Origin: an uncultured bacterium
GTDB lineage: Bacteria; Babelota; Babeliae; Babelales; Babelaceae
Assembly (NCBI GenBank): GCA_963713855.1
Contig: OY970209.1
Coordinates: 193,071 to 257,070 of the forward strand
Length of the DNA stretch: 64,000 nt
Reading direction: 5' to 3'
Shown here: one piece after another, positions 1 through 64,000 of the stretch
Numbering within the stretch: the first letter of the stretch is position 1
Layout of the letters: every line of letters begins with the position of its first letter
Notes under the pieces: generated by a model
What the model was told of the DNA's origin: nothing
What the model saw: the letters and a program-made list of their open reading frames with translations, nothing else
The model's database searches: none
Position numbers and translations under genes: made by a program

Positions 1-956
1 AGAACGCTTTTCAATATCATGCAAAAAATGGCTCACCGTTTGCACCGTATGCGCCATTTCATCGGATATCTCATAAGACGCCCAGCTATCGTAACCGAGA
101 ATACGAGCTAATTGATCTCGCAGGGCTATAATTTCATGAAGCACCGGCTCATTTTGAGGGTAAGCTCTACTCATATAAGCCTGCCACATCTTCTGACGGG
201 TCGAACTTAAAGCTGCATTCTCCATGATTTTTGGATATGTAGGCGGATCAACAGGAACACGATAAAGTCCCTCAGGAGTTTTTGTAAGCCTTTTGATAAA
301 ATCGTCATCGAGACCAGCAAGAGCGTCGCGGGGTAAGGTAAGCTCTTTAATGTCGCTACTAATCGCTGCTTCAAATTTTTGCTCAAGGCGACCAAGCTCC
401 TTCTTAAGGCTTTTTATTTCTTTCTGCTGGGTTTCAGGTAAGTTCAAGCCACTGCGTTTAAAAGCTTCAAGCGTCTCTTTTAAATAATATTTTTCTTCAG
501 GATTTAATGATTCCCTTGTAGCGTTCTCAGCACTATACACAAGGAACGCTTTATATAGGGAGATATTTTGAGTCAATTCATCAATGCGAAATGCGAGAAG
601 CTTTGTAAATCCTTCCTCGCAAGAAGAACGAATTTTTTCTTCAGGGCTGACTCTCTGGAGTGTCAGAAGAACACTCATTTGTTGGTCAAGTAAAGAGAGA
701 GCTCGATCGTAGGTGTAGCATATAGTAGTAAAATTTCTTTCTTCAGGGTGCGTATTTATAAGCGTGGCAACCTGTTGACGAACTTTTTCAATAACACTAT
801 CTACAGATTCTCGCACACCTTCGGGATTTTGTGGAAAAAGTTTTAAAACATCTTCTGCGGTCTCAATAATAGGATCCATAAACTCCGGTCCTAGTTTAAA
901 AAAACAAGCCTGTAGGAAGCATAACAGTAAAAGTAGACTTAACACTATATATGACA
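1..956 (-). CDS. Partial CDS (N-terminal ~318 aa; 3' end beyond the window start): M3-family metallopeptidase (oligopeptidase A / thimet-like) with signal-like N-terminus
   Basis: Manual minus-strand translation from the ATG at 956 is open to position 1 (MSYIVLSLLLLLCFLQACF...ETLEAFKRSGLNLPETQQKEIKSLKKELGRLEQKF...QKMWQAYMSRAY...). Pattern resembles the N-terminal helical region of M3 oligopeptidases. Not in the ORF track because it is truncated. Confidence 0.5.
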
Positions 957-1012
957 TGGCTACTCATCACACATCCTTTTCTAGGGTTTTTCTTAAGTGA
1001 CAATTTAGTGTA

Positions 1013-2971
1013 TCAAAGAAGTCGTTTAAGTTCAAACCACTCTTCCCGCAACTTAATTGCGTGCTCAAAATCAAATTTTTCAGCGGCTTGGTCCATTTGC
1101 TTTTCAAGTTGCGCTATACGAGCTACAAGCGTGCTATAATCTAGTTCTTCTTTACGGCCTTTTGCTCGTTTGCCTTTAGAAGCTGCAGCAATTGCTTTTT
1201 GGAGAGGAGAAATGCTTTTAGTTACTTCTCGCTTTACCGAAAGTGGCTCAAAGTTGTGCTTTTCATTATATTCTTGCTGCAATTCACGTCGACGACTTGT
1301 CTCTTCTATCGCTGCCTGCATCGAACGCGTTATGCGATCAGCATAGAGGATGACCCTGGAATTAACATTTCGAGCTGCTCGGCCCACAATTTGTATTAAT
1401 GACCGTTTATCACGTAAAAAGCTTTCCATATCAGCATCGAGAATAGCAACAAGCGCTACTTCGGGTAAATCGAGACCCTCCCGGAGAAGGTTGACACCAA
1501 CCAAACATTCAAAAACGCCAAGGCGCAGCTTGTGTAAAAGTTCTGTACGCTGGGGTGTTTTGATATCGTGGTGCATATAGCAAACTTTTATATGATTTTC
1601 TTCAAGATAACGTGCAAGCTCTTCCGCCAATTTTTTTGTCAGCACCATGACCAATGATCGTCCACCTTGAGCGCTCACACTTTTTATAGACTCTATAAGA
1701 TTTGTCATTTGGCCTTCACGCGGGTGCACCTCAATTAAAGGATCGACTATACCTGTAGGCCTAATAACCTGTTCAACAACTTTTTGACTATGCGAAAGCT
1801 CATATTCACCAGGTGTTGCAGAAACAAAAATAACGTCTTCAAAATAGCGCTCAATCTCCTCAAACTTAAGTGGCCTATTATCACGCGCTGAAGGCAACCT
1901 AAAACCAAAATCTACCAATGATTGCTTTCTTGCTTGGTCTCCACCGTACATTCCCCGCAGCTGCGGGATGGTAATGTGGGACTCGTCAATAACAAGAAGA
2001 AAGTCGTCAAAAAAATTAAGAAGGCAATAAGGTGGCTCACCCGGCTTTCTGCCATCAAAATGGACAGAATAATTTTCGATTCCAGGACAGATTCCCGTCT
2101 CATGAAGAAGTTCTATGTCATGAGCTACACGCATTCTTAACCGTTCTTGGTAAAGCGGATTTGAAAGCTGTGGTAGCCAGCCTTCAAGCTCAGTTTCAAT
2201 ACTTTTGAATGCACTTGCTCGCTTATCATCCGTTGTGACAAAATGACGAGCTGGGAAAATAAGCACGTTATCAAGCTCAGAAAGCACTTTATTATCAAAA
2301 CGGCTTACCCACTCAAGGCGTGATATGTTGGAGCCATCAAGCTCAATACGCAATTTTTCCCTCTGATACGGAAGCAAAACCTCAATAGCTGACCCATAGA
2401 CCTGAAAGGTACCCGGCTCTTTTTGAGTTTCATTTCGCATATACTGAATATAAATGAGCTGCCGAATAAGGTCTGACCTCGTAATAGAATCACCTAACTT
2501 CAACGGAAGGGCTAATTTCTTATAATCCGAAGGGTTTCCCAACGAGTAGATGCAAGAAACTGACGCCACGACGATTGTATCAGGTCTATTAATAATAGAA
2601 GCTGTGGCCTCTATGCGAAGACGCTCTATCTCGCTATTAATCTTGGTCTCTTTAGGAATATACATATCCTGAGCCGGTAAATAAGACTCGGGCTGGTAAT
2701 AATCGTAATAACTCACAAAATAGCAGACCTTGTTTTCAGGAAAGAAGAGCGAAAACTCTTCATACAATTGCGCTGCAAGCGTTTTATTAGGAGAAAGCAC
2801 GAGAACCGGCTTATCTTGCTTTGCTATAACATTTGCGATCGTATATGTTTTTCCTGATCCGGTCACACCCATAAGCGTTGACTTTCCAGGCCTTATTGCT
2901 GAAAGTTCCTCTATCGCCCGTCCCTGATCACCGGCTGGGGCAAAAGGAGCTCGTAGTTTAAAAAGTGCCAT
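1013..2971 (-). CDS. uvrB: Excinuclease ABC subunit B (UvrB)
   Basis: 652 aa. N-terminal PxGDQ motif, Walker A GVTGSGKT, helicase motifs, and C-terminal UVR domain (EKFDFEHAIKLREEWFELKRL). Confidence 0.95.
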   Translation of the reverse strand: MALFKLRAPFAPAGDQGRAIEELSAIRPGKSTLMGVTGSGKTYTIANVIAKQDKPVLVLSPNKTLAAQLYEEFSLFFPENKVCYFVSYYDYYQPESYLPAQDMYIPKETKINSEIERLRIEATASIINRPDTIVVASVSCIYSLGNPSDYKKLALPLKLGDSITRSDLIRQLIYIQYMRNETQKEPGTFQVYGSAIEVLLPYQREKLRIELDGSNISRLEWVSRFDNKVLSELDNVLIFPARHFVTTDDKRASAFKSIETELEGWLPQLSNPLYQERLRMRVAHDIELLHETGICPGIENYSVHFDGRKPGEPPYCLLNFFDDFLLVIDESHITIPQLRGMYGGDQARKQSLVDFGFRLPSARDNRPLKFEEIERYFEDVIFVSATPGEYELSHSQKVVEQVIRPTGIVDPLIEVHPREGQMTNLIESIKSVSAQGGRSLVMVLTKKLAEELARYLEENHIKVCYMHHDIKTPQRTELLHKLRLGVFECLVGVNLLREGLDLPEVALVAILDADMESFLRDKRSLIQIVGRAARNVNSRVILYADRITRSMQAAIEETSRRRELQQEYNEKHNFEPLSVKREVTKSISPLQKAIAAASKGKRAKGRKEELDYSTLVARIAQLEKQMDQAAEKFDFEHAIKLREEWFELKRLL

Positions 2972-3111
2972 AGTTTATGTTTCCTTTATTTTTACCAATT
3001 ATAGCATCAAAAACCGCTTCTGGCTATCTAAATGAACATATACCCATAGCAAAAAAAGAGGTATCTACCAGTGCGGGCAGATACCTCAAAGTTGATTACT
3101 AAAAATAGATT

Positions 3112-3882
3112 TTAAAGCTCTGTTCGCTCTTTCGGGCCTTCAAGGTCAAAGGGCGCTTTAAGTTTTCGCTTACAATCTATAAGCATTTTGCTTGCCTTTC
3201 TATGTAAGGCTTGATAGTCGTCGCTTAGAGCCGCAAACTCAATGCCTGCAGTGCCGGGCTCAACATCGTTAACCTTATTCATGGCATCAAGCAGATTAGA
3301 ATACATGGTTTTTAGCACGGATCGGGCCATAAAGCGCTCAGCCTTTGCACTATCGTTTTTCAAGCAATAGATAATTGCCAAATTATAGAATGTCTTAAAA
3401 TCAAATAATCCATCCAATCTAGCCGCCTTTATAAACGTTGCTTCAGATTCATCCAAAGCGCCTTTATTATACTGGAGAACGCCAAGATTAAGATGTGCTT
3501 GCTCAAGATCTTCATCTAGTATTGTAGCTTCTTTGTAAAAGGCTTCGGCCTCATCCAAAAGTCCCCGTTGATGATAGAGTAAACCCAGATTAAACCATGC
3601 GATAGCTGATTTTTCTGCCGCTTTTCGGTACATAAGCTCTGCTTCATCTATTTTATCATTTTCAAGTAAAAGATTTGCATAAGCTATTGTAGCATCAACA
3701 TTGGAAAGTCCAACTTCTTCAAGAAGATAATCCTCATGAATACTCTCCCAATCACTATCATCCGGCGGTAAAAAAGCCCAATGCGTTGCTAGTTTTGTGT
3801 CCTTAGGACACTGAACTTCTGTTACAGAGAACAATAATGAGTGTGCTAGTAGTAAACTCATACCTGCTAATACGAGTATCAT
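3112..3882 (-). CDS. TPR-repeat protein with signal peptide, probable lipoprotein
   Basis: 256 aa. N-terminal hydrophobic signal ending in Cys (LLFSVTEVQC). Repeated TPR-like Ala/Tyr/Leu heptads (AYANLLLENDKIDEAELMYRKAAE..., WFNLGLLYHQRGLLDEAEAFYKEA...). Confidence 0.7.
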   Translation of the reverse strand: MILVLAGMSLLLAHSLLFSVTEVQCPKDTKLATHWAFLPPDDSDWESIHEDYLLEEVGLSNVDATIAYANLLLENDKIDEAELMYRKAAEKSAIAWFNLGLLYHQRGLLDEAEAFYKEATILDEDLEQAHLNLGVLQYNKGALDESEATFIKAARLDGLFDFKTFYNLAIIYCLKNDSAKAERFMARSVLKTMYSNLLDAMNKVNDVEPGTAGIEFAALSDDYQALHRKASKMLIDCKRKLKAPFDLEGPKERTEL

Positions 3883-3891
3883 AAGACCTCC

Positions 3892-5052
3892 TCACCTAGT
3901 TAGAGAGTTTTTCCGACATCTAGCATACAAAGATTCCATAGCTTGAGCAACACACTCGGGATGATACTTTTTAGAAGTTCTAAAAGCAGCAATAGAAAGC
4001 TCCCTTAAGCGTTCTGGGTTTTTTGAGAGAAACAGTAAGCGTTCAACCATTTCACTTTCCGAATTAACTAAAAAACCATTCACTCCATCGATTACCACAT
4101 CACTCACGCCACTACCCGCAAATGCTATGACAGGGGTGCCCTGTGAAAATGCTTCGGCTAAAACAATCCCCTGAGTTTCTGATCGTGAAGCAAAAATAAA
4201 GATATCAGCATCTTTGTAGCCTTCTAAAAGTTCAGATTTAGCTGGTTTTTCGATAAATATAGTTGCATCTGGTGACAGACTCAGTTTTTCGTATGCATAC
4301 TCGCGTAAAGACTCGAGCAATGGCCCGTAACCAATCAATGTCAATTGAGAAGAAGGGCACACTTTTTGGAATACGCAAAATGCCGAGAGGAGCGCTTCGA
4401 TATTTTTTTCAGGAACAAAGCGAGATACAGTCAACAAACGTAGAGAACGACCAACAAAAGGACTTTTGAGGGGACATGTTTTTTGAAGAAAAAGAGGGGC
4501 AATACTGCTTGAAACGACGCTTATTGACGTATTTAATGACGTATCAGTAATGTAGGTTTTGACCGACGCGGTAGGTGCTATAACATGGTCTACTTTCTGG
4601 CAAAAACGGCTTACAACCTTTTTGATGAGGGGCTTTAACAAAAATGAAGGAAATGGTATATAATGGGCATACTCAGCATAGAGAGTATGATGTGTAAAGA
4701 TGACGGGAACACGAAAGACGCGAGCAACGTTAAGTGCTACAGGACCTAGCCCGAAAGGATGATGAACGTGCACAACTGAAGGCCTCCAACGTTCAAAAAT
4801 AGCTTTCATTTGAGCTTTTGTTCGTATGGGTATAGGGATTATGTTCTTTTTGTACGAAAAGCGACCCAGACAGGTTATTCTCTCAACATATGCCTCTTCC
4901 AGTGACTCTTTTTCAAAAGCGAATGTTACAACTACAACTGTGTGGCCTCTACTACGCAGTTCCGACGCTAAAGACTGTATGGAGCTAACAACTCCTCCAC
5001 TATAGGGTGTATAGTTATTTGTCACCATTAAAATGGTGTACGAGCTTGACAT
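3892..5052 (-). CDS. Glycosyltransferase family 4 (GT-B fold, group 1)
   Basis: 386 aa. C-terminal GT4 signature region (FIFASRSETQGIVLAEAFSQGTPVIAFAGSGVSDVVIDGVNGFLV). Tandem on the same strand with the TPR gene. Confidence 0.75.
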   Translation of the reverse strand: MSSSYTILMVTNNYTPYSGGVVSSIQSLASELRSRGHTVVVVTFAFEKESLEEAYVERITCLGRFSYKKNIIPIPIRTKAQMKAIFERWRPSVVHVHHPFGLGPVALNVARVFRVPVIFTHHTLYAEYAHYIPFPSFLLKPLIKKVVSRFCQKVDHVIAPTASVKTYITDTSLNTSISVVSSSIAPLFLQKTCPLKSPFVGRSLRLLTVSRFVPEKNIEALLSAFCVFQKVCPSSQLTLIGYGPLLESLREYAYEKLSLSPDATIFIEKPAKSELLEGYKDADIFIFASRSETQGIVLAEAFSQGTPVIAFAGSGVSDVVIDGVNGFLVNSESEMVERLLFLSKNPERLRELSIAAFRTSKKYHPECVAQAMESLYARCRKNSLTR

Positions 5053-5094
5053 CTAGTTTGAAGCCTTAAGAAAATAGATAAGAGCTATTCGCGC

Positions 5095-5505
5095 TCACTC
5101 TAGCTCATCGAGTAAATCTTGGCAAACTTTGGCACAGTGATTGGCATTTTTTGTTAATGCCATACATGAATCGATACAAGCACGGTCCGGCGCTCTGCAT
5201 ACTTGTGCTGTCACCTGCGCTATTTGCACCGTTTTTTTGCACGCATGCGCGACAGCTTTTACTAAATCTTCGTAGTCGGATTCGGCGGAATTCTCGTACT
5301 TTTGTAAAGCCTCCAGCGTATCGTTGCAATCGTCCACAAGTGATTCCCATATCTGAATACACCTTACGCGCTCTTCATCACATTCTATCTCGTCTGTCCC
5401 TTGGCATTCAGCGACCAAACTTTGACCGGCATCTACACTTTCTTCACAGGAATCAATACATGCATCAAGGCTTTCGATGAGATCTAATGTTAAGCTCTTT
5501 TTCAT
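5095..5505 (-). CDS. Small acidic Cys-rich protein, possible four-helix-bundle metal-binding (DUF326-like?)
   Basis: 136 aa with 12 Cys arranged as CxxxC pairs (CIDSC twice, CAKVC). Highly acidic, no signal peptide, predicted helical. Confidence 0.4.
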   Translation of the reverse strand: MKKSLTLDLIESLDACIDSCEESVDAGQSLVAECQGTDEIECDEERVRCIQIWESLVDDCNDTLEALQKYENSAESDYEDLVKAVAHACKKTVQIAQVTAQVCRAPDRACIDSCMALTKNANHCAKVCQDLLDELE

Positions 5506-5578
5506 ATACGCTCCTTATAACAGTCGATATAAACATATATTATCTTAAAACAATATTTTACCTCAAGCCAAGAATCTC

Positions 5579-6811
5579 ATGAGGTCTTCCGTATTTTTTC
5601 TTTCAAAAGAGCAACAAATGAGTACATTTTTTAAAATAGTTTACACTAGCCATAAATACATCATAGACTCAACGAAAAAGGATAAAGGGAGAAAAAAAAT
5701 GTATAGAACGGTAGGCTTTCTTATGTTATTAAACACTATGTTTTTGTCACCTATTTCAACAACTGAGCACCCCAACTCCACGAGCATCGATATACATGAT
5801 TCAATAGATAATTTTAAAGCGACCCCCATTACCATTGTTCGAAGAGCTGCCTTTGACATCGGCTCTTTGACGACAAAAATGATTGTTGCTGACGTTGATA
5901 CAAAAACAAAGAAAATTGTGCGAGTTCTTCTTAAGGACGTACGCCGTGTCGGTTACAAGAATGATCTTGAACGTCCATCAAGTGATGGCAACTTTACAAA
6001 AGATCTTATAGAAGAAGGTGTTCAAGGGCTACGAGAGCTAAAAGCTCAAGCAGAAGGTCTTTCACCAGCACCTCAAGAATATGTAGCTGTAGCCACTGCA
6101 GCGCTACGAGCAGGGCTTAATAGTCAAGCAGTCGTTTCTACTATTAAACAGAAGCTTAATATACCCGTCTACATTATTAACCAAGATGAAGAAGCTCGCC
6201 TAGGCTTTAACGGAGCTATTATTGCTGTTGGATCAGATCCGCTCAAAACACTTGTATGGGATATGGGTGGCGGAAGCATGCAGATGATAGCTCACAAAGA
6301 TGGCACATTGCTTACCTACGGTAACGAGCTAGGGTTTATAGCATTTGCTCGTAAAGTAATGTCTGAGATCCAGGGTAAAGAACTTGATGCAAAGGCTACC
6401 CCAAATCCTTTAAGCCTTGATGATGCAACTGAAGCTATCGAATTAGCAAGCAAGCTAGCGCTAAAGCTGCCTTCTTTTGTGCTGGAAAAAGCAAAAGATC
6501 CTTCAACAAGAGTGATCGGAATCGGAGCGCTCTATTACGCAACACATGGCCCAGAACTTCGAGTTCAAACAAATCTCATTGATGGTTTGCCTCAACGTGG
6601 CATTTTAACACGTCTTATGTACAGAATAAGAAAAACTGATGAAGAATTGATACCGCTTACTCATAAAGCGATACCCACGCTTGTAAGCGCAACCTCATTG
6701 GCCCTCATTCTTGGATTTATGAAAGGGCTTTCACTTGAAGAATTAACAACTGTCGAAGTCAATATGACCGATGCTCTTTTAGTAGATGAACAGTATTTTA
6801 AACTTAAATAG
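5579..6811 (+). CDS. ASKHA-fold nucleoside phosphatase (Ppx/GppA-family or CD39/NTPDase-like) with signal/TM-like N-terminus
   Basis: 410 aa. Phosphate-binding motifs AAFDIGSLTTKMIV and LVWDMGGGSMQMIAH (DxGS...T and DxGGGSxQ). Alternative start at 5699 (MYRTVGFLMLLNTMFL) gives a hydrophobic leader. Confidence 0.6.
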   Translation: MRSSVFFLSKEQQMSTFFKIVYTSHKYIIDSTKKDKGRKKMYRTVGFLMLLNTMFLSPISTTEHPNSTSIDIHDSIDNFKATPITIVRRAAFDIGSLTTKMIVADVDTKTKKIVRVLLKDVRRVGYKNDLERPSSDGNFTKDLIEEGVQGLRELKAQAEGLSPAPQEYVAVATAALRAGLNSQAVVSTIKQKLNIPVYIINQDEEARLGFNGAIIAVGSDPLKTLVWDMGGGSMQMIAHKDGTLLTYGNELGFIAFARKVMSEIQGKELDAKATPNPLSLDDATEAIELASKLALKLPSFVLEKAKDPSTRVIGIGALYYATHGPELRVQTNLIDGLPQRGILTRLMYRIRKTDEELIPLTHKAIPTLVSATSLALILGFMKGLSLEELTTVEVNMTDALLVDEQYFKLK

Positions 6812-6819
6812 GCCTAGTT

Positions 6820-7704
6820 ATGAAAAAGAACCTCGCTTCTTGGATGACAAATCCTGACAAAGTCCTTTTTCCCAAAAGCGGAATCACCAAATCTGATCTT
6901 GCTGATCATTACGAGAACGTAGCTCCTTTGATGATTCCGCTTATAAAAAATCACCCTATAGCCATGCAGCGCTTTCCAAATGGGATCGACCAAGAAGGAT
7001 TTTACCAAAAAGATATGCCAAGCTATTTTCCTTCCTGGATTGATCGTGTGGAGATTAAAAACAAAGACGGATCGCATACGACCTACGTTATGTGCCAAAA
7101 TGCCAAAACACTTGTTTATTTAGCTTATCAAGCATGCATCACCATGCATGAGCTTTTAAGTAGATCAGACAAGTTACAGTATCCCGATCGGATGATTTTT
7201 GACTTAGATCCGGGACCAGGTGTCACCTTTTCCCTCATTAAAAAAACAGCTCTCCTCATAAATGCGCTTTTATCTAACAATGGGATGACTGCTTTTACCA
7301 TGACAACCGGTTCTCGAGGTATGCACGTCGTAGTACCTTTACGCCGCATGTATACTTTCAAATACACCCATGCATATGCTCAACACATTGGACAAATACT
7401 TGTAGCTGCACACCCTGATCTTTTCACCGTTTCGGTAAGTAAAAAGGAGCGTAAAGGCAAAATTTTTATAGATTTTATACGCAACACCTTTGGGCATATG
7501 GCAGTAGCTCCTTATGCAGTACGACCTATCGAAAATGCGCCCGTTGCAACACCACTTGCCTGGTCGGAAATAAAAGATCCACGTCTTGAATCACAATCGT
7601 ATACGATCAAAAATATAGGCGCACGCATAAAAAAAGTTGGTGACGTATGGCCTGACTTTTTAAAAATAAAAAACAGACTGCCCTCAACCATTAAAAGTTT
7701 TTAG
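6820..7704 (+). CDS. LigD-type primase-polymerase domain protein (NHEJ PolDom, AEP superfamily), standalone
   Basis: 294 aa. Catalytic motifs MIFDLDPGPG (DxD) and TTGSRGMHVVVPL (SGxxGxH), and size typical of LigD Pol domains. 8 nt downstream of the previous gene on the same strand. Confidence 0.7.
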   Translation: MKKNLASWMTNPDKVLFPKSGITKSDLADHYENVAPLMIPLIKNHPIAMQRFPNGIDQEGFYQKDMPSYFPSWIDRVEIKNKDGSHTTYVMCQNAKTLVYLAYQACITMHELLSRSDKLQYPDRMIFDLDPGPGVTFSLIKKTALLINALLSNNGMTAFTMTTGSRGMHVVVPLRRMYTFKYTHAYAQHIGQILVAAHPDLFTVSVSKKERKGKIFIDFIRNTFGHMAVAPYAVRPIENAPVATPLAWSEIKDPRLESQSYTIKNIGARIKKVGDVWPDFLKIKNRLPSTIKSF

Positions 7705-7855
7705 CAAGCTAGAGATACGAACAAGCAAAAAACATTGCACTTTCTTTAAAAGTCTTGCCTAGCGATTACAATTTAAATGGCTTATTTGAAATTTTGTTTA
7801 CCTATTTTTATTTTTTGATAGACTAAGTAAATAATATATAACCAGGACACTTTCT

Positions 7856-9418
7856 ATGTTTTATTCTTTTTCTCGGCGCCTTGCCTATGCGACGCTTATT
7901 ACGGTTTTTATAGTAAGTACTGGTGAAGTATTCGGAACTATAGCGCCTACTTCACCTAAAAAAATCGTTGTTGTCTGGTCTAAGGGGGGTAAAGCACACG
8001 AGTCGATGCTAAAAGCGCTTGATGATTTAGGAGATGGATATACGCTTATTCCTCTTAATCCTTTTGACAGCTTATGGACTGCAGATGACGCCGGTCGAGA
8101 GGCAACAGATGAGGTTATCAACGATCTTGCTTCCATATTAAATTTACCTCCTCTTAACGGAAAAGCGGTCTATAACCTCTTCAGACACCGTGATCTTGCA
8201 TCATCTCTCACGCTTGGTTTTGAGATGGCTAAATGGCTTGGAAAATCACCCAAAAACACTTTAAAGCTCCTTTTTAGTTACAAAGACCTCGTTCAAGAAA
8301 ACCTATCCGGTTTATCTGATACGATCAACGAAATTGCAAGTAAAGGCGGAGAAGATTTTTACAATTTCCTCCTTCGTAACGATCAGATAGAACTTGCTAA
8401 TAGTTTATTTAAAAAGACTGCTCAAGACATTGTCGATAATGAGGAGATGGTCGAAGAACGATTCAAAGACTATTTTGAATCAGAAAAGCCCGATTTGGTA
8501 ATTTCGGTCATGCCTCTTTTTAATAGCGTTATTTATAAAGCAACTGAAGCTTTAGAGATACCTTTTTTACTGATAGCTCCAGATTTTGATATTAGTGAGC
8601 ACTATTTTCCTGGAGCTAAGCCCGCAAACAGTAAGCATTTTAAATATACGTTGCCCCTCAAAGATGCGAGTCTCGAACGGAAAATAGAAAAAGCAGGAAT
8701 ACCAAAAGAACTTTGTGCTTTACATGGTTTTCCCCTCCGTTCACATTTTCTTGAGCCAAAAGATAAAACCGAACTCAAAGAGCAGTTTAATATTCCATTC
8801 AATAAGCCTGTTATTATGCTTCTTGCAGGTGGATCTGGTGCTTATAAAATGCAGACGCATCTCGAGCATCTAATGCATACCAAGTACCCCATTCATATTA
8901 TTGCGTGCTCAAGTACTAACGATGAACTTGCTCAAGCGATAGAAGAGTATGCAGAGGACTTACCTGATCATATTACACTAACACATGTTCCATACATGGA
9001 AAAAATATCTGATATGATGGCGGTTTCAGACGTTCTTATTACAAAGTCCGGACCATCTTCGCTTTGTGAAGCATTTCAACTCCAAATACCCGTCATCGTT
9101 GATGCAACTTCTACCATTCTAGATTGGGAAAAAAGCCATGTTAATCTTGTCGAAAAACGTCGGTTAGGCAAGGTCATAAGAAATATGAATGAGCTTGATA
9201 GCGCATTAGATACAATATTTCACGACAAAAAATATATAGACCAAGTCAAAGCATCGCTGACACATTTTGACAATAGTGACTTCATCGTCCGGCTAAAGGA
9301 ACTTATAGCACAAACTATTACTCAATCTGAAAGCAAAAAAAGCCTGGGTACTACCATCGTAGTGAGCACTCTTGTTCTTGCAAGCGCCGTTTTAGCAGTA
9401 CTAAAGCAACGCATATGA
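7856..9418 (+). CDS. Glycosyltransferase family 28, monogalactosyldiacylglycerol synthase / UgtP-like, with C-terminal TM
   Basis: 520 aa. LLAGGSGAYK..., PIHIIACSSTNDELAQ..., MMAVSDVLITKSGPSSLCEAFQLQIPVIV match MGDG-synthase / MurG-like C-terminal domain motifs. Hydrophobic C-terminal tail. Confidence 0.65.
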   Translation: MFYSFSRRLAYATLITVFIVSTGEVFGTIAPTSPKKIVVVWSKGGKAHESMLKALDDLGDGYTLIPLNPFDSLWTADDAGREATDEVINDLASILNLPPLNGKAVYNLFRHRDLASSLTLGFEMAKWLGKSPKNTLKLLFSYKDLVQENLSGLSDTINEIASKGGEDFYNFLLRNDQIELANSLFKKTAQDIVDNEEMVEERFKDYFESEKPDLVISVMPLFNSVIYKATEALEIPFLLIAPDFDISEHYFPGAKPANSKHFKYTLPLKDASLERKIEKAGIPKELCALHGFPLRSHFLEPKDKTELKEQFNIPFNKPVIMLLAGGSGAYKMQTHLEHLMHTKYPIHIIACSSTNDELAQAIEEYAEDLPDHITLTHVPYMEKISDMMAVSDVLITKSGPSSLCEAFQLQIPVIVDATSTILDWEKSHVNLVEKRRLGKVIRNMNELDSALDTIFHDKKYIDQVKASLTHFDNSDFIVRLKELIAQTITQSESKKSLGTTIVVSTLVLASAVLAVLKQRI

Positions 9419-10332
9419 AGAAGAGTATCATAACCATTCTAACCATTTTTTTATGTGCGTTTAACGTGCAGCTTTCCAGTGCTATAGGAAGTCGCTCAAC
9501 GCTAAAGCTGTCTTTAGCTACCCTAAGCTCTGCTAAGGGCATGCTCCAGGAGGTTATGCCATCACTCCTAGAATTAGGCAGACACCCTGACATTGCGCGT
9601 GTACACTTTAGTACAACAAAATACATTTTTGAGCATACTCGCTTTGGCGAATATATCTTCAAGCTTAAGAAAAACCCGCTACCACGAGAAATTGAACGTA
9701 AAAAAGCACTTTTAGAAAAAGCGCGTGGAGTCATCCATGATAATGACTTGAAAAGTCTTATTATCCCCCGATCTCATGGTTCTTATTGGCTTGACCATGA
9801 AAAAAAAGAATGGGCCGTTTTCATTGAAGAAAAGATACCCCTTGCCCACAATCAAGAAATACAGCAATACGTCAACAACGAAAAAATGGTGGAAGAGCTT
9901 ACCGTCTTTATCTGTAAAACTGCTTTTAGCGATATACATTACGGCAACATCCCTTTAACACTATCTGAAAAACATTTAGCTCTTTGTGATCTTGAATTAG
10001 AGGTTGACGATAATGACAGCATCGCCTTTTATACTCAAATCTTCGTGGGAATCGCCAATCTGCTTTTATGCATGCCCGATGAGCTACACACAATCATCAT
10101 AAACACAGTCCAGAAAACGCTTAAACTCTGGCCTAAAACAGTGCTTAATGAGCTTATTAAAGCGTTAAAAAGCCCAAGTTTTCCTCAGCTATCACTCGCA
10201 TCCATGAGGCAAAAGCTGGACAGGGCTATTCGCAAAGAAAGGCCAAAATATCACCTTAAACTTCTCGGTTTAAAAGGGGTTGGACTCGCGCACCAACTTC
10301 TTAACACAAAGCTTATACGGAAAGTTTTTTAG
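9415..10332 (+). CDS. Hypothetical secreted protein; weak kinase-like (APH/ChoK-type) motif
   Basis: 305 aa. Signal-like N-terminus. FSDIHYGNIPLT resembles the HGDLHPGN catalytic loop of aminoglycoside/choline kinase-like folds. Start overlaps the previous gene's stop (ATGA). Confidence 0.35.
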   Translation: MKKSIITILTIFLCAFNVQLSSAIGSRSTLKLSLATLSSAKGMLQEVMPSLLELGRHPDIARVHFSTTKYIFEHTRFGEYIFKLKKNPLPREIERKKALLEKARGVIHDNDLKSLIIPRSHGSYWLDHEKKEWAVFIEEKIPLAHNQEIQQYVNNEKMVEELTVFICKTAFSDIHYGNIPLTLSEKHLALCDLELEVDDNDSIAFYTQIFVGIANLLLCMPDELHTIIINTVQKTLKLWPKTVLNELIKALKSPSFPQLSLASMRQKLDRAIRKERPKYHLKLLGLKGVGLAHQLLNTKLIRKVF

Positions 10333-10338
10333 AACACT

Positions 10339-12795
10339 TTATGCGTTTTTGTCCTTGACGACAAAATTGACAAGGCGATCTGGAACACTAATCACGCGAA
10401 CAAGCTCTTTATCTTGAAGCCAGGAAGCGACTGATGCACGCGCTTGCTTTTCAATATCTTCCGGTTCAGTTGAAGGGGCCACAAGCAAAGTACCGCGTAG
10501 TTTTCCATTAACCTGAACAGCGATTGTCAACTCATCCGGTGCTGCTAGAGCCTCATTATATGAAGGCCATGTCACGTCCCAAAGCTGCTTTGACAAAAGT
10601 TTTTCGAGAAGCTCACTTGCAATATGTGGAGCCAAAGGAGAAAGAACAGCAAGTACCTGGGATGCAGAATTCTTACTGAGTCGCATCGATTGAGCATTCG
10701 CTTCATTAAGCCATTCCATAAACGCTGACACCACTGTATTAGGCTTAAAAAGATCTAAACGCTCTTGAACATGCTTAAGCAGCCTGTGTACGTGCTTTGT
10801 TACTCTTTCATCTTCCTTTTGCCCTTCAGCCAAAATGGTAGTAGGATCTGACATGTAAGTCCAAAAACGATTTAAAAACCTCTTACAGCCTTCAATACCA
10901 GCATCTTGCCATTCAGCATCAAGCTCCGGAGGTCCCATAAAAAGAATATAGAGACGTAAAGCATCAGAGCCGTAGAGCGTCACCATCTCATCGGGATTTA
11001 CGACATTGCCTTTCGATTTAGACATTTTTTCTACAAGTCCCGTTTTTTCAGAATATTTGCAAATCATACCCTGGTTAAATAAGCGCGTAAAAGGCTCGTC
11101 AAAAGGAAGATGCCCAAGATCATAAAGAACTTTAACATAAAACCGTGCATACAAAAGATGTAAAACTGCATGCTCGATACCCCCTACATATAAATCGACT
11201 GGCAGCCAATAGCGCATGCTATCGGGCGTAAAAGCTGTATTATCGTTATGCGCATCCGGATAACGTAAAAAATACCAACATGAGCCGGCCCATTGTGGCA
11301 TCGTATTTGTTTCTCTACGTGCGGGACCCTTGCACTGTGGACAGGTCGTTTGAACCCAATCAAGCACGTGCGCCAATGGCGATTCGCCAGTACCTGTAGG
11401 GTAATACTGCTCTACGTCAGGTAACTTTACCGGCAAGTCGATCTCCGGAACAGGGACAATGCCACACTTTTGACAATGCACAAGTGGAATGGGTTCTCCC
11501 CAATAGCGCTGACGCGAAAAGACCCAATCACGAAGACGATAATAGGTGGAAGGTCGCGCGTAGCCCTTTTGAACGCAATAGCGGATGATATCCTGTCGCA
11601 CATCACCTGCCCTTTTTCCAGCAAATATAGCAGGCTCTGAGAGAATGCCGTTCTTCATATCGGTATAAACTACCTCTAAGCGCTTTACTTGATCTTTAAG
11701 AATCGGGTCCTCTGGAAAAAGAACAGTTTTAAGTGGGATATTATATTTTTTAGCAAATTCAAAATCACGTTCATCGTGGGCGGAGCACTTTACAATACCA
11801 GTTCCATAATGCGCTAAGGCAAAACTCGCTACCCAAATAGGAAGCTCGCTCTTACTTACCGGATCAAGGATGTACCTACCAGTAAAAATGCCCTCTATCT
11901 CGGGTTCAACAGCAGCACCAGAACCGCGCTCTGAAAGTATTCTTGCACAAAATGCTTCTACATCATCTTTCTGTGCGACGCCCTCAATAAGCTTAGGTAA
12001 CAGCGGATGATCAGGCGCAATAACAACAAAGGTATCTGCCTCAAAAGTTTCAAAATGAGCAGAAAACGTCTCAATCGTTAAAGACATATCTTTAACCGGC
12101 GCTGAAAAAACTAGACCTTCGCTCTTTCCGATCCAATTTCGTTGCATAAGCTTAACTTTTTCAGGCCATGCTAATCTGTCTAAACCTTCTAAAAGCTTAT
12201 CAGCATAGCGCGTTATGCGAAGCATCCACTGTTTTAATTTGCGCTGGCTTACAATCGTACCACATCGCTCGCAACCACCACGCACAACCTCTTCATTAGC
12301 AAGGCCTACGAGACATGATGGACACCAGTTAATGAGTGTTTCAGCTTGATAGGCAAGACCCGCCTTATACATTTCTAAAAATATCCACTGGGTCCATTTA
12401 TAGTAAGAAGGATCAGTGGTATTAACCTCTTTAGACCAATCGTAAAGAGCACCGGTATCTCGTAGTTGCCGTTTAAAGGTAGCTATATTAGCTGCTGTGC
12501 TTACTGCTGGATGAATACCCTTTTTAATAGCATCATTTTCAGCAGGTAAACCAAAAGCATCCCACCCCATGGGATGAAGTACGTTATAGCCTTCCATCCA
12601 TTTGATGCGTGCATAGATATCAGAAAGGACATATCCACGCCAGTGGCCTACATGTAAGCCACTACCAGAAGGGTAGGGAAACATATCAAGGCAATAATAT
12701 TTTGCCCCTGATCCAAGCGGACGAGCGTACCCTATATCTTTCAAAGCCCAGATAGATTGCCATTTCTTTTCTATCTCGCGCGCATTATATTCCAT
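10339..12795 (-). CDS. leuS: Leucyl-tRNA synthetase
   Basis: The ORF extends to 12894, but the LeuRS-like N-terminus begins at MEYNAREIEKKWQ (12795). Motifs PYPSGSGLHVGH (HIGH-like) and KMSKS. About 820 aa. Confidence 0.92.
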   Translation of the reverse strand: MEYNAREIEKKWQSIWALKDIGYARPLGSGAKYYCLDMFPYPSGSGLHVGHWRGYVLSDIYARIKWMEGYNVLHPMGWDAFGLPAENDAIKKGIHPAVSTAANIATFKRQLRDTGALYDWSKEVNTTDPSYYKWTQWIFLEMYKAGLAYQAETLINWCPSCLVGLANEEVVRGGCERCGTIVSQRKLKQWMLRITRYADKLLEGLDRLAWPEKVKLMQRNWIGKSEGLVFSAPVKDMSLTIETFSAHFETFEADTFVVIAPDHPLLPKLIEGVAQKDDVEAFCARILSERGSGAAVEPEIEGIFTGRYILDPVSKSELPIWVASFALAHYGTGIVKCSAHDERDFEFAKKYNIPLKTVLFPEDPILKDQVKRLEVVYTDMKNGILSEPAIFAGKRAGDVRQDIIRYCVQKGYARPSTYYRLRDWVFSRQRYWGEPIPLVHCQKCGIVPVPEIDLPVKLPDVEQYYPTGTGESPLAHVLDWVQTTCPQCKGPARRETNTMPQWAGSCWYFLRYPDAHNDNTAFTPDSMRYWLPVDLYVGGIEHAVLHLLYARFYVKVLYDLGHLPFDEPFTRLFNQGMICKYSEKTGLVEKMSKSKGNVVNPDEMVTLYGSDALRLYILFMGPPELDAEWQDAGIEGCKRFLNRFWTYMSDPTTILAEGQKEDERVTKHVHRLLKHVQERLDLFKPNTVVSAFMEWLNEANAQSMRLSKNSASQVLAVLSPLAPHIASELLEKLLSKQLWDVTWPSYNEALAAPDELTIAVQVNGKLRGTLLVAPSTEPEDIEKQARASVASWLQDKELVRVISVPDRLVNFVVKDKNA

Positions 12796-12809
12796 TAGAA
12801 GGGTCCCTT

Positions 12810-13976
12810 TTAGAAGAAGCTCTTTAATAAGGCATATCCTATAACACCTGCCAAAGTAAGTCCAACAGGTAATTTGATTGAAGTAAAGCCCCATAGTTTA
12901 TACATAGCATTGCATGCGGCTATAACAATCAACACCGGATAAAGCATCTGAATAAGAGGCATTGAAAACTTCATAATAGCTGAAAGACCCAACGAGGCCG
13001 GAATTAAACACGCCGCAAGAACCCCTAGAAGAGCCCAGGTGTATCCGACGCTTTGAGAAAGAATTTGAATATGAATGTATTCCGTAACAACTGCAGTTAA
13101 CGCAACTGTTGTCGTAAAGCAGGCCAAGAAAACAGTAAAGCCAATAAGCGCAGCTCCATACGTTCCCAAAATGTTAAAGGAAACAGCGCTAAAAAGCTGC
13201 CCCTCATTTAAATGCTCGAGTCCTTGCCCATGAAAAGCTCCCAAGAAATTCATGCCAGCATAGACAAGCCCAAGTAATGCGGCCGCGGCGATCCCAGCCA
13301 TAAGGGCAATGCGTATGCGACCAGATGCATTCTGTGAATCACCTTCATGCATCTTGAGCATGCCAACAACAATAGATCCGAAAAAGATGGTGCCTAATAA
13401 GTCAAGCGTACCAAACCCATACTGTGCGCCGGTTTTGAAAAGCTCTGAAGCAGATGTGGTAACAGCTTGAGGACTTAGTCCCGAAAAAAGGCCCGCAAGA
13501 ACAATGATACATAAACTGAGCACTTTTAAAGGGCTTAAAAAAGTACCAATAACTGTAAGAAGCTTAGTCGGTCTATACGTAGCCAAGAAAACCAAACTCA
13601 AAAATGCAAACGCAAATACACTGACATGCATAGACGGCAAAAACGGCGTAAGCATTTCATAAGACAAACCAACAATACGTGGCATGACGATGATTGGACC
13701 TAAAACAAGCATGCAAAGGAATGTGGCAATTGCCCCAGGTATTCGCCCTAAACGCCCAAAAAATGCTTTATAATTCCCATCAAACGCGATAATGGAAAGT
13801 AGACCAAGCAGTGGTAGTAGAACGCCGGTAAGAATAAATCCAATAAGGCCCCACGTACTTTTAGAGCCTGCCAAAAGACCGACTTTCAAGGGCAGCATAA
13901 GATTGCCGGCCCCAAATAACATAGCAAATATTGCAAGACTTACCTGTACTACTTGTACCCATGATTTAGAACGCAT
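12810..13976 (-). CDS. brnQ: Branched-chain amino acid transport system II carrier (LIVCS family)
   Basis: 388 aa and about 12 TM segments. N-terminal FAMLFGAGNLMLPL...GFILTGVLLPLLGLL matches the BrnQ signature. Immediately upstream of leuS on the same strand. Confidence 0.8.
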   Translation of the reverse strand: MRSKSWVQVVQVSLAIFAMLFGAGNLMLPLKVGLLAGSKSTWGLIGFILTGVLLPLLGLLSIIAFDGNYKAFFGRLGRIPGAIATFLCMLVLGPIIVMPRIVGLSYEMLTPFLPSMHVSVFAFAFLSLVFLATYRPTKLLTVIGTFLSPLKVLSLCIIVLAGLFSGLSPQAVTTSASELFKTGAQYGFGTLDLLGTIFFGSIVVGMLKMHEGDSQNASGRIRIALMAGIAAAALLGLVYAGMNFLGAFHGQGLEHLNEGQLFSAVSFNILGTYGAALIGFTVFLACFTTTVALTAVVTEYIHIQILSQSVGYTWALLGVLAACLIPASLGLSAIMKFSMPLIQMLYPVLIVIAACNAMYKLWGFTSIKLPVGLTLAGVIGYALLKSFF

Positions 13977-14161
13977 AAAAAATCCATTGTTAAAGCGTTA
14001 CACAAAGAAAAACTTCATCTACTCCAAAAACCTGCACGTTTACTTCTGAAAGGGCGTCAAGAAATATAAAAGAGAACAGTTTCGCGTTAAAGATACCATT
14101 TTAAGGAAAAAATTGCAACCATGCAAGAAAACTACAAGGTGGAACCGAAAATAAAAACCTA

Positions 14162-14854
14162 TTGTCATGCACCCAATATAAAGCTACAATAAAGGCAATA
14201 ATATACATCCTAAAACCTGATAGTGTGCCTATGAACAATACTACCACTCAGCCTGCTCAACCATCTTCCCTTCATTATGCAGAAGAATATGTTATGGTCA
14301 TCAAGCGCTGTGACCTTTTTTTGAATGAGGAGGGTTTTCAGGGGATACTTTCGACAAATGTGGAACCCTATCTAGATCGCATCCACACCTTACATTGCTT
14401 CTTTCCCCGCTCTAGAATGGAGACTGATCCTACCTATAAGCAAATTATTCCTTACATGGTCTTTAAGTATTCTGACCGCTACTTTCTTATGCAAAGAACT
14501 CCCGCATCTGGAGAGCAACGCCTTAAAGATAAATTCACTCTCGGTATCGGTGGCCACGTACGCATGGAAGATCTTACCGACAATAGCTTATGGAGTTGGG
14601 CTTCAAGAGAATTTGAAGAAGAAATCGAATACAAAGGAAATTTAAAGATTTCAACACTAGGCATCCTTAATGATGACTCCAACAGCGTTGGTCAGGTGCA
14701 CGTGGGACTTGTGCTTCTTTTGGTAGGCGATTCCCCTGATATAAAGGTCAAATCTGAAATGAAGTCGGGCGTTCTTGCAACACTAGAGGAATGCAAAGCG
14801 CGCTATGAGGCATTAGAATCCTGGAGCCAGATAGTTTTAAATGCTCTACGATAG
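14162..14854 (+). CDS. NUDIX-like hydrolase (divergent Nudix box)
   Basis: GIGGHVRMEDLTDNSLWSWASREFEEEIEY approximates the Nudix box Gx5Ex7REUxEExGU (final G not conserved). Alternative start MNNTTTQ at 14231. Confidence 0.4.
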   Translation: MSCTQYKATIKAIIYILKPDSVPMNNTTTQPAQPSSLHYAEEYVMVIKRCDLFLNEEGFQGILSTNVEPYLDRIHTLHCFFPRSRMETDPTYKQIIPYMVFKYSDRYFLMQRTPASGEQRLKDKFTLGIGGHVRMEDLTDNSLWSWASREFEEEIEYKGNLKISTLGILNDDSNSVGQVHVGLVLLLVGDSPDIKVKSEMKSGVLATLEECKARYEALESWSQIVLNALR

Positions 14855-14894
14855 ATTTTGTAAAGCCACTCATCGAGAAGACTGTGCTAATTCA

Positions 14895-14918
14895 ACATCG
14901 AATATTAAACTAACACAC
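14895..14918. repeat. Left copy of a ~24-38 bp direct repeat (ctgtgct.att.aacatCgaatattaaactaAcaca) abutting the stop codon of the AAA ATPase gene
   Basis: Seen directly. The extended 38-bp alignment 14881-14918 vs 16113-16150 is about 33/38 identical, with a 13-bp perfect core gaatattaaacta. Confidence 0.6.
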
Positions 14919-16130
14919 CTAGCTTTTCTTGTAGAGCTTTGCAACAAGTTGACCTGCAAATTGCCAGCTTATGATGTTCCCACGAGTTCTTACTTGATTT
15001 GCTTGACCACCGTAGACGACATAGCTATCAGATGGTTTTGTACCAGATAATTCATTCCACTGGGCGAGGCCTTTAAAAAAATCTAATGAGATAGTTTGAG
15101 AAGATTTAATTTCGATAGGATAAAGTTTCGCTTCAATCTCTAGAATACAATCAACCTCTATCCTCCCATTACTATCGCGCCAAAAATAAATCGGTGGTCG
15201 CTTACCGAGGTTATAAAACTGCTTTGCAAAGTCAGTAATTATAAGGTTTTCAAAAAGAGCTCCTCTAAAGGGACTTTGAGCTAGAATTTTTGAAGACGTT
15301 ATGCCAAGTAAGCTGCAGGCAACACCGGTATCATAAAAATAGAGTTTTGGAGTTTTTGTAAGACGCTTATTAAAATTATTAAAATGCGGCTGTAACACAA
15401 ATACTACATAGCTTGCCTCTAAAATAGAAAGCCATCTATGAACAGTTGGCAGGCTTATCCCACACTGCGTGGCTAGATCGGACAAATTTAGTAGCTGCCC
15501 GATTCGTCCCGCGCACAAAGACAAAAACTTTTGAAAAGTTCTCAAATCACCAACGTTAACTAATTGACGAACATCTTTTTCCACGTAACTGTGAATGTAT
15601 GAAGAAAAAAAATCTTGAAGAGCAAGTTCCTGATCATAAAGTCGTGGATAGCCTCCTTTTATAACCGCGTCATTGATAAACTCAGGCCTTATCTTGTTTT
15701 CTTTAAGCTCATGAAGCGAAAGCGGTAACAAGGTAAAAATAGCAGTTCTACCGGCCAGTGACTGGGTTATTGCTTGATTCATCAAAAAGTTGTGTGAACC
15801 GGTCAAAATGAAATATCCAGCTCGCTTTTTTGTATCAACTTCAAGCTGTATGTAAGATACAATGCTCGGTACATACTGAAATTCGTCAAGGATAACTCCG
15901 TGCTTGTTTTCGTTGTCACTTAAAAATCCTCGAGGATCGCTCGCAGCAAATTCCCTTATTGCTGGATCCTCAAAGGAAATATAGCTATGTTTTTTAAATA
16001 CACTCCTGACGAGGGTTGTTTTTCCTGATTGCCTCGGCCCAAGAACAACAACAACGGGAAATTTTGCACCCCTAACTAAAGAGGCTTTCAAATCTCTTTT
16101 AAACATAATAAACCTGTGCTGATTTAACAT
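14919..16130 (-). CDS. AAA+ ATPase with DUF4143-type C-terminal domain (COG1373-like)
   Basis: 403 aa. Walker A VVLGPRQSGKTT; C-terminal region homologous to the remnant at 22778-23271. The first 6 codons lie inside the flanking repeat; an alternative start at Met9 (16106). Confidence 0.75.
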   Translation of the reverse strand: MLNQHRFIMFKRDLKASLVRGAKFPVVVVLGPRQSGKTTLVRSVFKKHSYISFEDPAIREFAASDPRGFLSDNENKHGVILDEFQYVPSIVSYIQLEVDTKKRAGYFILTGSHNFLMNQAITQSLAGRTAIFTLLPLSLHELKENKIRPEFINDAVIKGGYPRLYDQELALQDFFSSYIHSYVEKDVRQLVNVGDLRTFQKFLSLCAGRIGQLLNLSDLATQCGISLPTVHRWLSILEASYVVFVLQPHFNNFNKRLTKTPKLYFYDTGVACSLLGITSSKILAQSPFRGALFENLIITDFAKQFYNLGKRPPIYFWRDSNGRIEVDCILEIEAKLYPIEIKSSQTISLDFFKGLAQWNELSGTKPSDSYVVYGGQANQVRTRGNIISWQFAGQLVAKLYKKS

Positions 16131-16150
16131 TGAATATTAAACTAGCACAA
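16127..16150. repeat. Right copy of the direct repeat, overlapping the start codon of the AAA ATPase gene
   Basis: acattgaatattaaactagcacaa, 22/24 identical to 14895-14918 in the same orientation. Confidence 0.6.
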
Positions 16151-16399
16151 ATCTAATCTGAAGAATAGCTTTTTTAAAGCTGCTATCGTTTTATTGAAGA
16201 TCAACGCTATTAAAAAATCAATAAGATATAGAAAGCTACTCTTGCTGATTTTCTCGATCTAATACCCTTTTTCAAACACTACTCATAACATTTTTATTAA
16301 TCGCTTGCTTTATCTAATACCGGTTGTTAAAGTAAAAAAATATTTCAAGAAACTTCAGCACCCACCTATCTTCCAACAAAATATTGAAGAGAGAAGCAA

Positions 16400-18472
16400 A
16401 TGAACAAACTATTTCTTTCGGTGTCCTTTTTTTATGTTTTAGCTGTTCACTCGTTTGAGACAATAGCATTGACGGTAAGCACAACAGCTGACTCAGGCTT
16501 AGGTTCACTGCGTCAAGCAATCCTAGACGCTAACACTACACCGAACTCTACCATCACTTTTAGTATCGCAAGTGGTCATCAGGTTATTAGTCCTCTTTCG
16601 GCGCTTCCGGCAATTTCGGGAGCTGGTACCGTTATTGATGCAACGAGCCAACCAGGTTTTGTTAACACACCGCTCATAGAAATAAACGGTTCACAAGCAG
16701 GCGCAAACGTCATTGGTTTAACAACTCTAGCTGATAATTGCACTATTAAAAGTGTGATCATTAATAATTTCGCAGGATCGGGCATTCTCATATCAGGAAG
16801 TCAAAATGCTATCTTCGGATGCTTTATTGGTACTGATGCAACTGGAACTTTAGCCCAGCCAAACGAAGGAGACGGCATTGACGTCTTTAACGTTGCGGCA
16901 AGCTCTCTTACGGGAACAATTATCGGGTCTCAGACAAATGGACAAGGAAACCTCGTTTCTGGTAACGCAGGAATCGGTATTAACGTCTTTTCATCTGCAC
17001 CGACAAGCATCGATAGCACGACAATAGCTGGCAATGTTGTTGGAACAGATATATCAGGAAACAGCGCTCTTTCTAATGGCGGGGACGGAATTTTTGTCGG
17101 CGGATTTTCAGACATTTCAAACACCGTAATACGCGGTAACCTTGTCTCTGGCAATACTACAAGCGGCATCAACCTCAACATAGGAGCAGGCACCCTCGAT
17201 CAGACGATCATTCAAGGCAATTTGGTTGGCACCAATTTAGGAGGGACTGCCGCCATCGGCAATGGTCAAGATAGCGTTCAATTACTGGCAATTCAGACCG
17301 GTGTTATTCAAAATACCTTCATTGGTGGCTCAGGTGCCGGTCAAGGAAACGTTATATCCGGAACACTTAACTCATTTTCAGGAATAGGGGCTGTCACTCA
17401 AGACCCGGGATCTGTTATCGTTAATACGACTATACAGCAAAACTTGATCGGAACGAATGCTGCTGGCAATGCTCCGTTGCCTAACACCTTCAGAGGTATA
17501 TTTTTAATAAACACCGCTGGAAGTTTTAGTGATACAGTTATTGGAGGTGCAGGTATAGCGGGCAACGTTATTTCGGGCAATCATAACGATGGTATCGCCT
17601 TAGTAAACGGCGTTACTAAAACTGTTATTCGAGGAAACCATATAGGAACTGATATAACCAATAAACTCATTTTACCTAACGGAGTCTTTGGCATCGTTAT
17701 ACCTCAAGGAAACGGTATAACAGGCGCCACAGACAACACTATTGGTGGAACAATAAACGCACAAGCAAATACCATTAGTTTTAACAAAGCTGCAGGCATC
17801 TTCATAACGGGGCCTCTTAACGTTCGCAATACCATTATAAGAGACTCTATTTTTGATAACGGGCAAAGTGGTATTCTCCTTTCCAATGGAGGAAACGCAC
17901 AGTTACAAGCACCTACTATTAAAAAAGTAGCTCAGTCCCCTACGGCTTTAACAGTAACCTTTACCACACCATCCTCACCTGCTGGCTCTTTCAGGGTTGA
18001 ATTTTTTAATACCCTCGTCAATCGTCCAAACATAACAGAAGGACAAACATTCTTAAAAGCTCTTGCTTCCGTACCATCAGGAACAACAAGGACTATAACA
18101 ATACCAGGAAACTTTACGGGTTCAATAAGCGCCACCGCAACCCAACTTAATAGTCAAGGTGCACCAGGCAACACGTCGGAATTTAGTAGAGGTTTTTCCA
18201 TCAAAAAGCAAAAGTTGACCGTCGGCCTTAAACAAAAATCAGAGCCTAAGCCAAGGGAGGCGGAAGTCGTAACAAGTATCGAAGGAGGCGTCGGCTCTTC
18301 ATTCAGCCTTAAATGGTCTGATGGAAAAAAACAGCCCCATGTTGGTAAAACATCAACACGCTTGGTCAAAAAAGGTACAAACAAACTTTCAGTAGTTGCT
18401 ACCGACCTTACTACCAAAGCTCGGGCTGAGGACAGTATTAAGCTTAAATTTAAGCACCGCAAAAAGTGCTAA
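16400..18472 (+). CDS. Secreted parallel beta-helix repeat protein (adhesin / Pmp-like) with Lys-rich C-terminal tail
   Basis: 690 aa. Signal peptide, then many Gly/Asn-rich turn repeats (GNLVSGN, IRGNLVSGNTTSGINLN, IQGNLVGTNLGG, IRGNHIGTD) typical of right-handed beta-helix. No recognisable autotransporter beta-barrel. Basic tail KKQKLTVGLKQKSEPKPRE...KFKHRKKC. Confidence 0.6.
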   Translation: MNKLFLSVSFFYVLAVHSFETIALTVSTTADSGLGSLRQAILDANTTPNSTITFSIASGHQVISPLSALPAISGAGTVIDATSQPGFVNTPLIEINGSQAGANVIGLTTLADNCTIKSVIINNFAGSGILISGSQNAIFGCFIGTDATGTLAQPNEGDGIDVFNVAASSLTGTIIGSQTNGQGNLVSGNAGIGINVFSSAPTSIDSTTIAGNVVGTDISGNSALSNGGDGIFVGGFSDISNTVIRGNLVSGNTTSGINLNIGAGTLDQTIIQGNLVGTNLGGTAAIGNGQDSVQLLAIQTGVIQNTFIGGSGAGQGNVISGTLNSFSGIGAVTQDPGSVIVNTTIQQNLIGTNAAGNAPLPNTFRGIFLINTAGSFSDTVIGGAGIAGNVISGNHNDGIALVNGVTKTVIRGNHIGTDITNKLILPNGVFGIVIPQGNGITGATDNTIGGTINAQANTISFNKAAGIFITGPLNVRNTIIRDSIFDNGQSGILLSNGGNAQLQAPTIKKVAQSPTALTVTFTTPSSPAGSFRVEFFNTLVNRPNITEGQTFLKALASVPSGTTRTITIPGNFTGSISATATQLNSQGAPGNTSEFSRGFSIKKQKLTVGLKQKSEPKPREAEVVTSIEGGVGSSFSLKWSDGKKQPHVGKTSTRLVKKGTNKLSVVATDLTTKARAEDSIKLKFKHRKKC

Positions 18473-18628
18473 AAAATGTTTTCTTCTCAGCGCGCAAACG
18501 TTGAGAAATAAGTCGCTATTTGTTTTACACTGCTTTAAGGTGATGCGCTCGAATTCGTACTGCGATGAGCATGCGCGTTTTTAAAATTATCCATCTAGTG
18601 CAGGCCAGGTAACTACAATCGTTCCCGT

Positions 18629-20404
18629 TCAGAGTTCCACCACAAGAAGCGCATATTTTTTCTTATTGAGACTAGAGAGCCAATCAACAACATTTTGATG
18701 ATTATATTGTTTTGCAATATCAAGAGCTGTTTCGTTATTGCTAGTTTTGGCGTTAACGTCGGCACCATGGGCTACAAGCCATTGAACAACTTCCAGGCTG
18801 CCTCCTGTAGCAGCCAAGTGTATCGGCTGCCTGCCCTTTTCATCTTGAGCAATGACGCTGGCTCCTTGAGCAACAAGCCATCGAACTACTTCTAGCTTGC
18901 CTCCAAAAGCTGCATGGTGTATAGGCTGCCAGCTACTTCCAGCTTGGCCCTTGACGTTAAAGCCAACGCCATGGGCGACGAGCCATTGAACTAATTCTAG
19001 ATGACCCGCTGCTGCTGCTACGTGTATAGGCTGATGGCCTAGATACATTTTAGCGCTGATATCGGCTCCATGATTAACAAGCAATTTAACTACTTCTAAA
19101 TAGCCTCCCATTGCCGCCCAGTGTATAGGCTGGCTATCATCACGCCAACGAGCGTTGACGTCGGCTCCACGACTCAAAAGCCATTGAACGAGTACTAGAT
19201 AGCCTCCGCGAGCTGCCGCATGTATTGGATGCCAGCCATGTTCATTTTGAGCATTGACATCAACACCGTGGTCAACAAACCATTCAACTAGCTCTAGATG
19301 GTTCCCCGCTGCTGCCTCGTGTATAGCCAGCCAGCCATCTCTACCCCCAGCGTTAACATCGGCTCCATGGGAAACGAGCCATTCAATTACCGTTAAGTTA
19401 CCTCTTGAAGCCGCAGTATGAATAGGCCGTTCGCCATACTTTTGTGATGCGTTAACGTCAGCACCTCGCTCAACAAGCCATTGAATTACTTTTACATGGC
19501 CGCAACGAGCTGCCTCGTGTATAGGCTGTTCGCCATATTTATCTTGAGCATCGACGCTGACTCCATGATTCACAAGCCATCGTAGGTGAGCTAAATTTCC
19601 TGAGCGCGCTGCATCAAAAATGGTTATACCTGGGGGCGGTTTTTCCCCTTCTTCCCTTTTAGTCTCGTCTTCTTCTTGTCTAGTAACTCTCGTTTTTTTT
19701 TCTTCCTGAATCCATGGAGTCAATGCAGGCATGTCCAAGTGAAGAATGAGGGAATCTAGATGGGACGAGACATCATCTTGCTTCCTTCTTTCTTTTGAAA
19801 CAGCTGGGTTTCTACTATTACGGGCATTAACATTAGCACCATCTTGGGCAGTCTTGGTAAGTTTTTCTGAAGGCGCCATCGTAGGCCTACACCACAAACG
19901 CTCAGCTATCCCCATTCCTCTACTTGGCATTTGTATAGCCGGTCTATTCAATCCTCTAGGTTCAGTATTATTTCTTAAAGAAATTGACTGTAACAATTCT
20001 GCTGTGGCATCTACATGGCATTCCTCCAAGAAAAACGCCTGCACTTTTTCCTTGCGCTCTTCTAGAGCCAACATAAATGCTGTTCTGCCATCACCTGTTC
20101 TAGCGTTTAGGTCAGCTCCATGTTCTAGCAGTATTTCTACAATTACTGGGTCATTGGTCATTACTCCATGATGTATCGCTTGCCATCCCTGGTCATCGGT
20201 CACTGATAGATCTATTTCCGATTGACTGAGAAGCCTCATAAGTTTTACTATCTCTCCACTTTGTATATAGCCAATAAGGTCTCTTATCTGTGCTTTTTCT
20301 TGATGCTCCATACAGTTGGTTGAGATAACAAAGCAACTGAAAAAGGCGATTAATACTTTATATCTCTTTCCCACGCTTTTTCTCCCTTTAGTTCTTTCGC
20401 TCAA
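18629..20404 (-). CDS. Ankyrin-repeat protein with N-terminal signal/TM (eukaryote-like effector candidate)
   Basis: 591 aa. Two blocks of canonical 33-aa ankyrin repeats (G.QPIH.AA..GHLEVV.WLV..GADVNA), about 12 repeats, separated by a basic/acidic linker. Confidence 0.85.
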   Translation of the reverse strand: MSERTKGRKSVGKRYKVLIAFFSCFVISTNCMEHQEKAQIRDLIGYIQSGEIVKLMRLLSQSEIDLSVTDDQGWQAIHHGVMTNDPVIVEILLEHGADLNARTGDGRTAFMLALEERKEKVQAFFLEECHVDATAELLQSISLRNNTEPRGLNRPAIQMPSRGMGIAERLWCRPTMAPSEKLTKTAQDGANVNARNSRNPAVSKERRKQDDVSSHLDSLILHLDMPALTPWIQEEKKTRVTRQEEDETKREEGEKPPPGITIFDAARSGNLAHLRWLVNHGVSVDAQDKYGEQPIHEAARCGHVKVIQWLVERGADVNASQKYGERPIHTAASRGNLTVIEWLVSHGADVNAGGRDGWLAIHEAAAGNHLELVEWFVDHGVDVNAQNEHGWHPIHAAARGGYLVLVQWLLSRGADVNARWRDDSQPIHWAAMGGYLEVVKLLVNHGADISAKMYLGHQPIHVAAAAGHLELVQWLVAHGVGFNVKGQAGSSWQPIHHAAFGGKLEVVRWLVAQGASVIAQDEKGRQPIHLAATGGSLEVVQWLVAHGADVNAKTSNNETALDIAKQYNHQNVVDWLSSLNKKKYALLVVEL

Positions 20405-20743
20405 CGTACCAATAATTTCTCATTTCTCAAAATGTATGTTACTTATCAACGGTCGTTACGAACAGCGCTATCACCAAACCCCAGCGCTAACCAATTCAGT
20501 ACTTTCAATTTGAGAAAGACTCGGTTTTCCGGACTGATTTTCTTTTGATAACTAAGATATTCTGCAAACTTATGTAGTGGCTCATGTTTACCAATATAAG
20601 CTATTCTTGTATTTTTTATGAACCCGCTCTAAGATGGCGGTGTCTTGCATCTTGAGTTTATACGGCGATTAGTATGTGTCAAAATTATCTGCATTATTAG
20701 ATAGCTTAGGTAGAGATGCAGCGAATAATAGAAGGAGCTTTTC

Positions 20744-22732
20744 ATGGTGAAATACGGCCATCACATAGGCTTTATTATGTTAGCCAGTTTGACAATGCAC
20801 CTATCAGGTAAACGGGTGTTGCCTCAGTTTACGGGAACATGGTACGACCAAGCAGCGTTAGCAAAGTACGATGCCTGTGGTATTGCTTATTGGAATTATG
20901 TCCATCAAGCTAATGATAAAAATGTCATACTTGCTGCGCTCTTTCAAGCACTACCTATGTCTGCGCAATGCATTTGGAATACTCCCTATGAAGTTAATGC
21001 TGGGGTAAAAATGCCTACAACATTTCCTGGCAATTTCCCTGATTATAGCCAAATTATAAAGGACCCAGCTCAGCCAAGGGTTCAAACCTCACGCTCGGAT
21101 TGTATAAATGTTAAGACAAAGGCGATCGATAAGTATGCTTTTCTTGAGGTACAGCCGTCATATAGCTGTCCCAAGGATTCGGTGCATACCGGCGGTTTTT
21201 GTGCGGCAAACAGCATTTGTACCGCCGACGTGGTCGGTAGGGATTTGAACTATAAAGGTCTAGGTTGGTTAGGTCACATAGCTCTCGGCTTTCCATCAGG
21301 AAACGGAGATGAACAGAACGCTCAGGTACTTGAAGTTCTTAACCAACATCGCGTCATCAATTTTAATTCTCTCGGCTCGTTTAAAACAATAAGTCCTTAT
21401 TGGGGAGCTGTTTATGGCCTTGACGATTCTGGCTTTGTTGATCCTGTCAAAGCTAATAGTGTTATTAAAGCCGGCGTCGATCAAATGCAATTTGAGCCTG
21501 AGTATACCATGACAGCGCAGTGGCAAGCAGGGCACTATAGTCCACAACTTTTCTATGATCGAGTTCAGAATAAGTTTATTACTGAATCAGCCATAGTGCG
21601 AGGAATTTTCCGCTGTGATACTTTTGTCAACTATTGCTATAAAGTTGGGTTTGGAGTTCAATTACCTAAACCTGATAGATTCCTCGACGTATTACCTCGA
21701 TCAACATTTAATAGTTTCTCGTTTAAGCACGAGACCGCAAGCATGCTTACTGAAGGACGCATAGTAGCAGCTGAAGATTCTATAACCGCAGAATCTCGTG
21801 CTTCTAATCACACAGCTCGCTTCATATGGCAGTCTGCTCAGCAAGCTGATACTTACACTTTCTTAAATGCTATGGACGTTCTCAGTACTTTGGCTTCACA
21901 CGAGCTCATTCCGGATCTGATCCAAACTTTCAAAACTGAAAGAAACGCCGAAAAACGAAAGAAGTTGGTAACTGCCATCGTAAAATCTGCGCATGCCCTC
22001 AGCCAAGAAGGCACTATACACAATACCCAAAAGATAGAGGCTATTGTTGATGCTCAAGATTTTGTTTTGAAAGTGCTAGAAACTGAGTCAGATTTTTCAG
22101 TACTAGGTCATACCATATATCACACTTTAAGTATTTTGCCTAAGGATTGGGTACACTACGAGCTGATCTCTCACGCAATGAGTAGATTACAAGAACATCC
22201 GGTGATGGAGCATCGCTTGAGTAACGAAAAGAAATTTTTGATCTTACTCTCAATAGCTTTAGCCAACGATACTATGCAAACACGATTATTGCCAACGCTT
22301 CTGTTATCGGCCAAAAGCGATGACGAAAAAATAGCTTTTGACACGCAGCTTCTATTTATCCTCAGGCATCTTTTACCATCGACTATAGCGCCGCACGCTC
22401 AGGCTATGCTTGGCGACTATCTCAATGGAACAAATACCATGAACACTGTCGATCGTACTTTTGCTCTTGCTACTATTTACGGCGAGACCGGCGAGCTTCG
22501 TGAAAAAGAGTTAGCCCGTCTTATTGTTCACACATCGGATTCACAAGAGCAAGCTGAGCTTATCAATCACCTCGACTTAGGAGTTTTTTCTCATATCTCT
22601 AAGACTGATCAAAAGCTTCTTTATAAAAATTGCCATGACGGCTTTGTGCAAGCGTATAATACCGACAAAGAATATCTTTTCGGAACCGCAATGATGAAGT
22701 TGCATAAGGCAGGAGAGCTTTATCATTCTTAG
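20744..22732 (+). CDS. Large hypothetical protein with candidate LRAT/H-rev107-like (permuted NlpC/P60) domain
   Basis: 662 aa. LGWLGHIALGF (His motif), then about 100 aa later GIFRCDTFVNYCYKVGFG, resembling the NCEHFV..C.YG Cys motif of LRAT-family acyltransferases/phospholipases. Confidence 0.3.
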   Translation: MVKYGHHIGFIMLASLTMHLSGKRVLPQFTGTWYDQAALAKYDACGIAYWNYVHQANDKNVILAALFQALPMSAQCIWNTPYEVNAGVKMPTTFPGNFPDYSQIIKDPAQPRVQTSRSDCINVKTKAIDKYAFLEVQPSYSCPKDSVHTGGFCAANSICTADVVGRDLNYKGLGWLGHIALGFPSGNGDEQNAQVLEVLNQHRVINFNSLGSFKTISPYWGAVYGLDDSGFVDPVKANSVIKAGVDQMQFEPEYTMTAQWQAGHYSPQLFYDRVQNKFITESAIVRGIFRCDTFVNYCYKVGFGVQLPKPDRFLDVLPRSTFNSFSFKHETASMLTEGRIVAAEDSITAESRASNHTARFIWQSAQQADTYTFLNAMDVLSTLASHELIPDLIQTFKTERNAEKRKKLVTAIVKSAHALSQEGTIHNTQKIEAIVDAQDFVLKVLETESDFSVLGHTIYHTLSILPKDWVHYELISHAMSRLQEHPVMEHRLSNEKKFLILLSIALANDTMQTRLLPTLLLSAKSDDEKIAFDTQLLFILRHLLPSTIAPHAQAMLGDYLNGTNTMNTVDRTFALATIYGETGELREKELARLIVHTSDSQEQAELINHLDLGVFSHISKTDQKLLYKNCHDGFVQAYNTDKEYLFGTAMMKLHKAGELYHS

Positions 22733-22777
22733 AAGCCTGAGGACCACCGAAGAAGATGGGGCGATCATCGCTGACAC

Positions 22778-23271
22778 TTGGTCGCCCCTAAAATCCCAAC
22801 GTTTCTTGAAGGTAGAGCCAAATACTATAAGAATTTCAGTAAACGGTTGATTAAATCACCAAAGTTATTCTTTTATGATACTGGTCTAGCCTCCGATTTA
22901 CTTGATATTGAAAAGCAACTTAATTCCCACTACTTAAGGGGTGGACTTTTTGAGTCTTTCGTTATCTCTGAGCTTTATAAAAGCTTCTATAATGCTGACA
23001 AGGTTCCTCACTTTTATTTTTGGCAAGAGCACGAGGTTGACTATATTATTGAAAGAGGGCAAGACTTATTCCCTTTGGAAATAAAAGCTGGATTAACAAT
23101 TACCCCTGATTATTTTAAAGGGCTTAACTATTGGAATAATCTCAGAGATGAATCCCAATAAAGGATTTGTAGTGTATGGAGGAACTCAAGATTTATTTAG
23201 GTCGCTAGGTAATATAATGAGCTGGCGTAATATTTCAAATATTTTGGCAAGAACAAAAGACGAATCCTGAA
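22778..23271 (+). pseudogene. Remnant of a DUF4143 AAA+ ATPase gene (C-terminal third only, with an internal frameshift near 23160)
   Basis: 22778-23161 translates to SPKLFFYDTGLASDLL...FYFWQEHEVDYIIE...LEIKAGLTITPDYFKGL, homologous to the C-terminal domain of the 14919-16130 protein. A different frame from 23164 continues GFVVYGGTQDLFRSLGNIMSW..., matching that protein's last 35 aa. No Walker A half upstream. Confidence 0.7.
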
Positions 23272-23318
23272 TACGTTTTTACCTGAAAGGTCCTTGGCTA
23301 AAGTTCTCGATGGAAAAA

Positions 23319-24074
23319 TTAAACCGAAGTGGCATTAATAAGAAATAAAGGATGCCAACGTGTATACAGCTCGTCTATCTCAGCCTTGTCTCCTGGCAAC
23401 ACTGAGAAAAAAAGCCGCTCTGTATGAATTGGAGGCTCCGAATGGATAGCTGAAGCATGCTCATCGCCAACTATAAAAAAAGCACCAAAACCTCGGTTCG
23501 GAGATTCAGCCTTAGTGCCATCTAAAAGCTTGTTGAGTGCAATTTGATTTCGCTCGTTTACAATGAATGTTTCTCTTAATTCCTCAGGTAATCTATAAAA
23601 GAGAGTTTGTGGACCTTTTAAAGCCGCGACAAATTTGACGGGAAATCCAGAATAAAGAGGATAGTAGTATCCATCTACATGCCAACGGGGTTGATCAAAA
23701 GCAGGGCTAGGTACGAAAGAGCGGACACATACCCATGCCGTTTCTTTACCACACGCTTTTGCAACTTTTAGAGCTGTCTCGAGTATTATTTCGGTAACCG
23801 TTTGTATGGCGCGCTCATCATCATTACCTATGGCACGTAAAAACGCTGGCAACTCATGCTTAAGGACATTTAAATCACCAAACCGGTCATAGCTTTTTTG
23901 AGCATCAACTTTTAATGTGCGATCGATAAAAGAAAGCACATGAGCAGGTATTTCAAGATCAACATATACAAAGCCGTTGCTTGCATTCAGGTTTTGAGGC
24001 CCAGAAATCAGTTGGATATTCTGAGCACCAAGAAAAAAAGAAAATGAGCAGATAAAGACCAATTTATTAAACAT
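23319..24074 (-). CDS. Hypothetical secreted protein
   Basis: The ORF extends to 24146, but Met25 (24074) gives signal peptide MFNKLVFICSFSFFLGAQN and avoids overlap with the downstream gene. No recognisable domain. Confidence 0.5.
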   Translation of the reverse strand: MFNKLVFICSFSFFLGAQNIQLISGPQNLNASNGFVYVDLEIPAHVLSFIDRTLKVDAQKSYDRFGDLNVLKHELPAFLRAIGNDDERAIQTVTEIILETALKVAKACGKETAWVCVRSFVPSPAFDQPRWHVDGYYYPLYSGFPVKFVAALKGPQTLFYRLPEELRETFIVNERNQIALNKLLDGTKAESPNRGFGAFFIVGDEHASAIHSEPPIHTERLFFSVLPGDKAEIDELYTRWHPLFLINATSV

Positions 24075-24105
24075 AGCTCCCTCAATGTATTCTAAAGCAA
24101 GTTCT

Positions 24106-25293
24106 TTACGCTGATTCACCATCGTCAAATATATCAAAAGTATCAAAGATGCTTTCGTGTTTCCATGTCGGGCTCCAGTTGTGTCTAATAAAGCTTTGAA
24201 TGGAGACGATAGAGTTATAAAAATTGTCAGAGTAACTCAAAGACTCACTTAAATACTCATGTGCGGTCTTTATGCGAACTTTGATAGAATTTTTCCCACA
24301 AAGAATATAAGCGCGAAGACCGCTATAAAACGGATGATTATTGATCTGTTGCAAAAGAATAGGCGCAAGAACGACCACGGGCAACTCAAGCATCTCATGT
24401 AACGCGTTTTCCTGAAGCGCGAATAAATTGTAATGATTAACCGCTTGACCATTCTTATTAACCCATATGCCAACATCTGCACGCTGAAGCTTTGGATTTT
24501 CGTGCTTAAACGTTCTCAAATCGATAATTTCCGACATGTCTGCATAACTTTGACCTTGTGTCGTAACCGAGTCAAGCGTCTGAATCGAGTCACCTTCAGG
24601 TGAACGAAAGAGGATGATCGATTTAAACATGGGCGACAGAATCGAATCAATCATTTCGACTTGTATGGGGGTACCATATAAACAGAGCTGATCTATCAAA
24701 AGATGGCGTTTATAATGCTCTTCAGCCCTCATAATGCCAAGCGCCACGTTACCTCCATGACTATAAGCATTGATTCTTAAAAGAGGCTTAACGCCATATT
24801 TTTTTTCATATTCGTCTACCCAGTCTGCTAGAGCCAGATAGAGCTTAAAACTCTCTTCCATGCGATTAAAGGAGTCAAGCATGCCTGACCAGCCAAAAAG
24901 AGCATAATAATCTTTCTCCGAAGCAAAACCTGAAACACGTGCAAGTTCATCATAACCTGCCAGCATGTAGTAGGCCCCAAAACGAGAACGTTCTCGTGAA
25001 AGGTTTCCCTTACGAGCAGCTTCAATAAGCGAAGTAGGAACTTCTCGAAAACCAGGACTCAACATCATATTTTGCTGATAGGTATCAGGGTCATTTCTAT
25101 CACGTAAGAGGAGCGTTTCATAGTTTCCGCCCTTTTTTGCGCGCCCATCCCCCCAAAACCATTTCGTATCCACAAACGCTAAACCTGGTTTTACAGTGCC
25201 GTGTATAAAAACGGTCAGCGTTGGTGTAGCCTCAATAAAGCCTGAAGATATGAGAATATACAGAATGAAAAATGGTATTTTTTTTAAAAACAT
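24106..25293 (-). CDS. Secreted lipase/esterase-like alpha/beta hydrolase (paralog of 32684-33604)
   Basis: 395 aa. Signal peptide, and shared motif INAYSHGGNVALG (nucleophile-elbow-like). Paralog elsewhere in the window has VLAYSHGGNVALS. Confidence 0.55.
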   Translation of the reverse strand: MFLKKIPFFILYILISSGFIEATPTLTVFIHGTVKPGLAFVDTKWFWGDGRAKKGGNYETLLLRDRNDPDTYQQNMMLSPGFREVPTSLIEAARKGNLSRERSRFGAYYMLAGYDELARVSGFASEKDYYALFGWSGMLDSFNRMEESFKLYLALADWVDEYEKKYGVKPLLRINAYSHGGNVALGIMRAEEHYKRHLLIDQLCLYGTPIQVEMIDSILSPMFKSIILFRSPEGDSIQTLDSVTTQGQSYADMSEIIDLRTFKHENPKLQRADVGIWVNKNGQAVNHYNLFALQENALHEMLELPVVVLAPILLQQINNHPFYSGLRAYILCGKNSIKVRIKTAHEYLSESLSYSDNFYNSIVSIQSFIRHNWSPTWKHESIFDTFDIFDDGESA

Positions 25294-25360
25294 GTCTTAT
25301 CCTCCTTAACATTATTGAGTATAAAGACTTGCGCAAGGATGTCGAGCCTAAATAGGAGGA

Positions 25361-26281
25361 TTATAACTCCTTTTGGCCTTTACAATAGGCAGAAAATACC
25401 TCATCAATGACGCGTGGGCGAGGATTTTCCTTACAAAGCTCGTCTATGAGCCCAAGCGTCTCTTGATCCAGTCGTTTATCAGCTTCTGTTAACTGGCGAT
25501 ATATGGCCCTAACAGTATTGTTTATCGCTGATAAATCTCTATCAAAGGCAATTTGGTACATATAACGACGCACACGAGGATATAAAAAATAGCAGGCAAC
25601 AGCACTATGTACCATACCAGCCACTATTAAAACCGCTGGTGCTATCTCGTGTCTAGAAATATTCACATGCCCAAAAGTACCCACGACAGCAACTAATTCT
25701 GCTGCACCAGCGAGAAATACTAATAAGTGGCATAATATATAGGGCAGGATCCATGCTGGACCCTCGGCCTCGTATCTCCTGCTTAATTGGATAAGGTGAT
25801 ATAACAGGGTATGTTGAGGTAACACAGCATCCCACTCTTCTTCTTGAGCCGCATTTGCTGGTGGAAGTAATCGATAGCGATATTCGCGTATCAAGTAATG
25901 TGATGGATCTAGTCCAGATTCTCGCATTTCTTTCATTATTTTCTGAGCCAAACTCAAACCTTGTAAAATCGTAATTTGTGCGGCTGGATTGGCAAAAAAT
26001 TTCCTGAGCGCGCTAATATCAGCCTCCCTATGCAAATTAAAAATCTGCTCTAACTCAATTCGACGTAGGTGGGCCAGCTGGGTTTCAGAAAGTCCTGTTG
26101 CCCATTGTTGGCTCAGTGCTCCTATAGGAACTGATTGATCGGTAACTCGTGGCAGCGAAGTTGAAGGTGGTTCCCATTGTCTTCTTGAACCTGATTCATC
26201 CTCTTCCATCCCATAACTTATAAAAGAAGATTGCAAGCTAAAAAAAATAAAGGCAAAGGCTACTATCTTAGACACATTCAT
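25361..26281 (-). CDS. Inc-like membrane protein, paralog family A copy 1
   Basis: 306 aa. N-terminal hydrophobic leader, shared WEPPSTSL motif, bilobed hydrophobic domain (LLVFLAGAAELVAVVGTFGHV...APAVLIVAGMVHSAVACYFLY), and C-terminal tail similar to the adjacent copy. Confidence 0.5.
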   Translation of the reverse strand: MNVSKIVAFAFIFFSLQSSFISYGMEEDESGSRRQWEPPSTSLPRVTDQSVPIGALSQQWATGLSETQLAHLRRIELEQIFNLHREADISALRKFFANPAAQITILQGLSLAQKIMKEMRESGLDPSHYLIREYRYRLLPPANAAQEEEWDAVLPQHTLLYHLIQLSRRYEAEGPAWILPYILCHLLVFLAGAAELVAVVGTFGHVNISRHEIAPAVLIVAGMVHSAVACYFLYPRVRRYMYQIAFDRDLSAINNTVRAIYRQLTEADKRLDQETLGLIDELCKENPRPRVIDEVFSAYCKGQKEL

Positions 26282-26335
26282 ACAATACTCCTTAAAAACA
26301 CATTTTTTTTCTTAAAATATATCAATGCGTTGTCG

Positions 26336-27118
26336 TCATAGATTGCATTTTTCGTCTTTACAAAACACCCCAAAAACCTCAGTTAATAAACGCGAGTTGC
26401 GGTTTTGAGCATAAAGACTTTTAATAAGCCTGATTGTCTCTTCGTCTATCTCTATATTTGAAGCTTCCATGTAACTATACAACCTTTCTATCACACCATT
26501 TATCGAGGCTAACTCTTTTTTAAAAATTGATATTGAAAAAAGGGAAACCAAATAGGGGTATAGGTAATACCCCAACACTATCGCGCTAAAGAGTGCGCCT
26601 ATTGTAAGCGGTTTGTTATTCGTTAATAACCGTGTAATGATAGGCAGCAATGCTGAGATAACAAATGTTGCAAGGAATAAAGGAATACTACCGGGCCCTC
26701 TTTGCTCATATCGCGCACTTAACCGAACGAGATGAAATAAAATCGTATGTCCATATACTTGTTTCCATTCCTGTAGTAGGTATCGTGATGGATCTAGCTT
26801 ATATTCCCTGAGTTCGCGTATTAGATGTTCTATCGCATTTAGATTTTTTTCGATATTTTTAGAGCCCCAGTGAGTAAAAAATCGTCGTACCTGCTCAATA
26901 ACCCGCGCATTCCTTCGATTAAAAGAAGCTTCTGCTTCTTCTCTATCTCCATAGTCTCGAATACCTTCATTACCCTGTGTATGTCGTTGACGTAATTCTT
27001 CAAGAGAAGTTGAAGGAGGAGTCCAGACCTGCCTTGGCACCTGATCACCTCCATCATTCATTCCACAGGCTGAACTATAAAAAAGAAATACTGCGCTTAA
27101 GCATAGAAACCTGTTCAT
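26336..27118 (-). CDS. Inc-like membrane protein, paralog family A copy 2
   Basis: 260 aa. WTPPSTSL, LFHLVRLSARYEQRGP (vs LYHLIQLSRRYEAEGP), bilobed hydrophobic domain, and C-terminal ...LTEVFGVFCKDEKCNL (vs ...IDEVFSAYCKGQKEL). Confidence 0.5.
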   Translation of the reverse strand: MNRFLCLSAVFLFYSSACGMNDGGDQVPRQVWTPPSTSLEELRQRHTQGNEGIRDYGDREEAEASFNRRNARVIEQVRRFFTHWGSKNIEKNLNAIEHLIRELREYKLDPSRYLLQEWKQVYGHTILFHLVRLSARYEQRGPGSIPLFLATFVISALLPIITRLLTNNKPLTIGALFSAIVLGYYLYPYLVSLFSISIFKKELASINGVIERLYSYMEASNIEIDEETIRLIKSLYAQNRNSRLLTEVFGVFCKDEKCNL

Positions 27119-27131
27119 ATACGGTGCCTTT

Positions 27132-28340
27132 TTAGATAATTATAGTAGAAGTATCGTCACGCAGCCTTTCACGATCTTGGCTAGGTTGTGTTTCTTCCAA
27201 AGCTTTTTTTGTGGCCTTCAAGGGAAGACCTTTTATAACACACTCTTTAGTTATCTGTGTAACTGCAGGCACTTTTTGGTCATATCCGCACTCCAAGCCT
27301 GAATCATAAGAAATTGTATACCCTTCGCGCATAAGCATATTTACGATGTTGCTTGTGTGAGCATAGCCTGCTAAAACGTAATAAAAAGCCCCATCACTCT
27401 TCAAAAGCCCCTTTATAAATGCAAGATCTATTATTAAAAGAGTATCTCGAAACTCTCGATTAAGTTTTTTTATAAGGCCATCAAGAAGTGTAATGGTAGC
27501 AACATCAAAATCACGATAAATGCTCAAAACAAAAGTCATATATGTCGTTGTAAAATCCGCTTTTGGGTCAAAACCAAGATAACGTTGCAGATCAATCCAT
27601 GCCGCTTTGTAGTCTTCCATCGAAGAGATGAAAGCATCAGTAATGCGCACATTTTCTTTATTTTCAAAAAGAGTCAAACAGCCTCGAGCTGTCTCGATCC
27701 ATCCATCAATAGCTGCAAGCACCGTACTAAACACCTTCTCAACCGTTAAACCATGACGCACGCCCGTACGTTTACAAGCCGCCAAATCTCTTTCGCTTAA
27801 AAAAAGATAGTTACTCATATTTTGAAGGTCAAAAAGGGTCGCAAGATTAACGATAATAGCACGATCGTCTGGAAAAAGAGCACGATTATCACCTTGAAGG
27901 CTTTCAGCAAGTACCTCTAAGGTATTAGTATCGTCATTAGCAAGAAATTGTTTCTTAATTATTAAAGCAGCGTTTTTGCATTCGTTTTTATCACTTTTGT
28001 TAAGCAAGCAACTGCAATACTTATCAGCAGCCGTCAGTTCTGCAGTTTTATCATAATAAGGATAGTGCGCTTCGATAAAAGCGCATGCGCTATCTTGTAA
28101 GCAGTTTTTATCAAAACTCTTAAGAAGTAATTCTGTTTCTTTTAAAGCTTTTTGCGCCAAGGGCTCTTGCTTATTCGCATCAGGAATCTCATGACGAAAT
28201 GCGTGTTTTACACCAATGAAAACTATCTTTTCAGGACCTTTCAACGCGGAGTCCTTTTTTAATGCTACCAAGTTTGTAATATCCGCGTTTAACAAAGAAA
28301 AAGGGATCAGGAAGATAAGCGCAACGATAAATCTGCCCAT
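27132..28340 (-). CDS. Secreted hypothetical protein, paralog family B copy 1
   Basis: 402 aa. Signal peptide; N-terminal VALKKDSALKG and C-terminal AGYAHTSNIVNMLMREGYTISYDSG conserved with the 40309-41496 protein. Confidence 0.5.
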   Translation of the reverse strand: MGRFIVALIFLIPFSLLNADITNLVALKKDSALKGPEKIVFIGVKHAFRHEIPDANKQEPLAQKALKETELLLKSFDKNCLQDSACAFIEAHYPYYDKTAELTAADKYCSCLLNKSDKNECKNAALIIKKQFLANDDTNTLEVLAESLQGDNRALFPDDRAIIVNLATLFDLQNMSNYLFLSERDLAACKRTGVRHGLTVEKVFSTVLAAIDGWIETARGCLTLFENKENVRITDAFISSMEDYKAAWIDLQRYLGFDPKADFTTTYMTFVLSIYRDFDVATITLLDGLIKKLNREFRDTLLIIDLAFIKGLLKSDGAFYYVLAGYAHTSNIVNMLMREGYTISYDSGLECGYDQKVPAVTQITKECVIKGLPLKATKKALEETQPSQDRERLRDDTSTIII

Positions 28341-28569
28341 AAGAACACTCCTAGTCTCGTTCTATTTTTAGTGTACCAAATAGGCTTAAAATAGATAGCT
28401 AATACGGGACTTTTGTCAAACAAAGTGGGCCTGTAATTGACTTATTAGATGGTATACTTCTCCCTTTGGTAGCCTATTTGTCAAAAGAGTCAAAACTTGC
28501 TACAGTAGGAAAGAATACTAGGGAAAAGCACCTATCGCTGTTCCGGTATTTCGAACCTAGGAGTCATAC

Positions 28570-30363
28570 ATGGCAAAAGAACTACTTAAACCTCAGCAAT
28601 TTGCTAAAGCTGAGCATATATGGGATGCAGAAACCTATCGAATGAGCCCAGAAGAAGAACAAGGACTGGCTCAGCTATACGAAGGTATGTCTAGCTCCTA
28701 TAAGCGTGGCAGTATTATTACTGGCACAATCCTTTCAGTCTGCCCTGACGGGGCTCTTGTTGATATCAACTTCAAGTCTGAAGGCTTAGTACCGCTTCAT
28801 GAGTTCACTGAACCAGAGCTCAAAAAGTTTGTACCTGGCGCGAAGATTGACGTGATACTTGACGAATTTGAGAACGCAGATGGAAACATCTCTGTATCAT
28901 ACCAAAAGGCTAAAGCCCTCAGAGCATGGGAAGCCCTTATGAAGCTTTATGCGGAAAACAAGCCAGTAGAAGGCGTTGTACTCCATAAAGTTAAAGGCGG
29001 CTTAAGTGTAGATATCGGTGTACCCGCATTCTTACCAGGGTCCCAGATCGATGTACAGCGCGTTAATGACTTTGACCATTATGTCGGTCAAACGATTACC
29101 GCTTATATTCTGAAAGTAAATCCACGTCGAGGTAACGTCATTATTTCACGCAGGAAATACCTTAACGAGCAACGATCAGAAATACGTAAAAAGATTTTGG
29201 ATTCTCTCGAGGTAAATCAAGTTATTCAGGGTATGGTCAAAAACATTACCAATTACGGAGCATTTGTTGACATTGGTGGTGTCGATGGTCTTTTACATAT
29301 TACCGATATGACCTGGGGACGCATTTCTCACCCTACTGAATTACTCCGTATAGGCGATACCGTAACGGTTAAGGTGCTTTCTTTTGACAAGGTAAACGAA
29401 AAGATTTCTCTTGGCCTTAAGCAATTAGAATCGAATCCTTGGGATACAGTAAGCGCAGATCTTCAAGTGGGCTCAAAAATCAAAGGCACTATATCAAGCA
29501 TCACTGACTACGGCCTTTTTGTTGAAGTAGCAAAAGGAGTAGAAGGCCTTGTGCATATTTCTGAAGTGTCTTGGAGCGATCGCATTAGCGACCTTAATAG
29601 ACATTTTAAAGTTGGACAAGAAATCGAGGCTGTCATCGTGTCTCTTGATAAAGACAATCGCCGCATGTCACTCAGCATCAAACAACTTGGAAAAAATCCT
29701 TGGGATACTGTTTCTGAAGAGTACCAAGTTGGTCAAAAACTGAGCGGAAAAATAACAAATATTACCGATTTTGGTATTTTCGTACAGGTAATACCTGGTG
29801 TTGATGGCTTAGTGCATATCTCTGACATATCATGGACAGAGCATATTAAAAATCCGGCAGATCTTTATACCAAGGGCCAAGACGTTGACGTCATCATTAC
29901 AGACATTAATAAAGCCAAGAAGAAGATTTCTTTAAGCATCAAACAGCTTGAAGAAAATCCGTGGGAAAAACTTCAAGAAACATATCCTATTGGCTCGCAA
30001 GTAGAGGGTGAAGTTACTCGCATAAGCGAAGCTGGTGCATTTGTAAGGCTTCCCACTGGAATAGAAGGGTTTATACACACTTCTGAGCTTCCTGGTGATC
30101 GGACAACGAAACTTGATGATGTCCTAAAAGTAGGTCAGAAAACCTCATTTAGAATTATCAAAGTTAACCAAGAGGAACATAAGGTAGGGCTTAGCTTACG
30201 CCCTGAAGGCGAAGAACGACGTGAGACACGCTCAACTGCCAAAGAAGCAAGATCTTCTAAAAAAGATGAATCACAAGCTCCTACGGTTAAGCCTAAATCA
30301 CAGTTACAGCTTGAACTTGAAAAGCACGCTGCACGTCTTCAAGAACAAAAGCCTTCAGAGTAA
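28570..30363 (+). CDS. rpsA: 30S ribosomal protein S1 (six S1 domains)
   Basis: 597 aa with six repeated S1 motifs (G.V..I.D.G.FV......GL.H.S...W). Confidence 0.93.
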   Translation: MAKELLKPQQFAKAEHIWDAETYRMSPEEEQGLAQLYEGMSSSYKRGSIITGTILSVCPDGALVDINFKSEGLVPLHEFTEPELKKFVPGAKIDVILDEFENADGNISVSYQKAKALRAWEALMKLYAENKPVEGVVLHKVKGGLSVDIGVPAFLPGSQIDVQRVNDFDHYVGQTITAYILKVNPRRGNVIISRRKYLNEQRSEIRKKILDSLEVNQVIQGMVKNITNYGAFVDIGGVDGLLHITDMTWGRISHPTELLRIGDTVTVKVLSFDKVNEKISLGLKQLESNPWDTVSADLQVGSKIKGTISSITDYGLFVEVAKGVEGLVHISEVSWSDRISDLNRHFKVGQEIEAVIVSLDKDNRRMSLSIKQLGKNPWDTVSEEYQVGQKLSGKITNITDFGIFVQVIPGVDGLVHISDISWTEHIKNPADLYTKGQDVDVIITDINKAKKKISLSIKQLEENPWEKLQETYPIGSQVEGEVTRISEAGAFVRLPTGIEGFIHTSELPGDRTTKLDDVLKVGQKTSFRIIKVNQEEHKVGLSLRPEGEERRETRSTAKEARSSKKDESQAPTVKPKSQLQLELEKHAARLQEQKPSE

Positions 30364-30375
30364 GAAAGGAACCCA

Positions 30376-30792
30376 ATGGCAGAACTCACCTGCGCTCTTA
30401 TAAAGCCAGATGCTATCAAAAGCCTCGATGCGGGCACTATCATTTCGCTCATTGAACTCAATAAGTTTGCTATTGTTCGTATGCAAAAGATGCATCTTAC
30501 AAGTACACAAGCAGAAGCTTTTTATGCAGTTCATAAAAGTAGGCCTTTTTTTGGTGAGCTTGTTGAATACGTCATCTCAGGTCCAATCATTGCTATGGCG
30601 CTTGAAAAAAACAACGCTATACAAGAGTGGCGCCAATTGATGGGAGCTACAGACCCGCTGCACGCAGCTCCAGGCACCATACGCAAAATGTTTGGTACCA
30701 GTATAGGAAGCAACTCTGTGCACGGATCAGACGCTCCGGAAACAGCCCAAGTTGAGCTCAAATTCTTCTTTCCTGATCTTTTTAGAAAGTAA
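30376..30792 (+). CDS. ndk: Nucleoside diphosphate kinase
   Basis: 138 aa. ALIKPDA..., NSVHGSDAPETAQVELKFFF. Directly downstream of rpsA. Confidence 0.9.
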   Translation: MAELTCALIKPDAIKSLDAGTIISLIELNKFAIVRMQKMHLTSTQAEAFYAVHKSRPFFGELVEYVISGPIIAMALEKNNAIQEWRQLMGATDPLHAAPGTIRKMFGTSIGSNSVHGSDAPETAQVELKFFFPDLFRK

Positions 30793-30804
30793 TTCTCATA
30801 AAAA

Positions 30805-30840
30805 GATGCCCGAGGTGTACTCGGGCATCTTAATGTTGTT
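30805..30840 (+). terminator. Rho-independent terminator after ndk (possibly bidirectional)
   Basis: Perfect 10-bp stem gatgcccgag/ctcgggcatc with 5-nt loop, followed by a T-rich run. Confidence 0.7.
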
Positions 30841-30865
30841 CAAAGATTTACTTAAAGCGCGGCTA

Positions 30866-31072
30866 TTACACTGCTGGTATAAAACGGGAACCAGCCATTA
30901 GGCGCAGACAGTATGACATCGCTCTCGGATCCATACAAACACCCATACCCCTCTCTTTCCGAAATTCCTTAGGCGGGCAAACCTGCTGGACACACATGCT
31001 TAACATATCTTGTCCTAAAAGTGCTGTAGAATAAAATCCCAGAGCGAGAAAGAGTAAAAGTTTTGCTTTCAT
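30866..31072 (-). CDS. Small secreted Cys-containing protein (tandem pair, copy 2)
   Basis: Start set at MKAKLLLFLALGFYSTALLGQD (31072). Shares the LLGQD..MC motif with the upstream neighbour. About 68 aa. Confidence 0.45.
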   Translation of the reverse strand: MKAKLLLFLALGFYSTALLGQDMLSMCVQQVCPPKEFRKERGMGVCMDPRAMSYCLRLMAGSRFIPAV

Positions 31073-31109
31073 AAAAAGTCCTTCGCCAATTAGTAGATTA
31101 GTTACACAT

Positions 31110-31406
31110 TTACTTTTTTTGAGGAGTCGTGGGTGCTGGTACCCCCATGAGTTCGTCAAATGCTTTTTCAAGTCTTTCTTTGTTTTTTGCCCAATAGCCA
31201 GGATCTTTCAAGCGCGCACAAGATTCGTCACATTTTTTTACGACCTCAGCGTCCGCGCATCTAGTGTCATACAATTCAGATTTAGGACATTTTGCGATCT
31301 CGCAAAGTCCTCGACACATACCGTAATAATCAAGATCCTGCCCCAAAAGAGTGACCGCATACTGTAGTCCAAAAAGTGAGACAGCGCATAAAAGCATCTT
31401 TTTCAT
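31110..31406 (-). CDS. Small secreted Cys-rich protein (tandem pair, copy 1)
   Basis: Start set at MKKMLLCAVSLFGLQYAVTLLGQD (31406). Mature part has 6 Cys (CRGLCEIAKCP...CADAEVVKKCDESC). Confidence 0.5.
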   Translation of the reverse strand: MKKMLLCAVSLFGLQYAVTLLGQDLDYYGMCRGLCEIAKCPKSELYDTRCADAEVVKKCDESCARLKDPGYWAKNKERLEKAFDELMGVPAPTTPQKK

Positions 31407-31505
31407 AATGAATCCTTGCTGAGCTATATATTTATTATAATTCAATTATATATAAAAATAACAAATTCATCAGGATATTAGCAATAGTTTTAAGCCTTGT
31501 AGGCG

Positions 31506-32495
31506 TTACTTTTGTAAGTGATCGAATATCTCTTTGATACCGGCTAAGGAGCCAAGAAGCGCGGTGGCCTCGTAAGGCACCACGATTAGTTTATTATCTT
31601 TGCCTTCTGTAAGCTGTGGAAGTGTTCGGATGTACTGGATAGCGACAAGGTAGGCACCTGCGTCCTTGTTAGGCATAGCACGAGCAATAAGTTCTAGAGC
31701 TTGAGCTTCAGCGTGAGCTGTACGAAGACGAGCATCTGATTCGCCTTCAGCCATGATAATTTTAGCCTCAGAGGCTCCACGAGCTTCGCGAACACGGGCT
31801 TCCTGATCACCTTCAGCCCGGAGAATAGCGGCCTGCTTGAAGCCTTCAGCTTCCAATATAACTGCACGCCGATCACGCTCTGCTCGCATCTGTTTTTCCA
31901 TAGCTTGGCGTATATCTGCTGGTGGGCGTACCTCTTGAAGCTCAACACGTGTCACATCTACTCCCCACTTATCGGCCGCCTCATCAAGGGTTTGGCGCAG
32001 TCGAGTATTAACTTGATCACGAGAAACAAGCATCTCATCAAGGTCCATCGATCCAATAACGTTCCTAAGCGTTGTTTGCGCAAGCTTTTCTATAGCTTCG
32101 GGTAAATCATATACCCCATAGACCGCCGCGTATGGATCAATAATACGGTAATAGACCAAAGCATTAATTTCTGTAGTAACGTTATCCCGTGTAATAACAC
32201 TCTGCTTTGGAAAATCGTACACCGCTTCCCTTAAATCAATGCGCTGTATTTTCTTTAAAAACCGGTAAAAGCGATCTCCCTCCATTTCTTTGACCTGCGT
32301 CCACACAACTCTACGCGCTTCATCAACAAAAGGAATAAGCACATGTAAACCCGGCCCCAATGTGCGATTATACCGCCCGAAGCGCTCAATAATCATTGCT
32401 TCGGCCTGCCTTACTCGATAAAAAGAGGACAAAAACAAAATAAAAAGCAGCAGAAAGGCAAGACCTGAAAATACAATGCCAAGAGAAACGAACAT
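31506..32495 (-). CDS. SPFH / band 7 family protein (stomatin/HflC-like) with N-terminal TM
   Basis: TM MFVSLGIVFSGLAFLLLFILFL, then an SPFH domain (IIERFGRYNRTLGPGLHVLIPFVD...) and a coiled-coil E/R-rich C-terminus. The ORF allows an earlier start at 32549. Confidence 0.85.
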   Translation of the reverse strand: MFVSLGIVFSGLAFLLLFILFLSSFYRVRQAEAMIIERFGRYNRTLGPGLHVLIPFVDEARRVVWTQVKEMEGDRFYRFLKKIQRIDLREAVYDFPKQSVITRDNVTTEINALVYYRIIDPYAAVYGVYDLPEAIEKLAQTTLRNVIGSMDLDEMLVSRDQVNTRLRQTLDEAADKWGVDVTRVELQEVRPPADIRQAMEKQMRAERDRRAVILEAEGFKQAAILRAEGDQEARVREARGASEAKIIMAEGESDARLRTAHAEAQALELIARAMPNKDAGAYLVAIQYIRTLPQLTEGKDNKLIVVPYEATALLGSLAGIKEIFDHLQK

Positions 32496-32683
32496 AGTAG
32501 ACCTTTCCAATAAGTATCGACAAAGAATGCATAATGCATTTTTTAGCATGACTCAAAATAGAATAATTACTAGTACAGTGAACCAAATACCCTTCAAAGA
32601 AAGGCAAACACTCCTTAACGACAAGTAATGTTGACACTCAACCTTGCTACCTGTGTACACTAAAGTCAAATAGGGAGATATAT

Positions 32684-33604
32684 ATGCGGCTTTTGAATTT
32701 TTTTATACTATTTTTAACTTTTATCGTACTCAAAGAAAGGTTGCTTGCTCGACCTAAAAAAACCAAAGTTAAAGAGGAAGAACCGCTCTTTTTGCCACCA
32801 CCAGGTAAGCCAATTACGATCTTTATACCTGGAGGTGCAAAGCCGGCTTCATCGTTCGTACCGTTTTTACAGGATGACTGTCCTCCGGGATTTTATCTTA
32901 TAAAAGATCTCCAAGGGTGGACTAATTGCCTTGGCAGAAAAGTGGCCTCAGCTCTTTCAAAAGCTGATCCTAAGCGTTTTTGTTATGATTCTTTTTACGT
33001 CTTTGGCTGGTCTAGTCTTTTGAGTTCCATCGAGCGAGAAAAGTATGGGGGGCAGTTTTATAGGCACCTTAAGATCCTACGCGAAGATCCACGTTATGCA
33101 AATACTCCGCTTACTGTATTAGCATACAGCCACGGTGGCAATGTAGCATTAAGCGCGGCCATTGCGGCTTTGGAGGTCAAGGATGAATCACCTCTTATTG
33201 ACCGGCTCATTACGATGGCTTGTCCGGTTGTTGCTCATACGGAGGACTACATCAATTCATCAATATTTAAGGAAGTCTTTGTGCTTTTTTCTAAAAGTGA
33301 CGTCTTTCAGGCTTCTGATCCCCAGGGCCTACAGCCAAGAAATGACACCTGTTTTACACCTCCATTTTTGTCCAAAAGGCGCTTTGACCCAAGCTTTAAA
33401 ATGGTACAAGCTGAAGTCAAATATAACAATCGTTCACGCACTGGACACCTAGGATTTATTAATAAAAACTTCTTACGCTATTTACCTCAAGTCCTTGATT
33501 TCCTAATCGACCAGCAAGCTAGCCTTAGGAAGGACAAAAAAAGCTGTTATTGCGTAAGCATCAATACAAAATATAAAACTGTTGAAGAGTGTAAAAAAGT
33601 CTAA
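32684..33604 (+). CDS. Secreted lipase/esterase-like alpha/beta hydrolase (paralog of 24106-25293)
   Basis: 306 aa. Signal peptide; VLAYSHGGNVALSAAIAAL conserved with the paralog. Confidence 0.55.
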   Translation: MRLLNFFILFLTFIVLKERLLARPKKTKVKEEEPLFLPPPGKPITIFIPGGAKPASSFVPFLQDDCPPGFYLIKDLQGWTNCLGRKVASALSKADPKRFCYDSFYVFGWSSLLSSIEREKYGGQFYRHLKILREDPRYANTPLTVLAYSHGGNVALSAAIAALEVKDESPLIDRLITMACPVVAHTEDYINSSIFKEVFVLFSKSDVFQASDPQGLQPRNDTCFTPPFLSKRRFDPSFKMVQAEVKYNNRSRTGHLGFINKNFLRYLPQVLDFLIDQQASLRKDKKSCYCVSINTKYKTVEECKKV

Positions 33605-33611
33605 TCAAAAA

Positions 33612-33656
33612 AGTGCCCAGCATTCTAAAAAATACTGGGCACTAGATATTTGTTTT
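33612..33656. terminator. Hairpin plus T-run between convergent genes
   Basis: agtgcccag ... ctgggcact 9-bp stem (large loop), followed by agatatttgtttt. Confidence 0.45.
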
Positions 33657-33674
33657 AATAACGGTCTTTAACTT

Positions 33675-34541
33675 CTAAAACACCTTTGAAGCTTCTTTAG
33701 AAAGAGTATTTTCTACGCTTTCTACTTTATCGTTTCCTATCTCAGGCTCAATCTTATCATCGTCCTCTTGGCCGTCATCATCATCGCCCACAAGGTCTTC
33801 TAGCGCATTAAAAAAATTCTTGCGAGCATCGATTGCTCGCCTTTCAATCTCTTTATCTATCAATAAGCAACCTTTGCGTACAACAGCGGACGTAAACTCC
33901 TTTTCTCTGCATATTTCCGGATACGATGCGCGAAGCTCACGAAGATCCGTTTTGAGACCCATCAGAAAATCGAGCATGTCCTCGATATCATTATATTCGA
34001 CATTTTCTAAAAGAATTTCTAAATCATTGAGTAACGGATCGCATTCTTCTGCACCCTCAACATCGGTAATATCTTTGGGCAAAACGAACGTATAGATAAA
34101 TTTAATGAGTTCTTTAAACGGGTACTGTATAGCAAGCTCTAAAAGCTCATAACGAGAATTAATATAATGAATACCGTGCTCAGAAATCACATCAATGGTT
34201 ATCTCATTTTTCAGCATACTCTGTTTTGACCGTAGCTGTATGTCGCTTTTAATAATACAGGTGGGTAAAGCATTCAACAAATCAGTATTGCAAATGAGTG
34301 CTTCTATTTTTTTCATGATTGCAGCATCATTTGAGCCTGGCTTACGAAGAACAATTAATTCTTTCAAGTGCTTAATTTTTTCAGAAAAACTAACGTCTTT
34401 AAACAGATCATCAAGCTCGTTGTATTCGTCTAATGTACAGGTAAGAGGATCAGGGTCTATTTCTTCTAACAAAGATACCGCGCTCTTGAGACTTGAAACC
34501 GAAAAGGCAAGAAGAAGTAAGAATATGCTACATTTTTTCAT
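33675..34541 (-). CDS. Hypothetical secreted protein with acidic C-terminus
   Basis: 288 aa. Signal peptide MKKCSIFLLLLAFSVSSLKS; Asp/Glu-rich tail DLVGDDDDGQEDDDKIEPE. No recognisable domain. Confidence 0.5.
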   Translation of the reverse strand: MKKCSIFLLLLAFSVSSLKSAVSLLEEIDPDPLTCTLDEYNELDDLFKDVSFSEKIKHLKELIVLRKPGSNDAAIMKKIEALICNTDLLNALPTCIIKSDIQLRSKQSMLKNEITIDVISEHGIHYINSRYELLELAIQYPFKELIKFIYTFVLPKDITDVEGAEECDPLLNDLEILLENVEYNDIEDMLDFLMGLKTDLRELRASYPEICREKEFTSAVVRKGCLLIDKEIERRAIDARKNFFNALEDLVGDDDDGQEDDDKIEPEIGNDKVESVENTLSKEASKVF

Positions 34542-34680
34542 GATTACGCTCCTTCGGTGTGAGAAAAAAGAAATCGTCAGCTTTTAACAATCTCTCTGTT
34601 ATTAAATACTACTCGAGGAAGACTGTAGCATAAAAATAAATACATGTAGAGCCAAACTTCAAGAATCAAAAAACCACAAT

Positions 34681-34708
34681 AAAAAAGCGTGCCTCACGGG
34701 CACGCTTA
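34681..34708 (-). terminator. Rho-independent terminator downstream of 34734-35024
   Basis: On the minus strand: stem agcgtgccc/gggcacgct followed by TTTTT. Confidence 0.6.
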
Positions 34709-34733
34709 AGCTTTAATCGGTACCTAGGAAGCT

Positions 34734-35024
34734 TTAATCGTATTTTTCTTCCATTTCAATTTCTTCAGTACCTTCAGGTGTAGTTTCAATTTCTTCCCCA
34801 AAGATTCCAGCTACGAGGTCCTCATCTCCTAACTGCTCTGAAGATGCATTTGTTTGACCCAGATCCATTGCCGGAGCTGCTCCTACTGGCTGAGCCCCCA
34901 ACGAACGAGTAGCATCGGTAGACATATCAGCAGGACCCATATCCTCACGCTTATAACCTGGACAGGCTGCGTATACTGATGCCCCATAAGTTAAAAATAG
35001 CGCTATCGCTAGTACCTGTTTCAT
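34734..35024 (-). CDS. Small secreted acidic protein
   Basis: 96 aa. Signal peptide MKQVLAIALFLTYGASVYAAC; acidic low-complexity C-terminus. Confidence 0.45.
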   Translation of the reverse strand: MKQVLAIALFLTYGASVYAACPGYKREDMGPADMSTDATRSLGAQPVGAAPAMDLGQTNASSEQLGDEDLVAGIFGEEIETTPEGTEEIEMEEKYD

Positions 35025-35159
35025 ATTTTATCTCCTCTTTTCGATATCACATTTATTTTTATTAGTAAAAATATAATTTTATTAAAAAATCTACTTTACT
35101 TTAATAAGATACTATAAGCGTTTTAATAAAATCAACTTTCTAGGCAAAAAAACAAGGCT

Positions 35160-36179
35160 ATGCTATCCTGCAAACGTATACTGAAAGTGCTCATGCTTAG
35201 CCTAACTCGCCCCAAGGGCGTCCTTAATAAATTACTTCAAACCACCTATATTCATGTACATCTTAGTTTGTTTACCTTGCCCGTTATTCTTTTTTGGGGA
35301 TTTCCCTTAGCGCCTTGGGCTGTTCTAGGAAACCTCATATTTGCTCCTTTCCTATCACTTTTTCTTCTGGCCTCTTCAGTGCTTTTTATAACCGAAGTAC
35401 TTCATATACCAAACTATCTAGTAGTGGCCGTTCTTAATGTAATAACCGTATTTTGGAAGAGCGCACTACATTTCACCCCAAGCACACCTTATGTTCTTTC
35501 TTCACCGCACATATTAATTACCTGCATCATAGGCCTAATCGGAGCTTTTATTGTCCATACAAGGAACACAACACTGTTGGAGCGAATGTGTTATCTTCTT
35601 ATACTCACCGCAAGCACCTGGACTTACCTCTATTGCTTCTGTCAACCAAAAGCAGCTTTAAAATCATTTTCTCCCACACTTTTATATGTAAAAACGAAAG
35701 AAACTGCGTTGTGTATCGACAGGGGTACTCGGCTATATGCCCAAGACCAAAAAATAGCTTCCTGGTTTAAAACATTAAGCTATGATCAGGATGCGCTGCA
35801 CATTCTTATCTTTTTAAAACCTACAACAAGCGCGCCCCGCATAGCAAAACTTTTTCTTAAAGGTATTCATCAAGCGCTGATCGTTCTTCCTCAAAGTGAA
35901 TACGAAAAGCCAACTCCGCTTACACGTGCGATAGATGAACTTTTAGCATGGTCAAAACAGCGCAATTATGTTGTTATACATGTCAAAGAAGGTACAATCT
36001 TACCCGATTTTTTAGGGCTATGTTTCAACGTTAAAGGAAAGATCCGTAGATCCCCGGAACACCAACAAACTCTTTTTACCCTCAAAAGCTCTCTTTTCGC
36101 ATCCCCTCTGCTTCCTGTAATAACACGGCGCGAGCGGGAGCAGCTTCAGCACCGATTAAAGCAAGCGGTAGACACATAA
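35160..36179 (+). CDS. Hypothetical polytopic membrane protein
   Basis: 339 aa with multiple hydrophobic segments in the N-terminal half. Its 3' end overlaps the convergent cyclase gene by about 98 nt. Confidence 0.45.
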   Translation: MLSCKRILKVLMLSLTRPKGVLNKLLQTTYIHVHLSLFTLPVILFWGFPLAPWAVLGNLIFAPFLSLFLLASSVLFITEVLHIPNYLVVAVLNVITVFWKSALHFTPSTPYVLSSPHILITCIIGLIGAFIVHTRNTTLLERMCYLLILTASTWTYLYCFCQPKAALKSFSPTLLYVKTKETALCIDRGTRLYAQDQKIASWFKTLSYDQDALHILIFLKPTTSAPRIAKLFLKGIHQALIVLPQSEYEKPTPLTRAIDELLAWSKQRNYVVIHVKEGTILPDFLGLCFNVKGKIRRSPEHQQTLFTLKSSLFASPLLPVITRREREQLQHRLKQAVDT

Positions 36180-36729
36180 GCGTGTATTTGCCCTCAGTAA
36201 CGTTTGCTAACCGAAGGCCTTCAATAAGTGCTACCCCATTACTTAACAAAATGGTATGCGTTGCATGGTCCGGTTGGTCTCGTTCAATGCCCAAATAATC
36301 AATACCAACTGTTATGACTCCCTTATCACGTAAATAACTAGCACCTGACTTATCAAGATACACAAAATGGGGATCAAAGGGATCAACGGAAGCAAGCAAA
36401 CTATTACGTGTCTTTAAAAGCACGCGCGAAGACCAAAGGGTACACCGCTCCAAGTGCTCTTTGCTAATAGCGTTGGTCACGTTGCTCACATCCAAAACAA
36501 CGCATGGACCACACAAACGCTCAAGAGGAACACTATCCACATACCCCTCTTCAGGCAAAAAATGAGCTGGGGCATCCACATGTGTTCCTGCATGAGCGGA
36601 ACAGACAATTCGCGACTCGCGCACTTGGTGAGTTTCCCAAACTTTTGTAGGATAGAGCGTAAAATCTTCTCTATTTTTGTACGTAGTCATGCCACTTACT
36701 AAAGGCCAACTAATATCTATAATAGTCAT
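36082..36729 (-). CDS. Cyclase-family protein (kynurenine formamidase-like)
   Basis: 215 aa. AHAGTHVDAPAHF motif and overall pattern of the putative-cyclase family. Confidence 0.65.
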   Translation of the reverse strand: MTIIDISWPLVSGMTTYKNREDFTLYPTKVWETHQVRESRIVCSAHAGTHVDAPAHFLPEEGYVDSVPLERLCGPCVVLDVSNVTNAISKEHLERCTLWSSRVLLKTRNSLLASVDPFDPHFVYLDKSGASYLRDKGVITVGIDYLGIERDQPDHATHTILLSNGVALIEGLRLANVTEGKYTLMCLPLALIGAEAAPARAVLLQEAEGMRKESF

Positions 36730-36742
36730 AAGATGTACCCTG

Positions 36743-37792
36743 CTATCTTCTTTTAGCTGCTTGATTTACCGGCAAAAAGGTCGATAATCCGTATGACAAT
36801 CCATCCCCCTTTGCCCGCCCTGCAACATGGCACAAAGTACCCTTTTTTACGAGAGCGATCACCTGCAAAAGCCCGTCCTTAAATGACTTGTCCTGGGGAG
36901 CATTCTTATACTTTCTTGCGTTCAGGAGATGCTCACCTGTAGCTCGAATATCAAAATAGTTCCGGGCATATGAAGGATAATTCTGAACGCGTGCGTGCTT
37001 TAATGACTGCAAAAGCGCGTCACGAATACCCTGCAAAAGTTCGCTCAAGGGCTTAAGCGTGTTAAGGTCAAAAAGTGCGGCCGAGTACTTTTTAGTCAAA
37101 TATTTATAATACTCTTCATGGGATTTAACAAAAGCGCGTCCAAGGCTTTCGGGGGTACGATTTCCATCCTTAAATGCCGAAATCATAAAATTGTAAGGCA
37201 ATCCCCCAACCCGCTCAGGTGTCTGAGATGCAAGCATAAGCCTTGCATAAGGACTAAAAATACTTATCATCTGATCTGTTGCTGTCAGCCCAGCATCTAA
37301 GATCACCAAATCTATAGTTTTATTGGATTCTGCCATAAATTTGCCAAGTGCTTCAGGCATCTCCGGAGTTACTAGAAATGACTTTCGAGCTACCTGCATC
37401 TCTTTTCCTGTATGATGTGCTATGACAACACATAAGTGATCGCCATTGTCACGAAGAGCTTTTCTCAAACCTTGTAAAAATAACCCACTATGGCCAAGGT
37501 TGCGAGCAGGCTTTTTTACATACTCCATCTCGTGACCTTTAATAGTACCGTCAAAGTAATCAGTTGGCTTGTCTTTAACGGTTCTGACAACATAAAAAAG
37601 AAGGTGCATGTCACTCGGCACCCCTTCACCCTCCATTGCAGAGCAGTTAAAATGAAGAGCGGACTCCTCCGAAATGTCAGCTACCATATAGCAAAAAACG
37701 GTCATTTTAGGTTTTTTTGGTGCTTGACCAAAAACAAAACCAGCATAAAAAATGCCCACCAAAGTACTTAAGGCTCGAAAGTTACGAATCAT
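36743..37792 (-). CDS. Hypothetical secreted protein
   Basis: 349 aa. Hydrophobic N-terminus MIRNFRALSTLVGIFYAGFVFGQA. No confident domain. Confidence 0.45.
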   Translation of the reverse strand: MIRNFRALSTLVGIFYAGFVFGQAPKKPKMTVFCYMVADISEESALHFNCSAMEGEGVPSDMHLLFYVVRTVKDKPTDYFDGTIKGHEMEYVKKPARNLGHSGLFLQGLRKALRDNGDHLCVVIAHHTGKEMQVARKSFLVTPEMPEALGKFMAESNKTIDLVILDAGLTATDQMISIFSPYARLMLASQTPERVGGLPYNFMISAFKDGNRTPESLGRAFVKSHEEYYKYLTKKYSAALFDLNTLKPLSELLQGIRDALLQSLKHARVQNYPSYARNYFDIRATGEHLLNARKYKNAPQDKSFKDGLLQVIALVKKGTLCHVAGRAKGDGLSYGLSTFLPVNQAAKRR

Positions 37793-38717
37793 GTTTTCTC
37801 TCTTCTTTTTTTAAAACAAGTGCATGTCCACCAAAAGCCTGACGCAGTAAAGCAACTAGCTTTGTAGCATAATTTCCTCCCGTATCTCGAGACCAAGCCC
37901 TTATACGAAGAGCCTCTTCTATTAGAGGAACAGGTATGCCCTTGTCCTTAGCTTCATCTACAGTCCACTTTCCCGTTCCACTCTCTTGAATACTGCCGGT
38001 AATCTTCTCCAAATCAGGACTTTGTCTAAAAATCGTATGTGCTAGCTCCAAGATCCAAGAACGTATAATACTTCCATGGTTCCATAAGCTGCTTATGCGT
38101 GTAAGGTCTAAGTTCTTGTAAAAACCATCTTTTAAAAGGTAAAACCCTTCAGAGTATGCTTCCAAAACAGCATACTCTATGCCGTTATGAATCATTTTCA
38201 CGTAGTGTCCAGCACCTGACGGTCCAACATGTGCATAGCCATCGGGCGCTGCGAGTGCTTTAAAAAAAGGTATGCACTGCTCATAAGCTTTTGCATCTCC
38301 ACCAACCATAAGGCAGAATCCTACAGTTCTTCCCTGTAATCCTCCCGATGTTCCACAATCAAGAAAACAGACTCCGCGTTCTTTTAAGGCGTGCGATCGA
38401 CGTAATGTGTCTTTAAAAAAACTATTACCACCATCAATGATGATGCCCCCTTTTGAAAGAAACGGTGTAAGTTCGCGTAGCACGTCATCTACCACTTGAC
38501 CTGCCGGCACCATGAGCCAAAAGACATCAGCATTTTGAGCAACGATTTCGAGCGAATCAACTTTCTTCCATATCCCCTTCTCATGCTCACCCGACAACGT
38601 TATATCAAGAGTCTGCGGTGGATAACGGTCATAGCCAATTACATCAAATCCATGAGCTAAAAGCCGTGCGGCTATTGATTGGCCCATGCGTCCAAGTCCG
38701 ATAAGACCTATTTTCAT
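37782..38717 (-). CDS. gnd: 6-phosphogluconate dehydrogenase (decarboxylating), short Gnd-like/YqeC type
   Basis: 311 aa. N-terminal Rossmann GLIGLGRMGQSIAARL. Typical short-form 6PGDH length. Start overlaps the zwf stop (ATGA). Confidence 0.75.
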   Translation of the reverse strand: MKIGLIGLGRMGQSIAARLLAHGFDVIGYDRYPPQTLDITLSGEHEKGIWKKVDSLEIVAQNADVFWLMVPAGQVVDDVLRELTPFLSKGGIIIDGGNSFFKDTLRRSHALKERGVCFLDCGTSGGLQGRTVGFCLMVGGDAKAYEQCIPFFKALAAPDGYAHVGPSGAGHYVKMIHNGIEYAVLEAYSEGFYLLKDGFYKNLDLTRISSLWNHGSIIRSWILELAHTIFRQSPDLEKITGSIQESGTGKWTVDEAKDKGIPVPLIEEALRIRAWSRDTGGNYATKLVALLRQAFGGHALVLKKEERKHDS

Positions 38718-40075
38718 AAATTTCTTTCATGCATAAGTTTGCAAGCTTCTTTGGGGCCGCAAGACCCTTGTTTATAGGTAAAAAGAGGTAAATTCATGCT
38801 TTTAATTCTTTCAATAATACTCCATTGATATTCAATTTCATCAAATCTCACGGAAATCGTATGTTGGCCATTCATAATTTCTTTTAAAAGTATTTCATAG
38901 GCCTCTGGACTTTTTGGCCCGAAGACTGAAGCAAGATCGATAGTAGAAAGCTCGTTTTGAGTGCCAGGTTTTTTAATATTAAGCTGCAAAGAAACTTCCT
39001 CTTGAGGCATAATTCGTATCGTGAGCACGTTTGGCTCACACATACCCTGAGTGCTCCAAGGGCAATAAGCAATGGCTTTCAACATAATACGTACTTCGGT
39101 CGTTTTATGGTTAAGGGCTTTTCCCGATTCAATATAAAAAGGAACACCATGCCAAAGTGGATGATCAATAAAGAGCTTAAGAGCTGCGTACGTCTCAGTT
39201 TTCGATTCTTGCTTTACCCCTTGCTCTTTTTGATATCCCTCGTACTGCCCAAGAATACCATCGACGACGTTGATACTCCTTAAAACGTCCGCTTTTTTGT
39301 CACGAATAGCTTCGGGACTTACAGAAGCTGGCATATCCATCGCCACCAAAGAAAGAATCTGTAAAACATGATTTTGCACAACATCTTTCAAGACACCGTA
39401 CCGGTCAAAAAACTCTCCGCGTCCCTCAATCCCAATAGACTCATAAAAACATATTTTGACAGCATCAACAAATGTATTATTCCATATCGCTTTAAAAAGA
39501 GTATTAGCGTATCGTAAAGGCACAATAGAGCTTACAAGCCCTCTCGCTAAATAATGATCAATACGATACACCTGCTTTTCTGACAATGTGCGTTGTATGC
39601 ATGCATTAATAGACATGGCCGACTGCAAATCCCAACCAAAAGGTTTTTCGTACACTATTCGATATGCCATATCATGGGGCATAAGAGCACCAACAGCAAC
39701 AAGTTGTTCGGTAATAGAACAAAAGTAGTCTGCAGCAGTCGCTAAGTAAAAAAGACGAGGTTTTTCTTGTAAACCCTTCTCTTTTTGCGCATGGCGCAGC
39801 CTTTCTTCAAGAATCCCAAAATGTTCGAGTTTTGCAAAATCTACAATTGTATAAGCAAGTAGTTCTTTAAACCGACGCCAAACATCTTCTTTAAAGTCCT
39901 TTATGAAAGGACGAGCACGTTCACAGATAGCATCAACGGTGACATCTTCGCGCCCAGTGCCCATGATAAGTCCAATTGGATTACCCTGCTCAAAAAGAGC
40001 ATACAAGGCCGGTAAAATTTTTCTTTTACTAAGGTCTCCCGTTATGCCAAGAATAACGATGGTCCACTTATCCAT
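38714..40075 (-). CDS. zwf: Glucose-6-phosphate 1-dehydrogenase
   Basis: 453 aa. ILGITGDLSKRKILPALY (NADP site), RIDHYLARG (RIDHYLGKE-like), EKPFG. Confidence 0.88.
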   Translation of the reverse strand: MDKWTIVILGITGDLSKRKILPALYALFEQGNPIGLIMGTGREDVTVDAICERARPFIKDFKEDVWRRFKELLAYTIVDFAKLEHFGILEERLRHAQKEKGLQEKPRLFYLATAADYFCSITEQLVAVGALMPHDMAYRIVYEKPFGWDLQSAMSINACIQRTLSEKQVYRIDHYLARGLVSSIVPLRYANTLFKAIWNNTFVDAVKICFYESIGIEGRGEFFDRYGVLKDVVQNHVLQILSLVAMDMPASVSPEAIRDKKADVLRSINVVDGILGQYEGYQKEQGVKQESKTETYAALKLFIDHPLWHGVPFYIESGKALNHKTTEVRIMLKAIAYCPWSTQGMCEPNVLTIRIMPQEEVSLQLNIKKPGTQNELSTIDLASVFGPKSPEAYEILLKEIMNGQHTISVRFDEIEYQWSIIERIKSMNLPLFTYKQGSCGPKEACKLMHERNL

Positions 40076-40308
40076 AAAGCGTTAGCCTTACATGAAATAT
40101 TGCCATCATAGTATATAAGAAAGAAATTGAAAAATCACAAAGCTCATATATCGCTCATTGAATTCAGAAAAATGTAAAAAAGCAAAGACACCAATAGTGC
40201 TTATTCATCAAGCTTTAATACTAACGAACAGGCTTAAAGCATGTGATAGCTTAAGATCAAAAAGCAGAAATTGTCAACAAAAAAAGTTGCTTATAAAAAA
40301 GCTCTTTT

Positions 40309-41496
40309 TTAGAGTTCTTGCTTTTGAGAATGTTGCTCAAAAGATCTATAAAAGAACTTTGCAATAAGCTCATTCGTCAAAAAAACATTCTGCCCTTTTT
40401 CTAAAGTAAAAATACCACGAGAGTTAAACATGGAGTGAGAATCTAAAACTACTGTATATCCTTCACCGATAAGAATTTCTTGTATTGTATGTATGAGCGA
40501 TGATTCTGAGGCACAAAAAACTGTCTGCGCACGCGAAAGATCCAAGATATGTTCAAGAGCATAATAGGCTGCCATCTGATTTGGATAAGCAATCTGAGCG
40601 AATAGGTTATGTGATTCGGTAAATGCTTCTTTAAGCACTCCTGAACGGATGTATCTATAAGTAAGGTCAATCATCAATCCTTGTACTGTCAGAATTGGAG
40701 CGCCCTGTTCTTTTAGGGTGCGGTCAAACTCATTGAGACCATCACTTAATGAATGGAACCTGCGTTTAGATTCACTTTCTATAAAGTTAATAAGGTTTTC
40801 GATAGTTATTTTTTGCTTTTTATTTTTGAGAAGCTTAGAGTCTCTGCGAAGTACACGCACAAAGTCGTTCAATTGAGCTTCTATTTTTTCTAAAAATTCT
40901 TGAAGCTTAAAACCTTTGTCACGAGCATATCGGACACAGTTACTATGTACTTGGCGCAATGTAGAATCAAACACACTATCATATCCCTTTAAAGAGGAAA
41001 GGCTAGCTTCAAGCTCAGTGATAGTTCTGCTTATATAATAAACATCACTTTTACCTTCAGCACGTTTTCCCAGCGCTTGCAAAGGCTTTGTAATATCTTT
41101 TTGCCTTAACTGAGCTTTGATTATCTGCTCATTTTCCTCCAAACACTCCGCCTCACCCTGCACTAAACATTGACAAAAATGAAGGGGAGCGAAAGCTTTA
41201 GCATACAAGCCATCATAAGGATATCTCGAATCTAAAAGAAATTTTTTTCCGCCATACGTTTTTACCTGATCAAACCAGTAAAAAAGCTCATCAGCATCTT
41301 GAGACGCCTCGTAAGTCTTTTCTTCCAAGGCGTTAGCATTAAGCTCTTGGCATACAGGACCATCAACGCTTATAAGATAGACTTGTTGCAGCCCTTTCAA
41401 TAGGGACTTCTTTTCGAGCATGACGATGCGCGCTACACCAGCATTTAATGAGGCACAAAAAATAAACGATACAATGATGCTAAACCTAAGATACAT
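40309..41496 (-). CDS. Secreted hypothetical protein, paralog family B copy 2
   Basis: 395 aa. Signal peptide; N-terminal VMLEKKSLLKG and C-terminal HTIQEILIGEGYTVVLDSHSM conserved with the 27132-28340 protein. Confidence 0.5.
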   Translation of the reverse strand: MYLRFSIIVSFIFCASLNAGVARIVMLEKKSLLKGLQQVYLISVDGPVCQELNANALEEKTYEASQDADELFYWFDQVKTYGGKKFLLDSRYPYDGLYAKAFAPLHFCQCLVQGEAECLEENEQIIKAQLRQKDITKPLQALGKRAEGKSDVYYISRTITELEASLSSLKGYDSVFDSTLRQVHSNCVRYARDKGFKLQEFLEKIEAQLNDFVRVLRRDSKLLKNKKQKITIENLINFIESESKRRFHSLSDGLNEFDRTLKEQGAPILTVQGLMIDLTYRYIRSGVLKEAFTESHNLFAQIAYPNQMAAYYALEHILDLSRAQTVFCASESSLIHTIQEILIGEGYTVVLDSHSMFNSRGIFTLEKGQNVFLTNELIAKFFYRSFEQHSQKQEL

Positions 41497-41600
41497 GGCA
41501 ATCCCAATCTATAAGATACTTAAAAATGTAAGTATAGCACGCATCTTTCTACACTAAAATCCTTATAGAGTGCTTAAAAAGCAAGGCTAGGAGAAATATG

Positions 41601-41835
41601 CGCCTACGCGGCGAGCGCAAGGGCCATTCGCCCTTGACCCAGGCTTTATGACCTTGCCCCACACCCTTCTTAAACTTTTTACGGTTGTTTATATATACCG
41701 GAAAGGGAATCCCTTTCCGGTAATATGCGTAATGAGATAGACCGGGTACCGGTCTTATCTCATACACAATAAGCATGTAACACGCATAACAAGCAACAGG
41801 TGCAGGACAATGTCCTGCCGCTCGCCGCGTAGGCG
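41601..41835. repeat. 235-bp highly structured element bounded by perfect 17-bp inverted repeats (candidate ncRNA or MITE-like element)
   Basis: cgcctacgcggcgagcg (41601-41617) is the exact reverse complement of 41819-41835. At least four strong internal hairpins: 41618-41636, 41698-41720 (perfect 11-bp arms), 41734-41761, 41803-41817. Confidence 0.55.
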
Positions 41836-41984
41836 TATCATTACCTCATTGTTATTCGGGCACAGAACCCAGCTTTAAGGGACTTTATTCAAGGCAAAGT
41901 CAATGTAACTATTGTTTTTCAGCTATAAATATTAGTAATATTAATATATACATTATATATACAGTTAAACATTAGGGGTGCCAC

Positions 41985-42167
41985 ATGTGCAATAAGAAAC
42001 ACCATCACCATCATGACATGGAAAAAAACGGCGTAGAGCTTTTGCAAGAAGCAGTACATGTACTTAAGCACATCGAGCGCCATCTTGATCAAATCAGTGA
42101 CTGCGTTTCACGATGGGATGAAGAGGAAGAAGAGCTTTTGTGCCTTTGCGACGAAGAAGAAGACTAA
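41985..42167 (+). CDS. Small His-rich / acidic protein (possible metal-binding)
   Basis: 60 aa: MCNKKHHHHHDMEKNG...CVSRWDEEEEELLCLCDEEED. Stop is 2 nt before the next gene's start. Confidence 0.35.
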   Translation: MCNKKHHHHHDMEKNGVELLQEAVHVLKHIERHLDQISDCVSRWDEEEEELLCLCDEEED

Positions 42168-42169
42168 GT

Positions 42170-42796
42170 ATGCGTTCTAATGTAATTCTTTGCACTTACC
42201 TGCTTGCGGCCTTTTGCCAAGCACAGAGTGATCCTACCTGTGATATGACCGCATTGGCCTTATTAGAAAAAGATATTCCCGCTATTCCACAAGCGTTACA
42301 AGTGCTAGGCGACTGCTTTAATTACCTCGACTCAACTTCGTTTAAGCACACAAAAAACGATGGCACTTCGTATTGCACTACCGACCCGAAAGAGAGTCCT
42401 GAATTGCAGCTCGCTCATATGGAATCGCACCTTGCATCGATAGAGGCTGATCAAGGTAGCTATTGTTGCTCGGTCGAGGAATGTGCAGCTACATGCCCAC
42501 CAAGCAGCACAAAAAATACCTGTAATACTAATGATAGCTGTAAACCGCATGCGCCCGCTTTTATAAAAACGCTCGAAGTAAAACCTCGCATTCAAAATAT
42601 TGCCAATAGGCTTCAGGCCGTAAAGCCATTCGTTGATAATCCGGGCGAATCGCCATGTCCGTCAGGGCCTTCCTCAACAACTACGTCAAGCACACCACAA
42701 GGCCAACCAACGACCACCCAGCCTATAGAAGTTACCGGACTTGATGGCGCTACGCAACTACTCGCTCAAAAAAGATTCAGCCTTAAAAAACGATAA
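42170..42796 (+). CDS. Secreted Cys-rich protein with Ser/Thr/Pro-rich linker and basic C-terminus
   Basis: Start taken at MRSNVILCTYLLAAFCQAQS (the ORF allows 42140). About 12 Cys; low-complexity STTTSSTPQGQPTTTQP. Confidence 0.45.
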   Translation: MRSNVILCTYLLAAFCQAQSDPTCDMTALALLEKDIPAIPQALQVLGDCFNYLDSTSFKHTKNDGTSYCTTDPKESPELQLAHMESHLASIEADQGSYCCSVEECAATCPPSSTKNTCNTNDSCKPHAPAFIKTLEVKPRIQNIANRLQAVKPFVDNPGESPCPSGPSSTTTSSTPQGQPTTTQPIEVTGLDGATQLLAQKRFSLKKR

Positions 42797-42800
42797 GCCT

Positions 42801-43469
42801 CTAGACTGCTGGATGATTTTTAGTATCTCTCTTTATAACAACCCACAAGAATGCAGCGCTTATAAGTGCTGCAAAAAAGCACCAAACGGAAATGAAAAAA
42901 GCACGTCCCACGTATAAACTTGCTATACATGACAGAGCAAGAACAACTCCAAAATAGTTAAGAACCCGATTGGAAGAAGCGATCAGTGAACCAACGGTAA
43001 CCAAAAAATACCAGGCTATAAGAACTTGAAAAGGAACCGCTCGACCTGTTACTGGTATTGTATATTCTATGTACATTCCTTGCGTGGATATATAGACACC
43101 GTAGGTCATAAGGTAATAAAGTAAAAAGCCTATAAGAGGTAAACTAGCCAATAAAAAGCCATTAATGATTTTTTTTCGCAGAGCATCCTTTTCATTCATG
43201 CCTACCGATAAGGGTATCCAAAATGGCCAAAACCCGAACGCAAAAATCAAAAAAATATACGTAAAAAATTCACTCCATTCACGAAGTTGTGTGTGAGTTC
43301 CCGAAAGCCATACCATGCCCTCGGAGCCTTGCTGAACCGCAAACAAAAGCAGAATTACTGCAAACATGCGTCCACCCAATGAACGCGCTTTGTAAAACGA
43401 TATGAGACCAATCGTCAAAAGAGAGACTGACGCAGCAAAACTAGCACCCGCACAAAAACACATATGCAC
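42801..43469 (-). CDS. Hypothetical polytopic membrane protein
   Basis: 222 aa, about 6 predicted TM helices. Confidence 0.45.
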   Translation of the reverse strand: MHMCFCAGASFAASVSLLTIGLISFYKARSLGGRMFAVILLLFAVQQGSEGMVWLSGTHTQLREWSEFFTYIFLIFAFGFWPFWIPLSVGMNEKDALRKKIINGFLLASLPLIGFLLYYLMTYGVYISTQGMYIEYTIPVTGRAVPFQVLIAWYFLVTVGSLIASSNRVLNYFGVVLALSCIASLYVGRAFFISVWCFFAALISAAFLWVVIKRDTKNHPAV

Positions 43470-43599
43470 CTCTTAAGCTCATAACATATTAGCAGTAGAC
43501 TGGCTCGAGTGCAAATAACGGCTAGTAGCTAACTATTGATAATGTATCAAATTGCTATACTATTAAGAAGAAGTCGTTGCTTCTTATAAGGATTTTTTA

Positions 43600-44154
43600 A
43601 TGAAAAAATTACTTGTAGTCATTTTTTTTATGACTTGTACAAGTACGAAAACGCACAGTGAACATGACATTACTAGTAATGTCTTCAAAAAGACCGCCCC
43701 CATTCAAGAGCACAAAGCTTGTAAATGTCATATAGTAGACATTAAACACCTTTGCGAAAGACAAGAAGAAGTCTTATATCTTATTCAAAAAAGGTACCAG
43801 GAAGCCAAACACGTTACAACCCAGTATTACTTTTACTATCTTGGAAATGCCATTTTACTTTCCATCGTGCTGGGCATTTTTTGTTTTATTGTATATAAGT
43901 TCCCCTCTGAATATAACTCGGCTTTATGGCCTGTAACGCATGATGGATATAATCAAAAATTGACCTCATTTTTAAAAACCATAGACTTCTTCGAAGCTTT
44001 CTTAGCAACGACTATCACGATTGACTCTCTATGGCTTATGTGTCTCGACTTAAAAGATGCATCAATTAAAGCCAATCTTAAAAAGCTCAAAGATGAGCAC
44101 AACATTCTTGATAATGAAATTGAAAAAACAGTAACTCACAAGGAAACTCCGTGA
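43600..44154 (+). CDS. Small membrane protein, tandem paralog family C copy 1
   Basis: 184 aa. Signal-like N-terminus, central hydrophobic segment, C-terminal coiled-coil LKKLKDEHNILDNEIEK. Confidence 0.45.
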   Translation: MKKLLVVIFFMTCTSTKTHSEHDITSNVFKKTAPIQEHKACKCHIVDIKHLCERQEEVLYLIQKRYQEAKHVTTQYYFYYLGNAILLSIVLGIFCFIVYKFPSEYNSALWPVTHDGYNQKLTSFLKTIDFFEAFLATTITIDSLWLMCLDLKDASIKANLKKLKDEHNILDNEIEKTVTHKETP

Positions 44155-44792
44155 AAAAAACGTACATAGCCCTTATTCTCTTTGTATTCGCTTTAAACCT
44201 TGAAGCTGAAAATCTAGAAGAGTACCGTCCGAACAGCAATGCGAATCTAAAAACCCCCTCAATCCAACATAAAGCTAGCTTAATTGAGACCTTAAAAGAC
44301 AATCCAAGCATTTCAAATGAACATTTAACCGAAATCTTGCAAAAAAGACAGGATAATATTGCACATCATTACAAAGAAGCGTATACGCTGAGCCAAAAAG
44401 TGCACAACCAATTCATGTACCTTATAATTGCTATTTCTGCGATAGGGATAGCTAACTTTGCCAATATGTGTTATGTGATAGGAAGGCGTCTTAACCATTA
44501 TAAAAGGCAAAACGTCCTTATTACAAAGCACCCACATTCTCCTTTTATTGGCCTATTGGAAGCGGAACGAAAAACGAACAATGTGGTAGATTATGTTTCC
44601 GCTGTGATTTTAATAGCTTTCGTTGCTACTGCTGCCTGGGGCGGATATCTTTATAGCACGCTATCAGCAATCGATTCTGATAAGCAAAAGTTGAACGAAG
44701 AGCATGTTTTCCTCGCTGAGGAAATTAGACTACTGCAAGACGAAAAACAAGGATCAAAAAGCTCCGTTTTAGAATCGAAGGTTAACGGATAA
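44151..44792 (+). CDS. Small membrane protein, tandem paralog family C copy 2
   Basis: 213 aa. LNLEAEN, LIETLKD, SNEHLTEILQKRQDNI and C-terminal EEHVFLAEEIRLLQDEKQ conserved with copy 3. Start overlaps copy 1's stop. Confidence 0.5.
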   Translation: MKKTYIALILFVFALNLEAENLEEYRPNSNANLKTPSIQHKASLIETLKDNPSISNEHLTEILQKRQDNIAHHYKEAYTLSQKVHNQFMYLIIAISAIGIANFANMCYVIGRRLNHYKRQNVLITKHPHSPFIGLLEAERKTNNVVDYVSAVILIAFVATAAWGGYLYSTLSAIDSDKQKLNEEHVFLAEEIRLLQDEKQGSKSSVLESKVNG

Positions 44793-44879
44793 TCAATTAC
44801 GCGATGCTCAAAGATTTTTTGAAAATTTATTAAGTTGCTATAGCCTAAAACTGTTCATCACTCAAACAAAGGATTTTAC

Positions 44880-45518
44880 ATGAAAAAATTGCTTATACCT
44901 CTTGTTATGATCACCATCAGTTTAAGTCTTGAGGCTCAAACTAAAGATATAAGCTTTGACAGCGATGAGATTGCTTTAGCCCAAGAACGCCAGGCTCGCT
45001 TAATTGAAATCTTAAAAGACGTGCCTGTAGATGCAAAGGTCTCAGATGAGCACATGATTGAAATCATAAAACAAAAACAGGACGAGATTTCAAAGCTCTA
45101 TAAAGACGATTATGAGACATATCAGAATTTATCCCAACAAGACTATTATCACACTTTTATTGGCGGTGGTTTAATTTCGGGGGTTTTTGCTCTTCTCCTA
45201 TATCAATTGAATAAATATCGAGCTATCGGTAAAACACGTCAAGATTTTTTTGGTGAGCACACTCCTGAGTGTACAGTATCGTTTCAAGATGTTACTAAAC
45301 TATTGCTTCAAGAAGATAAAAATTTAGGAGGCATAAATAACGCTTCCGTCTTAACGGTGCTTACCTCTGCTATTTATTACTTTTGGACACTGTACCTATC
45401 AAACCGCCTTACAAAAACCAACGTTAATATGCAAGACCTAAAAGATGAATATGCTTTCCTCGAGGATGAGATTGAAATTCTAAAAAATGAAAATTGTAGT
45501 CCTAAAAGTAAAACATAG
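44880..45518 (+). CDS. Small membrane protein, tandem paralog family C copy 3
   Basis: 212 aa. SLEAQT, LIEILKD, SDEHMIEIIKQKQDEI, C-terminal DEYAFLEDEIEILKNE. Confidence 0.5.
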   Translation: MKKLLIPLVMITISLSLEAQTKDISFDSDEIALAQERQARLIEILKDVPVDAKVSDEHMIEIIKQKQDEISKLYKDDYETYQNLSQQDYYHTFIGGGLISGVFALLLYQLNKYRAIGKTRQDFFGEHTPECTVSFQDVTKLLLQEDKNLGGINNASVLTVLTSAIYYFWTLYLSNRLTKTNVNMQDLKDEYAFLEDEIEILKNENCSPKSKT

Positions 45519-45594
45519 AAGCTAGAATGCTCGACAGATAAAAAGGGCCATTTTTTAGCAACTCTTTATTGAGCTGGTCCCATACCACAAAAAT

Positions 45595-45631
45595 AAAAGG
45601 GGGAGAGTTTAAAACTCTCCCCCTTTTTAGC
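45595..45631. terminator. Bidirectional rho-independent terminator between family C copy 3 and nrdB
   Basis: aaaa gggggagagtt taaa aactctccccc tttttag: 11-bp perfect stem flanked by an A-run and a T-run. Confidence 0.7.
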
Positions 45632-45649
45632 ACATCGATTAAAGCCACT

Positions 45650-46669
45650 TTACCATTCTAACTGACCACCTGTTTGGTACTCAGTTACATGTGTCTCAAA
45701 GAAGTTCTTTTCTTTAATAAGGTCAGTAGCTTGGCTCATCCAAGGAAATGGATTTTCTCTACCGTAAACTTTAGGAAGCCCTAAACGCTCTAGTCGGCGG
45801 TCCGCAATATATTCAACATACTCACCAAACTGACGTGGATGAAGCCCAAGTGTGCCTTGGGGACATGCATCATAAGCATATTTCTGCTCAAGCGTAACAG
45901 CGTGCTTAATAAGATCCACGATCTCTTTTTGAAAAGCAGGTGTCCACACTTCAGGATTTTCAGCAAGAATCGTATTAATAAGGTCACACCCAAATGCAAG
46001 ATGGATACTTTCATCGCGCATAATATATTCAAACTGCTGACCAATACCTATCATCTTGTTTTGGCGCTTTAAGGCAAGCATCATCGCAAATCCGGCGTAG
46101 AAAAAGATGCCTTCCATAATAACGTAATATCCGATAAGGTCGTGCACAAAGCGTCTAATATTTTCAGGACCGTTGGTGACAAACGTTGAGTCAAACAGTG
46201 CTTTTGTTAACTGCACCACAAATTCGTCTTTTTCTCGAATAGAGCCAATGGTCAGATACATCGTATAAATTTCTTCAGGATCCAACCCGAGCGAATCACA
46301 GCAGTAAATAAAGGTATCTGTATGTATTGCTTCTTCAAATGCCTGACGAAGCATATATTGTCGACACTCAGGGTTTGTAACATGCCTATATACGGCAAGG
46401 ACAATATTGTTTGCCGTTAAGGACTCAGCTGTTGCAAAAAAACCGAGATTCCACAAAATAAGACGGCGTTCAGCTTCCGTTAGCACGTTTGAGGCTTTCC
46501 ATTGCTCAACATCTAACTGCATTGAGATTTCTTCAGGAACCCAATTATTTGCTATACCATTTTTATAATGCTCGCGAGCCCAGGGATAGCGTAGGGGCAA
46601 AATTTTATTAGGGTCTATGCCTGAATCATTAATGATCCCGGTCTTTCTAGCGGAGGAAAAAGTACTCAT
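45650..46669 (-). CDS. nrdB: Ribonucleotide reductase small subunit (R2), class Ic-like
   Basis: Start set at MSTFSSARKTG (46669), 13 nt after the nrdA stop; the ORF allows 46777. Iron-site motif EEAIHTDTF: ExxH with Phe at the position of the class Ia radical Tyr. Confidence 0.85.
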   Translation of the reverse strand: MSTFSSARKTGIINDSGIDPNKILPLRYPWAREHYKNGIANNWVPEEISMQLDVEQWKASNVLTEAERRLILWNLGFFATAESLTANNIVLAVYRHVTNPECRQYMLRQAFEEAIHTDTFIYCCDSLGLDPEEIYTMYLTIGSIREKDEFVVQLTKALFDSTFVTNGPENIRRFVHDLIGYYVIMEGIFFYAGFAMMLALKRQNKMIGIGQQFEYIMRDESIHLAFGCDLINTILAENPEVWTPAFQKEIVDLIKHAVTLEQKYAYDACPQGTLGLHPRQFGEYVEYIADRRLERLGLPKVYGRENPFPWMSQATDLIKEKNFFETHVTEYQTGGQLEW

Positions 46670-46682
46670 ATAAAATATCCTT

Positions 46683-49133
46683 TTACTGACAGGATTCACA
46701 TTCAGGGTTATCAATAGCACACGCTTCAGGAAGCTCTTTATACGTTCGGTTTTGAGTAAAACCATACGTTTTAGCATCGAGCGTTGCTTTTTCTACCTGC
46801 GTGGCCCCAAGTGTTCGTGCATAATAGAGTGTTTTCATGCCATAGCGCCATGCTTTCATATACACAGCATCCATTTTTTTGCCTGATGCACCTTTAAAAA
46901 AGACGTTATGTGATTGCGACTGATCAATCCATTTACCACGCGCTGCAGTTATCTCAACAAGCCATTCAGGATCGAGCTCAAAAGCAGTTTTATATTTTTC
47001 CTTCAAAGATAGCGGTATGCCCTCAATAAGCTCAAGATCGCCATCGTAATACTTGATCTTATCGAGCATCGCTTGTGACCACAATCCTCGTTTTTTAAGA
47101 TCATCAACAAGATAGCTGTTAATGATAGTAAATTCACCACTTACATTAGACTTGACGTAAATATTTTTAAAAATTGGCTCAATACATGGATAACATCCTG
47201 CAATTGTTGAAATAGTTGCTGTAGGAGCCACTGCCATAACATTTGAATTACGCATGCCGTGCTTTAAAACAAGCTTTTTAAGGGCGTCCCAAGAAAGATT
47301 TTTTTTACGGTCTACCTCAATTTTTTGGCCACGTTCTTTTTCAAGAGTATCAAGCGTATCAAGCGGGAAAATACCTCTGTCCCATTTTGATCCCTTAAAA
47401 GATGCATACGGTCCCTTTTCTTCAGCAAGTTGACATGAAGTTTCGATAGCGTAATACGATATATGCTCCATCGTTTCATCTGCCAAAGTACATGCCTCAG
47501 GCGACGAAAAGGGGATATCGAGCGTAAAAAGAGCATCTTGAAAGCCCATAAGGCCGAGCCCAAGCGGTCTATGCTTAAGATTAGAATCACGAGCTTCATC
47601 TATGGGATAAAAATTTAAATCAATAACGTTATCAAGCATTCGAACAGCTGTTCTAACCGTATCTTTTAGTAAGGTATAATCGATACCTAATGGGGTAACG
47701 TGGGCCTTTAAGTTAACTGATCCTAAGTTGCATACAGCCGTTTCTGTTTTTGATGTATTGAGCGTTATCTCCGTACACAAGTTAGAAGAATGCACAACAC
47801 CAACGTGGTCCTGAGGAGAGCGTAAATTGCATGGATCTTTGAATGTAATCCATGGGTGCCCAGTTTCAAAAAGCCGAGTGAGCATTTTTCGCCACAACTG
47901 AGAAGCTGGCATCTGCTTTACAAGTGTTATTTTTTCAGTACCAATAAGTTTTTCGTACTTCTCGTACGCTTCTACAAAAGCATTACCATACACGTGATGA
48001 AGGTCAGGCGTTTCATGGGGTGAAAAAAGAGTCCAGACTCCATTTTCTTGTACTCTCTTCATAAAAAGATCAGGGATCCATACGGCAGTATTCATATCAT
48101 GCGTGCGCCGGCGCTCATCGCCCGTATTTCTTCTAAGATCAAGAAAATCCTCAATATCGATATGCCAAGGCTCTAAGTATGCGCACGATCCTCCACGTCG
48201 TATACCCGTGCGTGTTATAGCAACTACAATATCATTAGCAATTTTTAGGTAAGGAATAACGCCCTGACTACTTGCTTTTATGCTTTTAATAAGAGAACCG
48301 CATCCTCTAATATTGGTCCAATCAGTCCCTAAACCACCAGCCCATTTTGCAAGCTGAGCATTATCGCCTAAAGCCTTAAAAATATGTTTTAAATCATCTT
48401 CAACAGTATTAAGAAAACAGGAGCTTAATTGCGCTTGCTCAAATCCTGCATGGAATAAAGTTGGTGTTGAAGGTATATAACGAAGCGAAGACATACTTTC
48501 ATAAAACTCCAAAGCACGGTCTTCAGGATGTTTTTCTTCGATTGCAAGACCAAGTGCAATGCGCATCCAAAAAGCCTGCGGGGTCTCATAACGACGATTC
48601 TTGTCTTTAAAAAGATAGCGCTCATACAAAGTATGCATGCCCATATAATCGATAAGATTGTCGCGCTCAAAACGTAAATGCTGCGCTAAAAAAGAAAGGT
48701 CACATGTAGCAAGCTTTTTATTAATATAACCCATCTCAATGCCAGCCATAATACCTGCAACAAAAGCATTCCTATAGGCCTCCTGATAGTCATACGTATC
48801 ATCAGGCAAAGAACCCGTAACCTCTCGCACAAGTTTTAATAACAATAAACGTGAAGCAAGGGTCCCATATGCAGGGTCTCTTTCAATAAAACTTGTTGCA
48901 GCTAAGATTAAAGCTCTTTCTAAATCGATTGTAGCGATACCATCAAAAATGGTGCGATACACCTCATATAAAATAACTGAAAGATCAACAGCCTCAAGGC
49001 CATACGATGCTCGCTTGAGCACAGACATGAGCGTATACTCATCAAATGGTTCGCGCGTTCCGTTGCGCTTAATCACTGTGTAACCATTTCCTAAAATCTT
49101 GTCTCCCTGAGAGACTCCAACAGCTATATCCAT
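46683..49133 (-). CDS. nrdA: Ribonucleotide reductase large subunit (R1) with one N-terminal ATP-cone
   Basis: 816 aa. ATP-cone VIKRNGTREPFDEYTL; catalytic-region motifs (..NLCTEI.., ..PTATIS..); C-terminal Cys pair. Confidence 0.9.
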   Translation of the reverse strand: MDIAVGVSQGDKILGNGYTVIKRNGTREPFDEYTLMSVLKRASYGLEAVDLSVILYEVYRTIFDGIATIDLERALILAATSFIERDPAYGTLASRLLLLKLVREVTGSLPDDTYDYQEAYRNAFVAGIMAGIEMGYINKKLATCDLSFLAQHLRFERDNLIDYMGMHTLYERYLFKDKNRRYETPQAFWMRIALGLAIEEKHPEDRALEFYESMSSLRYIPSTPTLFHAGFEQAQLSSCFLNTVEDDLKHIFKALGDNAQLAKWAGGLGTDWTNIRGCGSLIKSIKASSQGVIPYLKIANDIVVAITRTGIRRGGSCAYLEPWHIDIEDFLDLRRNTGDERRRTHDMNTAVWIPDLFMKRVQENGVWTLFSPHETPDLHHVYGNAFVEAYEKYEKLIGTEKITLVKQMPASQLWRKMLTRLFETGHPWITFKDPCNLRSPQDHVGVVHSSNLCTEITLNTSKTETAVCNLGSVNLKAHVTPLGIDYTLLKDTVRTAVRMLDNVIDLNFYPIDEARDSNLKHRPLGLGLMGFQDALFTLDIPFSSPEACTLADETMEHISYYAIETSCQLAEEKGPYASFKGSKWDRGIFPLDTLDTLEKERGQKIEVDRKKNLSWDALKKLVLKHGMRNSNVMAVAPTATISTIAGCYPCIEPIFKNIYVKSNVSGEFTIINSYLVDDLKKRGLWSQAMLDKIKYYDGDLELIEGIPLSLKEKYKTAFELDPEWLVEITAARGKWIDQSQSHNVFFKGASGKKMDAVYMKAWRYGMKTLYYARTLGATQVEKATLDAKTYGFTQNRTYKELPEACAIDNPECESCQ

Positions 49134-49443
49134 AGGTAAAGTCCTTCATAAAATTTTATATAAAAAGCACAAAAAGGGCCTAAATGGTTTTACCCACCTA
49201 CGTCATTTATTTTCAAAATGTAATAAGGACTTAGTCAGTCGTCTGCTTAACTCTACCAGCGAAAGTTTAAATATTCAACAAAAACCGATAGTCTTTTTTT
49301 GAAGAAATATTCTCCATTTTTTTGTCATGCAATTTTCTTTAAAATACATATTGTAATCGATTTATTTCTCTTGCTCATGCAGTTTGCTTCATGGTAACCT
49401 CTGGGCAAGAACTAGTTGAAGCGGCCTTATAAGGAGTCACTAT

Positions 49444-50649
49444 ATGAAATCGCTACACTTACTTTCGAAAGTCTTACCGCTTGCTCTTTTAATGAGCATG
49501 CCAATAACATCGAGCGGACAGCCTGATCAACCTATGTCAAGCATCGAAATGGATATACTCCCTGGAGAAATGCCTTTAAAAGCTGCAGGTATGGAAATAC
49601 CAATAAGAACTCCAGCCAATGTAAGCAAGGAAACCGAAAAGCGTCATGCACTAGCACTAGAACCTGAGTACAAAAAACCTGCAGCAGCACGTCCCATGCA
49701 TGAGTATAAAGAAATTGAGTCTGAAATGGCCACCCCAGGTCGTTTAGCACCTGAGCATAGAAGACCAGCCTTACAAGCAAAAACACTTCGCTTTGTTAAA
49801 AAATTAAACACCAAAAAAGAACTTCATGAAGCTATCAAAAACCAAAAGGGATCCATAGCTATTAGAATACATAAAGGTGTTGGAGACGATGTTGAACTTG
49901 GAAAAGCAGCGCAAACGAATCCAAACGTAAAAGCATACTCGATCGATGCTAATAATCCTGAATTTTTTGACTTCATTGAGATGTTTAAAGGTCGCAATCC
50001 TCAATACATATTTATACGTAAAGAGGTTGGTTTACCGGCTGATATGGCACAAGCATTCCATAAAGTTATGTCAGACTTAACAGGTATGCCTGCTGCACTC
50101 GAAACATTGACAAGGGGTCGAGCAAAAAAAGATGAGCTTAAAGGTGAATATCATCGCCTTGTTAAAGAAGCAAAAAATGCAAAAGAGCTCCATGAAGCGC
50201 TTTCGAGCCACAAAAATGTAACTGTTAAAATAAGCACACCATGGTGCGGTGCATGCACTATGGCTGAAGAGCCGTTAGCGGAAGCTCTAAAGGCACAAGA
50301 AGGAAATGTAAAAGCTGTCAGCTTTAATGCTGAAAAACCTGAATTTAAGAAATTCCAAGAAATATTTGAAGCGCCTGGCTATCCAACATTCTTCTATATA
50401 CACACCTATAAAGGACCTGAAGAAGCTTCAGAACTCAAAAAAGTTCTGCGAGATTTTACAGGATCTACAAGAATTAACCGTGAATACGGATTTGATGGAG
50501 CTCAAAAAGAAAAACCTGCGCGTAGAAAATATAGAAAAACTTTTGGGTGGTTTGGAAATAGAGAGATGCCTGAACCGTCAAGCTCTAAAAACGTATCTGA
50601 AGAGGAACAAAGCTTTCCACAAAGACGCAGACTTAAAGAAGAGCTTTAA
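49444..50649 (+). CDS. Secreted protein with tandem thioredoxin-like domains (second carries a WCGAC motif)
   Basis: 401 aa. Signal peptide; ...KISTPWCGACTMAEEPL... (CxxC); an earlier domain of similar pattern lacks the Cys pair. Confidence 0.55.
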   Translation: MKSLHLLSKVLPLALLMSMPITSSGQPDQPMSSIEMDILPGEMPLKAAGMEIPIRTPANVSKETEKRHALALEPEYKKPAAARPMHEYKEIESEMATPGRLAPEHRRPALQAKTLRFVKKLNTKKELHEAIKNQKGSIAIRIHKGVGDDVELGKAAQTNPNVKAYSIDANNPEFFDFIEMFKGRNPQYIFIRKEVGLPADMAQAFHKVMSDLTGMPAALETLTRGRAKKDELKGEYHRLVKEAKNAKELHEALSSHKNVTVKISTPWCGACTMAEEPLAEALKAQEGNVKAVSFNAEKPEFKKFQEIFEAPGYPTFFYIHTYKGPEEASELKKVLRDFTGSTRINREYGFDGAQKEKPARRKYRKTFGWFGNREMPEPSSSKNVSEEEQSFPQRRRLKEEL

Positions 50650-50667
50650 TTAAGTTAGGAATGCGCT

Positions 50668-50710
50668 AAAAAAACCGAGGCGGTGGGTACAGCCACCGCC
50701 TTCTATTTTT
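50668..50710. terminator. Bidirectional terminator between convergent genes
   Basis: aaaaaaaccgaggcggtgg gtacag ccaccgcc ttctattttt. Confidence 0.65.
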
Positions 50711-52679
50711 ACATTGAGGCAAGTAACAAAGCAACCATCGACATAAGCTTTATAAGAATATTAAGCGCGGGTCCTGAAGTATCTTTAAAAGGATCACCCA
50801 CAGTGTCACCTACAATGGCGGCCTTATGCGTATCTGAGCCTTTTCCGCCGTAATGTCCAGCTTCAATATACTTTTTAGCATTGTCCCAAGCACCACCACC
50901 ATTAGCCATCATAAGCGCCAGTAACACACCAACAACGGTTGCACCTACAAGTAAGCCACCAAGCGCTAAAGGCCCGAAAACATATTTAACAACGATAGGC
51001 AAAGCAACAGTAATAATACCAGGCAGAATCATCTCTCTTAAAGATGCTTTTGTACTTATAGCGATGCAACGATTATAATCCGGAAGTGCTGTACCTTCCA
51101 TAAGTCCTGGAATTTCTCTAAACTGACGACGCACCTCCATAACCATCAGCAGCGCTGCTTTTCCTACAGAACGCATCGTCAAAGCAGATACCCAAAAAGG
51201 CATAGTACTGCCTATAAAAATTCCCATAAGCACTGTTGGATCAAGTAAATCTAAGGTTTGCAAATTAGCCTTTTGAGCATAGGCAGCAAAAATACCAAGA
51301 GCCGCCAATAACGCGGAACCAATAGCAAACCCTTTTCCTAAAGCCGCCGTTGTATTTCCAAGAGCATCAAGTGCATCTGTTGTCTTTCTGACTTCCTCTC
51401 CCAGTCCAGCCATTTCAGTTATGCCGCCGGCGTTATCAGCAATAGGGCCGTAGGCATCGATTGTCATAGTAATACCTACCGTTGCAAGCATGGCAACAGC
51501 TGCAAGAGAAACACCGAATAATCCACCACCGTACGTAAAAGCTAGCAATACGCCCGCAGCCAGCATTATAGTAGGTAGAATGGTAGACTCCATGCCAACA
51601 GATAAGCCGTAAATAATATTTGTGGCAGCACCAGAGCGAGAAATTTCAGCAAGTTTTCGTACTGGTGTACTGCTTGTATAATATTCCGTAATAAGGCCTA
51701 CAATCGATCCGGCCACACAGCCTATCAAAACTGCTATCAGAACTCGATAGTCTCGAATCATGCCAGCATACAAATACGTAAGTCCAAGAAGTACTAACAG
51801 TGAGCTTGCTGTTGCAGCTTTTAAAAGCGTTGAAGGGCGGGATGTACCAAAAACAGCAACCGCTAATCCTATAAACGAACCAATCAATCCAAAGAAGGAA
51901 ATAACAAGAGGTAACATGAAGTAAACAGGATTACCTGGGTGATACGCTACTGCAAGAATAATCGTTGCGACCATGGCACCAATGTAGGACTCGTAAATAT
52001 CCGCCCCCATACCCGCCGTGTCTCCGACACAGTCACCAACGTTATCGGCAATAACTGCTGGATTACGTGGATCATCTTCAGGAATGCCCGCTTCAAGCTT
52101 GCCAACTAAATCAGCTCCGACATCGGCCGACTTGGTATAAATGCCACCACCAACGCGAGCAAAAAAAGCAACAAGTGATGCACCTAACGCAAAACTCGTA
52201 ATAAGAAGTTCAAATTCAGGCTTTTTTGAAGAAAGCATAACAAGCAAAGTCAAACCTAATAGACCAATGCTTGCAACTGCAAATCCCATCGTTCCACCAC
52301 CTAGAAGAGCTACTCTAAAAGCGCCCTGTTCACCTTGGTCACGCGCAGCAAGCGCGGCTCGAACGTTAGCAGTGGTAGCTGTTCGCATACCAATGTAACC
52401 GGTCAATAATGAAAGTATCGATCCCGTAGCAAAAGCCGCAGCAGCCCAAGGGCTTGAAAACCACCCAAGTAGCAATACGCCCACTAAAACAACAAGAGCG
52501 ATGATACGGTATTCTTCACGCAAGAAGGTCATTGCACCCAAGCGTATTGCTCGAGCAATCGCAGCAGCTTTTTCATCATCTACCGGCAAGGCGGCAACAC
52601 GTCTTGCTAGTAAGAAAACAACCAAAAGCCCCACAACTGAAGCTATGATCAATATAGGATAAAAGGGAATAGGCTGCAT
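50709..52679 (-). CDS. hppA: Membrane-bound proton/sodium-translocating pyrophosphatase (likely K+-dependent type)
   Basis: 656 aa, about 15 [20 protein letters not shown] and [21 protein letters not shown] motifs; [10 protein letters not shown] (Ala at the K+-dependence position). Confidence 0.9.
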
Positions 52680-52785
52680 GTAACCTCCATGGAATCAATT
52701 CATTGCTAAAAAACAGTTTTATGGTAGCAGATCCAACCCTTTTGTAAAGAACTAACTGATATCAAAAGAAATACCACGAACCGAT

Positions 52786-54207
52786 TCACACCTTGAAAGA
52801 CTCGAGAATACGCTCTTCACTAAAGTGTATGCGCGTATTTCCCACCATCTGATAGTCTTCAGCACCTTTACCAAGAAGCGCTAATATGCTGCCCTGAGCT
52901 GCACTGTGATACGCTTTTTTTATGGCTAAAGCCCTATCAGGTTCAACGATGACCTTGTGTTTATGTTCATAAGGTATGCCTGACTCAATTTCCCTAATAA
53001 TTGCCAATGGATCTTCTGAACGGGGATTATCAGTAGTCAAATAGATCCAATCTGCAAAACGTGCTGCCATAGTTCCCATGATTGGTCTTTTGAGTGGATC
53101 CCTATCACCACCTGCGCCAAAAATAACGTGTAACTGAGACGTCAAAGGACGCAAAGTACCCAAAACAGCCTCGTAAGAAGCTGGATTACTAGCATAATCA
53201 ATGAATGCTACCTTATTTCCGAGAAGTTCGTATTTTCGTAAACGCCCTGGTACACCCTTGAATGTGCTAAGACTTGTTTGTATATCTCCAGAAGAAATGC
53301 CCAGTACACGCGCACTTGCTGTAGCTGCAAGAACATTGTAAACATTATGCTCACCCAAAAGCCCGTCCATAGAAACTGCCATTTCTCCATCTGGCAGAAC
53401 CATATCAATACTTAAGCCCAGTTTTTGGGTGGTTCTTGAAGTACCCTGAACGAACGCAGCATTTTTCATGCCATAAAAGAGGGTTTTATTCTTTTTAAGT
53501 GTGGATACGCGACTATCATCCCCATTCAAAATAAGCCATCCGTCAGGACATATAGCATCCAGAAGGCTCGCTTTTGCGTTGAAATATGCCTCCTGGTCGG
53601 CGTAAAATTCAGCGTGCTCGTAACTGAAATTAGTAAATACAAGAGCACTAAACTGTATTCCATGTGTACGATGGAGACTTACAGCTTGGGCAGCAACTTC
53701 CATCACGACCCATTCGATACCAGCATTGTAACAGAGACTAAAAAAAGCATGCAGATAGTCAGGCTGCTCAGTGGTTAAATGCGGAGTAAACGCCTTCTTT
53801 CCAATTGTATGTTGCACACCACTAAGACAGGCTACGGCATAACCGCTCTCCTCAAGAATATGTTTAATAAGGTGCGTCGTCGTTGTCTTACCCTTAGTCC
53901 CTGTTACGGCAAGTATCTTGAGGTGCTGTGATGGATACCCCCAGAAAGCAGCACTAAGCTCGGCTAAAGCCTTACGAGCATTTAAAACGCGAATAAGCTT
54001 TGCGCCATATGCTTCTAAAAGCCCGATATCGACATCTTCGTCATCTTGAACTACGATGGTAGTCGCTCCCCGCTTTAAAGCAAGCGGTATATATGCTGTT
54101 CCCCTCTGCTTTTCACCTCTGATGGCAACGAAAGTCGTTCCAGGGCCTACATGATCTGTATGGCATGTGACCGGCAAAAATAGGGGCATATCTATACTAT
54201 TAATCAT
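52786..54207 (-). CDS. murE: UDP-N-acetylmuramoyl-L-alanyl-D-glutamate--2,6-diaminopimelate ligase
   Basis: 473 aa. Mur ligase P-loop LAVTGTKGKTTT; DNPR motif (LTTDNPRSEDP) diagnostic for MurE. Confidence 0.85.
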   Translation of the reverse strand: MINSIDMPLFLPVTCHTDHVGPGTTFVAIRGEKQRGTAYIPLALKRGATTIVVQDDEDVDIGLLEAYGAKLIRVLNARKALAELSAAFWGYPSQHLKILAVTGTKGKTTTTHLIKHILEESGYAVACLSGVQHTIGKKAFTPHLTTEQPDYLHAFFSLCYNAGIEWVVMEVAAQAVSLHRTHGIQFSALVFTNFSYEHAEFYADQEAYFNAKASLLDAICPDGWLILNGDDSRVSTLKKNKTLFYGMKNAAFVQGTSRTTQKLGLSIDMVLPDGEMAVSMDGLLGEHNVYNVLAATASARVLGISSGDIQTSLSTFKGVPGRLRKYELLGNKVAFIDYASNPASYEAVLGTLRPLTSQLHVIFGAGGDRDPLKRPIMGTMAARFADWIYLTTDNPRSEDPLAIIREIESGIPYEHKHKVIVEPDRALAIKKAYHSAAQGSILALLGKGAEDYQMVGNTRIHFSEERILESFKV

Positions 54208-54339
54208 AAAAAATACTTATTTTTTAAAAAAACTTTTCAAAATTTATTTTTTCTATATGCTGGTAACTGATGTTCTAGCTCTTTAAGCAGTATGTACGAG
54301 AAGAGCGATTCTCTCAAGCATTTAACATGAGAAAAAAGC

Positions 54340-56481
54340 ATGTCCTATGTACTCCTTTTTTGTATTACTCTCATAGCAACCCCTATCTTAGGTTTTGTAG
54401 GAAGCACCAGAGAGATGGTCATTTTTTCTGAATATGGCCGCAACGAAACCATTGATAAAACATTTGATCAAGACCCTTCTGAATCCATGCGTCCTGCAGG
54501 CTTGGGAGCGGCATCAAATCTTCTTCTAACGGCCTTATTTCAAGAAGTGCCTGTGTTAGTGCCTGCAGCATTATGGCAATCCATTGTTGACCACAAGCAA
54601 TTTTTTGATGCACTTAAAGGACCATCGAGTGACGATGAACTCTACGCACACTATGGCAGGTATAAGCGTTTTAAAGATAAAACTGATTTTTCAGCCCTCA
54701 GAGCTTATATAAAGCACGTCCAAGAAGCGATTACCCTTACTCAAAAAGCACTACGTAATGCCTCTAGCCCAGATCTTTTAAAGCGTGAGCTTGAAGATAT
54801 AAAAAACAATCTTGTCAAAAAAGGATCTTTACCACATGATGCCATGACCGATTTTAAGTGGCTTGAAGTAACTCGTTTTGCTCTTTGCGCATTCTTACCC
54901 CTTGATAGATACATCGTCAAGGAGGTTTCAGATAAAGCCCCCTTTTACCTTTTTATACCAACAACATACCTTGATACAACAAAAGAGCGTAAGCGTGATC
55001 AAGATCGACGGCTCGGCCTTAAGATAAGTAATCTAGCAACCGTACTAGATCCTTATGGGGTGAAAGCGGTAAAAATGCATTACTCTCAAAGCATGCTACA
55101 GGAAGTGCTTGAGACTATTTTTATCAAAAAACATGAGGTGTTGCCACATGAGGTACAACGTTGGACGCTCTTTATTATGGGGCATGGTACCTTTTCTCAA
55201 GAAGCTTACGAGACGCTCAAAAAAGTAAAAAATGGCATTAAGAAAATAGACCGCAAAAAGAAACAGTTAGAAAGAAAGCTCCATGAGCCTCAAAATAAAG
55301 CAACGCTTCAAACCCTAGAAAAGCACCGTTCTCGTTTTATTCGTAAAACGAGAGAACTTGAAGAAGCAAATAAAATAGTCGGGCTTCCTATAGAATCTTT
55401 CCAACGCTTAATTCAGTTTTTTGAAAAATCACTCGATATGGGACTTCTCTTTTATTCAAGTTGTTCTGCTGGCCAAAAGCACGCTATTGACGCATTTGAT
55501 AGAGATGGAAAACCCATGCGCCTTTCTTTTCCTGTATGCATAGATACTCTTCTTGAAGCTCCAGCATTCATTTTTCCTAGCGAACTACGGCTTGAATCAT
55601 GCGTAGATAAAACAATGCCATTGCAAGTAGATCAACTCGTCGATTGGAAAGAGCGCCGCATTATCCTTGACGCACCTTATGATTTTGAAAGTTTTTTTAA
55701 AAATGCTCACAGTAAAAGCTCCGCGTTAGACCCTGTCGCCAACTTCGTAAAAAGCATGACAACCTTTCTTAAAAAAACTGAAGGCGGTGCTTATATGCAG
55801 CCTAATGATGTCAATAACGTCTTATCGATCCGTTTGGCCGGAAACACACATTTTAGCGTTATTGATGCCGCCAATCTTTTTTCCATAGCACCGCGCGAAA
55901 AGCTTACCCTCAAAGCCGATAAACAAATTATCTTTTTTACGCATCCCGAAATGGATACAGTTGACGTATGCAAAAGCAAAGTCTGTCCGTTTTTCTGCTC
56001 CTTACTACCGGGAAAAGCGATGCACACCATCAAAGAGCTCTACGCACCAGCATATACACTATGCGGACTGATTGAGCACTTCTTTCCCGTTGAAGAACTG
56101 AACGTGCCAAAGCTTATACATGTGCATAACCTGCGCTGTAAAAATGAAAAAAATACTCTTACGTGTTATGAAAACGTGTATCTTTTTAACATGGTTCCAC
56201 ACCCTTCAGAGCCCAAAAAACACGTTCCCGCAAGCGGAATACTTTTTAAACACCGAGAAAACGGCTTTAGAGCACTCTGGCCATTCGATTTGCCGGCACC
56301 CAATCCAATAAGCCTTGAAAGACACGATGCACTCAAGATTGAAGAAAACATAAAACACTTAAAAGCTTTCTTTAAAGATGCAAATACTCTGCAGAATGTA
56401 ATACCGAATGATAAATGCGTACTCTCTTTGCCAGAGTTATGTAAAGAACTGAACACAAAAAATAGCTGCATAATAACGTGA
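54340..56481 (+). CDS. Large hypothetical protein (N-terminal hydrophobic segment)
   Basis: 713 aa. No recognisable domain by eye; internal K/E-rich coiled-coil stretch (KKIDRKKKQLERKLHEPQNK). Confidence 0.5.
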   Translation: MSYVLLFCITLIATPILGFVGSTREMVIFSEYGRNETIDKTFDQDPSESMRPAGLGAASNLLLTALFQEVPVLVPAALWQSIVDHKQFFDALKGPSSDDELYAHYGRYKRFKDKTDFSALRAYIKHVQEAITLTQKALRNASSPDLLKRELEDIKNNLVKKGSLPHDAMTDFKWLEVTRFALCAFLPLDRYIVKEVSDKAPFYLFIPTTYLDTTKERKRDQDRRLGLKISNLATVLDPYGVKAVKMHYSQSMLQEVLETIFIKKHEVLPHEVQRWTLFIMGHGTFSQEAYETLKKVKNGIKKIDRKKKQLERKLHEPQNKATLQTLEKHRSRFIRKTRELEEANKIVGLPIESFQRLIQFFEKSLDMGLLFYSSCSAGQKHAIDAFDRDGKPMRLSFPVCIDTLLEAPAFIFPSELRLESCVDKTMPLQVDQLVDWKERRIILDAPYDFESFFKNAHSKSSALDPVANFVKSMTTFLKKTEGGAYMQPNDVNNVLSIRLAGNTHFSVIDAANLFSIAPREKLTLKADKQIIFFTHPEMDTVDVCKSKVCPFFCSLLPGKAMHTIKELYAPAYTLCGLIEHFFPVEELNVPKLIHVHNLRCKNEKNTLTCYENVYLFNMVPHPSEPKKHVPASGILFKHRENGFRALWPFDLPAPNPISLERHDALKIEENIKHLKAFFKDANTLQNVIPNDKCVLSLPELCKELNTKNSCIIT

Positions 56482-56773
56482 TTAATGAATCCTTTACGGT
56501 AAAAATTCACAATCCCTTTTTTTTACGTCGCTATTCCATTCCCCATGAAATAATGAGTCACTAACTCTTTCTTTAAAATTGCTTTAGTCAAGGCTATACT
56601 AACTACACTTTTTAGTATGCACCAACATGACGGCAGATAGATACACCTGATAACCTCAAAACGCTTTTCGCGAAAGCCTTCTGTCTAAAAAAAATGTTTT
56701 CCATTGATGTAATACTTAAAATTAATCTATACTTATAACCAGAAAATAATTGCAAAAAGTATGGTGAGGAATT

Positions 56774-57814
56774 GTGATAAGCAAAATAGCATGCAAAACA
56801 ATGTTTCTTTCTTTAAGCCTAAGCTCATTTAGGCTGAGTCATGCTCAGTGGACTCAAAGGCATAGTAAAACGTATGCTTTGGCTGCCGGTAGTCAGAATG
56901 TAGTACTATCAAGTTTGCATGCAGGATGGGATATTAAGCCTTTTACACAACTTATTATTTCTTGGAACGCACGAAAACCAAAAAAGGGATTTTTGCGTTT
57001 TTATGCGCGCATCCGCCAAAACAAAACAAAAAAATGGCTCCGTTGGCACTTACTTGCAGATTGGGGGAAAATGATACAAAAGTCCTATATGAGTCGTTTT
57101 ATGGGATCCACGCACCACTTTGTCCGTACGGAATTAGACGAAAAATTGAAAGCAGATGCTTTTGAAATTAAAGTTGAAGCCAATAATGGCGCCTGCCTTA
57201 AAGATCTCTATTGCCTAGGAGCTACCTCATCACTTATAAGCTCTATGACAAAAGAGAGACCGCATAGTTTACGATCGTTGCAAAGCGTACGCGTAAAGGG
57301 GGTACCAGCTCTATCACAATGGCAAATCAAACACCCAGAAAAGTATCGCCTCTGCTCACCAGCATCCTTGACCATGATGATTAGCTATTTAAATAAGCAA
57401 AAAATGGATCCGGCTCGTTTTGCTAAAGATGCTTACGATGCAGGCTTAGATGCTTATGGTAGCTGGCCTTTTAACATCGCTGCAGCATTTGAGGCGGCAA
57501 TGGGCAAATATCACTTTTTTGTAACACGATTACAGAATTTTAGAGAATTGCACACCTTACTCAACGCCTCAGTTCCTGTAGTTGTCAGTGTACGTGGCAT
57601 ACTTAATGGCGCTCCTAAGCCGTATCTGCACGGACATCTTCTCTTGGTCGTAGGATACGATGCACACAAAAAAAAGGTCTTATGCCATGATCCTGCTCAA
57701 CCGCACTATAAAGCAGTACTAACTCGCTATCCACTTGCTTCATTTTTGGCAACATGGGAGCGATCGCACCGACTTTCGTACGTGCCAAAGTCTCGCCTAA
57801 GGAGTCAATCATGA
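56774..57814 (+). CDS. Peptidase C39-like (papain-fold) domain protein, secreted
   Basis: 346 aa; GTG start in the ORF track. Signal-like N-terminus; YRLCSPASLTMMISYL resembles the catalytic-Cys motif of the Peptidase_C39_2 family. Confidence 0.45.
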   Translation: MISKIACKTMFLSLSLSSFRLSHAQWTQRHSKTYALAAGSQNVVLSSLHAGWDIKPFTQLIISWNARKPKKGFLRFYARIRQNKTKKWLRWHLLADWGKMIQKSYMSRFMGSTHHFVRTELDEKLKADAFEIKVEANNGACLKDLYCLGATSSLISSMTKERPHSLRSLQSVRVKGVPALSQWQIKHPEKYRLCSPASLTMMISYLNKQKMDPARFAKDAYDAGLDAYGSWPFNIAAAFEAAMGKYHFFVTRLQNFRELHTLLNASVPVVVSVRGILNGAPKPYLHGHLLLVVGYDAHKKKVLCHDPAQPHYKAVLTRYPLASFLATWERSHRLSYVPKSRLRSQS

Positions 57815-59055
57815 ATGTATATCGACTCTTTATATTATGCTTTAGCTTTATGACTCTGCGATGCACAACGTCGCCATGGTGGAAACCATATAACCTCAAA
57901 AAAACGTCCGTCGTCATTGTACCCGTTGCTGATCTACTTATAAAGCCTGCATGCACATACCTTAAAAAACGCACATGCACACAATCGGTTTACGACCAAC
58001 TTCCTCTATCGGGAGAAACAACTGACTTTCCCGTTGTAAGAGTCCATCAAGCGCTCTTTAACGAAATATTAACGGATACCCGATGCACAAGAACTGAATG
58101 CAAAGGAAAGATGCCGGATGCGTGGTATGGAATAGACGAAAAAACTAAAGACCCATTGACAACGTTCTATACTAAAGCGCTTAACATGTGCCCACTTTCA
58201 ACACTAGTAAGCAAAGGGCTCGACCTTAATTTGCTGCCAACCCCTTCTTGGGCTACGTCTTATGAGCCAGGTACGGTTGTATCATTGCTCCTTCCTTGGA
58301 AAAATGAGTTAACAGGAACGCATTATTCAGCAGGGACACGTTTTAAAAGATCCTCAAGCGAAGATACGCTTTCCCATTATGCTGTCTATGCGATAAACTA
58401 CACACATTTTTCTGCTGATATTCTCTATATACCACGACGTTATTGCTTAATCGAGTATAAGAGAAATGCGCAACAACAAAGAACGCTCTTTATGGACATA
58501 ATAAGGCGCTGGACCTATCATCCAGGCATTATTCCATACGTTCTAGGTGGGGCGAGCTTTCTACACAGCTACGACCCCAAAAAAGAGTTTACGCTCGATA
58601 ATCTCATCTGGAAAAGAGAAGAAGTGTATTACCCCCACACTGGATTTGATTGTGCAAGCCTCATATGGCGAGCATGCCGCATAGCAGGTATACCGTGGTG
58701 GTACAAAAATACCGCTACTATCGGTCAATACCTTACTCCTTTAACACCCGAAGAAGTCCTACAAGAAGGCGATCTCATTTGGGTTCAAGGACATGTCATG
58801 ATCGTGAGTAATAAAGAAGATAACGAGCTCATTGAGTCGGCGGGATACAAATCGGGGTATGGCAAGTTACACACGCTACCTATTAGTCAGCGTATTGCAG
58901 GTATAACAACGTATACGGATCTTCTTGAAGCTTATTTTGCAAACAAGACACTAACATTACTCAATAAAGAAGGCATCCCGCAGCCGCCACTTCCGTTCAA
59001 ATTATATAAGTTATTCAAGGAGTCCGAAGTACCGAAAGCAAGCCCAGAAGGATAA
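57811..59055 (+). CDS. NlpC/P60-family cysteine peptidase (cell-wall hydrolase-like)
   Basis: Start at MNVYRLFILCFSF (RBS aaggag 7 nt upstream; ATGA overlap with the previous gene). GFDCASLIWRACRIAGI (catalytic Cys) and GHVMIV (catalytic His). Confidence 0.65.
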   Translation: MNVYRLFILCFSFMTLRCTTSPWWKPYNLKKTSVVIVPVADLLIKPACTYLKKRTCTQSVYDQLPLSGETTDFPVVRVHQALFNEILTDTRCTRTECKGKMPDAWYGIDEKTKDPLTTFYTKALNMCPLSTLVSKGLDLNLLPTPSWATSYEPGTVVSLLLPWKNELTGTHYSAGTRFKRSSSEDTLSHYAVYAINYTHFSADILYIPRRYCLIEYKRNAQQQRTLFMDIIRRWTYHPGIIPYVLGGASFLHSYDPKKEFTLDNLIWKREEVYYPHTGFDCASLIWRACRIAGIPWWYKNTATIGQYLTPLTPEEVLQEGDLIWVQGHVMIVSNKEDNELIESAGYKSGYGKLHTLPISQRIAGITTYTDLLEAYFANKTLTLLNKEGIPQPPLPFKLYKLFKESEVPKASPEG

Positions 59056-59057
59056 TC

Positions 59058-60314
59058 ATGAAGATTATGCGCATCGTAGGAAAGGAAATATACGATTCTC
59101 GTGGTTGGCCGATACTACTTTGCGAAGTGTGGTTAAATGATGGTTCAGTATTTATCGGGCATGCACCAGCTGGAAACGCTAGAAGCAAATACGAGGCCCA
59201 TGAAATCAGAGATGGTGACAAAAGGCTTTGGGGCAAAGGTATGACTAATGCTATAGCACTCATTGAGAGCACCATAGCTCCGCTACTCATTGGACACATC
59301 GTAGAAATGCCAGATCTCGATTTCATGCTTATCGAGCTAGATGGATCTCCGGACAAATCTCGTTTAGGAAGCAATGTATTAACAGCGACAAGCATGGCTC
59401 TTTATAAAGCATTTGCTTATACGCAAGATTTGGAACTCTATGAACTTTTTGCTTACATGATAGGCGCTGACTCAGTTACCCTTCCCTGTCCAATTTTTAG
59501 CGTTGTTAGTTGCTCAAAAGATAGAGCGCACAGGCTTGCTGTGCAGGAATTTACGCTTGCACCCATAGGAGCAACAACACTCAAGCAAGCTGTAGAGCTC
59601 TCAATCACTCACTATCATGAAGTTAAGGCAATGCTTCACGCAAAAGGTTCCTTGGTAGGCATTGGTGAAGAAGGCGGATTGACCGTTAATGTTGCGGATG
59701 AACGGGAGATACTCGATGTACTTATGCGGTCTTTAGAAAAAGCCTCATTAGAAGAAAGCGGCCTATGCGCTATCGGACTTAACGGATCGGCCACAGAACT
59801 CTACGACCCAACACAAAAAAAATATATCATTCGAGACAAAGAGTATACGGCTTCAGAACTTGTAAGCCTTTACAGCGAGCTTGCGCAAACCTATCCGATT
59901 TTTTCAATTGAAGATGGTTTGAGCGAGGACGATTGGGACGGTTGGAAGCTCATTACCGAAACACTCGGAGACAAAATTCAAATTGCAGGAGACGCACTCT
60001 TTTCAACCAACGCTGAAAGACTGGAACGCGCTCTTCAATCAAATGTAGCAACTGCTGCCTTGGTCAAACTCAACCAAGCAGGCACTATAACTGAAACAGT
60101 ACAATTTATTAATCTTTGCAGAGCATATCGCTTAAATCCCATTATATCGCATCAACCGGGCGAGATAGAGGACGCATTCATTGCCGATTTAGCTGTTGGA
60201 ACAAGCGCCGGACAATTTAAAGCAGGTGGCTGCTCTCGCATGGAACGCATTGCAAAATACAATCGTCTTTTAGCTATTGAGCACAGTCTCATAGCTGAAC
60301 GTGATAAGCTCTAA
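59058..60314 (+). CDS. eno: Enolase-family protein, divergent (several canonical active-site residues substituted)
   Basis: 418 aa, clear enolase fold (SIEDGLSEDDWDGW, KLNQAGTITET, AKYNRLLAIE). Deviations: SHQPGEIED for SHRSGETED, GLNGSATE for LDxAASE, AGNARS for SGASTG, GDAL for GDDL. Confidence 0.7.
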   Translation: MKIMRIVGKEIYDSRGWPILLCEVWLNDGSVFIGHAPAGNARSKYEAHEIRDGDKRLWGKGMTNAIALIESTIAPLLIGHIVEMPDLDFMLIELDGSPDKSRLGSNVLTATSMALYKAFAYTQDLELYELFAYMIGADSVTLPCPIFSVVSCSKDRAHRLAVQEFTLAPIGATTLKQAVELSITHYHEVKAMLHAKGSLVGIGEEGGLTVNVADEREILDVLMRSLEKASLEESGLCAIGLNGSATELYDPTQKKYIIRDKEYTASELVSLYSELAQTYPIFSIEDGLSEDDWDGWKLITETLGDKIQIAGDALFSTNAERLERALQSNVATAALVKLNQAGTITETVQFINLCRAYRLNPIISHQPGEIEDAFIADLAVGTSAGQFKAGGCSRMERIAKYNRLLAIEHSLIAERDKL

Positions 60315-63229
60315 GAAGGAAACGATTCTTCTTGCTCCGGGCCCGGTTCTTCATTTATCGGCCTCACCTCTCTTTCAAATTCCTCTAGCGGCGCTAATGG
60401 GTTCAAACGGCTTTCTGGCGGTGGAGGTGGTACCACTGTAGGTGGAGGCACTATGTAGTTTTCGCGCATATATGCCTCAATAACATCCTGCGTTGCACGC
60501 TCATCGCTGCCAAAGAAGAACCTTACAACAGGATCTTTACTATTGCCCATTACGTTATATTCTATCGGCGTTGTTTCACATCGCACCTTGTCACGCGTAT
60601 ATTGGTTCATAAGAACGCGACGACGTGGATCGATGATGGTCGGCTTTATGAAGATGCCAAGTTCGGTCTCCTCAATAGATTGAGTAGCCCCGCGGAATAA
60701 CCAGCCAAGAACAGGAATTCGTCCCAAAATAGGCGTTTCAGTTACAGATTGAGTCTTGGTTGTCTGCTTAAGCCCTCCAAGCACAAGAATTTCACCGCTA
60801 GGATCTTTATCGTTAGCCCCACGCATATTTACGTTCGTTTGCACATAACGAGACGCTCGGGTAAAGCCAGTTGCATCGGTAAATGCCTCTGTCTTAACCT
60901 TAATCTCTAAATTAAGGCGCTCTATTGAGCTTATACGCGGAGTCAAGCTTACGCTCAGAGTTGCTTGAATATCAGCGATGTTAACCTCTATAGCACCGCC
61001 AGTAGAACTGGATCCATCTGCTGCGGCCCGTCTAACATCGGTGTTGTAAACGACAGCGTTCGTATTATCAAGCGCAATAAGATATGGATGCGCAATCACC
61101 CGGGTATGACCATATTGTTCAAGTATTGCAAGAACCTGCCAAATACCCATATTAAAAAAGTCATTAACAGAAACAGCAAACGTTCCTGGAGTACCCGGAA
61201 GGACAGTCGTTTCAACGCCGGCCGAATTTGTAAAGAATCTTAATAAGTCACCCGTAATAGTTGTGCCTACCGGACATGCTGGCTGTTGACCAACGGCTGC
61301 CGCGGCTTTAAGCCCAGCTTGAGCGGCAGACTGAACTGCTTCTTTAACAGGTGAAGCACCAGCTAAAGCTTGTCCAATCATATTTGCGCTTTTGCCGCCG
61401 ATGCTTTCAGCAGCTCCTTGAGCAGTAGTTTGAGCCGCAGTTGCAGCCGCAACACCGCAATCGACACTTGTCAGAATGTTGCTTCCGATATTTGCAGTCT
61501 GTACACCTGCTCCTGGCATTAAATCGGCACGAATAGGGTTTCTTGCTTGGCTTTGAAGTGCTTTATTTTCATCTCGGGTAAAGTCTACGATAAGTACTTC
61601 AAGAATGACTTGCTTTTGAGGTATATCAAGCTGATCTACAAGCTTTTTGATTTGTTCCCAATCAGACGGTTGAGCTGCTACCAAAAGACGGTTGCCACCG
61701 CGATAGACCGTGGCACTTGCAGCACCTTGCTCAAACTCATTGCCAGCACCCGCTGAAGCAACCTCAGTTGGCGCTGTAACGGCCTGATACGTTTCTGCTC
61801 GAATAACGACACCTTCAAAAAAGCGCCGCGCACCACCTCCTCGCTCAACACTCTTTTGATCCCCTATCCCAGTCGATCGCACTACGCTACTAAGAACATC
61901 GGCGAATGATTGAGCATCCAAATATTTAAGGTCATACACGTGGAAAATCGATTTACCAGTACCAGCAGGTGCATCCATAAACTCACGGACAAAATCTTTT
62001 AACCTATTAACAGGAGACTCTTTGCCCATGACGATAAGCGTGTTGCGACGCGGATCAGCAACAACCCGAATATTAGTGGAAAAATAAGTACCCATACCTA
62101 CTGCACGCACATCAGGGCTCATCGGTCTGTTTTTACCGCTCACTGCAAGAATTTGAGTATTAAGTAAGTCAGACACGTATCCGGCATTTGCATTAAAGAG
62201 CTGCATCGTAATAAGAATATGCTTAGACGTTGCTGAATCAAGCTCTCGCAATATTTGAAGAGCGCCTGTTACAAGTCGGGCCTTATCAGTGATAACAATG
62301 GCATTAGAAAGAGGGTCCACAAAGACATTATTTGGGGCTGAAAGGGTTTCCCTTAAAAGAACCAAAACCGGACTATTAGGTTGCTCATCCACTTTCATGT
62401 TAGCTAAATAGTATACTACACGTATGTAAGCATCATTTTGAGGCAAATCTTCAGCTCTCAAGCGAGTAGCAGCATTAAAAACATAGAGCGGCAATACGTT
62501 CGTTGAAGCCTCTTTTGTTTTAATAACAAGCTCAAACTCTGCGCGAGGAGAAACAGTGTACCCAGCATAGTCAAGAAAAAGATACAGGTATTTTTGCGCT
62601 TCATTAAGCGTCAAAGGGTGAGGGGGCTTAAAAGTAATTTTTTGCTTAATGGCATTAGCTTGCTGAGGTAAAATGATGTTTACTCGCCTTTTTCGAGCAT
62701 AACGTTCAATAGCCTCAGTCAAATCAGCGTTATCAAATGAAAAATCAATTAAATCAGGCGGAAGATTTTCAGTGATAGGTTTTTGGTTTACTTCCTCTTT
62801 TTCTTTCTTTGCTTTTGGTAAATGCTCTTTAGCAACAACAGGCGCTACGACCGCTTCAGCAAGCGTTGGCGCATGTGCCGGAGGTGCATGCGCTTTTAGT
62901 TCCTTAAGCTTTTCTTCTGCCTCTTTTTTAGTTGTTTCCTTTGACTCAAGTATGAGCGGATGAGCGGGGGTTGGTGTTGCTTTTGGGCCAGTGATAGGCT
63001 TTACTTCCTGGACTTGTGGCTCAGACGTTACAATTTTTGTCTTATCAGATGGTGTTGCCGGGGTTTCCTGCGCGCTTGTAATAGGTTGAAGAATAGGCGT
63101 GCTTGAAGCAAGAGGCTTTGAAACTACAGTCTCTGCTGCTTTATTCGCTAAAGGAACACCCATCAAAAGAAGGGTCAAGCACGCGCGTGATAGCTTTATG
63201 AGTAATGTAAGCAATATGTTCATAATCAT
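60311..63229 (-). CDS. sctC: Type III secretion system outer-membrane secretin (SctC/YscC; chlamydial CdsC-like with long N-terminal extension)
   Basis: 972 aa. Signal/TM N-terminus and a low-complexity Pro/Ala/Lys-rich extension of about 250 aa. Secretin domain with C-terminal ...GGLKQTT...ETPILGRIPVLGWLFRG.... Pro-rich C-terminal tail. Confidence 0.85.
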   Translation of the reverse strand: MIMNILLTLLIKLSRACLTLLLMGVPLANKAAETVVSKPLASSTPILQPITSAQETPATPSDKTKIVTSEPQVQEVKPITGPKATPTPAHPLILESKETTKKEAEEKLKELKAHAPPAHAPTLAEAVVAPVVAKEHLPKAKKEKEEVNQKPITENLPPDLIDFSFDNADLTEAIERYARKRRVNIILPQQANAIKQKITFKPPHPLTLNEAQKYLYLFLDYAGYTVSPRAEFELVIKTKEASTNVLPLYVFNAATRLRAEDLPQNDAYIRVVYYLANMKVDEQPNSPVLVLLRETLSAPNNVFVDPLSNAIVITDKARLVTGALQILRELDSATSKHILITMQLFNANAGYVSDLLNTQILAVSGKNRPMSPDVRAVGMGTYFSTNIRVVADPRRNTLIVMGKESPVNRLKDFVREFMDAPAGTGKSIFHVYDLKYLDAQSFADVLSSVVRSTGIGDQKSVERGGGARRFFEGVVIRAETYQAVTAPTEVASAGAGNEFEQGAASATVYRGGNRLLVAAQPSDWEQIKKLVDQLDIPQKQVILEVLIVDFTRDENKALQSQARNPIRADLMPGAGVQTANIGSNILTSVDCGVAAATAAQTTAQGAAESIGGKSANMIGQALAGASPVKEAVQSAAQAGLKAAAAVGQQPACPVGTTITGDLLRFFTNSAGVETTVLPGTPGTFAVSVNDFFNMGIWQVLAILEQYGHTRVIAHPYLIALDNTNAVVYNTDVRRAAADGSSSTGGAIEVNIADIQATLSVSLTPRISSIERLNLEIKVKTEAFTDATGFTRASRYVQTNVNMRGANDKDPSGEILVLGGLKQTTKTQSVTETPILGRIPVLGWLFRGATQSIEETELGIFIKPTIIDPRRRVLMNQYTRDKVRCETTPIEYNVMGNSKDPVVRFFFGSDERATQDVIEAYMRENYIVPPPTVVPPPPPESRLNPLAPLEEFEREVRPINEEPGPEQEESFPS

Positions 63230-63780
63230 TCTGGGGCTAATTTTGGTTGTAAAGTAGCTATAACTAACGTTACATCAACTTTATCTACTTTTGGTTGCTT
63301 AATAACAACAACTTCTTTCGTATAGACACGATCATTTTTTTCGATCTTATACAAAAGTTCTGAAAGTTGTTTAGTGTCAATATCTCTAAAACTCGTATCA
63401 AGTTGTACTTCCTCATACCCATTATTAAGGTCGTTTTCGGTAATTGTGGGCGTTTTACTCATCTTATTTGCTAAACCAACTTCTTTTAGAAGGAGCTCAA
63501 AATACTGGGGAATTTTAAAATTCTTGTCTCGATTTAAAATAGTGTCTACGGCTGCTCTTTGTTCTACGATGCTCATGTGTTCTTGTAAAATACCTTTAAC
63601 GACTTCTCGCTGCTTATTGACGCGATTCATACGTAAAACAAAACCATTAATACGTCGCCTTTGCCAGTAAGCAAGCAGTCCCACTAAAGCAATGACTATT
63701 ATAGAAAAAAGCGCAATGTACCGATAAAAGGTTTTTATATCAAGCTCACGTATGGCATTTCTTATGTCTGCAATAGTCAT
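63226..63780 (-). CDS. T3SS-cluster single-pass membrane protein (function unknown)
   Basis: 184 aa with one TM (YIALFSIIVIALVGLLAYW). Translationally coupled to sctC (ATGA overlap) and to the upstream gene. Confidence 0.5.
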   Translation of the reverse strand: MTIADIRNAIRELDIKTFYRYIALFSIIVIALVGLLAYWQRRRINGFVLRMNRVNKQREVVKGILQEHMSIVEQRAAVDTILNRDKNFKIPQYFELLLKEVGLANKMSKTPTITENDLNNGYEEVQLDTSFRDIDTKQLSELLYKIEKNDRVYTKEVVVIKQPKVDKVDVTLVIATLQPKLAPE

Positions 63781-64000
63781 GAGCTATCTCCTACTTTTTT
63801 ATCAAGCGGAAGTTTTACGGAAAATTTAAGCTCTTGCAATCGTGGCACGACGGTAAAAAGTTGCGATCGACGTAAGTCTTCTTCTAATTTTTTTAAAGCT
63901 TCATAGTCACGCACTTGGCCTTCAAGGTCTAAAGAGTCTTCTGTCAAGGTCAAGCGATCAAGGATGAGTCCAAGTCCATCAGGATCTAAGCGTGTGCTTA
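63777..64000 (-). CDS. Partial CDS (C-terminal 73 aa; 5' end beyond the window): hypothetical protein in the T3SS operon
   Basis: Manual translation: ...STRLDPDGLGLILDRLTLTEDSLDLEGQVRDYEALKKLEEDLRRSQLFTVVPRLQELKFSVKLPLDKKVGDSS*, with the stop overlapping the next start. Confidence 0.4.
   Translation of the reverse strand, partial: STRLDPDGLGLILDRLTLTEDSLDLEGQVRDYEALKKLEEDLRRSQLFTVVPRLQELKFSVKLPLDKKVGDSS

What the first reader, a model, noticed from the sequence alone, without database searches (positions are those of the whole stretch)
5579..7704. Standalone LigD-type primase-polymerase gene directly after a signal-peptide-bearing Ppx/GppA- or NTPDase-like gene
The 6820-7704 product carries the DLDP and SGxxGxH motifs and the size of NHEJ polymerase (PolDom) domains. 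No ligase, phosphoesterase or Ku gene is nearby in this window. It sits 8 nt downstream of an ASKHA phosphatase gene, a pairing not typical of NHEJ loci. An isolated AEP primase-polymerase in an obligate-intracellular-type genome is unusual. It could work in DNA repair or gap filling, or as part of an undescribed nucleotide-based system together with the phosphatase.
Basis: partly seen in the sequence, partly recalled or inferred. Interest (0 to 1): 0.7.

Follow-up and report, generated by a model that had tools for sequence, protein, structure and literature searches.

The report
Stand-alone NHEJ-type repair polymerase gene
The gene at 6820-7704 is an intact stand-alone DNA-break-repair polymerase of the well-known LigD/NHEJ family, in a small intracellular-type (Dependentiae-like) genome, and its position next to a secreted phosphatase gene is an accident of local gene order, so the finding is real but largely ordinary.

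Summary
Window 6820-7704(+) encodes a 294-aa full-length LigD-type primase-polymerase (PF21686 286 bits; TIGR02778 above cutoff). It is about 52% identical to the characterised Methanocella paludicola NHEJ polymerase (PDB 5DMU). The catalytic Asp triad, NTP motif, 5'-phosphate pocket lysines and Arg/Pro/Phe strand-displacement wedge are all conserved. The upstream gene is a signal-peptide-bearing two-domain Ppx/GppA-fold phosphatase whose real start is probably 5699, not 5579. No Ku, ATP-ligase or phosphoesterase gene lies in the 64 kb.

Stand-alone is the norm in this subfamily. Among 86 related loci, 61 have the LigD phosphoesterase beside the polymerase, 20 a ligase, 1 a Ku and 23 none. The Ppx-polymerase adjacency occurs in only three close relatives (64-100% identity), drifts apart in two more, and is absent elsewhere. 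The phosphatase is exported, and no defence or phage model matches. UvrB places the genome in Dependentiae (TM6), where this polymerase is widespread. The gene sits at a conserved leuS-brnQ locus under purifying selection (dN/dS about 0.1).

Best reading: a resident AP-NHEJ-type gap-filling and end-extension polymerase. Whether Ku and ligase exist elsewhere in the 1.52 Mb genome could not be tested. New member of a known kind; low-to-moderate interest.

The parts
6820..7704 (+). Stand-alone AP-NHEJ / LigD-type primase-polymerase (PolDom), 294 aa, all functional motifs intact
   Evidence: PF21686 285.8 bits full length; TIGR02778 261 bits, above cutoff. Best PDB hit 5dmu, the Methanocella paludicola NHEJ polymerase, 291 bits. 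Weaker hits: Mtu PolDom 2iru 173 bits and Prim-PolC 5op0/6sa0 135 bits. Invariant D128/D130/D218, S165/G167/H169, K24, R51, P53 across 23 homologues. dN/dS 0.07-0.11.
5699..6811 (+). Secreted (signal-peptide-bearing) two-domain Ppx/GppA-fold ASKHA phosphatase, 370 aa. The longest ORF would start at 5579. Probably co-transcribed with the polymerase but functionally unrelated to it.
   Evidence: PF02541 73 bits. Gene callers start at 5699. RBS GGGAG lies upstream of 5699. AF2 pLDDT 89.4 with low confidence over residues 1-44. Foldseek best hit 1t6c, TMt 0.80, with NTPDases ranking lower. Family invariants D53, E165, D188-x-G-G-x-S193-x-Q195.
6812..6819 (+). 8-nt intergenic spacer between the phosphatase stop codon and the polymerase start codon. 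No terminator-like or promoter-like site lies between the two genes on the + strand.
   Evidence: Sequence read directly; promoter/terminator scan.
5640..5669 (+). Promoter-like site (TTTACA-18-TAGACT) upstream of the 5699 start. Weak consensus evidence only.
   Evidence: The number of such sites in the region is not above the shuffled expectation.
10339..12894 (-). leuS (leucyl-tRNA synthetase), followed by brnQ at 12810-13976(-). This is the conserved syntenic anchor of the polymerase gene in related genomes.
   Evidence: PolDom-leuS-brnQ order is seen in the window, L002, L087, L004 and L088.

Best explanation
Window 6820-7704 encodes a functional stand-alone DNA repair polymerase of the archaeo-prokaryotic NHEJ (LigD POL / PolDom) family. 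It is a long-standing chromosomal resident in a Dependentiae-like intracellular bacterium.

Mechanism, inferred from close homology to characterised enzymes:
- It docks on the 5'-phosphate of a broken or gapped DNA end through the K14/K24 pocket.
- It splays the template with the R51/P53/F61/Y62 wedge.
- It uses the D128/D130/D218 metal site to extend the 3' end, filling short gaps or adding a few nucleotides, preferentially ribonucleotides. This leaves a nick for a ligase to seal.

Its partners are not in this window. They are either encoded elsewhere in the 1.52 Mb genome as a dispersed NHEJ set, as in Methanocella-type loci where Ku is unlinked, or they are replaced by housekeeping enzymes such as LigA.

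The Ppx/GppA-like gene 8 nt upstream is an unrelated exported phosphatase. It shares a transcript with the polymerase only because of lineage-specific gene order.

Shown here: family membership, intact motifs, purifying selection, conserved locus, non-conservation of the Ppx pairing. Inferred: the biochemical activities and the identity of the partners.
For: - HMM membership lies above curated cutoffs.
- The protein is about 52% identical over its full length to the crystallised and biochemically characterised Mpa NHEJ Pol, 5dmu (PMC4797286).
- Every residue that PMC4797286 names as functionally critical in Mtu PolDom (K16, R53, P55, F63, F64, catalytic Asps) has a conserved counterpart: K14, R51, P53, F61, Y62, D128/D130/D218.
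- dN/dS is 0.07-0.11 with near-saturated dS among orthologues.
- A monophyletic clade of 8 orthologues is nested among Dependentiae/TM6 sequences.
- PolDom-leuS-brnQ synteny is conserved.
- UvrB and PolDom identities fall in the same order for the four relatives whose UvrB lies on the same contig as the polymerase: 89/76, 81/64, 77/56 and 76/54%. This fits vertical descent.
- GC content is not anomalous. No tRNA gene was found in the window, and the adjacent genes match no phage-family model.
- Ppx adjacency holds in only 3 of 86 loci. Ppx homologues elsewhere lack a PolDom neighbour.
- The Methanocellaceae locus L051 has PE-Lig-Pol with no Ku within 10 kb, so an unlinked Ku is compatible with working NHEJ in this subfamily.
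Against: - No Ku, ATP-dependent ligase or PE lies within the 64 kb window, nor within 8-10 kb in any of the 7 closest relatives. The gene cannot be shown to belong to a complete NHEJ system.
- 75% of conventional NHEJ genomes keep ku within 10 kb of ligD (PMC7719229).
- The 8-nt spacing and the absence of an intervening terminator mean co-transcription with the phosphatase is likely. Some regulatory coupling cannot be excluded.
- No activity has been measured.
Confidence: 0.75

Rival explanations
1. Ku-independent housekeeping repair polymerase. The lineage has lost, or never had, Ku, the LigD ligase and PE. It keeps only the PolDom, which fills short 5'-phosphorylated gaps (single-strand-break or base-excision repair intermediates), perhaps with ribonucleotides when dNTPs are scarce. 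NAD-dependent LigA seals the nick. This is a variant of the best explanation that differs in the partners.
For: All 8 members of the clade lack Ku, Lig and PE within 8-10 kb. The gene is nevertheless under strong purifying selection across saturated synonymous divergence. 18 of 64 related loci with at least 3 kb of flank on both sides also have none of the three. Precedent from my own knowledge: mycobacterial stand-alone POL paralogues, with Prim-PolC acting with LigC in excision repair (solved structures 5op0/6sa0 appear).
Against: The protein is much closer to bona fide NHEJ polymerases (291 and 173 bits) than to Prim-PolC (135 bits). Absence of partners from 64 kb out of 1.52 Mb says little about the genome as a whole. 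Methanocella-type genomes keep Ku unlinked.
Confidence: 0.35
2. The phosphatase and the polymerase form a two-gene nucleotide-based system, for example signalling or defence.
For: 8-nt spacing, same strand, no terminator between the genes. The pair is kept in three genomes at 64-100% PolDom identity.
Against: The pair separates by 2.5-3.7 kb in L008 and L004, and is absent from L007, L088, L089 and the other loci. Ppx homologues at 49% and 34% identity have no PolDom nearby. The phosphatase carries a signal peptide in all orthologues. There are no PADLOC or PHROGs hits. The polymerase retains all DNA-break-binding features.
Confidence: 0.03
3. Decaying remnant of a lost NHEJ operon, or a recently acquired mobile-element primase.
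For: The PE partner found next to the polymerase in 61 of 86 related loci is missing here.
Against: The ORF is intact, with all catalytic residues invariant and dN/dS about 0.1. It sits at a conserved chromosomal locus next to leuS with normal GC. No tRNA gene was found in the window, the Pfam scans of its ORFs list no integrase family, and the adjacent genes match no phage-family model. Its phylogenetic position lies within the host phylum's sequences.
Confidence: 0.03

Closest known systems
Methanocella paludicola NHEJ polymerase (Mpa Pol, PDB 5DMU; PMC4797286)
   Same: Stand-alone protein of about 300 aa. About 52% identity over residues 9-280, 291 bits. Same catalytic, 5'-phosphate-pocket and wedge residues. 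The Methanocellaceae locus L051 likewise has no Ku within 10 kb.
   Different: Mpa-type loci keep PE and ligase genes directly upstream of Pol (L051: PE-Lig-Pol). The window has neither within 64 kb. The host here is a bacterium with a reduced genome.
POL domain of bacterial LigD (M. tuberculosis Rv0938 PolDom, PDB 2IRU/3PKY/4MKY; P. aeruginosa LigD, 2FAO)
   Same: Same family (PF21686, TIGR02778). Same functional residues. 173 and 131 bits.
   Different: In those organisms POL is fused to ligase and PE in one polypeptide, and ku is usually adjacent (75% within 10 kb, PMC7719229). Here it is a separate gene with no partner nearby.
PE-Pol two-gene modules of Dependentiae/TM6 and Parachlamydiaceae MAGs
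   Same: These are the nearest phylogenetic neighbours, at 47-54% identity, from the same kind of small intracellular-type genomes. The polymerase is stand-alone, and there is no Ku within 10 kb.
   Different: Most of them have the LigD 3'-phosphoesterase directly upstream or fused, and 12 also have an MBL-fold gene upstream of that. The window's 8-member clade has lost this adjacency.
Mycobacterial stand-alone POL paralogues (Prim-PolC/PolD1 with LigC; PDB 5OP0, 6SA0)
   Same: Stand-alone AEP of the LigD-POL family working outside a fused LigD. This is a model for a Ku-independent gap-filling role.
   Different: Clearly more distant (135 bits against 291 for the NHEJ Pol). There is no adjacent LigC-type ligase here.
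Aquifex aeolicus-type short Ppx/GppA phosphatase (PDB 1T6C), for the upstream gene
   Same: Two-domain ASKHA fold without the C-terminal domains, TM 0.80. The DxGS and DxGGGS phosphate motifs and the EEAR Glu are conserved.
   Different: About 19% identity. It carries an N-terminal signal peptide. An invariant Gln occupies the position after GGGS-x where, from my own memory, PPX enzymes have Glu and NTPDases have Gln. Substrate unknown.

Membership tests
AP-NHEJ polymerase / LigD POL domain (PF21686, TIGR02778) | Full-length match to the family HMMs above curated cutoffs | tested here: met
   PF21686 285.8 bits (cutoff 27.4), profile 1-254/254. TIGR02778 261.1 bits (cutoff 214.7).
AP-NHEJ polymerase / LigD POL domain (PF21686, TIGR02778) | AEP catalytic Asp triad (DxD plus a third Asp) and the SxH nucleotide-binding motif | tested here: met
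   D128, D130, D218, S165, G167 and H169 are invariant in 23 homologues. They align to Mtu D137/D139/D227 and the SGSKGLH motif.
AP-NHEJ polymerase / LigD POL domain (PF21686, TIGR02778) | 5'-phosphate binding pocket lysines and the strand-displacement wedge (Mtu K16, K26, R53, P55, F63, F64) | tested here: met
   K14, K24, R51, P53, F61 and Y62 by ungapped alignment to 2iru. Residue roles are taken from PMC4797286. K24, R51 and P53 are invariant and F61 nearly invariant.
AP-NHEJ polymerase / LigD POL domain (PF21686, TIGR02778) | Template-dependent polymerase/primase activity with ribonucleotide preference | not testable with these tools
   Needs biochemistry.
Complete AP-NHEJ system (Ku + ATP-dependent ligase + Pol, with or without PE) | Ku gene present | tested here: inconclusive
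   None in the 64 kb window, nor within 8-10 kb in 7 orthologous loci, by jackhmmer with a Ku seed validated at 180 bits on PF02735. The remaining 1.46 Mb or so of the genome could not be read.
Complete AP-NHEJ system (Ku + ATP-dependent ligase + Pol, with or without PE) | ATP-dependent DNA ligase (LigD LIG) and 3'-phosphoesterase present | tested here: inconclusive
   Neither is in the window or in the flanks of the clade. The same searches found them in 20 (Lig) and 61 (PE) of the 86 related loci. Genome-wide presence is not testable.
Complete AP-NHEJ system (Ku + ATP-dependent ligase + Pol, with or without PE) | Genomic linkage of ku with ligD (75% of conventional NHEJ genomes within 10 kb; PMC7719229) | tested here: not met
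   Only 1 of 86 loci of this subfamily (L061) has Ku within 10 kb.
Prim-PolC / LigC excision-repair module | Closer to Prim-PolC than to LigD-POL, with an adjacent LigC-type ligase | tested here: not met
   135 bits to 5op0/6sa0 against 291 to 5dmu and 173 to 2iru. No ligase in the window.
Ppx/GppA phosphatase family (upstream gene) | HMM match above cutoff and a two-domain ASKHA Ppx fold | tested here: met
   PF02541 73.2 bits (cutoff 27), though only profile positions 26-152 of 285 match. The AF2 model matches 1t6c over about 329 columns, TMt 0.80.
Ppx/GppA phosphatase family (upstream gene) | Exopolyphosphatase or pppGpp hydrolase equivalog | tested here: not met
   The NCBIfam exopolyphosphatase/GppA equivalog and related models score far below their cutoffs: 80 against 307, 47 against 864, 45 against 624. 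Substrate not testable.
Anti-phage defence or other conserved two-gene system (Ppx + PolDom) | Conserved gene pairing across lineages, or a match to known defence models | tested here: not met
   The two genes are directly adjacent only in the window genome, L002 and L087. They are 2.5-3.7 kb apart in L008 and L004, and the pairing is absent from the remaining loci. There is no PolDom near Ppx homologues. PADLOC gives 0 hits.

The most novel reading that the evidence does not exclude
This Dependentiae lineage, and perhaps much of the phylum, lacks Ku and an ATP-dependent ligase altogether. Under this reading the NHEJ-type polymerase is kept under strong selection as a Ku-independent repair enzyme: alone here, paired with the 3'-phosphoesterase and often an MBL-fold protein in related genomes. 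One possible role is ribonucleotide-based gap filling and 3'-end healing in an energy- and nucleotide-parasitic cell, with LigA sealing the nick. That would define a minimal PE-Pol break-repair module distinct from canonical NHEJ.
Probability: 0.3. Interest if true: 0.5.

Novelty: new member of a known kind. Interest (0 to 1): 0.25.

Why it matters
The finding adds one more stand-alone NHEJ-type polymerase, from a poorly studied intracellular phylum (Dependentiae) that the 2020 survey of bacterial NHEJ did not cover.

It would matter more if whole-genome scans showed that these reduced genomes keep the polymerase, with or without the phosphoesterase, but have no Ku or LigD ligase. That would point to a Ku-independent role for PolDom-type enzymes. 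It would also give a natural minimal system for studying what these ribonucleotide-preferring polymerases do outside double-strand-break joining.

The suggested link to the neighbouring phosphatase does not hold up, so no new nucleotide-based system is indicated.

Tried and rejected
1. Finding Ku or ligase elsewhere in the same genome was not possible. The tools expose only the window plus about 10 kb. The window's genome did not appear among the loci returned by the GTDB-representative scan. Extending from the last window gene reached only a 6.9 kb Logan contig. A Ku query would not have ranked this genome's copy within the 120 rows shown.
2. Obtaining a chlamydial Ku sequence (CCB86018.1) from paper supplements failed: it is not held.
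3. Naming the organism from 90%-identity clusters of 17 window proteins or PolDom homologues gave no names.
4. The initial idea that the organism is a chlamydia was rejected. It rested on Ppx-like hits named Parachlamydiaceae at about 34% identity. UvrB's best named relatives, at 70-72%, are Ca. Babeliaceae/Dependentiae.
5. The metagenome-contig scan for closer relatives found nothing above 44-45% identity.
6. Literature searches for NHEJ or LigD in Dependentiae or Rhabdochlamydia found nothing specific.
7. The defence-system and phage-family libraries gave no hits.
8. Rfam found nothing and ARAGORN found no tRNA gene in the window.
9. The unannotated ORFs directly upstream of the polymerase in L004 (250 aa, Cys-rich, secreted-looking) and L006/L007 (201 aa, membrane/coiled-coil) were considered as possible divergent Ku or PE. 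This was rejected. The L004 ORF has no Pfam hit. The Ku and PE jackhmmer searches of these loci found nothing there. The two sequences are unrelated to each other.
Full report
**What is in the sequence**

Two same-strand ORFs occupy 5579-6811 and 6820-7704, separated by 8 nt.

The downstream 294-aa product matches Pfam LigD_Prim-Pol end to end (PF21686, 285.8 bits, profile 1-254/254). It also matches NCBIfam ligD_pol TIGR02778 above its curated cutoff, 261 against 214.7 bits.

The upstream product matches Ppx-GppA (PF02541, 73 bits), but only over the N-terminal half of the profile. It falls far below the NCBIfam exopolyphosphatase/GppA cutoffs.

Independent gene calls on an identical public contig start the upstream gene at 5699, giving 370 aa. 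That start has a GGGAG ribosome-binding site. A promoter-like site at 5640-5669 would lie inside the longer ORF. From 5699 the protein begins with a signal-peptide-like sequence, and the orthologues do the same.

No terminator-like or promoter-like site separates the two genes on the + strand. Co-transcription is therefore likely.

**The polymerase is a canonical NHEJ-type enzyme**

Its best match among solved structures is the Methanocella paludicola NHEJ polymerase 5dmu, at 291 bits and about 52% identity over residues 9-280. Next come M. tuberculosis PolDom 2iru (173 bits), mycobacterial Prim-PolC 5op0/6sa0 (135 bits) and P. aeruginosa LigD-POL 2fao (131 bits).

Bartlett et al. (PMC4797286) name the residues that matter in Mtu PolDom:
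- K16, in the 5'-phosphate pocket;
- the R53/P55/F63/F64 wedge, which drives strand displacement;
- the catalytic aspartates.

K26, the second 5'-phosphate-pocket lysine, is added from my own knowledge of Mtu PolDom.

In the ungapped part of the alignment these map to K14, K24, R51, P53, F61/Y62 and D128/D130/D218 of the window protein. In an alignment of 23 homologues, K24, R51, P53, D128, D130, S165, G167, H169 and D218 are invariant.

Pairwise Nei-Gojobori estimates among orthologues give dN/dS of 0.07-0.11 with dS near saturation. The gene is intact, maintained and almost certainly active.

**Partners**

No ORF of at least 120 aa in the 64 kb hits Ku, ATP-dependent ligase or LigD_N.

I then searched the six-frame translation of the window and of all fetched loci by jackhmmer with three seeds:
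- a ligase seed, confirmed on PF01068/PF04679;
- a PE seed, confirmed on PF13298 (all three).

The window gave no hit for any of the three.

**How related genomes arrange the gene**

The 120 best homologues are almost all single-domain proteins of 289-333 aa. A few are PE-Pol fusions of 465-510 aa.

I fetched 80 loci from species-representative genomes and several loci for the closest relatives. The 86 distinct loci break down as follows:

| Gene found within the held flanks | Loci (of 86) |
|---|---|
| PE (42 of them within 300 nt of the polymerase or fused to it) | 61 |
| ATP-dependent ligase (mostly PE-Lig-Pol in Flavobacteriaceae and methanogens) | 20 |
| Ku | 1 |
| None of the three | 23 |

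Among the 64 loci with at least 3 kb of flank on both sides, 18 have none of the three.

Stand-alone polymerases, and polymerases without a linked Ku, are therefore the rule in this subfamily. This contrasts with conventional LigD genomes, where 75% have ku within 10 kb (PMC7719229). PMC4797286 already notes that in many organisms Lig, Pol and PE are separate proteins.

**The window's clade and its locus**

A neighbour-joining tree places the window protein in a monophyletic group of eight: the window, L002, L087, L004, L008, L007, L088 and L089. Identities to the window run from 54% to 76%. None of the eight has PE, ligase or Ku within 8-10 kb. The group is nested among Dependentiae/TM6/Babeliales sequences that mostly carry PE-Pol.

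Within the clade the polymerase sits upstream of a convergent leuS followed by brnQ. This order is seen in the window, L002, L087, L004 and L088.

UvrB and PolDom identities fall in the same order for the four relatives whose UvrB lies on the same contig as the polymerase: 89/76, 81/64, 77/56 and 76/54%.

GC content is unremarkable. ARAGORN found no tRNA gene in the window, the Pfam scans of its ORFs list no integrase family, and the adjacent genes match no phage-family model.

Together these results indicate old, vertical residence rather than recent horizontal acquisition or a mobile element.

**Organism**

The exact protein lies on an unnamed 1,521,901-bp NCBI/ENA contig.

The best named relatives of UvrB, at 70-72% identity, are Candidatus Babeliaceae and Candidatus Dependentiae. 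No chlamydial name appears among the 120 best hits. Named PolDom relatives are also Babeliales/Dependentiae.

The genome is therefore most likely a member of Dependentiae (TM6, 'Babelota'). Described members of that phylum are intracellular parasites of protists (PMC6561590). Ankyrin-repeat genes in the window fit this lifestyle.

**Is the phosphatase a partner?**

No. The Ppx-like gene abuts the polymerase, with gaps of 2-8 nt, only in the window genome, L002 and L087. It lies about 2.5 kb upstream in L008 and about 3.7 kb upstream in L004, with unrelated genes in between. It is absent within 10 kb in L007, L088, L089 and all other loci.

The converse also holds. Ppx-like homologues at 49% and 34% identity have no PolDom nearby.

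The family has about 200 detectable members. Its named ones are Parachlamydiaceae and Protochlamydia.

The AlphaFold model (pLDDT 89) is a two-domain Ppx/GppA fold. The best match is A. aeolicus 1t6c at TM 0.80, and NTPDases rank lower. The first 44 residues or so are of low confidence, consistent with an export signal.

The family keeps the ASKHA phosphate motifs and the EEAR Glu. It has an invariant Gln after GGGS-x. From memory, that position is Glu in PPX enzymes and Gln in NTPDases; I did not test this.

An exported phosphatase and a chromosome-bound polymerase are unlikely to act on a common substrate. PADLOC gives no hit for either protein.

**Most likely function**

The gene encodes an AP-NHEJ-type repair polymerase that recognises 5'-phosphorylated break or gap ends and extends the 3' end. 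By analogy with Mtu and Mpa enzymes (PMC4797286), it probably prefers ribonucleotides and produces a ligatable nick.

Two versions remain open:
- a dispersed NHEJ system, with Ku and ligase elsewhere in the genome. Methanocella-type loci such as L051 also lack a linked Ku, although that organism has working NHEJ;
- a Ku-independent gap-filling role with LigA.

I cannot separate these, because the rest of the genome is out of reach.

NHEJ in intracellular amoeba-associated bacteria is not new. Sharda et al. list Parachlamydiales as a lineage that gained NHEJ, and a Parachlamydia Ku is on record (PMC11936186). Their survey did not include Dependentiae. I found no paper that discusses LigD-family genes in that phylum.

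**Verdict**

The claims that the arrangement is unusual, and that the pair forms a new system, are not supported.

This is a new member of a known kind. The residual interest lies in whether Dependentiae keep Pol (and PE-Pol, often MBL-PE-Pol) without Ku and ligase.

Noticed in passing
Loci L010, L013, L018, L019, L022, L026, L034, L054, L062, L074, L075, L081 (e.g. L026:9208-9927, L034:6636-7355): An MBL-fold gene of about 240 aa (PF12706 Lactamase_B_2) sits directly upstream of the PE-Pol pair in 12 Dependentiae-type loci. In L026 it sits directly upstream of Pol. This suggests a conserved three-gene MBL-PE-Pol end-processing module. It is absent from the window.
   Followed up: partly
window 1013-2971 (uvrB) and the whole window: The best named UvrB relatives, at 70-72% identity, are Ca. 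Babeliaceae/Dependentiae. The window therefore comes from a Dependentiae (TM6) genome, not a chlamydia.
   Followed up: yes
window 5699-6811: The secreted Ppx/GppA-fold family has an invariant D-x-G-G-x-S-x-Q motif, with Gln where, from memory, PPX enzymes have Glu and NTPDases have Gln. It is shared between this Dependentiae lineage and Parachlamydiaceae/Protochlamydia at about 34% identity. It may be an exported nucleotide or polyphosphate hydrolase of amoeba-associated bacteria. Substrate unknown.
   Followed up: partly
window 5095-5505 (-): A 136-aa acidic, Cys-rich protein with no Pfam, PADLOC or PHROGs hit. It is conserved divergently upstream of the Ppx-like gene in the window, L002 and L087.
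   Followed up: no
window 14919-16130 (-) and 22778-23161 (+): A full AAA_14 + DUF4143 ATPase gene, and 6.6 kb away a 127-aa fragment matching only the C-terminal part of DUF4143. The fragment is probably a pseudogene remnant of a paralogue.
   Followed up: no
window 23319-28340 (-): A run of five consecutive same-strand ORFs (275, 395, 306, 260 and 402 aa) without any Pfam hit.
   Followed up: no
L088:22-9787: Four tandem ORFs of similar size (721-749 aa), none with a Pfam hit on record, lie directly upstream of the orthologous PolDom. They occupy the place where the window has the Ppx-like gene. Their relatedness to each other was not tested.
   Followed up: no
Flavobacteriaceae loci, e.g. 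L067:7562-8344: An Fpg/Nei DNA glycosylase gene lies within about 0.7-1.8 kb of the polymerase in 9 loci, upstream of PE-Lig-Pol in 8 of them. This hints at linkage of base-excision and end-processing genes in that group.
   Followed up: no
window 10339-12894 (-): The longest leuS ORF (851 aa) is 33 codons longer than the 818-aa gene call on the identical public contig. It overlaps the end of brnQ, so the annotated start is probably the shorter one.
   Followed up: no
window 60311-63780 (-) and L108: A 972-aa secretin gene is followed by a 184-aa ORF. On the Logan contig a PilM-like gene comes next, suggesting a type IV pilus or type II secretion cluster at the window's end.
   Followed up: no

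Follow-up and report, generated by a model that had tools for sequence, protein, structure and literature searches.

A palindrome over the promoter of an AAA_14/DUF4143 ATPase gene, and its second copy at the stop codon

A single ATPase gene of the PDC-S01 family stands between two directly repeated copies of a 35-bp palindrome in the 64-kb stretch of DNA analysed here (the window). We put at roughly 0.58 the probability that these repeats are a duplicated regulatory protein-binding site of the ATPase promoter, and not the scar of a cassette. The site is two-fold symmetric, with inverted heptamers TGTGCTA and TAGCACA separated by 21 bp (TGTGCTA-N21-TAGCACA). Sites of the same geometry lie just upstream of about 40 homologous AAA_14/DUF4143 genes across phyla, including genes on plasmids of cultured Runella and Emticicia.

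Two copies around one gene

The direct repeats lie at 14882-14917 and 16114-16149 (plus-strand numbering), in the same orientation and identical at 32 of 36 positions. A first-pass annotation had described 38-bp imperfect direct repeats here: their existence and orientation hold, and identity over exactly the 38 bp that it delimited is 32/38, not the approximate 33/38 it gave. Its 13-bp perfect core, GAATATTAAACTA, is indeed present at 14900-14912 and 16132-16144. A degenerate 36-mer matches the window twice, against 0.00 matches expected from shuffles, and a covariance model run over all 64 kb recovers these two copies only (50.2 bits, E 1e-10; 44.8 bits, E 3e-9; next best, 0.13). Partial matches at 8784-8795 and 8970-8985, both within a coding region, were set aside as chance.

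Between the repeats, on the minus strand, is the AAA_14 plus DUF4143 ATPase gene (COG1373, PADLOC PDC-S01; 14919-16106, 395 codons and a stop), so the bracketing proposed earlier is real. Read on the gene strand, the 5' palindrome (16115-16149, minus strand) is TGTGCTAGTTTAATATTCAATGTTAAATCAGCACA and stops 8 nt short of the start codon; the 3' palindrome (14883-14917, minus strand) is TGTGTTAGTTTAATATTCGATGTTGAATTAGCACA, begins 1 nt after the stop codon (14919-14921), and lies within the 64 nt that separate two convergent genes. What is duplicated is the palindrome and nothing more: when the flanks of the two window copies are compared, in-register similarity is absent past its edges, and gapped alignment of the 200-nt flanks gives scores at or near shuffle level, out of register.

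The repeat had also been thought to run across the start codon and to encode the first six codons of the gene. This is true only of the longest open reading frame (ATG 16130). An independent gene call starts at ATG 16106 (395 aa); homologues all align from the methionine encoded there (MxxKRD...); a Shine-Dalgarno-like AGG, read from the sequence (16113-16115, minus strand), precedes this ATG by 6 nt and overlaps the last base of the palindrome; and homologue palindromes all lie upstream of the coding sequence, with a similar GGA or GGG directly after them. The 5' copy is therefore non-coding, and the N-terminus of the protein owes nothing to the repeat.

The product matches the PADLOC PDC-S01 profile PDLC04790 (3.8e-98, 327 bits), with an N-terminal AAA_14 P-loop domain (PF13173, 2.5e-27) and a C-terminal DUF4143 domain (PF13635, 1.3e-49). 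Across 40 homologues the Walker A (GPRQSGKT) and Walker B (DE) motifs are invariant or nearly so, as are the PD-(D/E)XK residues D..ExD..ExK: E317, D319, E332, and K334 are invariant, and D311 is nearly so. The structure model (pLDDT 88.6) matches the folds of SSO1545, PAB2304, Orc1/Cdc6 bound to origin DNA, and the Can2/Cdn1 nucleases; a sequence search of the PDB found no solved homologue, so these matches are at the level of the fold only. An AAA+/winged helix/PD-(D/E)XK protein is predicted, and the AAA+/winged-helix part is of the DNA-binding type in the model.

DUF4143 is classed in the PD-(D/E)XK superfamily (PMC3424549). PDC-S01, an ATPase fused to a PD-(D/E)XK domain, is very abundant (PMC12988326; PMC3424549); in PADLOC-based surveys it ranks among the commonest candidate defence genes of prokaryotes, in fourth place in one of them (PMC12988326). 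The one representative tested was absent from the set of candidates found to protect E. coli (10.1101/2024.09.26.614923). The window gene fits this family of roughly 40,000 loci by HMM, by both Pfam domains, by its conserved residues, as a single-gene unit, and by its patchy distribution; its role in phage defence is, like theirs, a candidate one. No orthologue exceeds 67% identity, and the nearest form a plateau at 60-67%, each alone and each in a different context. The viral contigs searched yielded no relatives, and the base composition of both gene and island shows no anomaly. Of the first-pass view of a mobile ATPase in a defence or mobile context, the accessory, horizontally spread defence candidate survives, and the cassette boundary as a general explanation does not.

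A symmetric site in the core promoter

Palindromes of 35-36 bp with TGTG..CACA-type ends lie 0-62 nt upstream of the start codon at 33 catalogued loci, drawn from genomes and metagenomes of several phyla. Among nine plasmid loci, some from cultured bacteria, seven have a 27-43 bp palindrome 0-9 nt upstream of the start. Family members in cultured hosts include WP_122934691.1 of Runella sp. SP2 (pSP2_2) and WP_015031175.1 of Emticicia oligotrophica. Throughout 382 kb of scanned flanks the strong model matches all adjoin an ATPase gene, with the exception of locus L059 (below), and a test for dispersed repeats, covering the 64-kb window and about 400 kb of related loci, found the window's two copies and none elsewhere. 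Between phyla, the palindrome and the ATPase gene move together and no other feature accompanies them.

The half-site sequence follows the protein clade (TGTGCTA, TATGCTA, CGTGCTA, TGTGTAA, or TATGTAA). In the family alignment 87.8% of cells are paired, and 26 cells have changed on both sides against 9.3 expected (reached in 0 of 500 shuffles), a pattern which indicates that symmetry is kept by compensatory changes. It appears to be kept at the DNA level: arm mismatches outside the window comprise 12 G.T and 11 A.C, with no strand bias. In the TGTGTAA class, complementarity is confined to the outer 7-9 bp. The half-sites lie about 28 bp apart, centre to centre, which is unusual for a simple dimeric HTH protein and counts against an operator.

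In the class to which the window belongs (class A), positions 3-11 of the palindrome, in its left arm, read TGnTAnnnT, an extended -10 element. The window has an extended -10-like TG-C-TAGTTT at 16139-16147 (minus strand), which falls within the 5' copy's left arm. Palindrome residues T6, A7, and T11 are invariant or nearly so (alignment A2). A -35 TTG stands 18-19 nt upstream of the palindrome in 12 of 18 class-A loci (background 2.5%, P 3.7e-12), and TAnnnT abuts the palindrome in 12 of 33 loci (background 9%, P 2e-5); both statistics assume independent loci, which does not hold for the related ones among them. In the window itself the -35 (CTATTC) is degenerate, and a scan with consensus promoters called none at the palindrome. 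Judged from these motifs, the core promoter accounts for the position of the 5' copy, and the promoter layout predicts a transcription start site near the centre of the palindrome.

Within the closest clade extra copies are recurrent, with second copies in five of the eight closest homologues. At locus L066, in an unrelated genome, the bracket is as in the window, the two palindromes lying 17 nt upstream of the start codon and 2 nt downstream of the stop. The neighbouring genes of the two loci are unrelated; a 207-aa neighbour that they seemed to share proved to be an unrelated protein of coincidental length. A model of pure regulation would not predict an operator 1.2 kb downstream, placed right beside the stop codon in two unrelated genomes, and this counts against it. 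At L069, L074, and L070 both copies are upstream of the gene, 73, 72, and 149 nt apart, respectively; the spacers of the first two are unrelated, and the -35 of L074 sits between its two copies. Copies within a locus are more alike (31/35, 33/35) than copies from different loci (about 26/35). None of the nine plasmid loci has a second copy.

The gene without a bracketing repeat, which had been named in advance as counting against a cassette, is by and large what is found: about 35 homologous loci carry the gene and the 5' copy only. That one copy suffices at most loci also counts against regulation by pairs of sites.

A probable duplicated operator, and competing readings

These features suggest a model in which the 5' palindrome is an operator laid over the extended -10, where a symmetric protein would repress the gene. 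The binder is probably the gene's own AAA+/winged-helix/PD-(D/E)XK product: it is the most economical choice because palindrome and gene alone travel together between phyla, and the winged helix-turn-helix fold points the same way. The 3' palindrome would then be a second copy of the same site, serving as an auxiliary operator or roadblock, with cooperative binding and perhaps looping. In the window genome it may also give the ATPase mRNA a 3' stem-loop, possibly with a terminator function. Direct repeats of the palindrome would also predispose the gene to deletion, leaving a single palindrome, as in the nearest relative.

That relative supplies the empty-site comparison that had been proposed earlier. 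The 3' copy is anchored by a conserved 207-aa gene (14231-14854, plus strand), which is convergent with the ATPase gene and syntenic with BrnQ-LeuRS in all relatives. In the closest relative (L059/L060) the ATPase gene is missing, and one palindrome of the family lies at the orthologous spot (31.7 bits, E about 6e-5 to 4e-6); in the outgroups L062 and L064 that spot has neither. In L059 the solitary palindrome is in a 108-nt gap bounded by orthologues of the 207-aa gene and a 405-aa gene (24106-25293 in the window). The window thus has an excess of about 9.2 kb (14918-24105) over L059, containing the ATPase gene, the 5' palindrome, genes for beta-helix, ankyrin, and 662-aa proteins, a DUF4143 fragment, and a 275-aa open reading frame. 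The left flank in L059 and the flank of the window's 5' copy are not significantly homologous (80/1000 shuffles), so neither excision nor insertion at the palindrome is shown.

The first-pass annotation favoured a long target-site duplication or a cassette boundary. As a general explanation this finds no support, since at three two-copy loci the gene lies downstream of both copies, and the 3' copy as a target-site duplication is not supported. A recombining cassette nevertheless is a live rival, if a weak and rather improbable one. Here the palindrome would be a recombination site and the palindrome-ATPase unit would move by exchange between palindromes, possibly catalysed or targeted by the Orc1/Cdc6-like ATPase itself, with a solitary palindrome left after excision. 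Such movement would suit the same bracket in two unrelated genomes with unrelated neighbours, in each of which the 3' copy follows the stop by 1-2 nt; the solitary palindrome of L059/L060, which is atypical of the local GC-rich terminators, with outgroups that have neither palindrome nor gene; the patchy gene and its identity plateau; the concerted evolution of paired copies at one locus; and the sharp edges of the duplicated unit. Set against these are the roughly 35 loci with a single palindrome and the three with both copies upstream, the promoter as explanation for the 5' position, and the ordinary base composition. The excess over L059 is moreover 9.2 kb with five other open reading frames, not a 1.2-kb gene; the left flank in L059 lacks significant homology to that of the window's 5' copy; and an ordinary deletion would likewise leave a palindrome beside the 207-aa gene. 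No recombinase, integrase, or transposase is encoded among the nine neighbouring open reading frames, and PD-(D/E)XK nucleases cut DNA without rejoining it.

Distinctly less probable is a relic of tandem duplication, in which the 3' copy was the promoter and operator of a second ATPase gene, since deleted. The palindrome does carry promoter elements, an ATG follows the 3' copy by 9 nt (the 5' copy by 8 nt), and another decayed member of the family lies 7 kb away. Yet similarity ends exactly at the edges of the palindrome on both sides, tblastn finds no ATPase-like remnant beside either copy, and no suitably spaced -35 precedes the 3' copy. The 47-codon frame after the 3' copy is antisense to a conserved gene, and in L059 the ATG is followed directly by TAG; L066, with the same arrangement, likewise has nothing downstream.

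The decayed family member reported earlier is a true one: a C-terminal DUF4143 ATPase fragment (22778-23271, plus strand) with a frameshift and some 240 N-terminal codons missing (tblastn 22823-23143 and 23139-23267, 49% and 35% amino acid identity; Pfam DUF4143, 2e-24). At only 49% identity it is not a recent duplicate, which tells against the tandem relic; it is a distant paralogue, and the covariance-model scan places no palindrome beside it. An inversion joining the 3' copy to this fragment was considered and rejected. Re-inverting 14882-22777 places the two in tandem but does not bring back the ancestral synteny of L059, L062, and L064, and inverted repeats are absent at the supposed breakpoints.

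About as unlikely as the tandem relic is a purely RNA-level explanation of the pair: a stabilising stem-loop at the 5' end of the ATPase transcript and a terminator or stabiliser at its 3' end, the sequence similarity being incidental to shared structure or reflecting a generic REP-like repeated hairpin. Both window copies fold well on the sense strand only, with 6 G.U against 1 A.C mismatches: -18.8 kcal/mol (z -6.9) versus -9.2 on the plus strand for the 5' copy, and -15.7 kcal/mol (z -3.9) versus -1.6 for the 3' copy, which forms a hairpin on the ATPase sense strand alone. In addition, the alignment indicates that both derived stem changes of the 3' copy retain pairing through G.U, although two such outcomes arise about once in four by chance and are a weak hint. 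The solitary copy of L059 is a perfect hairpin between convergent genes. The folding of the window copies thus leaves room for a role at the RNA level.

The wider family argues otherwise. It has no sense-strand bias, a full stem is impossible in many members, and with initiation predicted near the centre of the palindrome only part of the 5' hairpin would be transcribed; on these grounds an RNA hairpin as the main role of the 5' copy was rejected. The terminator scan was negative at both copies, and the 3' hairpin is AT-rich with no U-tract or T-run, in a neighbourhood where terminator-like palindromes are GC-rich. An intrinsic terminator needs both a GC-rich stem and a U-tract, and the palindrome copies have neither. 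A search of Rfam returned two sub-threshold snoRNA matches, neither on the repeat, and two copies in 64 kb give no sign of a dispersed repeat within that stretch.

Slightly more doubtful still is the idea that the palindrome is both an operator and the site used in cis by a minimal single-gene element that mobilises itself. The inverted half-sites would be recognised by the Orc1/Cdc6-like protein, which would bring about excision or integration, or break-induced copying, at the palindrome. This would explain the brackets in the window and L066, the concerted copies, the solitary palindrome of L059, and the very wide horizontal spread; in that case PDC-S01 would be, in part if not in whole, a selfish mobile gene rather than, or as well as, a defence system. 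Finally, chance similarity of two AT-rich stretches, for which composition and nothing more can be cited, is already refuted by the shuffles, by the model E-values, and by the presence of the element at some 40 other loci.

Relation to known systems, and implications

The proposed duplicated operator has well-known counterparts. In phage lambda, OL and OR flank cI-rex; in the lac operon, O1 pairs with O2 inside lacZ. Like these, the palindrome has one copy at the core promoter and another at a distance (hundreds to thousands of bp in lambda and lac), and, as in lambda, the copies flank the gene of the presumed repressor. The upstream pairs of L069 and L074, 72-73 bp or about seven helical turns apart, resemble classical cooperative operator pairs. 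The palindrome differs in its 35-bp length, in half-sites about 28 bp apart, and in a distal copy that abuts the stop codon. Its presumed binder, judged from sequence and fold, would be an AAA+/nuclease and not a small repressor.

Beside archaeal Orc1/Cdc6 genes, inverted ORB repeats enclose an AT-rich segment. The AAA+ and winged-helix parts predicted for the ATPase match the DNA-bound form of Orc1/Cdc6 (PDB 2qby), and the inverted half-sites of the palindrome likewise flank an AT-rich centre. The likeness is at the level of the fold (TM about 0.25 overall), and the ATPase adds a C-terminal PD-(D/E)XK nuclease. The palindrome overlaps a promoter, with no sign of a replication role.

In integron cassettes, too, an imperfect palindrome comes straight after a single open reading frame, and a similar one in direct orientation comes before it. 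Their attC sites have R''/L''-L'/R' boxes with GTTRRRY and RYYYAAC cores and usually span 57-141 bp. The palindrome is shorter than a typical attC and lacks these cores; IntI or another recombinase is absent among the nine neighbouring frames, there is no array, and most homologues have the 5' copy only. Target-site duplications and solo-repeat deletion scars of transposons similarly place a gene gained by horizontal transfer between direct repeats, with one lone repeat at that site in a relative without the gene. Transposon target-site duplications are, however, short (2-14 bp), non-palindromic, and different at each insertion site, whereas this palindrome is a conserved functional element that accompanies its gene at about 40 loci, and transposase and terminal inverted repeats are absent.

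Within the literature searched nothing has been published on cis-elements of PDC-S01; the promoter palindrome and its duplication are, in that sense, undescribed for the family. The palindrome offers a first concrete, testable handle on the mechanism and control of this abundant candidate. It predicts the DNA that would be recognised by the winged helix of the ATPase, and it predicts tight autoregulation of the gene, as expected for a potentially toxic nuclease. The same layout is predicted in cultured hosts: Runella, Emticicia, and Moraxella plasmids. The recurrent second copies, bracketing the gene in some genomes and solitary at the empty site in another, are the only hint that the palindrome may mediate gain or loss of the gene, and are for that reason worth a systematic survey.

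A repeated palindrome beside the ATPase gene

The minus-strand ORF 14919..16130 (AAA_14 plus DUF4143) is bracketed, as the first-pass annotation had reported, by two direct repeats read on the plus strand, at 14882-14917 and 16114-16149 (36 nt, 32/36 identical); both contain the 13-bp perfect core noted there, GAATATTAAACTA. The copies are 1232 bp apart, and their likeness stops exactly at the palindrome edges; a single nucleotide separates the 3' copy from the ATPase stop codon. A degenerate 36-mer search with up to 3 mismatches matched these two sites only in the window, against 0.00 expected from shuffles. Chance similarity is excluded. Read on the gene strand, each copy has the imperfectly palindromic form TGTGCTA-N21-TAGCACA. 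The second family member described at 22778-23271 is a genuine but distant fragment (49% and 35% amino acid identity, in two frames).

The repeat does not, however, span the start codon as that annotation had it. The real start is the ATG at 16106, giving 395 aa. Four features agree on this position: it is the start in an independent gene call, made on a different assembly of this genome; the equivalent methionine is the first residue in all homologues; AGG lies 6 nt before it; and the palindrome is upstream of the coding sequence in every homologue.

The homologous loci fetched were 29 from reference genomes, 27 from metagenomes, 8 by exact-protein look-ups, and 9 from plasmids. Nearly all homologues of at least about 50% identity have a 35-36 bp palindrome, from a few to ~60 nt upstream of the start. 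Its end sequences vary with the clade of the protein. The window's clade has TGTGCTA and related clades have TATGCTA or CGTGCTA; many Dependentiae have TGTGTAA, TGTGCAA, or TGTACAA, and Runella and Emticicia plasmids have TATGTAA. A covariance model (R1, from alignment A2) was built from 22 palindromes of the window's class, class A. Run on the 64-kb window, it matched the two copies alone (E-values of 1e-10 and 3e-9, with the next best at 0.13). Across 382 kb of loci its matches adjoin ATPase genes only, with a palindrome in the closest relative genome, L059, as sole exception; the palindromes of Runella and Emticicia are picked up as well (E about 1e-5). The literature searched yielded no description of the motif.

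The TGTGTAA-class palindromes (L009-L015, L023, L041, L043, L048) have an interior that is not self-complementary. There a conserved motif, AAGTCGAGTTACAC, adds a third half-site, TTACAC, 9 nt ahead of the right arm, making alternative pairings possible. The more distant Desulfuromonadales-type clade (L026-L030, L052-L056; about 46% identity) is without the 35-bp palindrome. Some 40-70 nt before the ATPase start it has another conserved motif, CATACAnATTTCTGTTTGTATTGACAATCAGTAT, in which a short inverted repeat (ATACAAA-N6-TTTGTAT) directly adjoins a consensus TTGACA. On a Moraxella bovis plasmid (L083), a distant (35%) homologue is preceded at 6 nt by a 43-nt near-perfect palindrome (1407-1449), ATCCTAGTTTAATTTAAGATGTAATCTTAAATTAAACTAGGAT, with a recombinase-family gene directly upstream; the core of this palindrome, CTAGTTTAAT, is similar to the interior of the window's.

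Promoter overlap and the putative binding protein

Positions 3-11 of the class-A palindrome read TG-n-TAnnnT, an extended −10 with T6, A7, and T11 fully or almost invariant. TTG occurs at offset −19 or −18 from the palindrome in 12 of 18 class-A loci, against a 2.5% background (P = 3.7e-12; 1.4e-10 after correction), with an 18-nt spacer. Examples of the −35 are TTGACA in L008, TTTACA in L066 (an unrelated genome with the same bracket), and TTGCxx in many others. TAnnnT abuts the palindrome in 12/33 loci, versus 9% (P = 2e-5). In the window the −35 (CTATTC) is a weak one, and a generic promoter scan called no promoter at the palindrome. The left arm thus reads as the −10 region, and transcription would start near the palindrome centre. 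The conserved right arm has no promoter role. This is the pattern expected of an operator placed over a core promoter.

Across phyla, only the palindrome and the ATPase gene co-occur; in the fetched loci the neighbours differ everywhere. The simplest reading of this co-occurrence is that the gene product may bind the palindrome. The protein matches PADLOC PDC-S01 (3.8e-98), and its Walker A/B and D..ExD..ExK motifs are invariant or nearly so. Its orthologues do not exceed 67% identity; thousands of relatives lie at 60-67%. A confident AlphaFold model (pLDDT 88.6, pTM 0.90) has structural matches to the archaeal AAA+ ATPases SSO1545 and PAB2304, Orc1/Cdc6 bound to origin DNA, STAND ATPases, and the nuclease domains of Can2/Cdn1, from which the predicted architecture is AAA+, winged helix, and PD-(D/E)XK. 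DUF4143/COG1373 belongs to the PD-(D/E)XK superfamily, with function unknown (PMC3424549). PDC-S01 is very abundant but unvalidated (PMC12988326), and the single representative tested was not among the candidates protecting E. coli (10.1101/2024.09.26.614923).

These observations suggest a model, judged somewhat more likely than not, in which the palindrome serves as an operator overlying the extended −10 promoter of a PDC-S01-type gene. The protein that binds it would probably be the product of that same gene, and the 3' repeat would be a duplicate of the operator. Duplication is a recurrent habit of the clade. The 3' copy may act as an auxiliary site or roadblock and, in the window's genome, as an mRNA 3' stem-loop. 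The layout is of a familiar type: a promoter-overlapping palindromic operator with auxiliary copies.

Second copies and the history of the locus

The eight closest loci share 65-76% identity with one another in a star-like pattern, and five of them have two palindromes. The window has one on each side of the gene, as does L066 (one 17 nt ahead of the start, the other 2 nt past the stop; 33/35 identical), whose genome and gene neighbours are unrelated to the window's. The other three have both copies upstream: 73 nt apart in L069, 72 nt in L074, and 149 nt in L070. The L069 and L074 spacers are unrelated, and the L074 −35 sits between its copies. Copies are more alike within a locus than between loci. 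Each of the remaining loci (about 35, 9 of them on plasmids) has a single copy. On Runella sp. SP2 plasmid pSP2_2 (L076), a near-perfect 33-nt palindrome at 2599-2631, TAACCATAAGTGCAAAACTTGCACTTATGGTTA, begins at the ATPase homologue's stop codon and is unrelated in sequence to the 5' palindrome of that locus; a hairpin abutting the stop may thus recur even without duplication.

Relatives of the locus were found through BrnQ. In these, synteny covers the genes for a 207-aa protein, BrnQ, and LeuRS. In the outgroups L062 and L064 the 207-aa gene is followed by two S49 peptidase genes, and the palindrome is absent. In L059 (88% BrnQ identity) only 108 nt (9033-9140) separate the 207-aa gene from a 405-aa gene, whose window orthologue is at 24106-25293, so the window has about 9.2 kb of extra DNA (roughly 14918-24105). 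Besides the ATPase gene, this DNA holds genes for a beta-helix protein, an ankyrin-repeat protein, and an unknown of 662 aa, together with a truncated second DUF4143 gene and a 275-aa ORF. The interval between the 207-aa and 405-aa genes is a variable hot spot.

The 207-aa gene (14231-14854, plus strand) stays beside BrnQ-LeuRS in all relatives; its product had no Pfam match at E<0.01, and by eye shows a Nudix-box-like signature (GIGGHV...REFEEEIE). Eight tandem 99-nt units at 18750-19582 (minus strand, within ORF 18629-20404; 61-73% identical to the reference unit) correspond to ankyrin repeats in a 591-aa protein, as is typical of host-associated Dependentiae. The 405-aa secreted-type protein, conserved beside this locus, is matched by a partial paralogue some 8 kb further on in the window (32987-33319; 29% identity over 115 aa) and by one in L059 as well (1910-2245).

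Within the 108-nt gap of L059, at the position of the window's 3' copy, is a solitary perfect AT-rich palindrome (9072-9106), TAAACTAGCTTAAAATTCAATTTTAAGCTAGTTTA, in a locus without the ATPase. It scores 31.7 bits with the covariance model, though left out of model building; its core is 19/22 identical to the window's 5' copy (1/1000 shuffles); and an independent assembly (L060, 1906-1940) has the identical sequence. It does not resemble the terminator-type palindromes of these genomes, which are GC-rich. Relative to the window copies it has several symmetric, compensatory changes, among them TGTG..CACA to TAAA..TTTA, and has lost the characteristic ends; either selection for symmetry or for a hairpin still acts on it, or template switching has "corrected" it. 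Its left flank has no detectable homology to that of the window's 5' copy, so the site may be a relic or scar but is no clean empty site.

The L066 bracket and the solitary L059 palindrome are what a recombining cassette, the first-pass interpretation of the repeats, would leave. That explanation is unlikely, given the many single-copy loci, the tandem-upstream pairs, the lack of a recombinase among the neighbouring ORFs, and a window-L059 difference of 9.2 kb. Under the operator model, direct repeats would favour deletion of the gene, leaving one palindrome as in L059.

DNA site or RNA hairpin

Both window copies fold on the sense strand (−18.8 kcal/mol for the 5' copy, −15.7 for the 3' copy), and the 3' copy has no fold on the other strand (−1.6 kcal/mol). 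Purely RNA-level hairpins would account for this, but are an improbable explanation: arm mismatches outside the window have no strand bias (12 G.T, 11 A.C), and complementarity in the TGTGTAA class is limited to the outer 7-9 bp. Symmetry is held by compensatory changes (26 two-sided-change cells versus 9.3 expected, 0/500 shuffles; 87.8% of alignment cells paired), and the element fits a double-stranded site that would be read by a two-fold symmetric protein. The two derived stem changes of the 3' copy both retain G.U pairing on the sense strand, a weak hint of an mRNA stem-loop role for that copy. That the 3' copy is a relic of tandem duplication has a similarly small chance, and a self-mobilising single-gene element with the palindrome as its cis-site is also improbable.

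The family that carries this putative operator is an abundant, uncharacterised defence candidate.

Follow-up and report, generated by a model that had tools for sequence, protein, structure and literature searches.

A hairpin-rich element of the Babeliales (Dependentiae) as a probable copy of a previously undescribed REPIN/MITE-like repeat family

Repetitive extragenic palindromes, i.e. the REP, REPIN and BIME elements, are mobilised by RAYT Y1 transposases. They have a short GC-rich palindromic end unit with a GTAG tetranucleotide, and they occur singly or in inverted pairs, which then form one larger hairpin. Both traits have counterparts in the element described here, which lies in a 64-kb stretch of DNA that was analysed as a whole and that is called the window in the following: the end motif contains GC-GTAG-GC, the window copy is a doublet, and two related copies (L125b and L236A) carry both arms. 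Further points of likeness are the intergenic and dispersed location, the lack of an obvious target-site duplication and the upkeep of hairpins by compensatory changes. In contrast, REP units measure 20-40 nt, whereas the units here are multi-hairpin structures of ~100-170 nt, and the GTAG of REP stands 5' of the palindrome, whereas here it forms part of the mini-hairpin that ends the unit. Also the host phylum, the Dependentiae, the abundance of 1-3 copies per 20-70 kb sampled, and the loci examined, in which no RAYT gene was found, differ from the REP situation.

Bacterial MITEs, such as Correia/CREE, ERIC/IRU, RPE of Rickettsia and QMITE of Coxiella, are similarly close. Like the elements studied here, they are non-coding sequences of 100-340 bp with terminal inverted repeats and a strong fold-back, they lie between the genes of small AT-rich genomes, they come in size classes, and they show presence/absence polymorphism between relatives. 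Held against the usual definition of a MITE, the window copy has terminal inverted repeats, stays below ~600 bp and is non-coding. In contrast to MITEs, the family has no consistent target-site duplication, just AT by the ends; the copy L236B is without a 5' arm, the interiors cannot be aligned between genomes, and an insertion sequence that shares these ends and could be the parent is not known. Fungal mitochondrial GC clusters and double-hairpin elements are likewise mobile-looking, modular, GC-rich palindromic sequences in AT-rich DNA, but they belong to a different domain of life, measure 30-60 bp and have no sequence in common with the family. Finally, non-coding RNAs with a long helix between their 5' and 3' ends (6S RNA, hok-type mRNAs and RNase III-excised RNAs) resemble the element in its ~20-bp closing helix, multi-branched interior and very low folding energy, whereas the element has no Rfam match, no 6S-like central bubble, no syntenic conservation, no consensus promoter or terminator and, in the window copy, hardly any G·U pairs.

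Based on the REP/REPIN/BIME- and MITE-like anatomy, we think that the element is probably, with considerable room for doubt, a REPIN/MITE-like non-autonomous mobile DNA repeat, i.e. one copy of a GC-rich and hairpin-rich interspersed family of the Babeliales. The family itself was previously undescribed, although elements of this kind are known; a literature search found no description of interspersed repeats in Dependentiae. Its unusual traits are the long multi-hairpin units, a 3' module that alone is conserved between genomes, and the lack of a clear target-site duplication.

Structure of the element

The initial annotation of this DNA had described perfect 17-bp terminal inverted repeats that enclose four hairpins, and this description could be confirmed in the sequence and by folding. 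The element consists of the following parts:

41598-41838, unstranded: whole element, 241 bp, composed of the core 5'-CGCCT...AGGCG-3' (41601-41835) and N-AT on each side
41601-41617, + strand: left terminal arm, CGCCTACGCGGCGAGCG, the family end motif in inverted orientation, which by itself forms the mini-palindrome CGCC-TACGC-GGCG
41618-41636, unstranded: hairpin H1, 7 bp with a 5-nt CATTC loop, abutting the left arm without linker; penultimate hairpin of the left unit
41684-41690 with 41791-41797, + strand: nested helix P2, 7 bp with one G·U, from MFE prediction alone
41696-41722, unstranded: hairpin H2, a perfect 27-bp palindrome (13+1+13), TACCGGAAAGGGA-A-TCCCTTTCCGGTA; large hairpin of the left unit
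41724-41730 with 41782-41788, + strand: nested helix P3, 7 bp, from MFE prediction alone
41732-41763, unstranded: hairpin H3, a 14-bp stem with a single bulged T that is closed by the loop GTA; large hairpin of the right unit
41802-41818, unstranded: hairpin H4, a perfect 17-bp palindrome (8+1+8), GCAGGACA-A-TGTCCTGC, abutting the right arm
41819-41835, + strand: right terminal arm, CGCTCGCCGCGTAGGCG, in which CGCY is followed by the family end motif SGCC-GCGTA-GGCS

The right arm is the exact reverse complement of the left one, and the inverted repeat extends to 41598-41838, either as 20 bp with one G·T or as 25 nt at 88%. When up to three mismatches are allowed, the arm 17-mer is found in the 64 kb at just these two sites, where 0.02 are expected. 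The folded terminal oligonucleotide of the element is CTGCCGCTCGCCGCGTAGGCGTAT.

With 51% GC compared to 41% for the window, the element is the sole strong structural outlier in a sliding fold scan of 240 nt, and it still deviates by -7.1 SD after GC correction. Its minimum free energy amounts to -118 kcal/mol on the + strand (z -12.1), to -128 on the - strand (z -10.9) and, with DNA parameters, to -71 (z -11.8). The high GC content belongs to the stems (60%); the unpaired parts have 32% GC, like the surrounding intergenic DNA, and are poor in G on the + strand (6 G in 81 nt). Watson-Crick pairs make up 78 of the 80 pairs, and the remaining two are both G·U on the + strand. Such near-perfect stems, together with the palindromes H2 and H4 that are symmetric to one central base, suggest a young copy or a constraint at the DNA level. 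The only long open reading frame through the element, an annotator-called ORF of 75 aa on the - strand, has no Shine-Dalgarno sequence; as a proxy for the element in a search for further copies it came out as a singleton, without a relative in 5.8 billion protein clusters. Both an internal duplication and one large palindrome were rejected, as the helix centres differ and the halves have no similarity beyond the arms. The direct repeat of 13 nt at 41636/41865 is regarded as a chance occurrence. The remaining perfect hairpins of the window lie between convergent genes as ordinary terminators and have no sequence in common with the element.

Several known classes of structured DNA or RNA could be rejected. 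The initial annotation had recognised no motif of RNase P, tmRNA, SRP or 6S RNA in the element. The whole 64-kb window gave no Rfam match at the gathering threshold, the matches around the element at E-values up to 10 were noise, and the copies in relatives likewise gave no match at any threshold. No tRNA or tmRNA was found in the window, and in a scan for consensus promoters and terminators none bounds the element. A replication origin or terminus was rejected, with a cumulative GC skew that is monotonic across the window and six DnaA-like boxes against 7.4 expected, none of them near the element. An integron attC site was rejected as well, as the ends read CGCCT...AGGCG and not RYYYAAC/GTTRRRY, the length is 241 bp against 57-141 bp, and no integrase domain occurs in the neighbourhood. 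Also a cluster of intrinsic terminators does not apply: there are no U-tracts, and with both flanking genes running away from the element nothing would need a terminator here.

Related copies in other Babeliales loci

The first sign of related sequences came from a blast search of the element against the locus L241, where 21 nt matched the right arm, exactly on the border of the strongest structural outlier in this locus. A fuzzy arm search was then run over Babeliales loci, comprising ~103 kb of relatives. With the 13-mer arm core and at most two mismatches it returned seven matches against 0.67 expected, a number that none of 300 local-composition shuffles reached. Two of these lie in genes and may be chance, and the other five are intergenic, each of them marking the outer end of a structured, non-coding stretch that is rich in GC. 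The matches that matter here are:

L241, 276-292: end-motif match, CGCCCGCCGCGGAGGCG
L125, 140-156: arm-like end-motif match
L125, 6236-6252 with 6319-6335: inverted pair of end motifs, ~100 bp apart
L236, 5546-5562: right arm, with an imperfect left arm at ~5233-5247

The structured elements at the intergenic matches (6236-6335 and the stretch ending at 156 in L125, the stretch ending at 292 in L241, and 5231-5565 in L236) have 53-64% GC in loci of 39-44% GC. L241 and the L125a copy come from one sample (SRR21358938) and have a hairpin and the 3' end in common, and both of their Logan contigs stop inside that hairpin.

When the ends are aligned, they have the sequence YTGCCGCY-SGCC-GCGTA-GGCS in common, of which SGCC-GCGTA-GGCS forms a mini-hairpin of 4 bp. 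The tetranucleotide GTAG is present in five of the nine ends and replaced by CAGG, ATAG, GGAG or AAAG in the others, always inside the unit and not 5' of the palindrome. An AT follows zero or one base outside in six of the nine ends, and in the three copies with both arms, of which L125b and L236A have imperfect ones, it is found outside the core at all six ends, one base out in four and directly adjacent in the two ends of L236A. As AT is its own reverse complement, an AT at the ends is indistinguishable from an extension of the inverted repeat. A search for target-site duplications found no direct repeat of more than 2 bp at the copy ends.

In L236, two copies (5231-5565 and 272-598) lie ~5 kb apart and are 79-83% identical over ~310 nt, and the homology between them stops at the end motif. 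Copy L236B, which is the one without a 5' arm, sits in the spacer between the genes for a purine DNA glycosylase and a NUDIX protein. This spacer measures 588 nt in L236, whereas in L241 it measures 110 nt and is empty, and the flanking glycosylase is 60% identical between the two loci. Comparison of the loci thus establishes a family of repeats that differ in presence and absence at orthologous sites and that are multi-copy in two relatives, with two copies in 21 kb of L236 and three in 29 kb of the SRR21358938 genome. The copies range from ~100 to 337 nt; just the 3' module is common to them, the interiors being unalignable between genomes. They have no ORF in common, and their orientation relative to the neighbouring genes is inconsistent. 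Among the relatives' loci, one contains a group II intron fragment.

The initial annotation had proposed covariation across relatives as a check. In the alignment of the two L236 copies, 87 predicted pairs include ten with double compensatory changes and seven with one-sided changes that keep the pair, and not a single pair is broken; when the partners are slid by 1-3 columns as a control, 0-1 double changes and ~40% pairing remain. On the evidence of these aligned sequences, the compensatory changes show that the hairpins are kept under constraint.

The window copy could be tied to this family by a covariance model for which the two L236 copies were the only input, each with its 3' 143 nt. 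The model matches L241 at 202-297 (E=0.0015), and in a search of 12 kb with the filters off its two best matches are the two halves of the window element, with E-values that are modest and come from a rough calibration:

41723-41840, + strand: right family unit, best match (13.1 bits, E=0.016), with large hairpin, spacer, penultimate hairpin and end motif
41596-41720, - strand: left family unit, inverted, second-best match (11.4 bits, E=0.044)

As the model picks both halves, the element reads as a head-to-head doublet of family units, which explains the perfect inverted ends of 17-20 bp and the mirror order of two large and two small hairpins. H4 is homologous to the penultimate hairpin GUGCAG...CUGCCGC of the L236 and L241 copies, and together with the arm (GUGCAGGACA-A-UGUCCUGCCGCUCGCCGCGUAGGCG) it aligns directly with their 3' modules. 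An end-motif profile that was made without the window sequences ranks the right arm first (E=0.0055) and the left arm second (E=0.015), with the next match at E=15, a test that is partly circular as the ends of the relatives were first found via the window arm. The covariance-model test and the repeat boundaries are free of that circularity. The link between window copy and family is made by ~22-45 nt of the 3' module plus the architecture. Of the three options that had initially been offered, with a leaning towards a DNA-level or mobile element, this leaning gained support from the recurrence of the end motif and 3' module on dispersed multi-copy elements in relatives, and the cis-regulatory option lost it.

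Within its own genome, the element was found once in ~74 kb, i.e. the 64-kb window and ~10 kb more; the extra copies that the initial annotation had expected of a MITE were seen in two relatives. A single copy without conservation, which it had named among the refuting observations, is what is seen in the window and at the syntenic site, but not at other loci of the relatives. Short-read-style Logan contigs, an independent assembly of the same sample that was built with k=31, exactly reproduce 41598-41669 and 41810-41838. The arms, H1 and half of H4 are therefore not artefacts of a single assembly. One of the two Logan contigs at the element stops at 41669 and the other starts at 41810, which is as expected from a k=31 de Bruijn graph if ~41640-41839 were repeated elsewhere in the sample, and the right limit of this implied repeat coincides with the element end. 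As contigs of this sample are fragmentary in general, the break pattern is only a hint that the window genome may hold further copies.

Searches with parts of the element outside the Babeliales loci gave chance matches, generic hairpins or nothing. The bare 17-mer gave 120 single-arm chance matches in genome contigs, all in GC-rich genomes (51-70% GC), and none with both arms, and a metagenome scan for both arms with a gap between them gave none either. The H2 palindrome found 73 generic hairpins in metagenomes that are otherwise dissimilar. In viral scans, H2 and H3 gave no matches and one arm gave 34 chance matches in phages that average 64% GC, and blastn against phage and plasmid collections returned nothing.

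Mobile DNA or structured RNA

As a mobile DNA repeat, the family unit would be composed of a variable GC-rich hairpin body, the penultimate hairpin (GUGCAG...CUGCCGC) and the terminal mini-palindrome SGCC-GCGTA-GGCS, usually followed by N-AT, and the window copy would represent two diverged units that were joined head to head. The repeat would spread into AT-rich intergenic sites with the help of a trans-acting enzyme. This enzyme would recognise the terminal hairpin motif, probably in single-stranded DNA that has folded, and the insertion would leave no obvious target-site duplication. Among the precomputed Pfam matches of the loci examined there is no transposase, RAYT, Y1_Tnp or integrase, and no autonomous element with the same ends was seen in ~250 kb of loci.

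As possible but unlikely we regard the explanation that the family consists of structured non-coding RNA genes or modules, which would be transcribed from the 5'-CGCCU...AGGCG-3' strand and whose hairpins would be kept for a function at the RNA level. The 20-bp closing helix of the window copy could then be an RNase III processing stem. The ten compensatory and seven pair-preserving changes are in line with this explanation, and so are many G·U pairs in the L236 copies, about ten of which are kept in both, as well as the better fold of the + strand in L236 (-91.7 kcal/mol against -76.0 for the - strand). Also the arm pair at the R position of L125b and L236A, which this strand shows as G·U and the opposite strand would show as A·C, the two non-Watson-Crick pairs of the window copy, both G·U on the + strand, and its G-poor unpaired segments point in this direction. 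A double-stranded DNA site explains the G·U pairs and the one-strand fold of L236 no better than selection on an RNA or on a single strand of DNA does. However, compensatory changes are equally expected of hairpins that are used as single-stranded DNA, and several observations argue against an RNA gene: Rfam gave no match for window or relatives, no consensus promoter or terminator bounds the element, the 3' module is all that is common to copies of very different size (~100 to 337 nt), the orientation relative to genes is inconsistent, and the copies come and go at orthologous sites. In addition, the window copy is 98% Watson-Crick paired, and three of its four hairpins have loops of at most 3 nt, the palindrome running through the centre, an unusual trait if this were an evolved RNA. 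The structured non-coding RNA with a closing helix P1, which had been among the initial options, is thus favoured by the covariation and the G·U pairs of the relatives and disfavoured by the lacking Rfam match and transcription signals. As the hairpins are constrained, the question of RNA versus single-stranded DNA is directly testable.

Dependentiae are poorly studied parasites and symbionts of protists, and a repeat family with a defined end motif would be a marker for their genome dynamics and for strain typing, would explain recurrent breaks of short-read assemblies in their genomes, and would provide a handle for finding the mobilising enzyme. As copies adjoin secreted effector-like genes and lie in promoter regions, they may alter expression, and such effects on neighbouring genes would be secondary.

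Neighbouring genes and the remaining explanations

The element is located in a divergent spacer of 488 nt between two genes:

40309-41496, - strand: gene for a secreted protein of 395 aa, with the element 104 nt upstream on the strand of the gene
41985-42167, + strand: His-rich mini-gene for an acidic, Cys-containing protein of 60 aa, starting 147-150 nt downstream of the element

The mini-gene is followed by a Cys-rich secreted ORF. A neighbouring glucose-6-phosphate dehydrogenase (G6PD) has its best named matches in Candidatus Babeliales/Dependentiae, and of the relatives that were available L123 is the closest, with a G6PD identity of 72% and synteny on both sides. L123 contains neither the element nor the 395-aa gene; its homology covers window positions 40016-40282 and resumes at ~41866-41907, and element and gene form one lineage-specific block of ~1.55 kb (~40283-41866). 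In contrast, the His-rich mini-gene is 71% identical in L123 and 57% in L125, and both loci also conserve a block of ~80 nt just 5' of it (41905-41984), with the element missing from both sites.

A full phmmer search placed the 395-aa protein in a small family of proteins of ~385-410 aa, which have signal peptides and a C-terminal HEEL; the window protein ends with KQEL. No Pfam, PHROG or PDB match was found for it. A retron, an IS110 bridge RNA or an IscB/TnpB guide RNA that is paired with this protein was rejected on these grounds, i.e. the signal peptide, the lack of any match in the three databases and the HEEL ends of the remote homologues. An AlphaFold model of the protein reached a pLDDT of 35 and was unusable.

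The location of the element at the edge of the lineage-specific block, 104 nt upstream of the 395-aa gene, would agree with a local control region of this gene (a DNA operator, a cruciform or a 5' leader) that was gained or lost together with it. We consider this improbable, as the two remote homologues that can be placed in their genomes have short upstream spacers (~80-150 nt) that are element-free, and the same end motif adjoins unrelated genes elsewhere. Also a -10-like TATACT, which was read by eye and was not called by the promoter scan, is found between element and ATG; if it were the -10 box, the element would fall outside the mRNA of the gene.

Hardly more probable, and in our estimate even a little less so, is a structured replicator that spreads by a single-stranded intermediate read from the conserved 3' module, instead of a cut-and-paste DNA repeat. 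It could be a SINE-like non-autonomous bacterial retroelement that is copied by a resident reverse transcriptase, or alternatively a guide-type RNA of an unrecognised mobile system. Such a replicator would explain why only the 3' ~45 nt are common between genomes and why the 5' ends differ, L236B being armless, and also the covarying hairpins with strand-specific G·U pairs and the fact that neither a target-site duplication nor a transposase was seen.

Two explanations that regard the element as part of a local transcript are very improbable. The initial annotation had considered a cis-regulatory RNA for the downstream metal-binding-like ORFs, such as a riboswitch or attenuator that would act on the His-rich mini-gene and on the Cys-rich ORF. 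The element indeed lies on the same side, 147 nt upstream of the mini-gene, an ORF of 17 aa that runs through the left arm begins with AGGAG-N4-ATG at 41589-41600, and there is a weak match to an Mg-sensor (15.8 bits against a cut-off of 40 bits). However, no riboswitch family matches, and as two relatives keep the mini-gene and its ~80-nt upstream block without the element, the element is not a conserved leader of this gene; as a conserved feature, the proposed regulation is contradicted, and it could survive only as a lineage-specific add-on. We are equally doubtful about a locus like those of type I toxin-antitoxin systems, in which a structured mRNA of ~240 nt that is locked by 5'-3' pairing would encode a small hydrophobic peptide. 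The hok and aapA1 mRNAs resemble the element in size and closing helix, and there are small ORFs of 30 aa (+ strand, 41648-41740, GRAVY 0.65) and 28 aa (- strand, 41841-41755, GRAVY 0.77), but these peptides have no clean transmembrane stretch and poor Shine-Dalgarno spacing, and no ORF is common to the copies of the relatives. The mirror symmetry of the peptides follows automatically from the palindromes.

That the element is an artefact of assembly or sequencing is scarcely credible: its interior (41670-41809) lies outside the retrieved Logan contigs, but the arms, H1 and half of H4 are exact in these independent contigs, and related elements are found in further assemblies, namely in long contigs from ENA and in Logan.

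Further family copies and assembly breaks

Two copies of the repeat family, each about 330 nt long, are found in L236, a locus from a related Babeliales genome (copy A at 5231-5565 and copy B at 272-598), and 10 compensatory pair changes distinguish them. Beyond copy A, at L236 5600-5720 in the same 674-nt spacer, more degenerate arm-like sequences follow (GGATGCGCAGTCCATAAT and CGTGCAGGCCATAT), which suggests that the units are clustered or fragmentary here, similar to those of BIMEs. Contigs of the Logan assemblies end within family elements in two different samples (at window 41669/41810, at position 1 of L241 and at position 1 of L125, the latter two being loci of related genomes). The repeats appear to break short-k-mer assemblies.

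Small ORFs running through the elements

An open reading frame enters the window element from its left side:
Window 41589-41651: 17-aa ORF (MRLRGERKGHSPLTQAL), spanning the left arm and the hairpin H1 of the element
Its ATG lies 4 nt after an AGGAG, and because the arms of the element are identical, a mirror ORF on the minus strand likewise begins with M-I-RLRGER. Both ORFs are probably by-products of the palindrome. The 74-aa ORF that was called within copy B (L236 244-468) is probably spurious.

Genes beside the element

The element is flanked by a gene for a secreted protein and by a conserved mini-gene:
Window 40309-41496, minus strand: 395-aa neighbour gene
Window 41905-42167; L123 9389-9651; L125 804-1078: mini-gene with its upstream block, conserved in three genomes
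The 395-aa protein carries an N-terminal signal peptide and a C-terminal KQEL, and its remote homologues, of about 385-410 aa and with 22-29% identity, end in HEEL. The proteins look like a Babeliales family of secreted, ER-retention-tagged effector-like proteins. The mini-protein (60 aa, acidic, His-rich and with a CxC motif) is kept in all three genomes with the conserved pattern MC..HHHH..LKHIE.HL..C..RWDEE..C.CDEE. Conserved together with it is an AT-rich, partly palindromic block of about 80 nt upstream of the mini-gene (AACTATTGTTTTTC...TAAATATTAGTAA), which probably acts as a promoter or operator for an operon of metal-related small proteins.

Other features of the window and of L126

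The scan of the whole 64 kb (window 1-64000) returned no tRNA, no rRNA and no Rfam family. Two further features were noted:
Window 43600-45518: tandem array of three paralogues, of 184, 213 and 212 aa
Window 45593-45629: perfect 16-bp palindrome, AAAAGGGGGAGAGTTT-A-AAACTCTCCCCCTTTT, between the convergent 212-aa gene and ribonucleotide reductase small-subunit gene
Besides its signal peptide, each of the three gene products has a single hydrophobic segment. In L123, the nearest syntenic relative, one 224-aa gene occupies their place; the array is a local gene-family expansion. The palindrome is a textbook bidirectional terminator.

In L126, from a related Babeliales genome, positions 15616-15773 match the Rfam model of group II intron D1-D4 with 46.7 bits, and retroelements are therefore present in the lineage. 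The same locus contains 1.4 kb without a called gene (7029-8414), made up of degenerate repeats of a lactonase or beta-propeller-like coding sequence and probably a decaying gene.

Follow-up and report, generated by a model that had tools for sequence, protein, structure and literature searches.

A conserved Dependentiae enolase ortholog with a degraded active site: a probable pseudo-enolase

Enolase is the textbook moonlighting enzyme, and its catalytic role is essential almost everywhere. For this reason, selection on its non-glycolytic roles has been hard to show. The canonical bacterial enzyme (EC 4.2.1.11) is represented by E. coli Eno (PDB: 1E9I, 2FYM), which is bound by RNase E in the RNA degradosome (PDB: 2FYM, 5OHG). 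Other moonlighting enolases bind plasminogen at the surface. These enolases offer a model for a selectable, non-catalytic scaffold function, but they are fully active. In eukaryotes, the enolase-derived proteins tau-crystallin and MBP-1 exemplify a structural or regulatory use of the enolase polypeptide. Unlike the protein described here, they are neither bacterial nor orthologs with a decayed active site, and they are produced or recruited from an active ENO1 gene. To our knowledge, enolase superfamily members of the enolase subgroup are regarded as isofunctional. Literature searches returned no description of a degenerate Dependentiae enolase or of a bacterial pseudo-enolase. Some Dependentiae (TM6) possess partial glycolysis together with a pentose phosphate pathway (PMC4776705), and others have no complete metabolic pathway and import ATP (PMC6561590).

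The window, that is, the entire 64,000-nucleotide stretch of DNA analysed here, contains an enolase-homolog open reading frame on the plus strand (59058..60314) that encodes 418 amino acids. Pfam assigns Enolase_N (PF03952, E 6e-31) to residues 3-129 and Enolase_C (PF00113, E 3e-76) to residues 140-412. The protein thus has the full-length, two-domain architecture of canonical bacterial enolases and resembles them in length. It scores 400.7 bits against the NCBIfam equivalog model TIGR01060 'eno', for which the cut-off is 300 bits, and shares about 40% identity with solved enolases. A weak MR_MLE_C match (E 1e-7) reflects the barrel shared with the mandelate racemase/muconate-lactonizing subgroup; the catalytic motifs of that subgroup are absent, and the much stronger Enolase_C match places the protein unambiguously in the enolase subgroup. 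The AlphaFold2 model is of high confidence (pLDDT 92, pTM 0.91), with the lowest-confidence internal block at residues 151-160 (pLDDT 75), corresponding to catalytic loop 2. In a Foldseek comparison, the model superimposes on E. coli enolase 1E9I with a TM-score of 0.92 and an rmsd of 2.1 Å, and the RNase E-bound E. coli enolase is among the best structural matches. The enolase fold proposed by an earlier, sequence-only reading of this DNA is borne out.

Structurally conserved as it is, the protein departs from canonical enolases at six normally invariant active-site residues, namely S39A, H159D, D246N, D321A, R374Q and S375P. Catalytic residues are numbered as in yeast enolase, and the motif register was taken from gap-free HMMER alignments to PDB enolases and from a MAFFT alignment of 122 sequences. 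Catalytic loop 1 (59169..59186) reads AGNARS in place of the canonical SGASTG, so that the Mg(II) ligand S39, the fourth residue of the motif, is replaced by Ala41 (59178-59180). Catalytic loop 2 (59499..59531) reads SVVSCSKDRAH, aligned without gaps to the canonical N-I-I-N-G-G-x-H-A-D-N; within it, NGGxHADN reads SCSKDRAH, and H159 is replaced by Asp155 (59520-59522). The Mg(I) ligand D246 is replaced by Asn242 (59781..59783), where (L/M)DxAASEF reads LNGSATEL. The GDDL motif reads GDAL (59991..59996), keeping the Mg(I) ligand D320 as Asp312 and replacing D321 with Ala313. In the H373-R374-S375 loop (60150..60158), SHRSGETED reads SHQPGEIED; the residues are His365-Gln366-Pro367, and the phosphate-binding Arg and Ser are gone. 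All of these features lie on the plus strand. The sequence-only reading had picked out these changes by eye, and the alignments show that its register was right.

The remaining catalytic residues are retained over the span 59547..60221 of the plus strand: E168 as Glu164 (59547-49), E211 as Glu205 (59670-72), E295 as Glu285 (59910-12), K345 as Lys337 (60066-68) and K396 as Lys388 (60219-21), together with D320 and H373. The base Lys345 and the acid Glu211, which the sequence-only reading had also taken to be kept, are therefore in place alongside Glu168, Lys396 and His373. Two of the three Mg(I) carboxylates are present (Glu285, Asp312), and neither the Mg(II)-ligating Ser39 nor any of the phosphate contacts His159, Arg374 and Ser375 remains. 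The Asn at position 246 could still ligate Mg2+, as in some other members of the enolase superfamily such as glucarate dehydratase, which has an Asp/Glu/Asn metal ligand set. With K345/E211, E168, K396, H373, E295 and D320 intact, some residual or altered catalysis may be possible.

Mutagenesis of the Mycobacterium tuberculosis enzyme indicates what changes at such positions can cost. The S42A variant (equivalent to S39) retains about 5% activity and has no MgB, and D241A (equivalent to D246), E163A, E204A and K335A are non-functional (PMC10619443). Furthermore, R364, H154 and K335 touch the substrate in all poses, and Arg364 (equivalent to R374) hydrogen-bonds the substrate phosphate (PMC10619443). 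Judged from its residues, the window protein is very probably essentially inactive as an enolase. We consider it likely that the gene is an ordinary Dependentiae eno whose activity has been lost or crippled.

Compared to the window protein, other enolases are strikingly uniform at these positions. None of the 13 catalytic positions varies among 113 comparators, comprising 71 intact enolases of the same clade and 42 canonical enolases. The 71 intact sequences represent the Dependentiae and their nearest relatives; one named member, P0123, is annotated as Candidatus Babeliaceae. The window enolase nests within this clade and shares its signature (a loop 1 of form xGxSxx in place of SGASTG, and GQIKAG, which reads GQFKAG in the window protein), but has VKLNQAG where the clade has IKPNQIG. 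Departures at the catalytic positions are limited to a monophyletic subclade with seven members (the window, P0001, P0002, P0003, P0005, P0006 and P0010) and, independently, to P0014. In contrast to the window protein and its six relatives, the intact clade members outside this subclade keep all 13 catalytic residues. The set of substitutions differs from member to member: P0010 is without E211, D246, D320, H373 and R374, P0005 is changed at E211K only, and further losses in the subclade include E211A/K/N, D320G/N and H373Y/L. P0001, an 83%-identical ortholog recovered in three runs (three contigs), has most of the window's changes, and the identical window protein is present in an independent Logan assembly (run ERR11571144). 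Since the affected positions are invariant in the 113 comparators, the exact protein recurs in an independent assembly and the changes are common to orthologs, chance and assembly or sequencing artefacts are ruled out. A contig scan with the window enolase was swamped by canonical enolases, with which it has peptide patterns in common, and returned no close relatives.

The loss of constraint is confined to active-site segments. Among 68 universally conserved positions, 11/13 catalytic ones are altered somewhere in the subclade, compared with 13/55 others (Fisher p = 8e-5); the other 44 are kept in 7/7 members. In an entropy map, relaxation is restricted to the two catalytic loops (most strongly loop 2), the HRS loop, the strands carrying E211 and K345, and the region around D246. 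The remaining segments are as tight as or tighter than in the intact sisters, the tighter ones being residues 136-144, 298-306 and 352-360. In relative-rate tests, nearly every comparison shows unique substitutions to be roughly twice as numerous in subclade members as in their intact sisters, with p ranging from 0.06 to 2e-7 and p < 0.05 in 27/28 tests. The window protein shows the same roughly doubled rate relative to canonical enolases. The independent case behaves alike, with 63 unique substitutions in P0014 versus 24 in P0016 (p = 3e-5).

These patterns bear on two readings in which the protein would still be an enzyme. In the first, it would be a working, though weakened, enolase that makes do with the acid/base residues it has kept and with two or three metal ligands that can still serve. 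In a variant of this idea, the new loop-2 residues Lys154, Arg156 and His158 perhaps take over phosphate binding from R374 and H159; Lys and His occur at matching loop-2 positions in the window, P0001 and P0002. The seven retained catalytic residues, the score above the equivalog cut-off, the residual activity of the M. tuberculosis S42A variant and the strong purifying selection described below are consistent with such an enzyme. However, the window protein is altered at five or six normally invariant active-site positions together, the M. tuberculosis variant changed at the equivalent of D246 (D241A) is dead, and the relaxation sits exactly on the active site. Close relatives carry different, clearly lethal combinations at E211, D320 and H373, a pattern implying that selection is not holding catalysis. 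We therefore regard a weakened enolase as improbable.

In the second reading, the protein would be a neofunctionalised enzyme that kept the acid/base residues and the Mg(I) site and remodelled the phosphate/Mg(II) pocket. Using the surviving K345/E211 pair, K396 and a metal site of two carboxylates plus Asn or His, it would act on a different, probably non-phosphorylated carboxylate substrate derived from the host, either dehydrating it or removing its alpha-proton. The losses in the window, P0001, P0002 and P0014 do fall mainly on phosphate- or Mg(II)-contacting residues (S39A, R374Q/C, S375P/A); H159 is lost in the first three and kept in P0014. E211, K345, K396 and E295 are kept throughout these four proteins, and the window and P0002 each have two acidic ligands and one Asn. 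Furthermore, two independent lineages both show S39A and R374Q, but Ser-to-Ala and Arg-to-Gln are common exchanges, so that this recurrence is weak evidence. Against a new activity, no consistent new signature is seen: D246, D320, H373, E168 and H159 vary among the three closest relatives, and E211 itself is gone in other subclade members. A search for a new conserved active-site signature in the subclade turned up only a dozen enriched residues, and the catalytic motifs contain none of these; the few positions conserved specifically in the subclade (F89, V107 and A67 among them) fall outside the active-site motifs. Nor is the change accompanied by linked metabolic genes, the neighbours being those of intact-enolase loci. 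Taken together, neofunctionalisation appears quite unlikely.

The genomic setting argues for an ortholog that decayed in place. The eno gene is the third of an array on the plus strand that starts with a C39-like peptidase gene (56774..57814; Pfam Peptidase_C39_2), followed by gene X (57811..59055), which encodes 414 amino acids with a hydrophobic, signal-like N-terminus and belongs to the same operon as eno. The start of gene X at 57811 follows the gene call of L094 and overlaps the stop codon before it as ATGA. A Shine-Dalgarno-like GAAGGA (59047..59052, plus strand), read from the sequence, lies 5 nt before the eno ATG, and the stop codon of gene X (59053-59055) ends 2 nt before the eno start, an arrangement that implies co-transcription and translational coupling. 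On the minus strand, a convergent secretin gene (60311..63229; Pfam Secretin, Secretin_N) overlaps the 3' end of eno by 4 nt. The array of C39-like peptidase, X, eno and convergent secretin is found in the degenerate loci L081, L086 and L093, and identically at the intact-enolase loci L088 and L090. L084 has the array without X, and L091, with an intact enolase, has it without the adjacent secretin. Since the locus is the same as that of the intact enolases in sister genomes, the window gene is the lineage's ordinary eno ortholog, placed there by both phylogeny and locus.

The sequence-only reading had suggested a pseudo-enolase or a moonlighting paralog rather than the housekeeping enzyme. 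The first part agrees with the broken invariant positions, the active-site-limited relaxation and the purifying selection; the second does not hold, as the gene occupies the ancestral locus of the intact enolases in the sisters L088, L090 and L091. The related explanation, that a canonical enolase elsewhere in the genome carries the glycolytic load and leaves this gene, as a diverged paralog or redundant spare, at liberty to drift, runs against the same observations: the ancestral locus and the nesting among intact relatives indicate that the gene is not a duplicated paralog. Moreover, the contigs of P0001 (184,665 bp) and P0010 (1,268,486 bp) yielded no second enolase-like protein among the best 120 matches, a weak absence given that canonical enolases appear only from rank ~78. 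A second enolase gained by transfer may nonetheless be encoded outside the window. We consider a spare copy very improbable.

Selection on the protein has persisted. Between the window and the L081 enolase, which has S39A, H159D, D246N, D321A and R374Q in common with it, pN is 0.093 and pS 0.70, giving a raw ratio of 0.13 and a corrected dN/dS of ~0.05, figures that are approximate because dS is saturated. The dN/dS of eno is the lowest among 8 neighbouring genes, tied with that of the H+-PPase gene. Purifying selection on the enolase thus continued after most of the substitutions arose. Both marks of a pseudoenzyme are found, namely the loss of essential residues, with six invariant active-site residues replaced, and purifying selection after that loss, as seen in pN/pS, the 44 kept positions and the active-site-limited relaxation. 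That the gene is instead functionless and degenerating into a pseudogene, as the doubled amino-acid substitution rate and the lost catalytic residues might suggest, has next to no likelihood and is already contradicted by the selection data: full-length reading frames are intact in 7/7 subclade members, down to 54% identity to the window protein, pN/pS stays at or below 0.13 across saturated synonymous divergence, eno is conserved more than neighbouring genes, 44 universal non-catalytic positions are kept in 7/7 members, and so are the Shine-Dalgarno sequence and the operon position.

We favour the reading of a pseudo-enolase, in which the protein has probably been kept for a non-catalytic role. 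The window protein has lost S39, which would coordinate the second Mg2+, D246, a Mg(I) ligand among three, and H159, R374 and S375, which would bind the substrate phosphate. Purifying selection maintains the fold, the reading frame and the 44 universal positions. We postulate that selection for catalysis ceased at the base of the subclade, and the likely cause would be an energy-parasitic, obligate intracellular lifestyle in which lower glycolysis was no longer needed. The non-catalytic role may have been present already in the active ancestor, with enolase offering a protein or RNA partner a stable scaffold. The moonlighting of bacterial enolases, for example as partners of RNA-degrading enzymes, would be the model for such a role; unlike in those enolases, catalysis appears to be gone here, and no RNase partner, binding motif or sign of export came to light. 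A degradosome-like role in particular is doubtful at best.

An orthologous enolase that has been freed from catalytic constraint at least twice independently, and is nevertheless conserved, would amount to a natural separation-of-function experiment. The constraint remaining on the protein would then report on something that the enolase scaffold does outside catalysis, or on a new function. There is also a consequence for annotation. As the window protein lies above the 'eno' equivalog threshold, automated annotation credits such genomes with an enolase step that they probably lack, which affects inferences on the PEP and ATP supply of these energy parasites.

The neighbouring genes occur beside intact enolases as well and thus say nothing specific about a non-catalytic role. 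The 414-residue product of gene X has no match in Pfam, NCBIfam or PDB sequences; an alignment of 7 syntenic homologs revealed an invariant D-C-(A/S)-x-L-I-W-R ... G-H-V motif, which appears to resemble that of NlpC/P60 cysteine peptidases. The convergent secretin had been described in the sequence-only reading as a type III secretion secretin, sctC. A convergent secretin is indeed present, but it scores 213 bits against TIGR02517 (GspD) versus 89 bits against TIGR02516 (SctC), both under their own cut-offs. On syntenic contigs, the secretin lies within a cluster of GspC-like, secretin, PilM, 184-aa and secretin genes, and, as in the window, enolases of the Dependentiae clade lie near a gspD/PilM cluster. 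The GspD-type assignment agrees with a published description of TM6, in which two gspD genes occur (PMC4776705). GC content and the secretin could at first sight suggest a chlamydial origin of the window, but its gene context and the named homologs point to Dependentiae/Babeliales. By these sequence comparisons, the neighbour is classed as a T2SS/T4P-type GspD typical of Dependentiae, and not as a T3SS SctC.

A promoter and terminator scan around the operon gave results no better than shuffled sequence, and an Rfam scan of the window gave no matches. Among the 45 open reading frames of at least 150 amino acids in the 64-kb window, which covers part of a genome of about 1.52 Mb, none corresponds to pgk, gap, gpm, pyk or tpi. 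As a point against the favoured reading, the window does contain G6PD and 6PGD-like genes, which implies that the organism has not abandoned sugar-phosphate metabolism.

The enolase homologue (window 59058-60314, + strand) consists of 418 amino acids and has exactly the boundaries assigned in the sequence-only reading. A Shine-Dalgarno sequence, GAAGGA, lies 5 nt before its ATG, and the stop codon of the upstream gene lies 2 nt before its start. Pfam Enolase_N (E 6e-31) and Enolase_C (E 3e-76) cover the whole length of the protein, which is ~40% identical to solved bacterial enolases and scores 400.7 bits against NCBIfam TIGR01060 'eno' (curated cut-off 300). A confident AlphaFold2 model (48 aligned sequences as input; mean pLDDT 92, pTM 0.91) superposes on E. 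coli enolase with a TM-score of 0.92. The enolase fold proposed from the sequence is thus borne out by both domain matches and model.

The alignment register was checked by HMMER, which aligned the protein to PDB enolases without gaps, and by MAFFT on 122 sequences; an E. coli enolase sequence served as numbering ruler and is consistent with the PDB alignments. Both alignments confirm the register and motif changes read by eye. Six catalytic positions (yeast numbering) are substituted: S39, a Mg(II) ligand and the fourth residue of SGASTG, is Ala41; D246, a Mg(I) ligand, is Asn242; D321, next to the Mg(I) ligand D320, is Ala313; and the phosphate contacts H159, R374 and S375 are Asp155, Gln366 and Pro367. 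E168, E211, E295, D320, K345, H373 and K396 are kept, and the Lys and Glu acid/base residues (K345 and E211) are therefore retained, as had been proposed. In yeast enolase, S39A and H159A lower activity by three to four orders of magnitude. In the M. tuberculosis enzyme, S42A leaves ~5% activity, no function remains in the D241A, E163A, E204A and K335A mutants, the substrate phosphate is hydrogen-bonded by Arg364, and all poses show ligand contacts with His154, Lys335 and Arg364 (PMC10619443). Some residual activity in the window protein would be compatible with its intact acid/base pair, its mostly intact Mg(I) ligands and the ability of Asn to ligate Mg2+; given the residues lost, we consider it improbable. 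The identical protein is present in an independent Logan assembly, and three runs each yielded a contig with P0001, its ortholog at 83% identity, so the substitutions are real and an assembly artefact is ruled out.

The protein belongs to a divergent clade (~79 members among the matches listed) with the signatures IKPNQIG, GQIKAG and, in loop 1, xGxSxx. We read this clade as the Dependentiae enolases and their nearest relatives, its sole taxonomically named member being annotated Candidatus Babeliaceae. The 42 canonical enolases and 71 of the clade members all carry SHEEDEDDKHRSK at the 13 catalytic positions. In a neighbour-joining tree, their breakage marks one monophyletic subclade of seven, comprising the window protein (ADEENEDAKHQPK) and the homologues P0001 (ADEENEDAKYQSK), P0002 (AQDEDENNKHCPK), P0003 (MDEADEDDKHRSK), P0005 (SHEKDEDDKHRSK), P0006 (SCEEDEDAKHRSR) and P0010 (VTENNEGDKLGGK). 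The combination of changes differs in every member, as expected if selection for catalysis was lost around the root of the subclade, leaving the sites to decay independently. Judged by the residues replaced, several combinations (E211A/K/N, D320G/N, H373L/Y) are predicted to be unambiguously lethal for catalysis. Outside the subclade, P0014 was broken independently (AHDEHEDDKHQAK); its sister P0016 is intact, and its locus also carries a convergent secretin. P0076 has a single catalytic change, H373Q.

At 24 of the 68 positions with ≥95% conservation across all comparators, one or more subclade members differ, which affects 11 of the 13 catalytic positions versus 13 of the 55 others (Fisher p = 8e-5); the other 44 are kept in all seven members. 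Column entropy, compared between the seven degenerate sequences and seven similarly divergent intact sisters, showed relaxation only at query residues 37-45, 145-162, 199-207, 235-252, 334-342 and 361-369. These segments are active-site loops and strands; the rest of the protein is as constrained as in the intact sisters, or more so. Losses in four sequences (the window protein, P0001, P0002 and the independent P0014) fall chiefly on phosphate- or Mg(II)-touching residues, and E211, K345, K396 and E295 are always kept, a pattern that could suit a remodelled enolase of new catalytic specificity. However, other sites vary among the closest relatives, and a search of the subclade for a new conserved pocket signature found none; we regard such a specificity as unlikely.

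The window gene lies in an array of a C39-like peptidase, a gene termed X, eno and a convergent, overlapping secretin. This array is common to the contigs of three degenerate relatives (L081/P0001, L086/P0002, L093/P0003) and occurs without X at a fourth (L084/P0010). Loci L088/P0009 and L090/P0004, encoding catalytically intact enolases, have the identical array; L091/P0008, also intact, shares the upstream genes and has an ankyrin-repeat gene downstream, with no secretin there. In a Babeliaceae genome the secretin lies 5.6 kb from eno. Because degenerate and intact loci share the array, the window gene is the lineage's ordinary eno, an ortholog changed in place; the suggested paralog fails, as the gene occupies the array that holds intact enolases in L088 and L090. 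Nor do the operon neighbours explain the change, since they also accompany intact enolases. That the gene is a redundant copy, with a canonical enolase elsewhere in the ~1.52-Mb genome, of which 64 kb were read, appears very unlikely.

The conserved operon gene X (57811-59055, +; ~410 residues, 414 in the window) immediately precedes eno; its start codon and the stop codon of the C39-like peptidase gene overlap in an ATGA. It has a hydrophobic, signal-like N-terminus, gave no match in Pfam, NCBIfam or PDB sequence searches, and carries an invariant motif, DC(A/S)xLIWR ... GHV, reminiscent of NlpC/P60 cysteine peptidases. In a Babeliaceae genome, a TspO/MBR gene directly precedes eno (L089 7511-7993), and a 68-aa remnant lies between X and eno in L091 (9798-10004); its absence from the window lineage indicates stepwise remodelling of the locus.

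The convergent gene (60311-63229, -) is indeed a secretin, but its T3SS identity as sctC does not stand: the best family match is T2SS GspD (213 bits, versus 89 for SctC; NCBIfam). In syntenic contigs this GspD-type secretin is the last gene of a cluster comprising a GspC-like gene, a secretin, PilM, a 184-aa protein and the second secretin (L081 11254-20503; in the window from 60311-63780, -, continuing past the window end). The cluster matches the two gspD copies reported by Yeoh et al. for all TM6 genomes, whose role in a T2SS or type IV pilus was described as an open question (PMC4776705).

Tajima relative-rate tests assign every subclade member up to ~3x the unique substitutions of its intact sisters (window protein, 62-74 vs 24-38, p 2e-3 to 1e-6), and P0014 differs likewise from P0016 (63 vs 24, p = 3e-5). 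Identity between the intact loci L088 and L091 is 79% for eno and 50-51% for the two upstream genes, whereas degenerate pairs show 65-66% and 53-62%; eno is thus less conserved relative to its neighbours in degenerate lineages. The window and L081 genes, which share S39A, H159D, D246N, D321A and R374Q, have pN 0.093 and pS 0.70, giving dN/dS ~0.05 corrected (0.13 as a raw ratio; dS is saturated), the joint lowest value, with that of the H+-PPase gene, among eight adjacent genes. All seven subclade members encode full-length proteins. The window gene is clearly maintained by selection, and a dying gene, contradicted by these data, is hardly credible.

We conclude that the window protein is probably a pseudo-enolase, an orthologous enolase whose 2-PGA dehydratase activity appears lost or vestigial and which would be kept for a function dependent on its fold and surface, not its active site. 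The reduced or altered activity proposed in the sequence-only reading is favoured by the six substitutions and the clade pattern; the ancestral locus argues against its paralog. An intracellular parasite that imports ATP may no longer have needed lower glycolysis, and this may have been the trigger. At one end of the range in Dependentiae, a partial glycolysis is combined with the pentose phosphate pathway (PMC4776705); at the other, no metabolic pathway is complete (PMC6561590). The retained role could be a moonlighting one already present in the active ancestor, for which partner binding of the degradosome kind is, by analogy, the obvious model, but nothing found pointed to any particular partner. 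Our literature search turned up neither a degenerate Dependentiae enolase nor a pseudo-enolase from any bacterium. The clade would represent a natural separation of catalytic from non-catalytic constraint on enolase, which happened at least twice. As the window protein scores above the curated 'eno' equivalog cut-off, automated annotation and metabolic reconstruction would assign these genomes an enolase step that is probably absent.

The window comes from a member of Dependentiae (TM6) rather than from a chlamydia or an organism with a T3SS. It also carries genes for an H+-pyrophosphatase, a 6PGD-like protein, an ankyrin-repeat protein and a G6PD. The ankyrin-repeat protein (18629-20404, -; 591 aa) consists almost wholly of repeats; a host-interaction effector role has been proposed for this kind of protein in Dependentiae (PMC6561590). 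Five consecutive ORFs at 23319-28340 (-; 275, 395, 306, 260 and 402 aa) match no Pfam family at E ≤ 1e-4, several more at 32684-36179 and 40309-45518 are likewise unmatched, and an Rfam scan of both strands of the whole 64 kb found no family at gathering score, tRNAs included. In the G6PD (38714-40075, -), whose named homologues are annotated Candidatus Babeliales, Babeliaceae or Dependentiae, the substrate-binding motif RIDHYLGKE reads RIDHYLARG, with Lys replaced by Arg and Glu by Gly. RIDHYL(A/T)KE is found in nearly all of 120 homologues among the matches listed, where only P0130 (this genome's own G6PD, 100% identical) and P0137 have Arg for the Lys. Besides enolase, G6PD may be another enzyme of central metabolism in which this particular genome has changed a key residue. 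A stand-alone LigD primase-polymerase domain protein (6820-7704, +; E 4e-85) adjoins a Ppx/GppA-family phosphatase (5579-6811, +) in this reduced intracellular genome.
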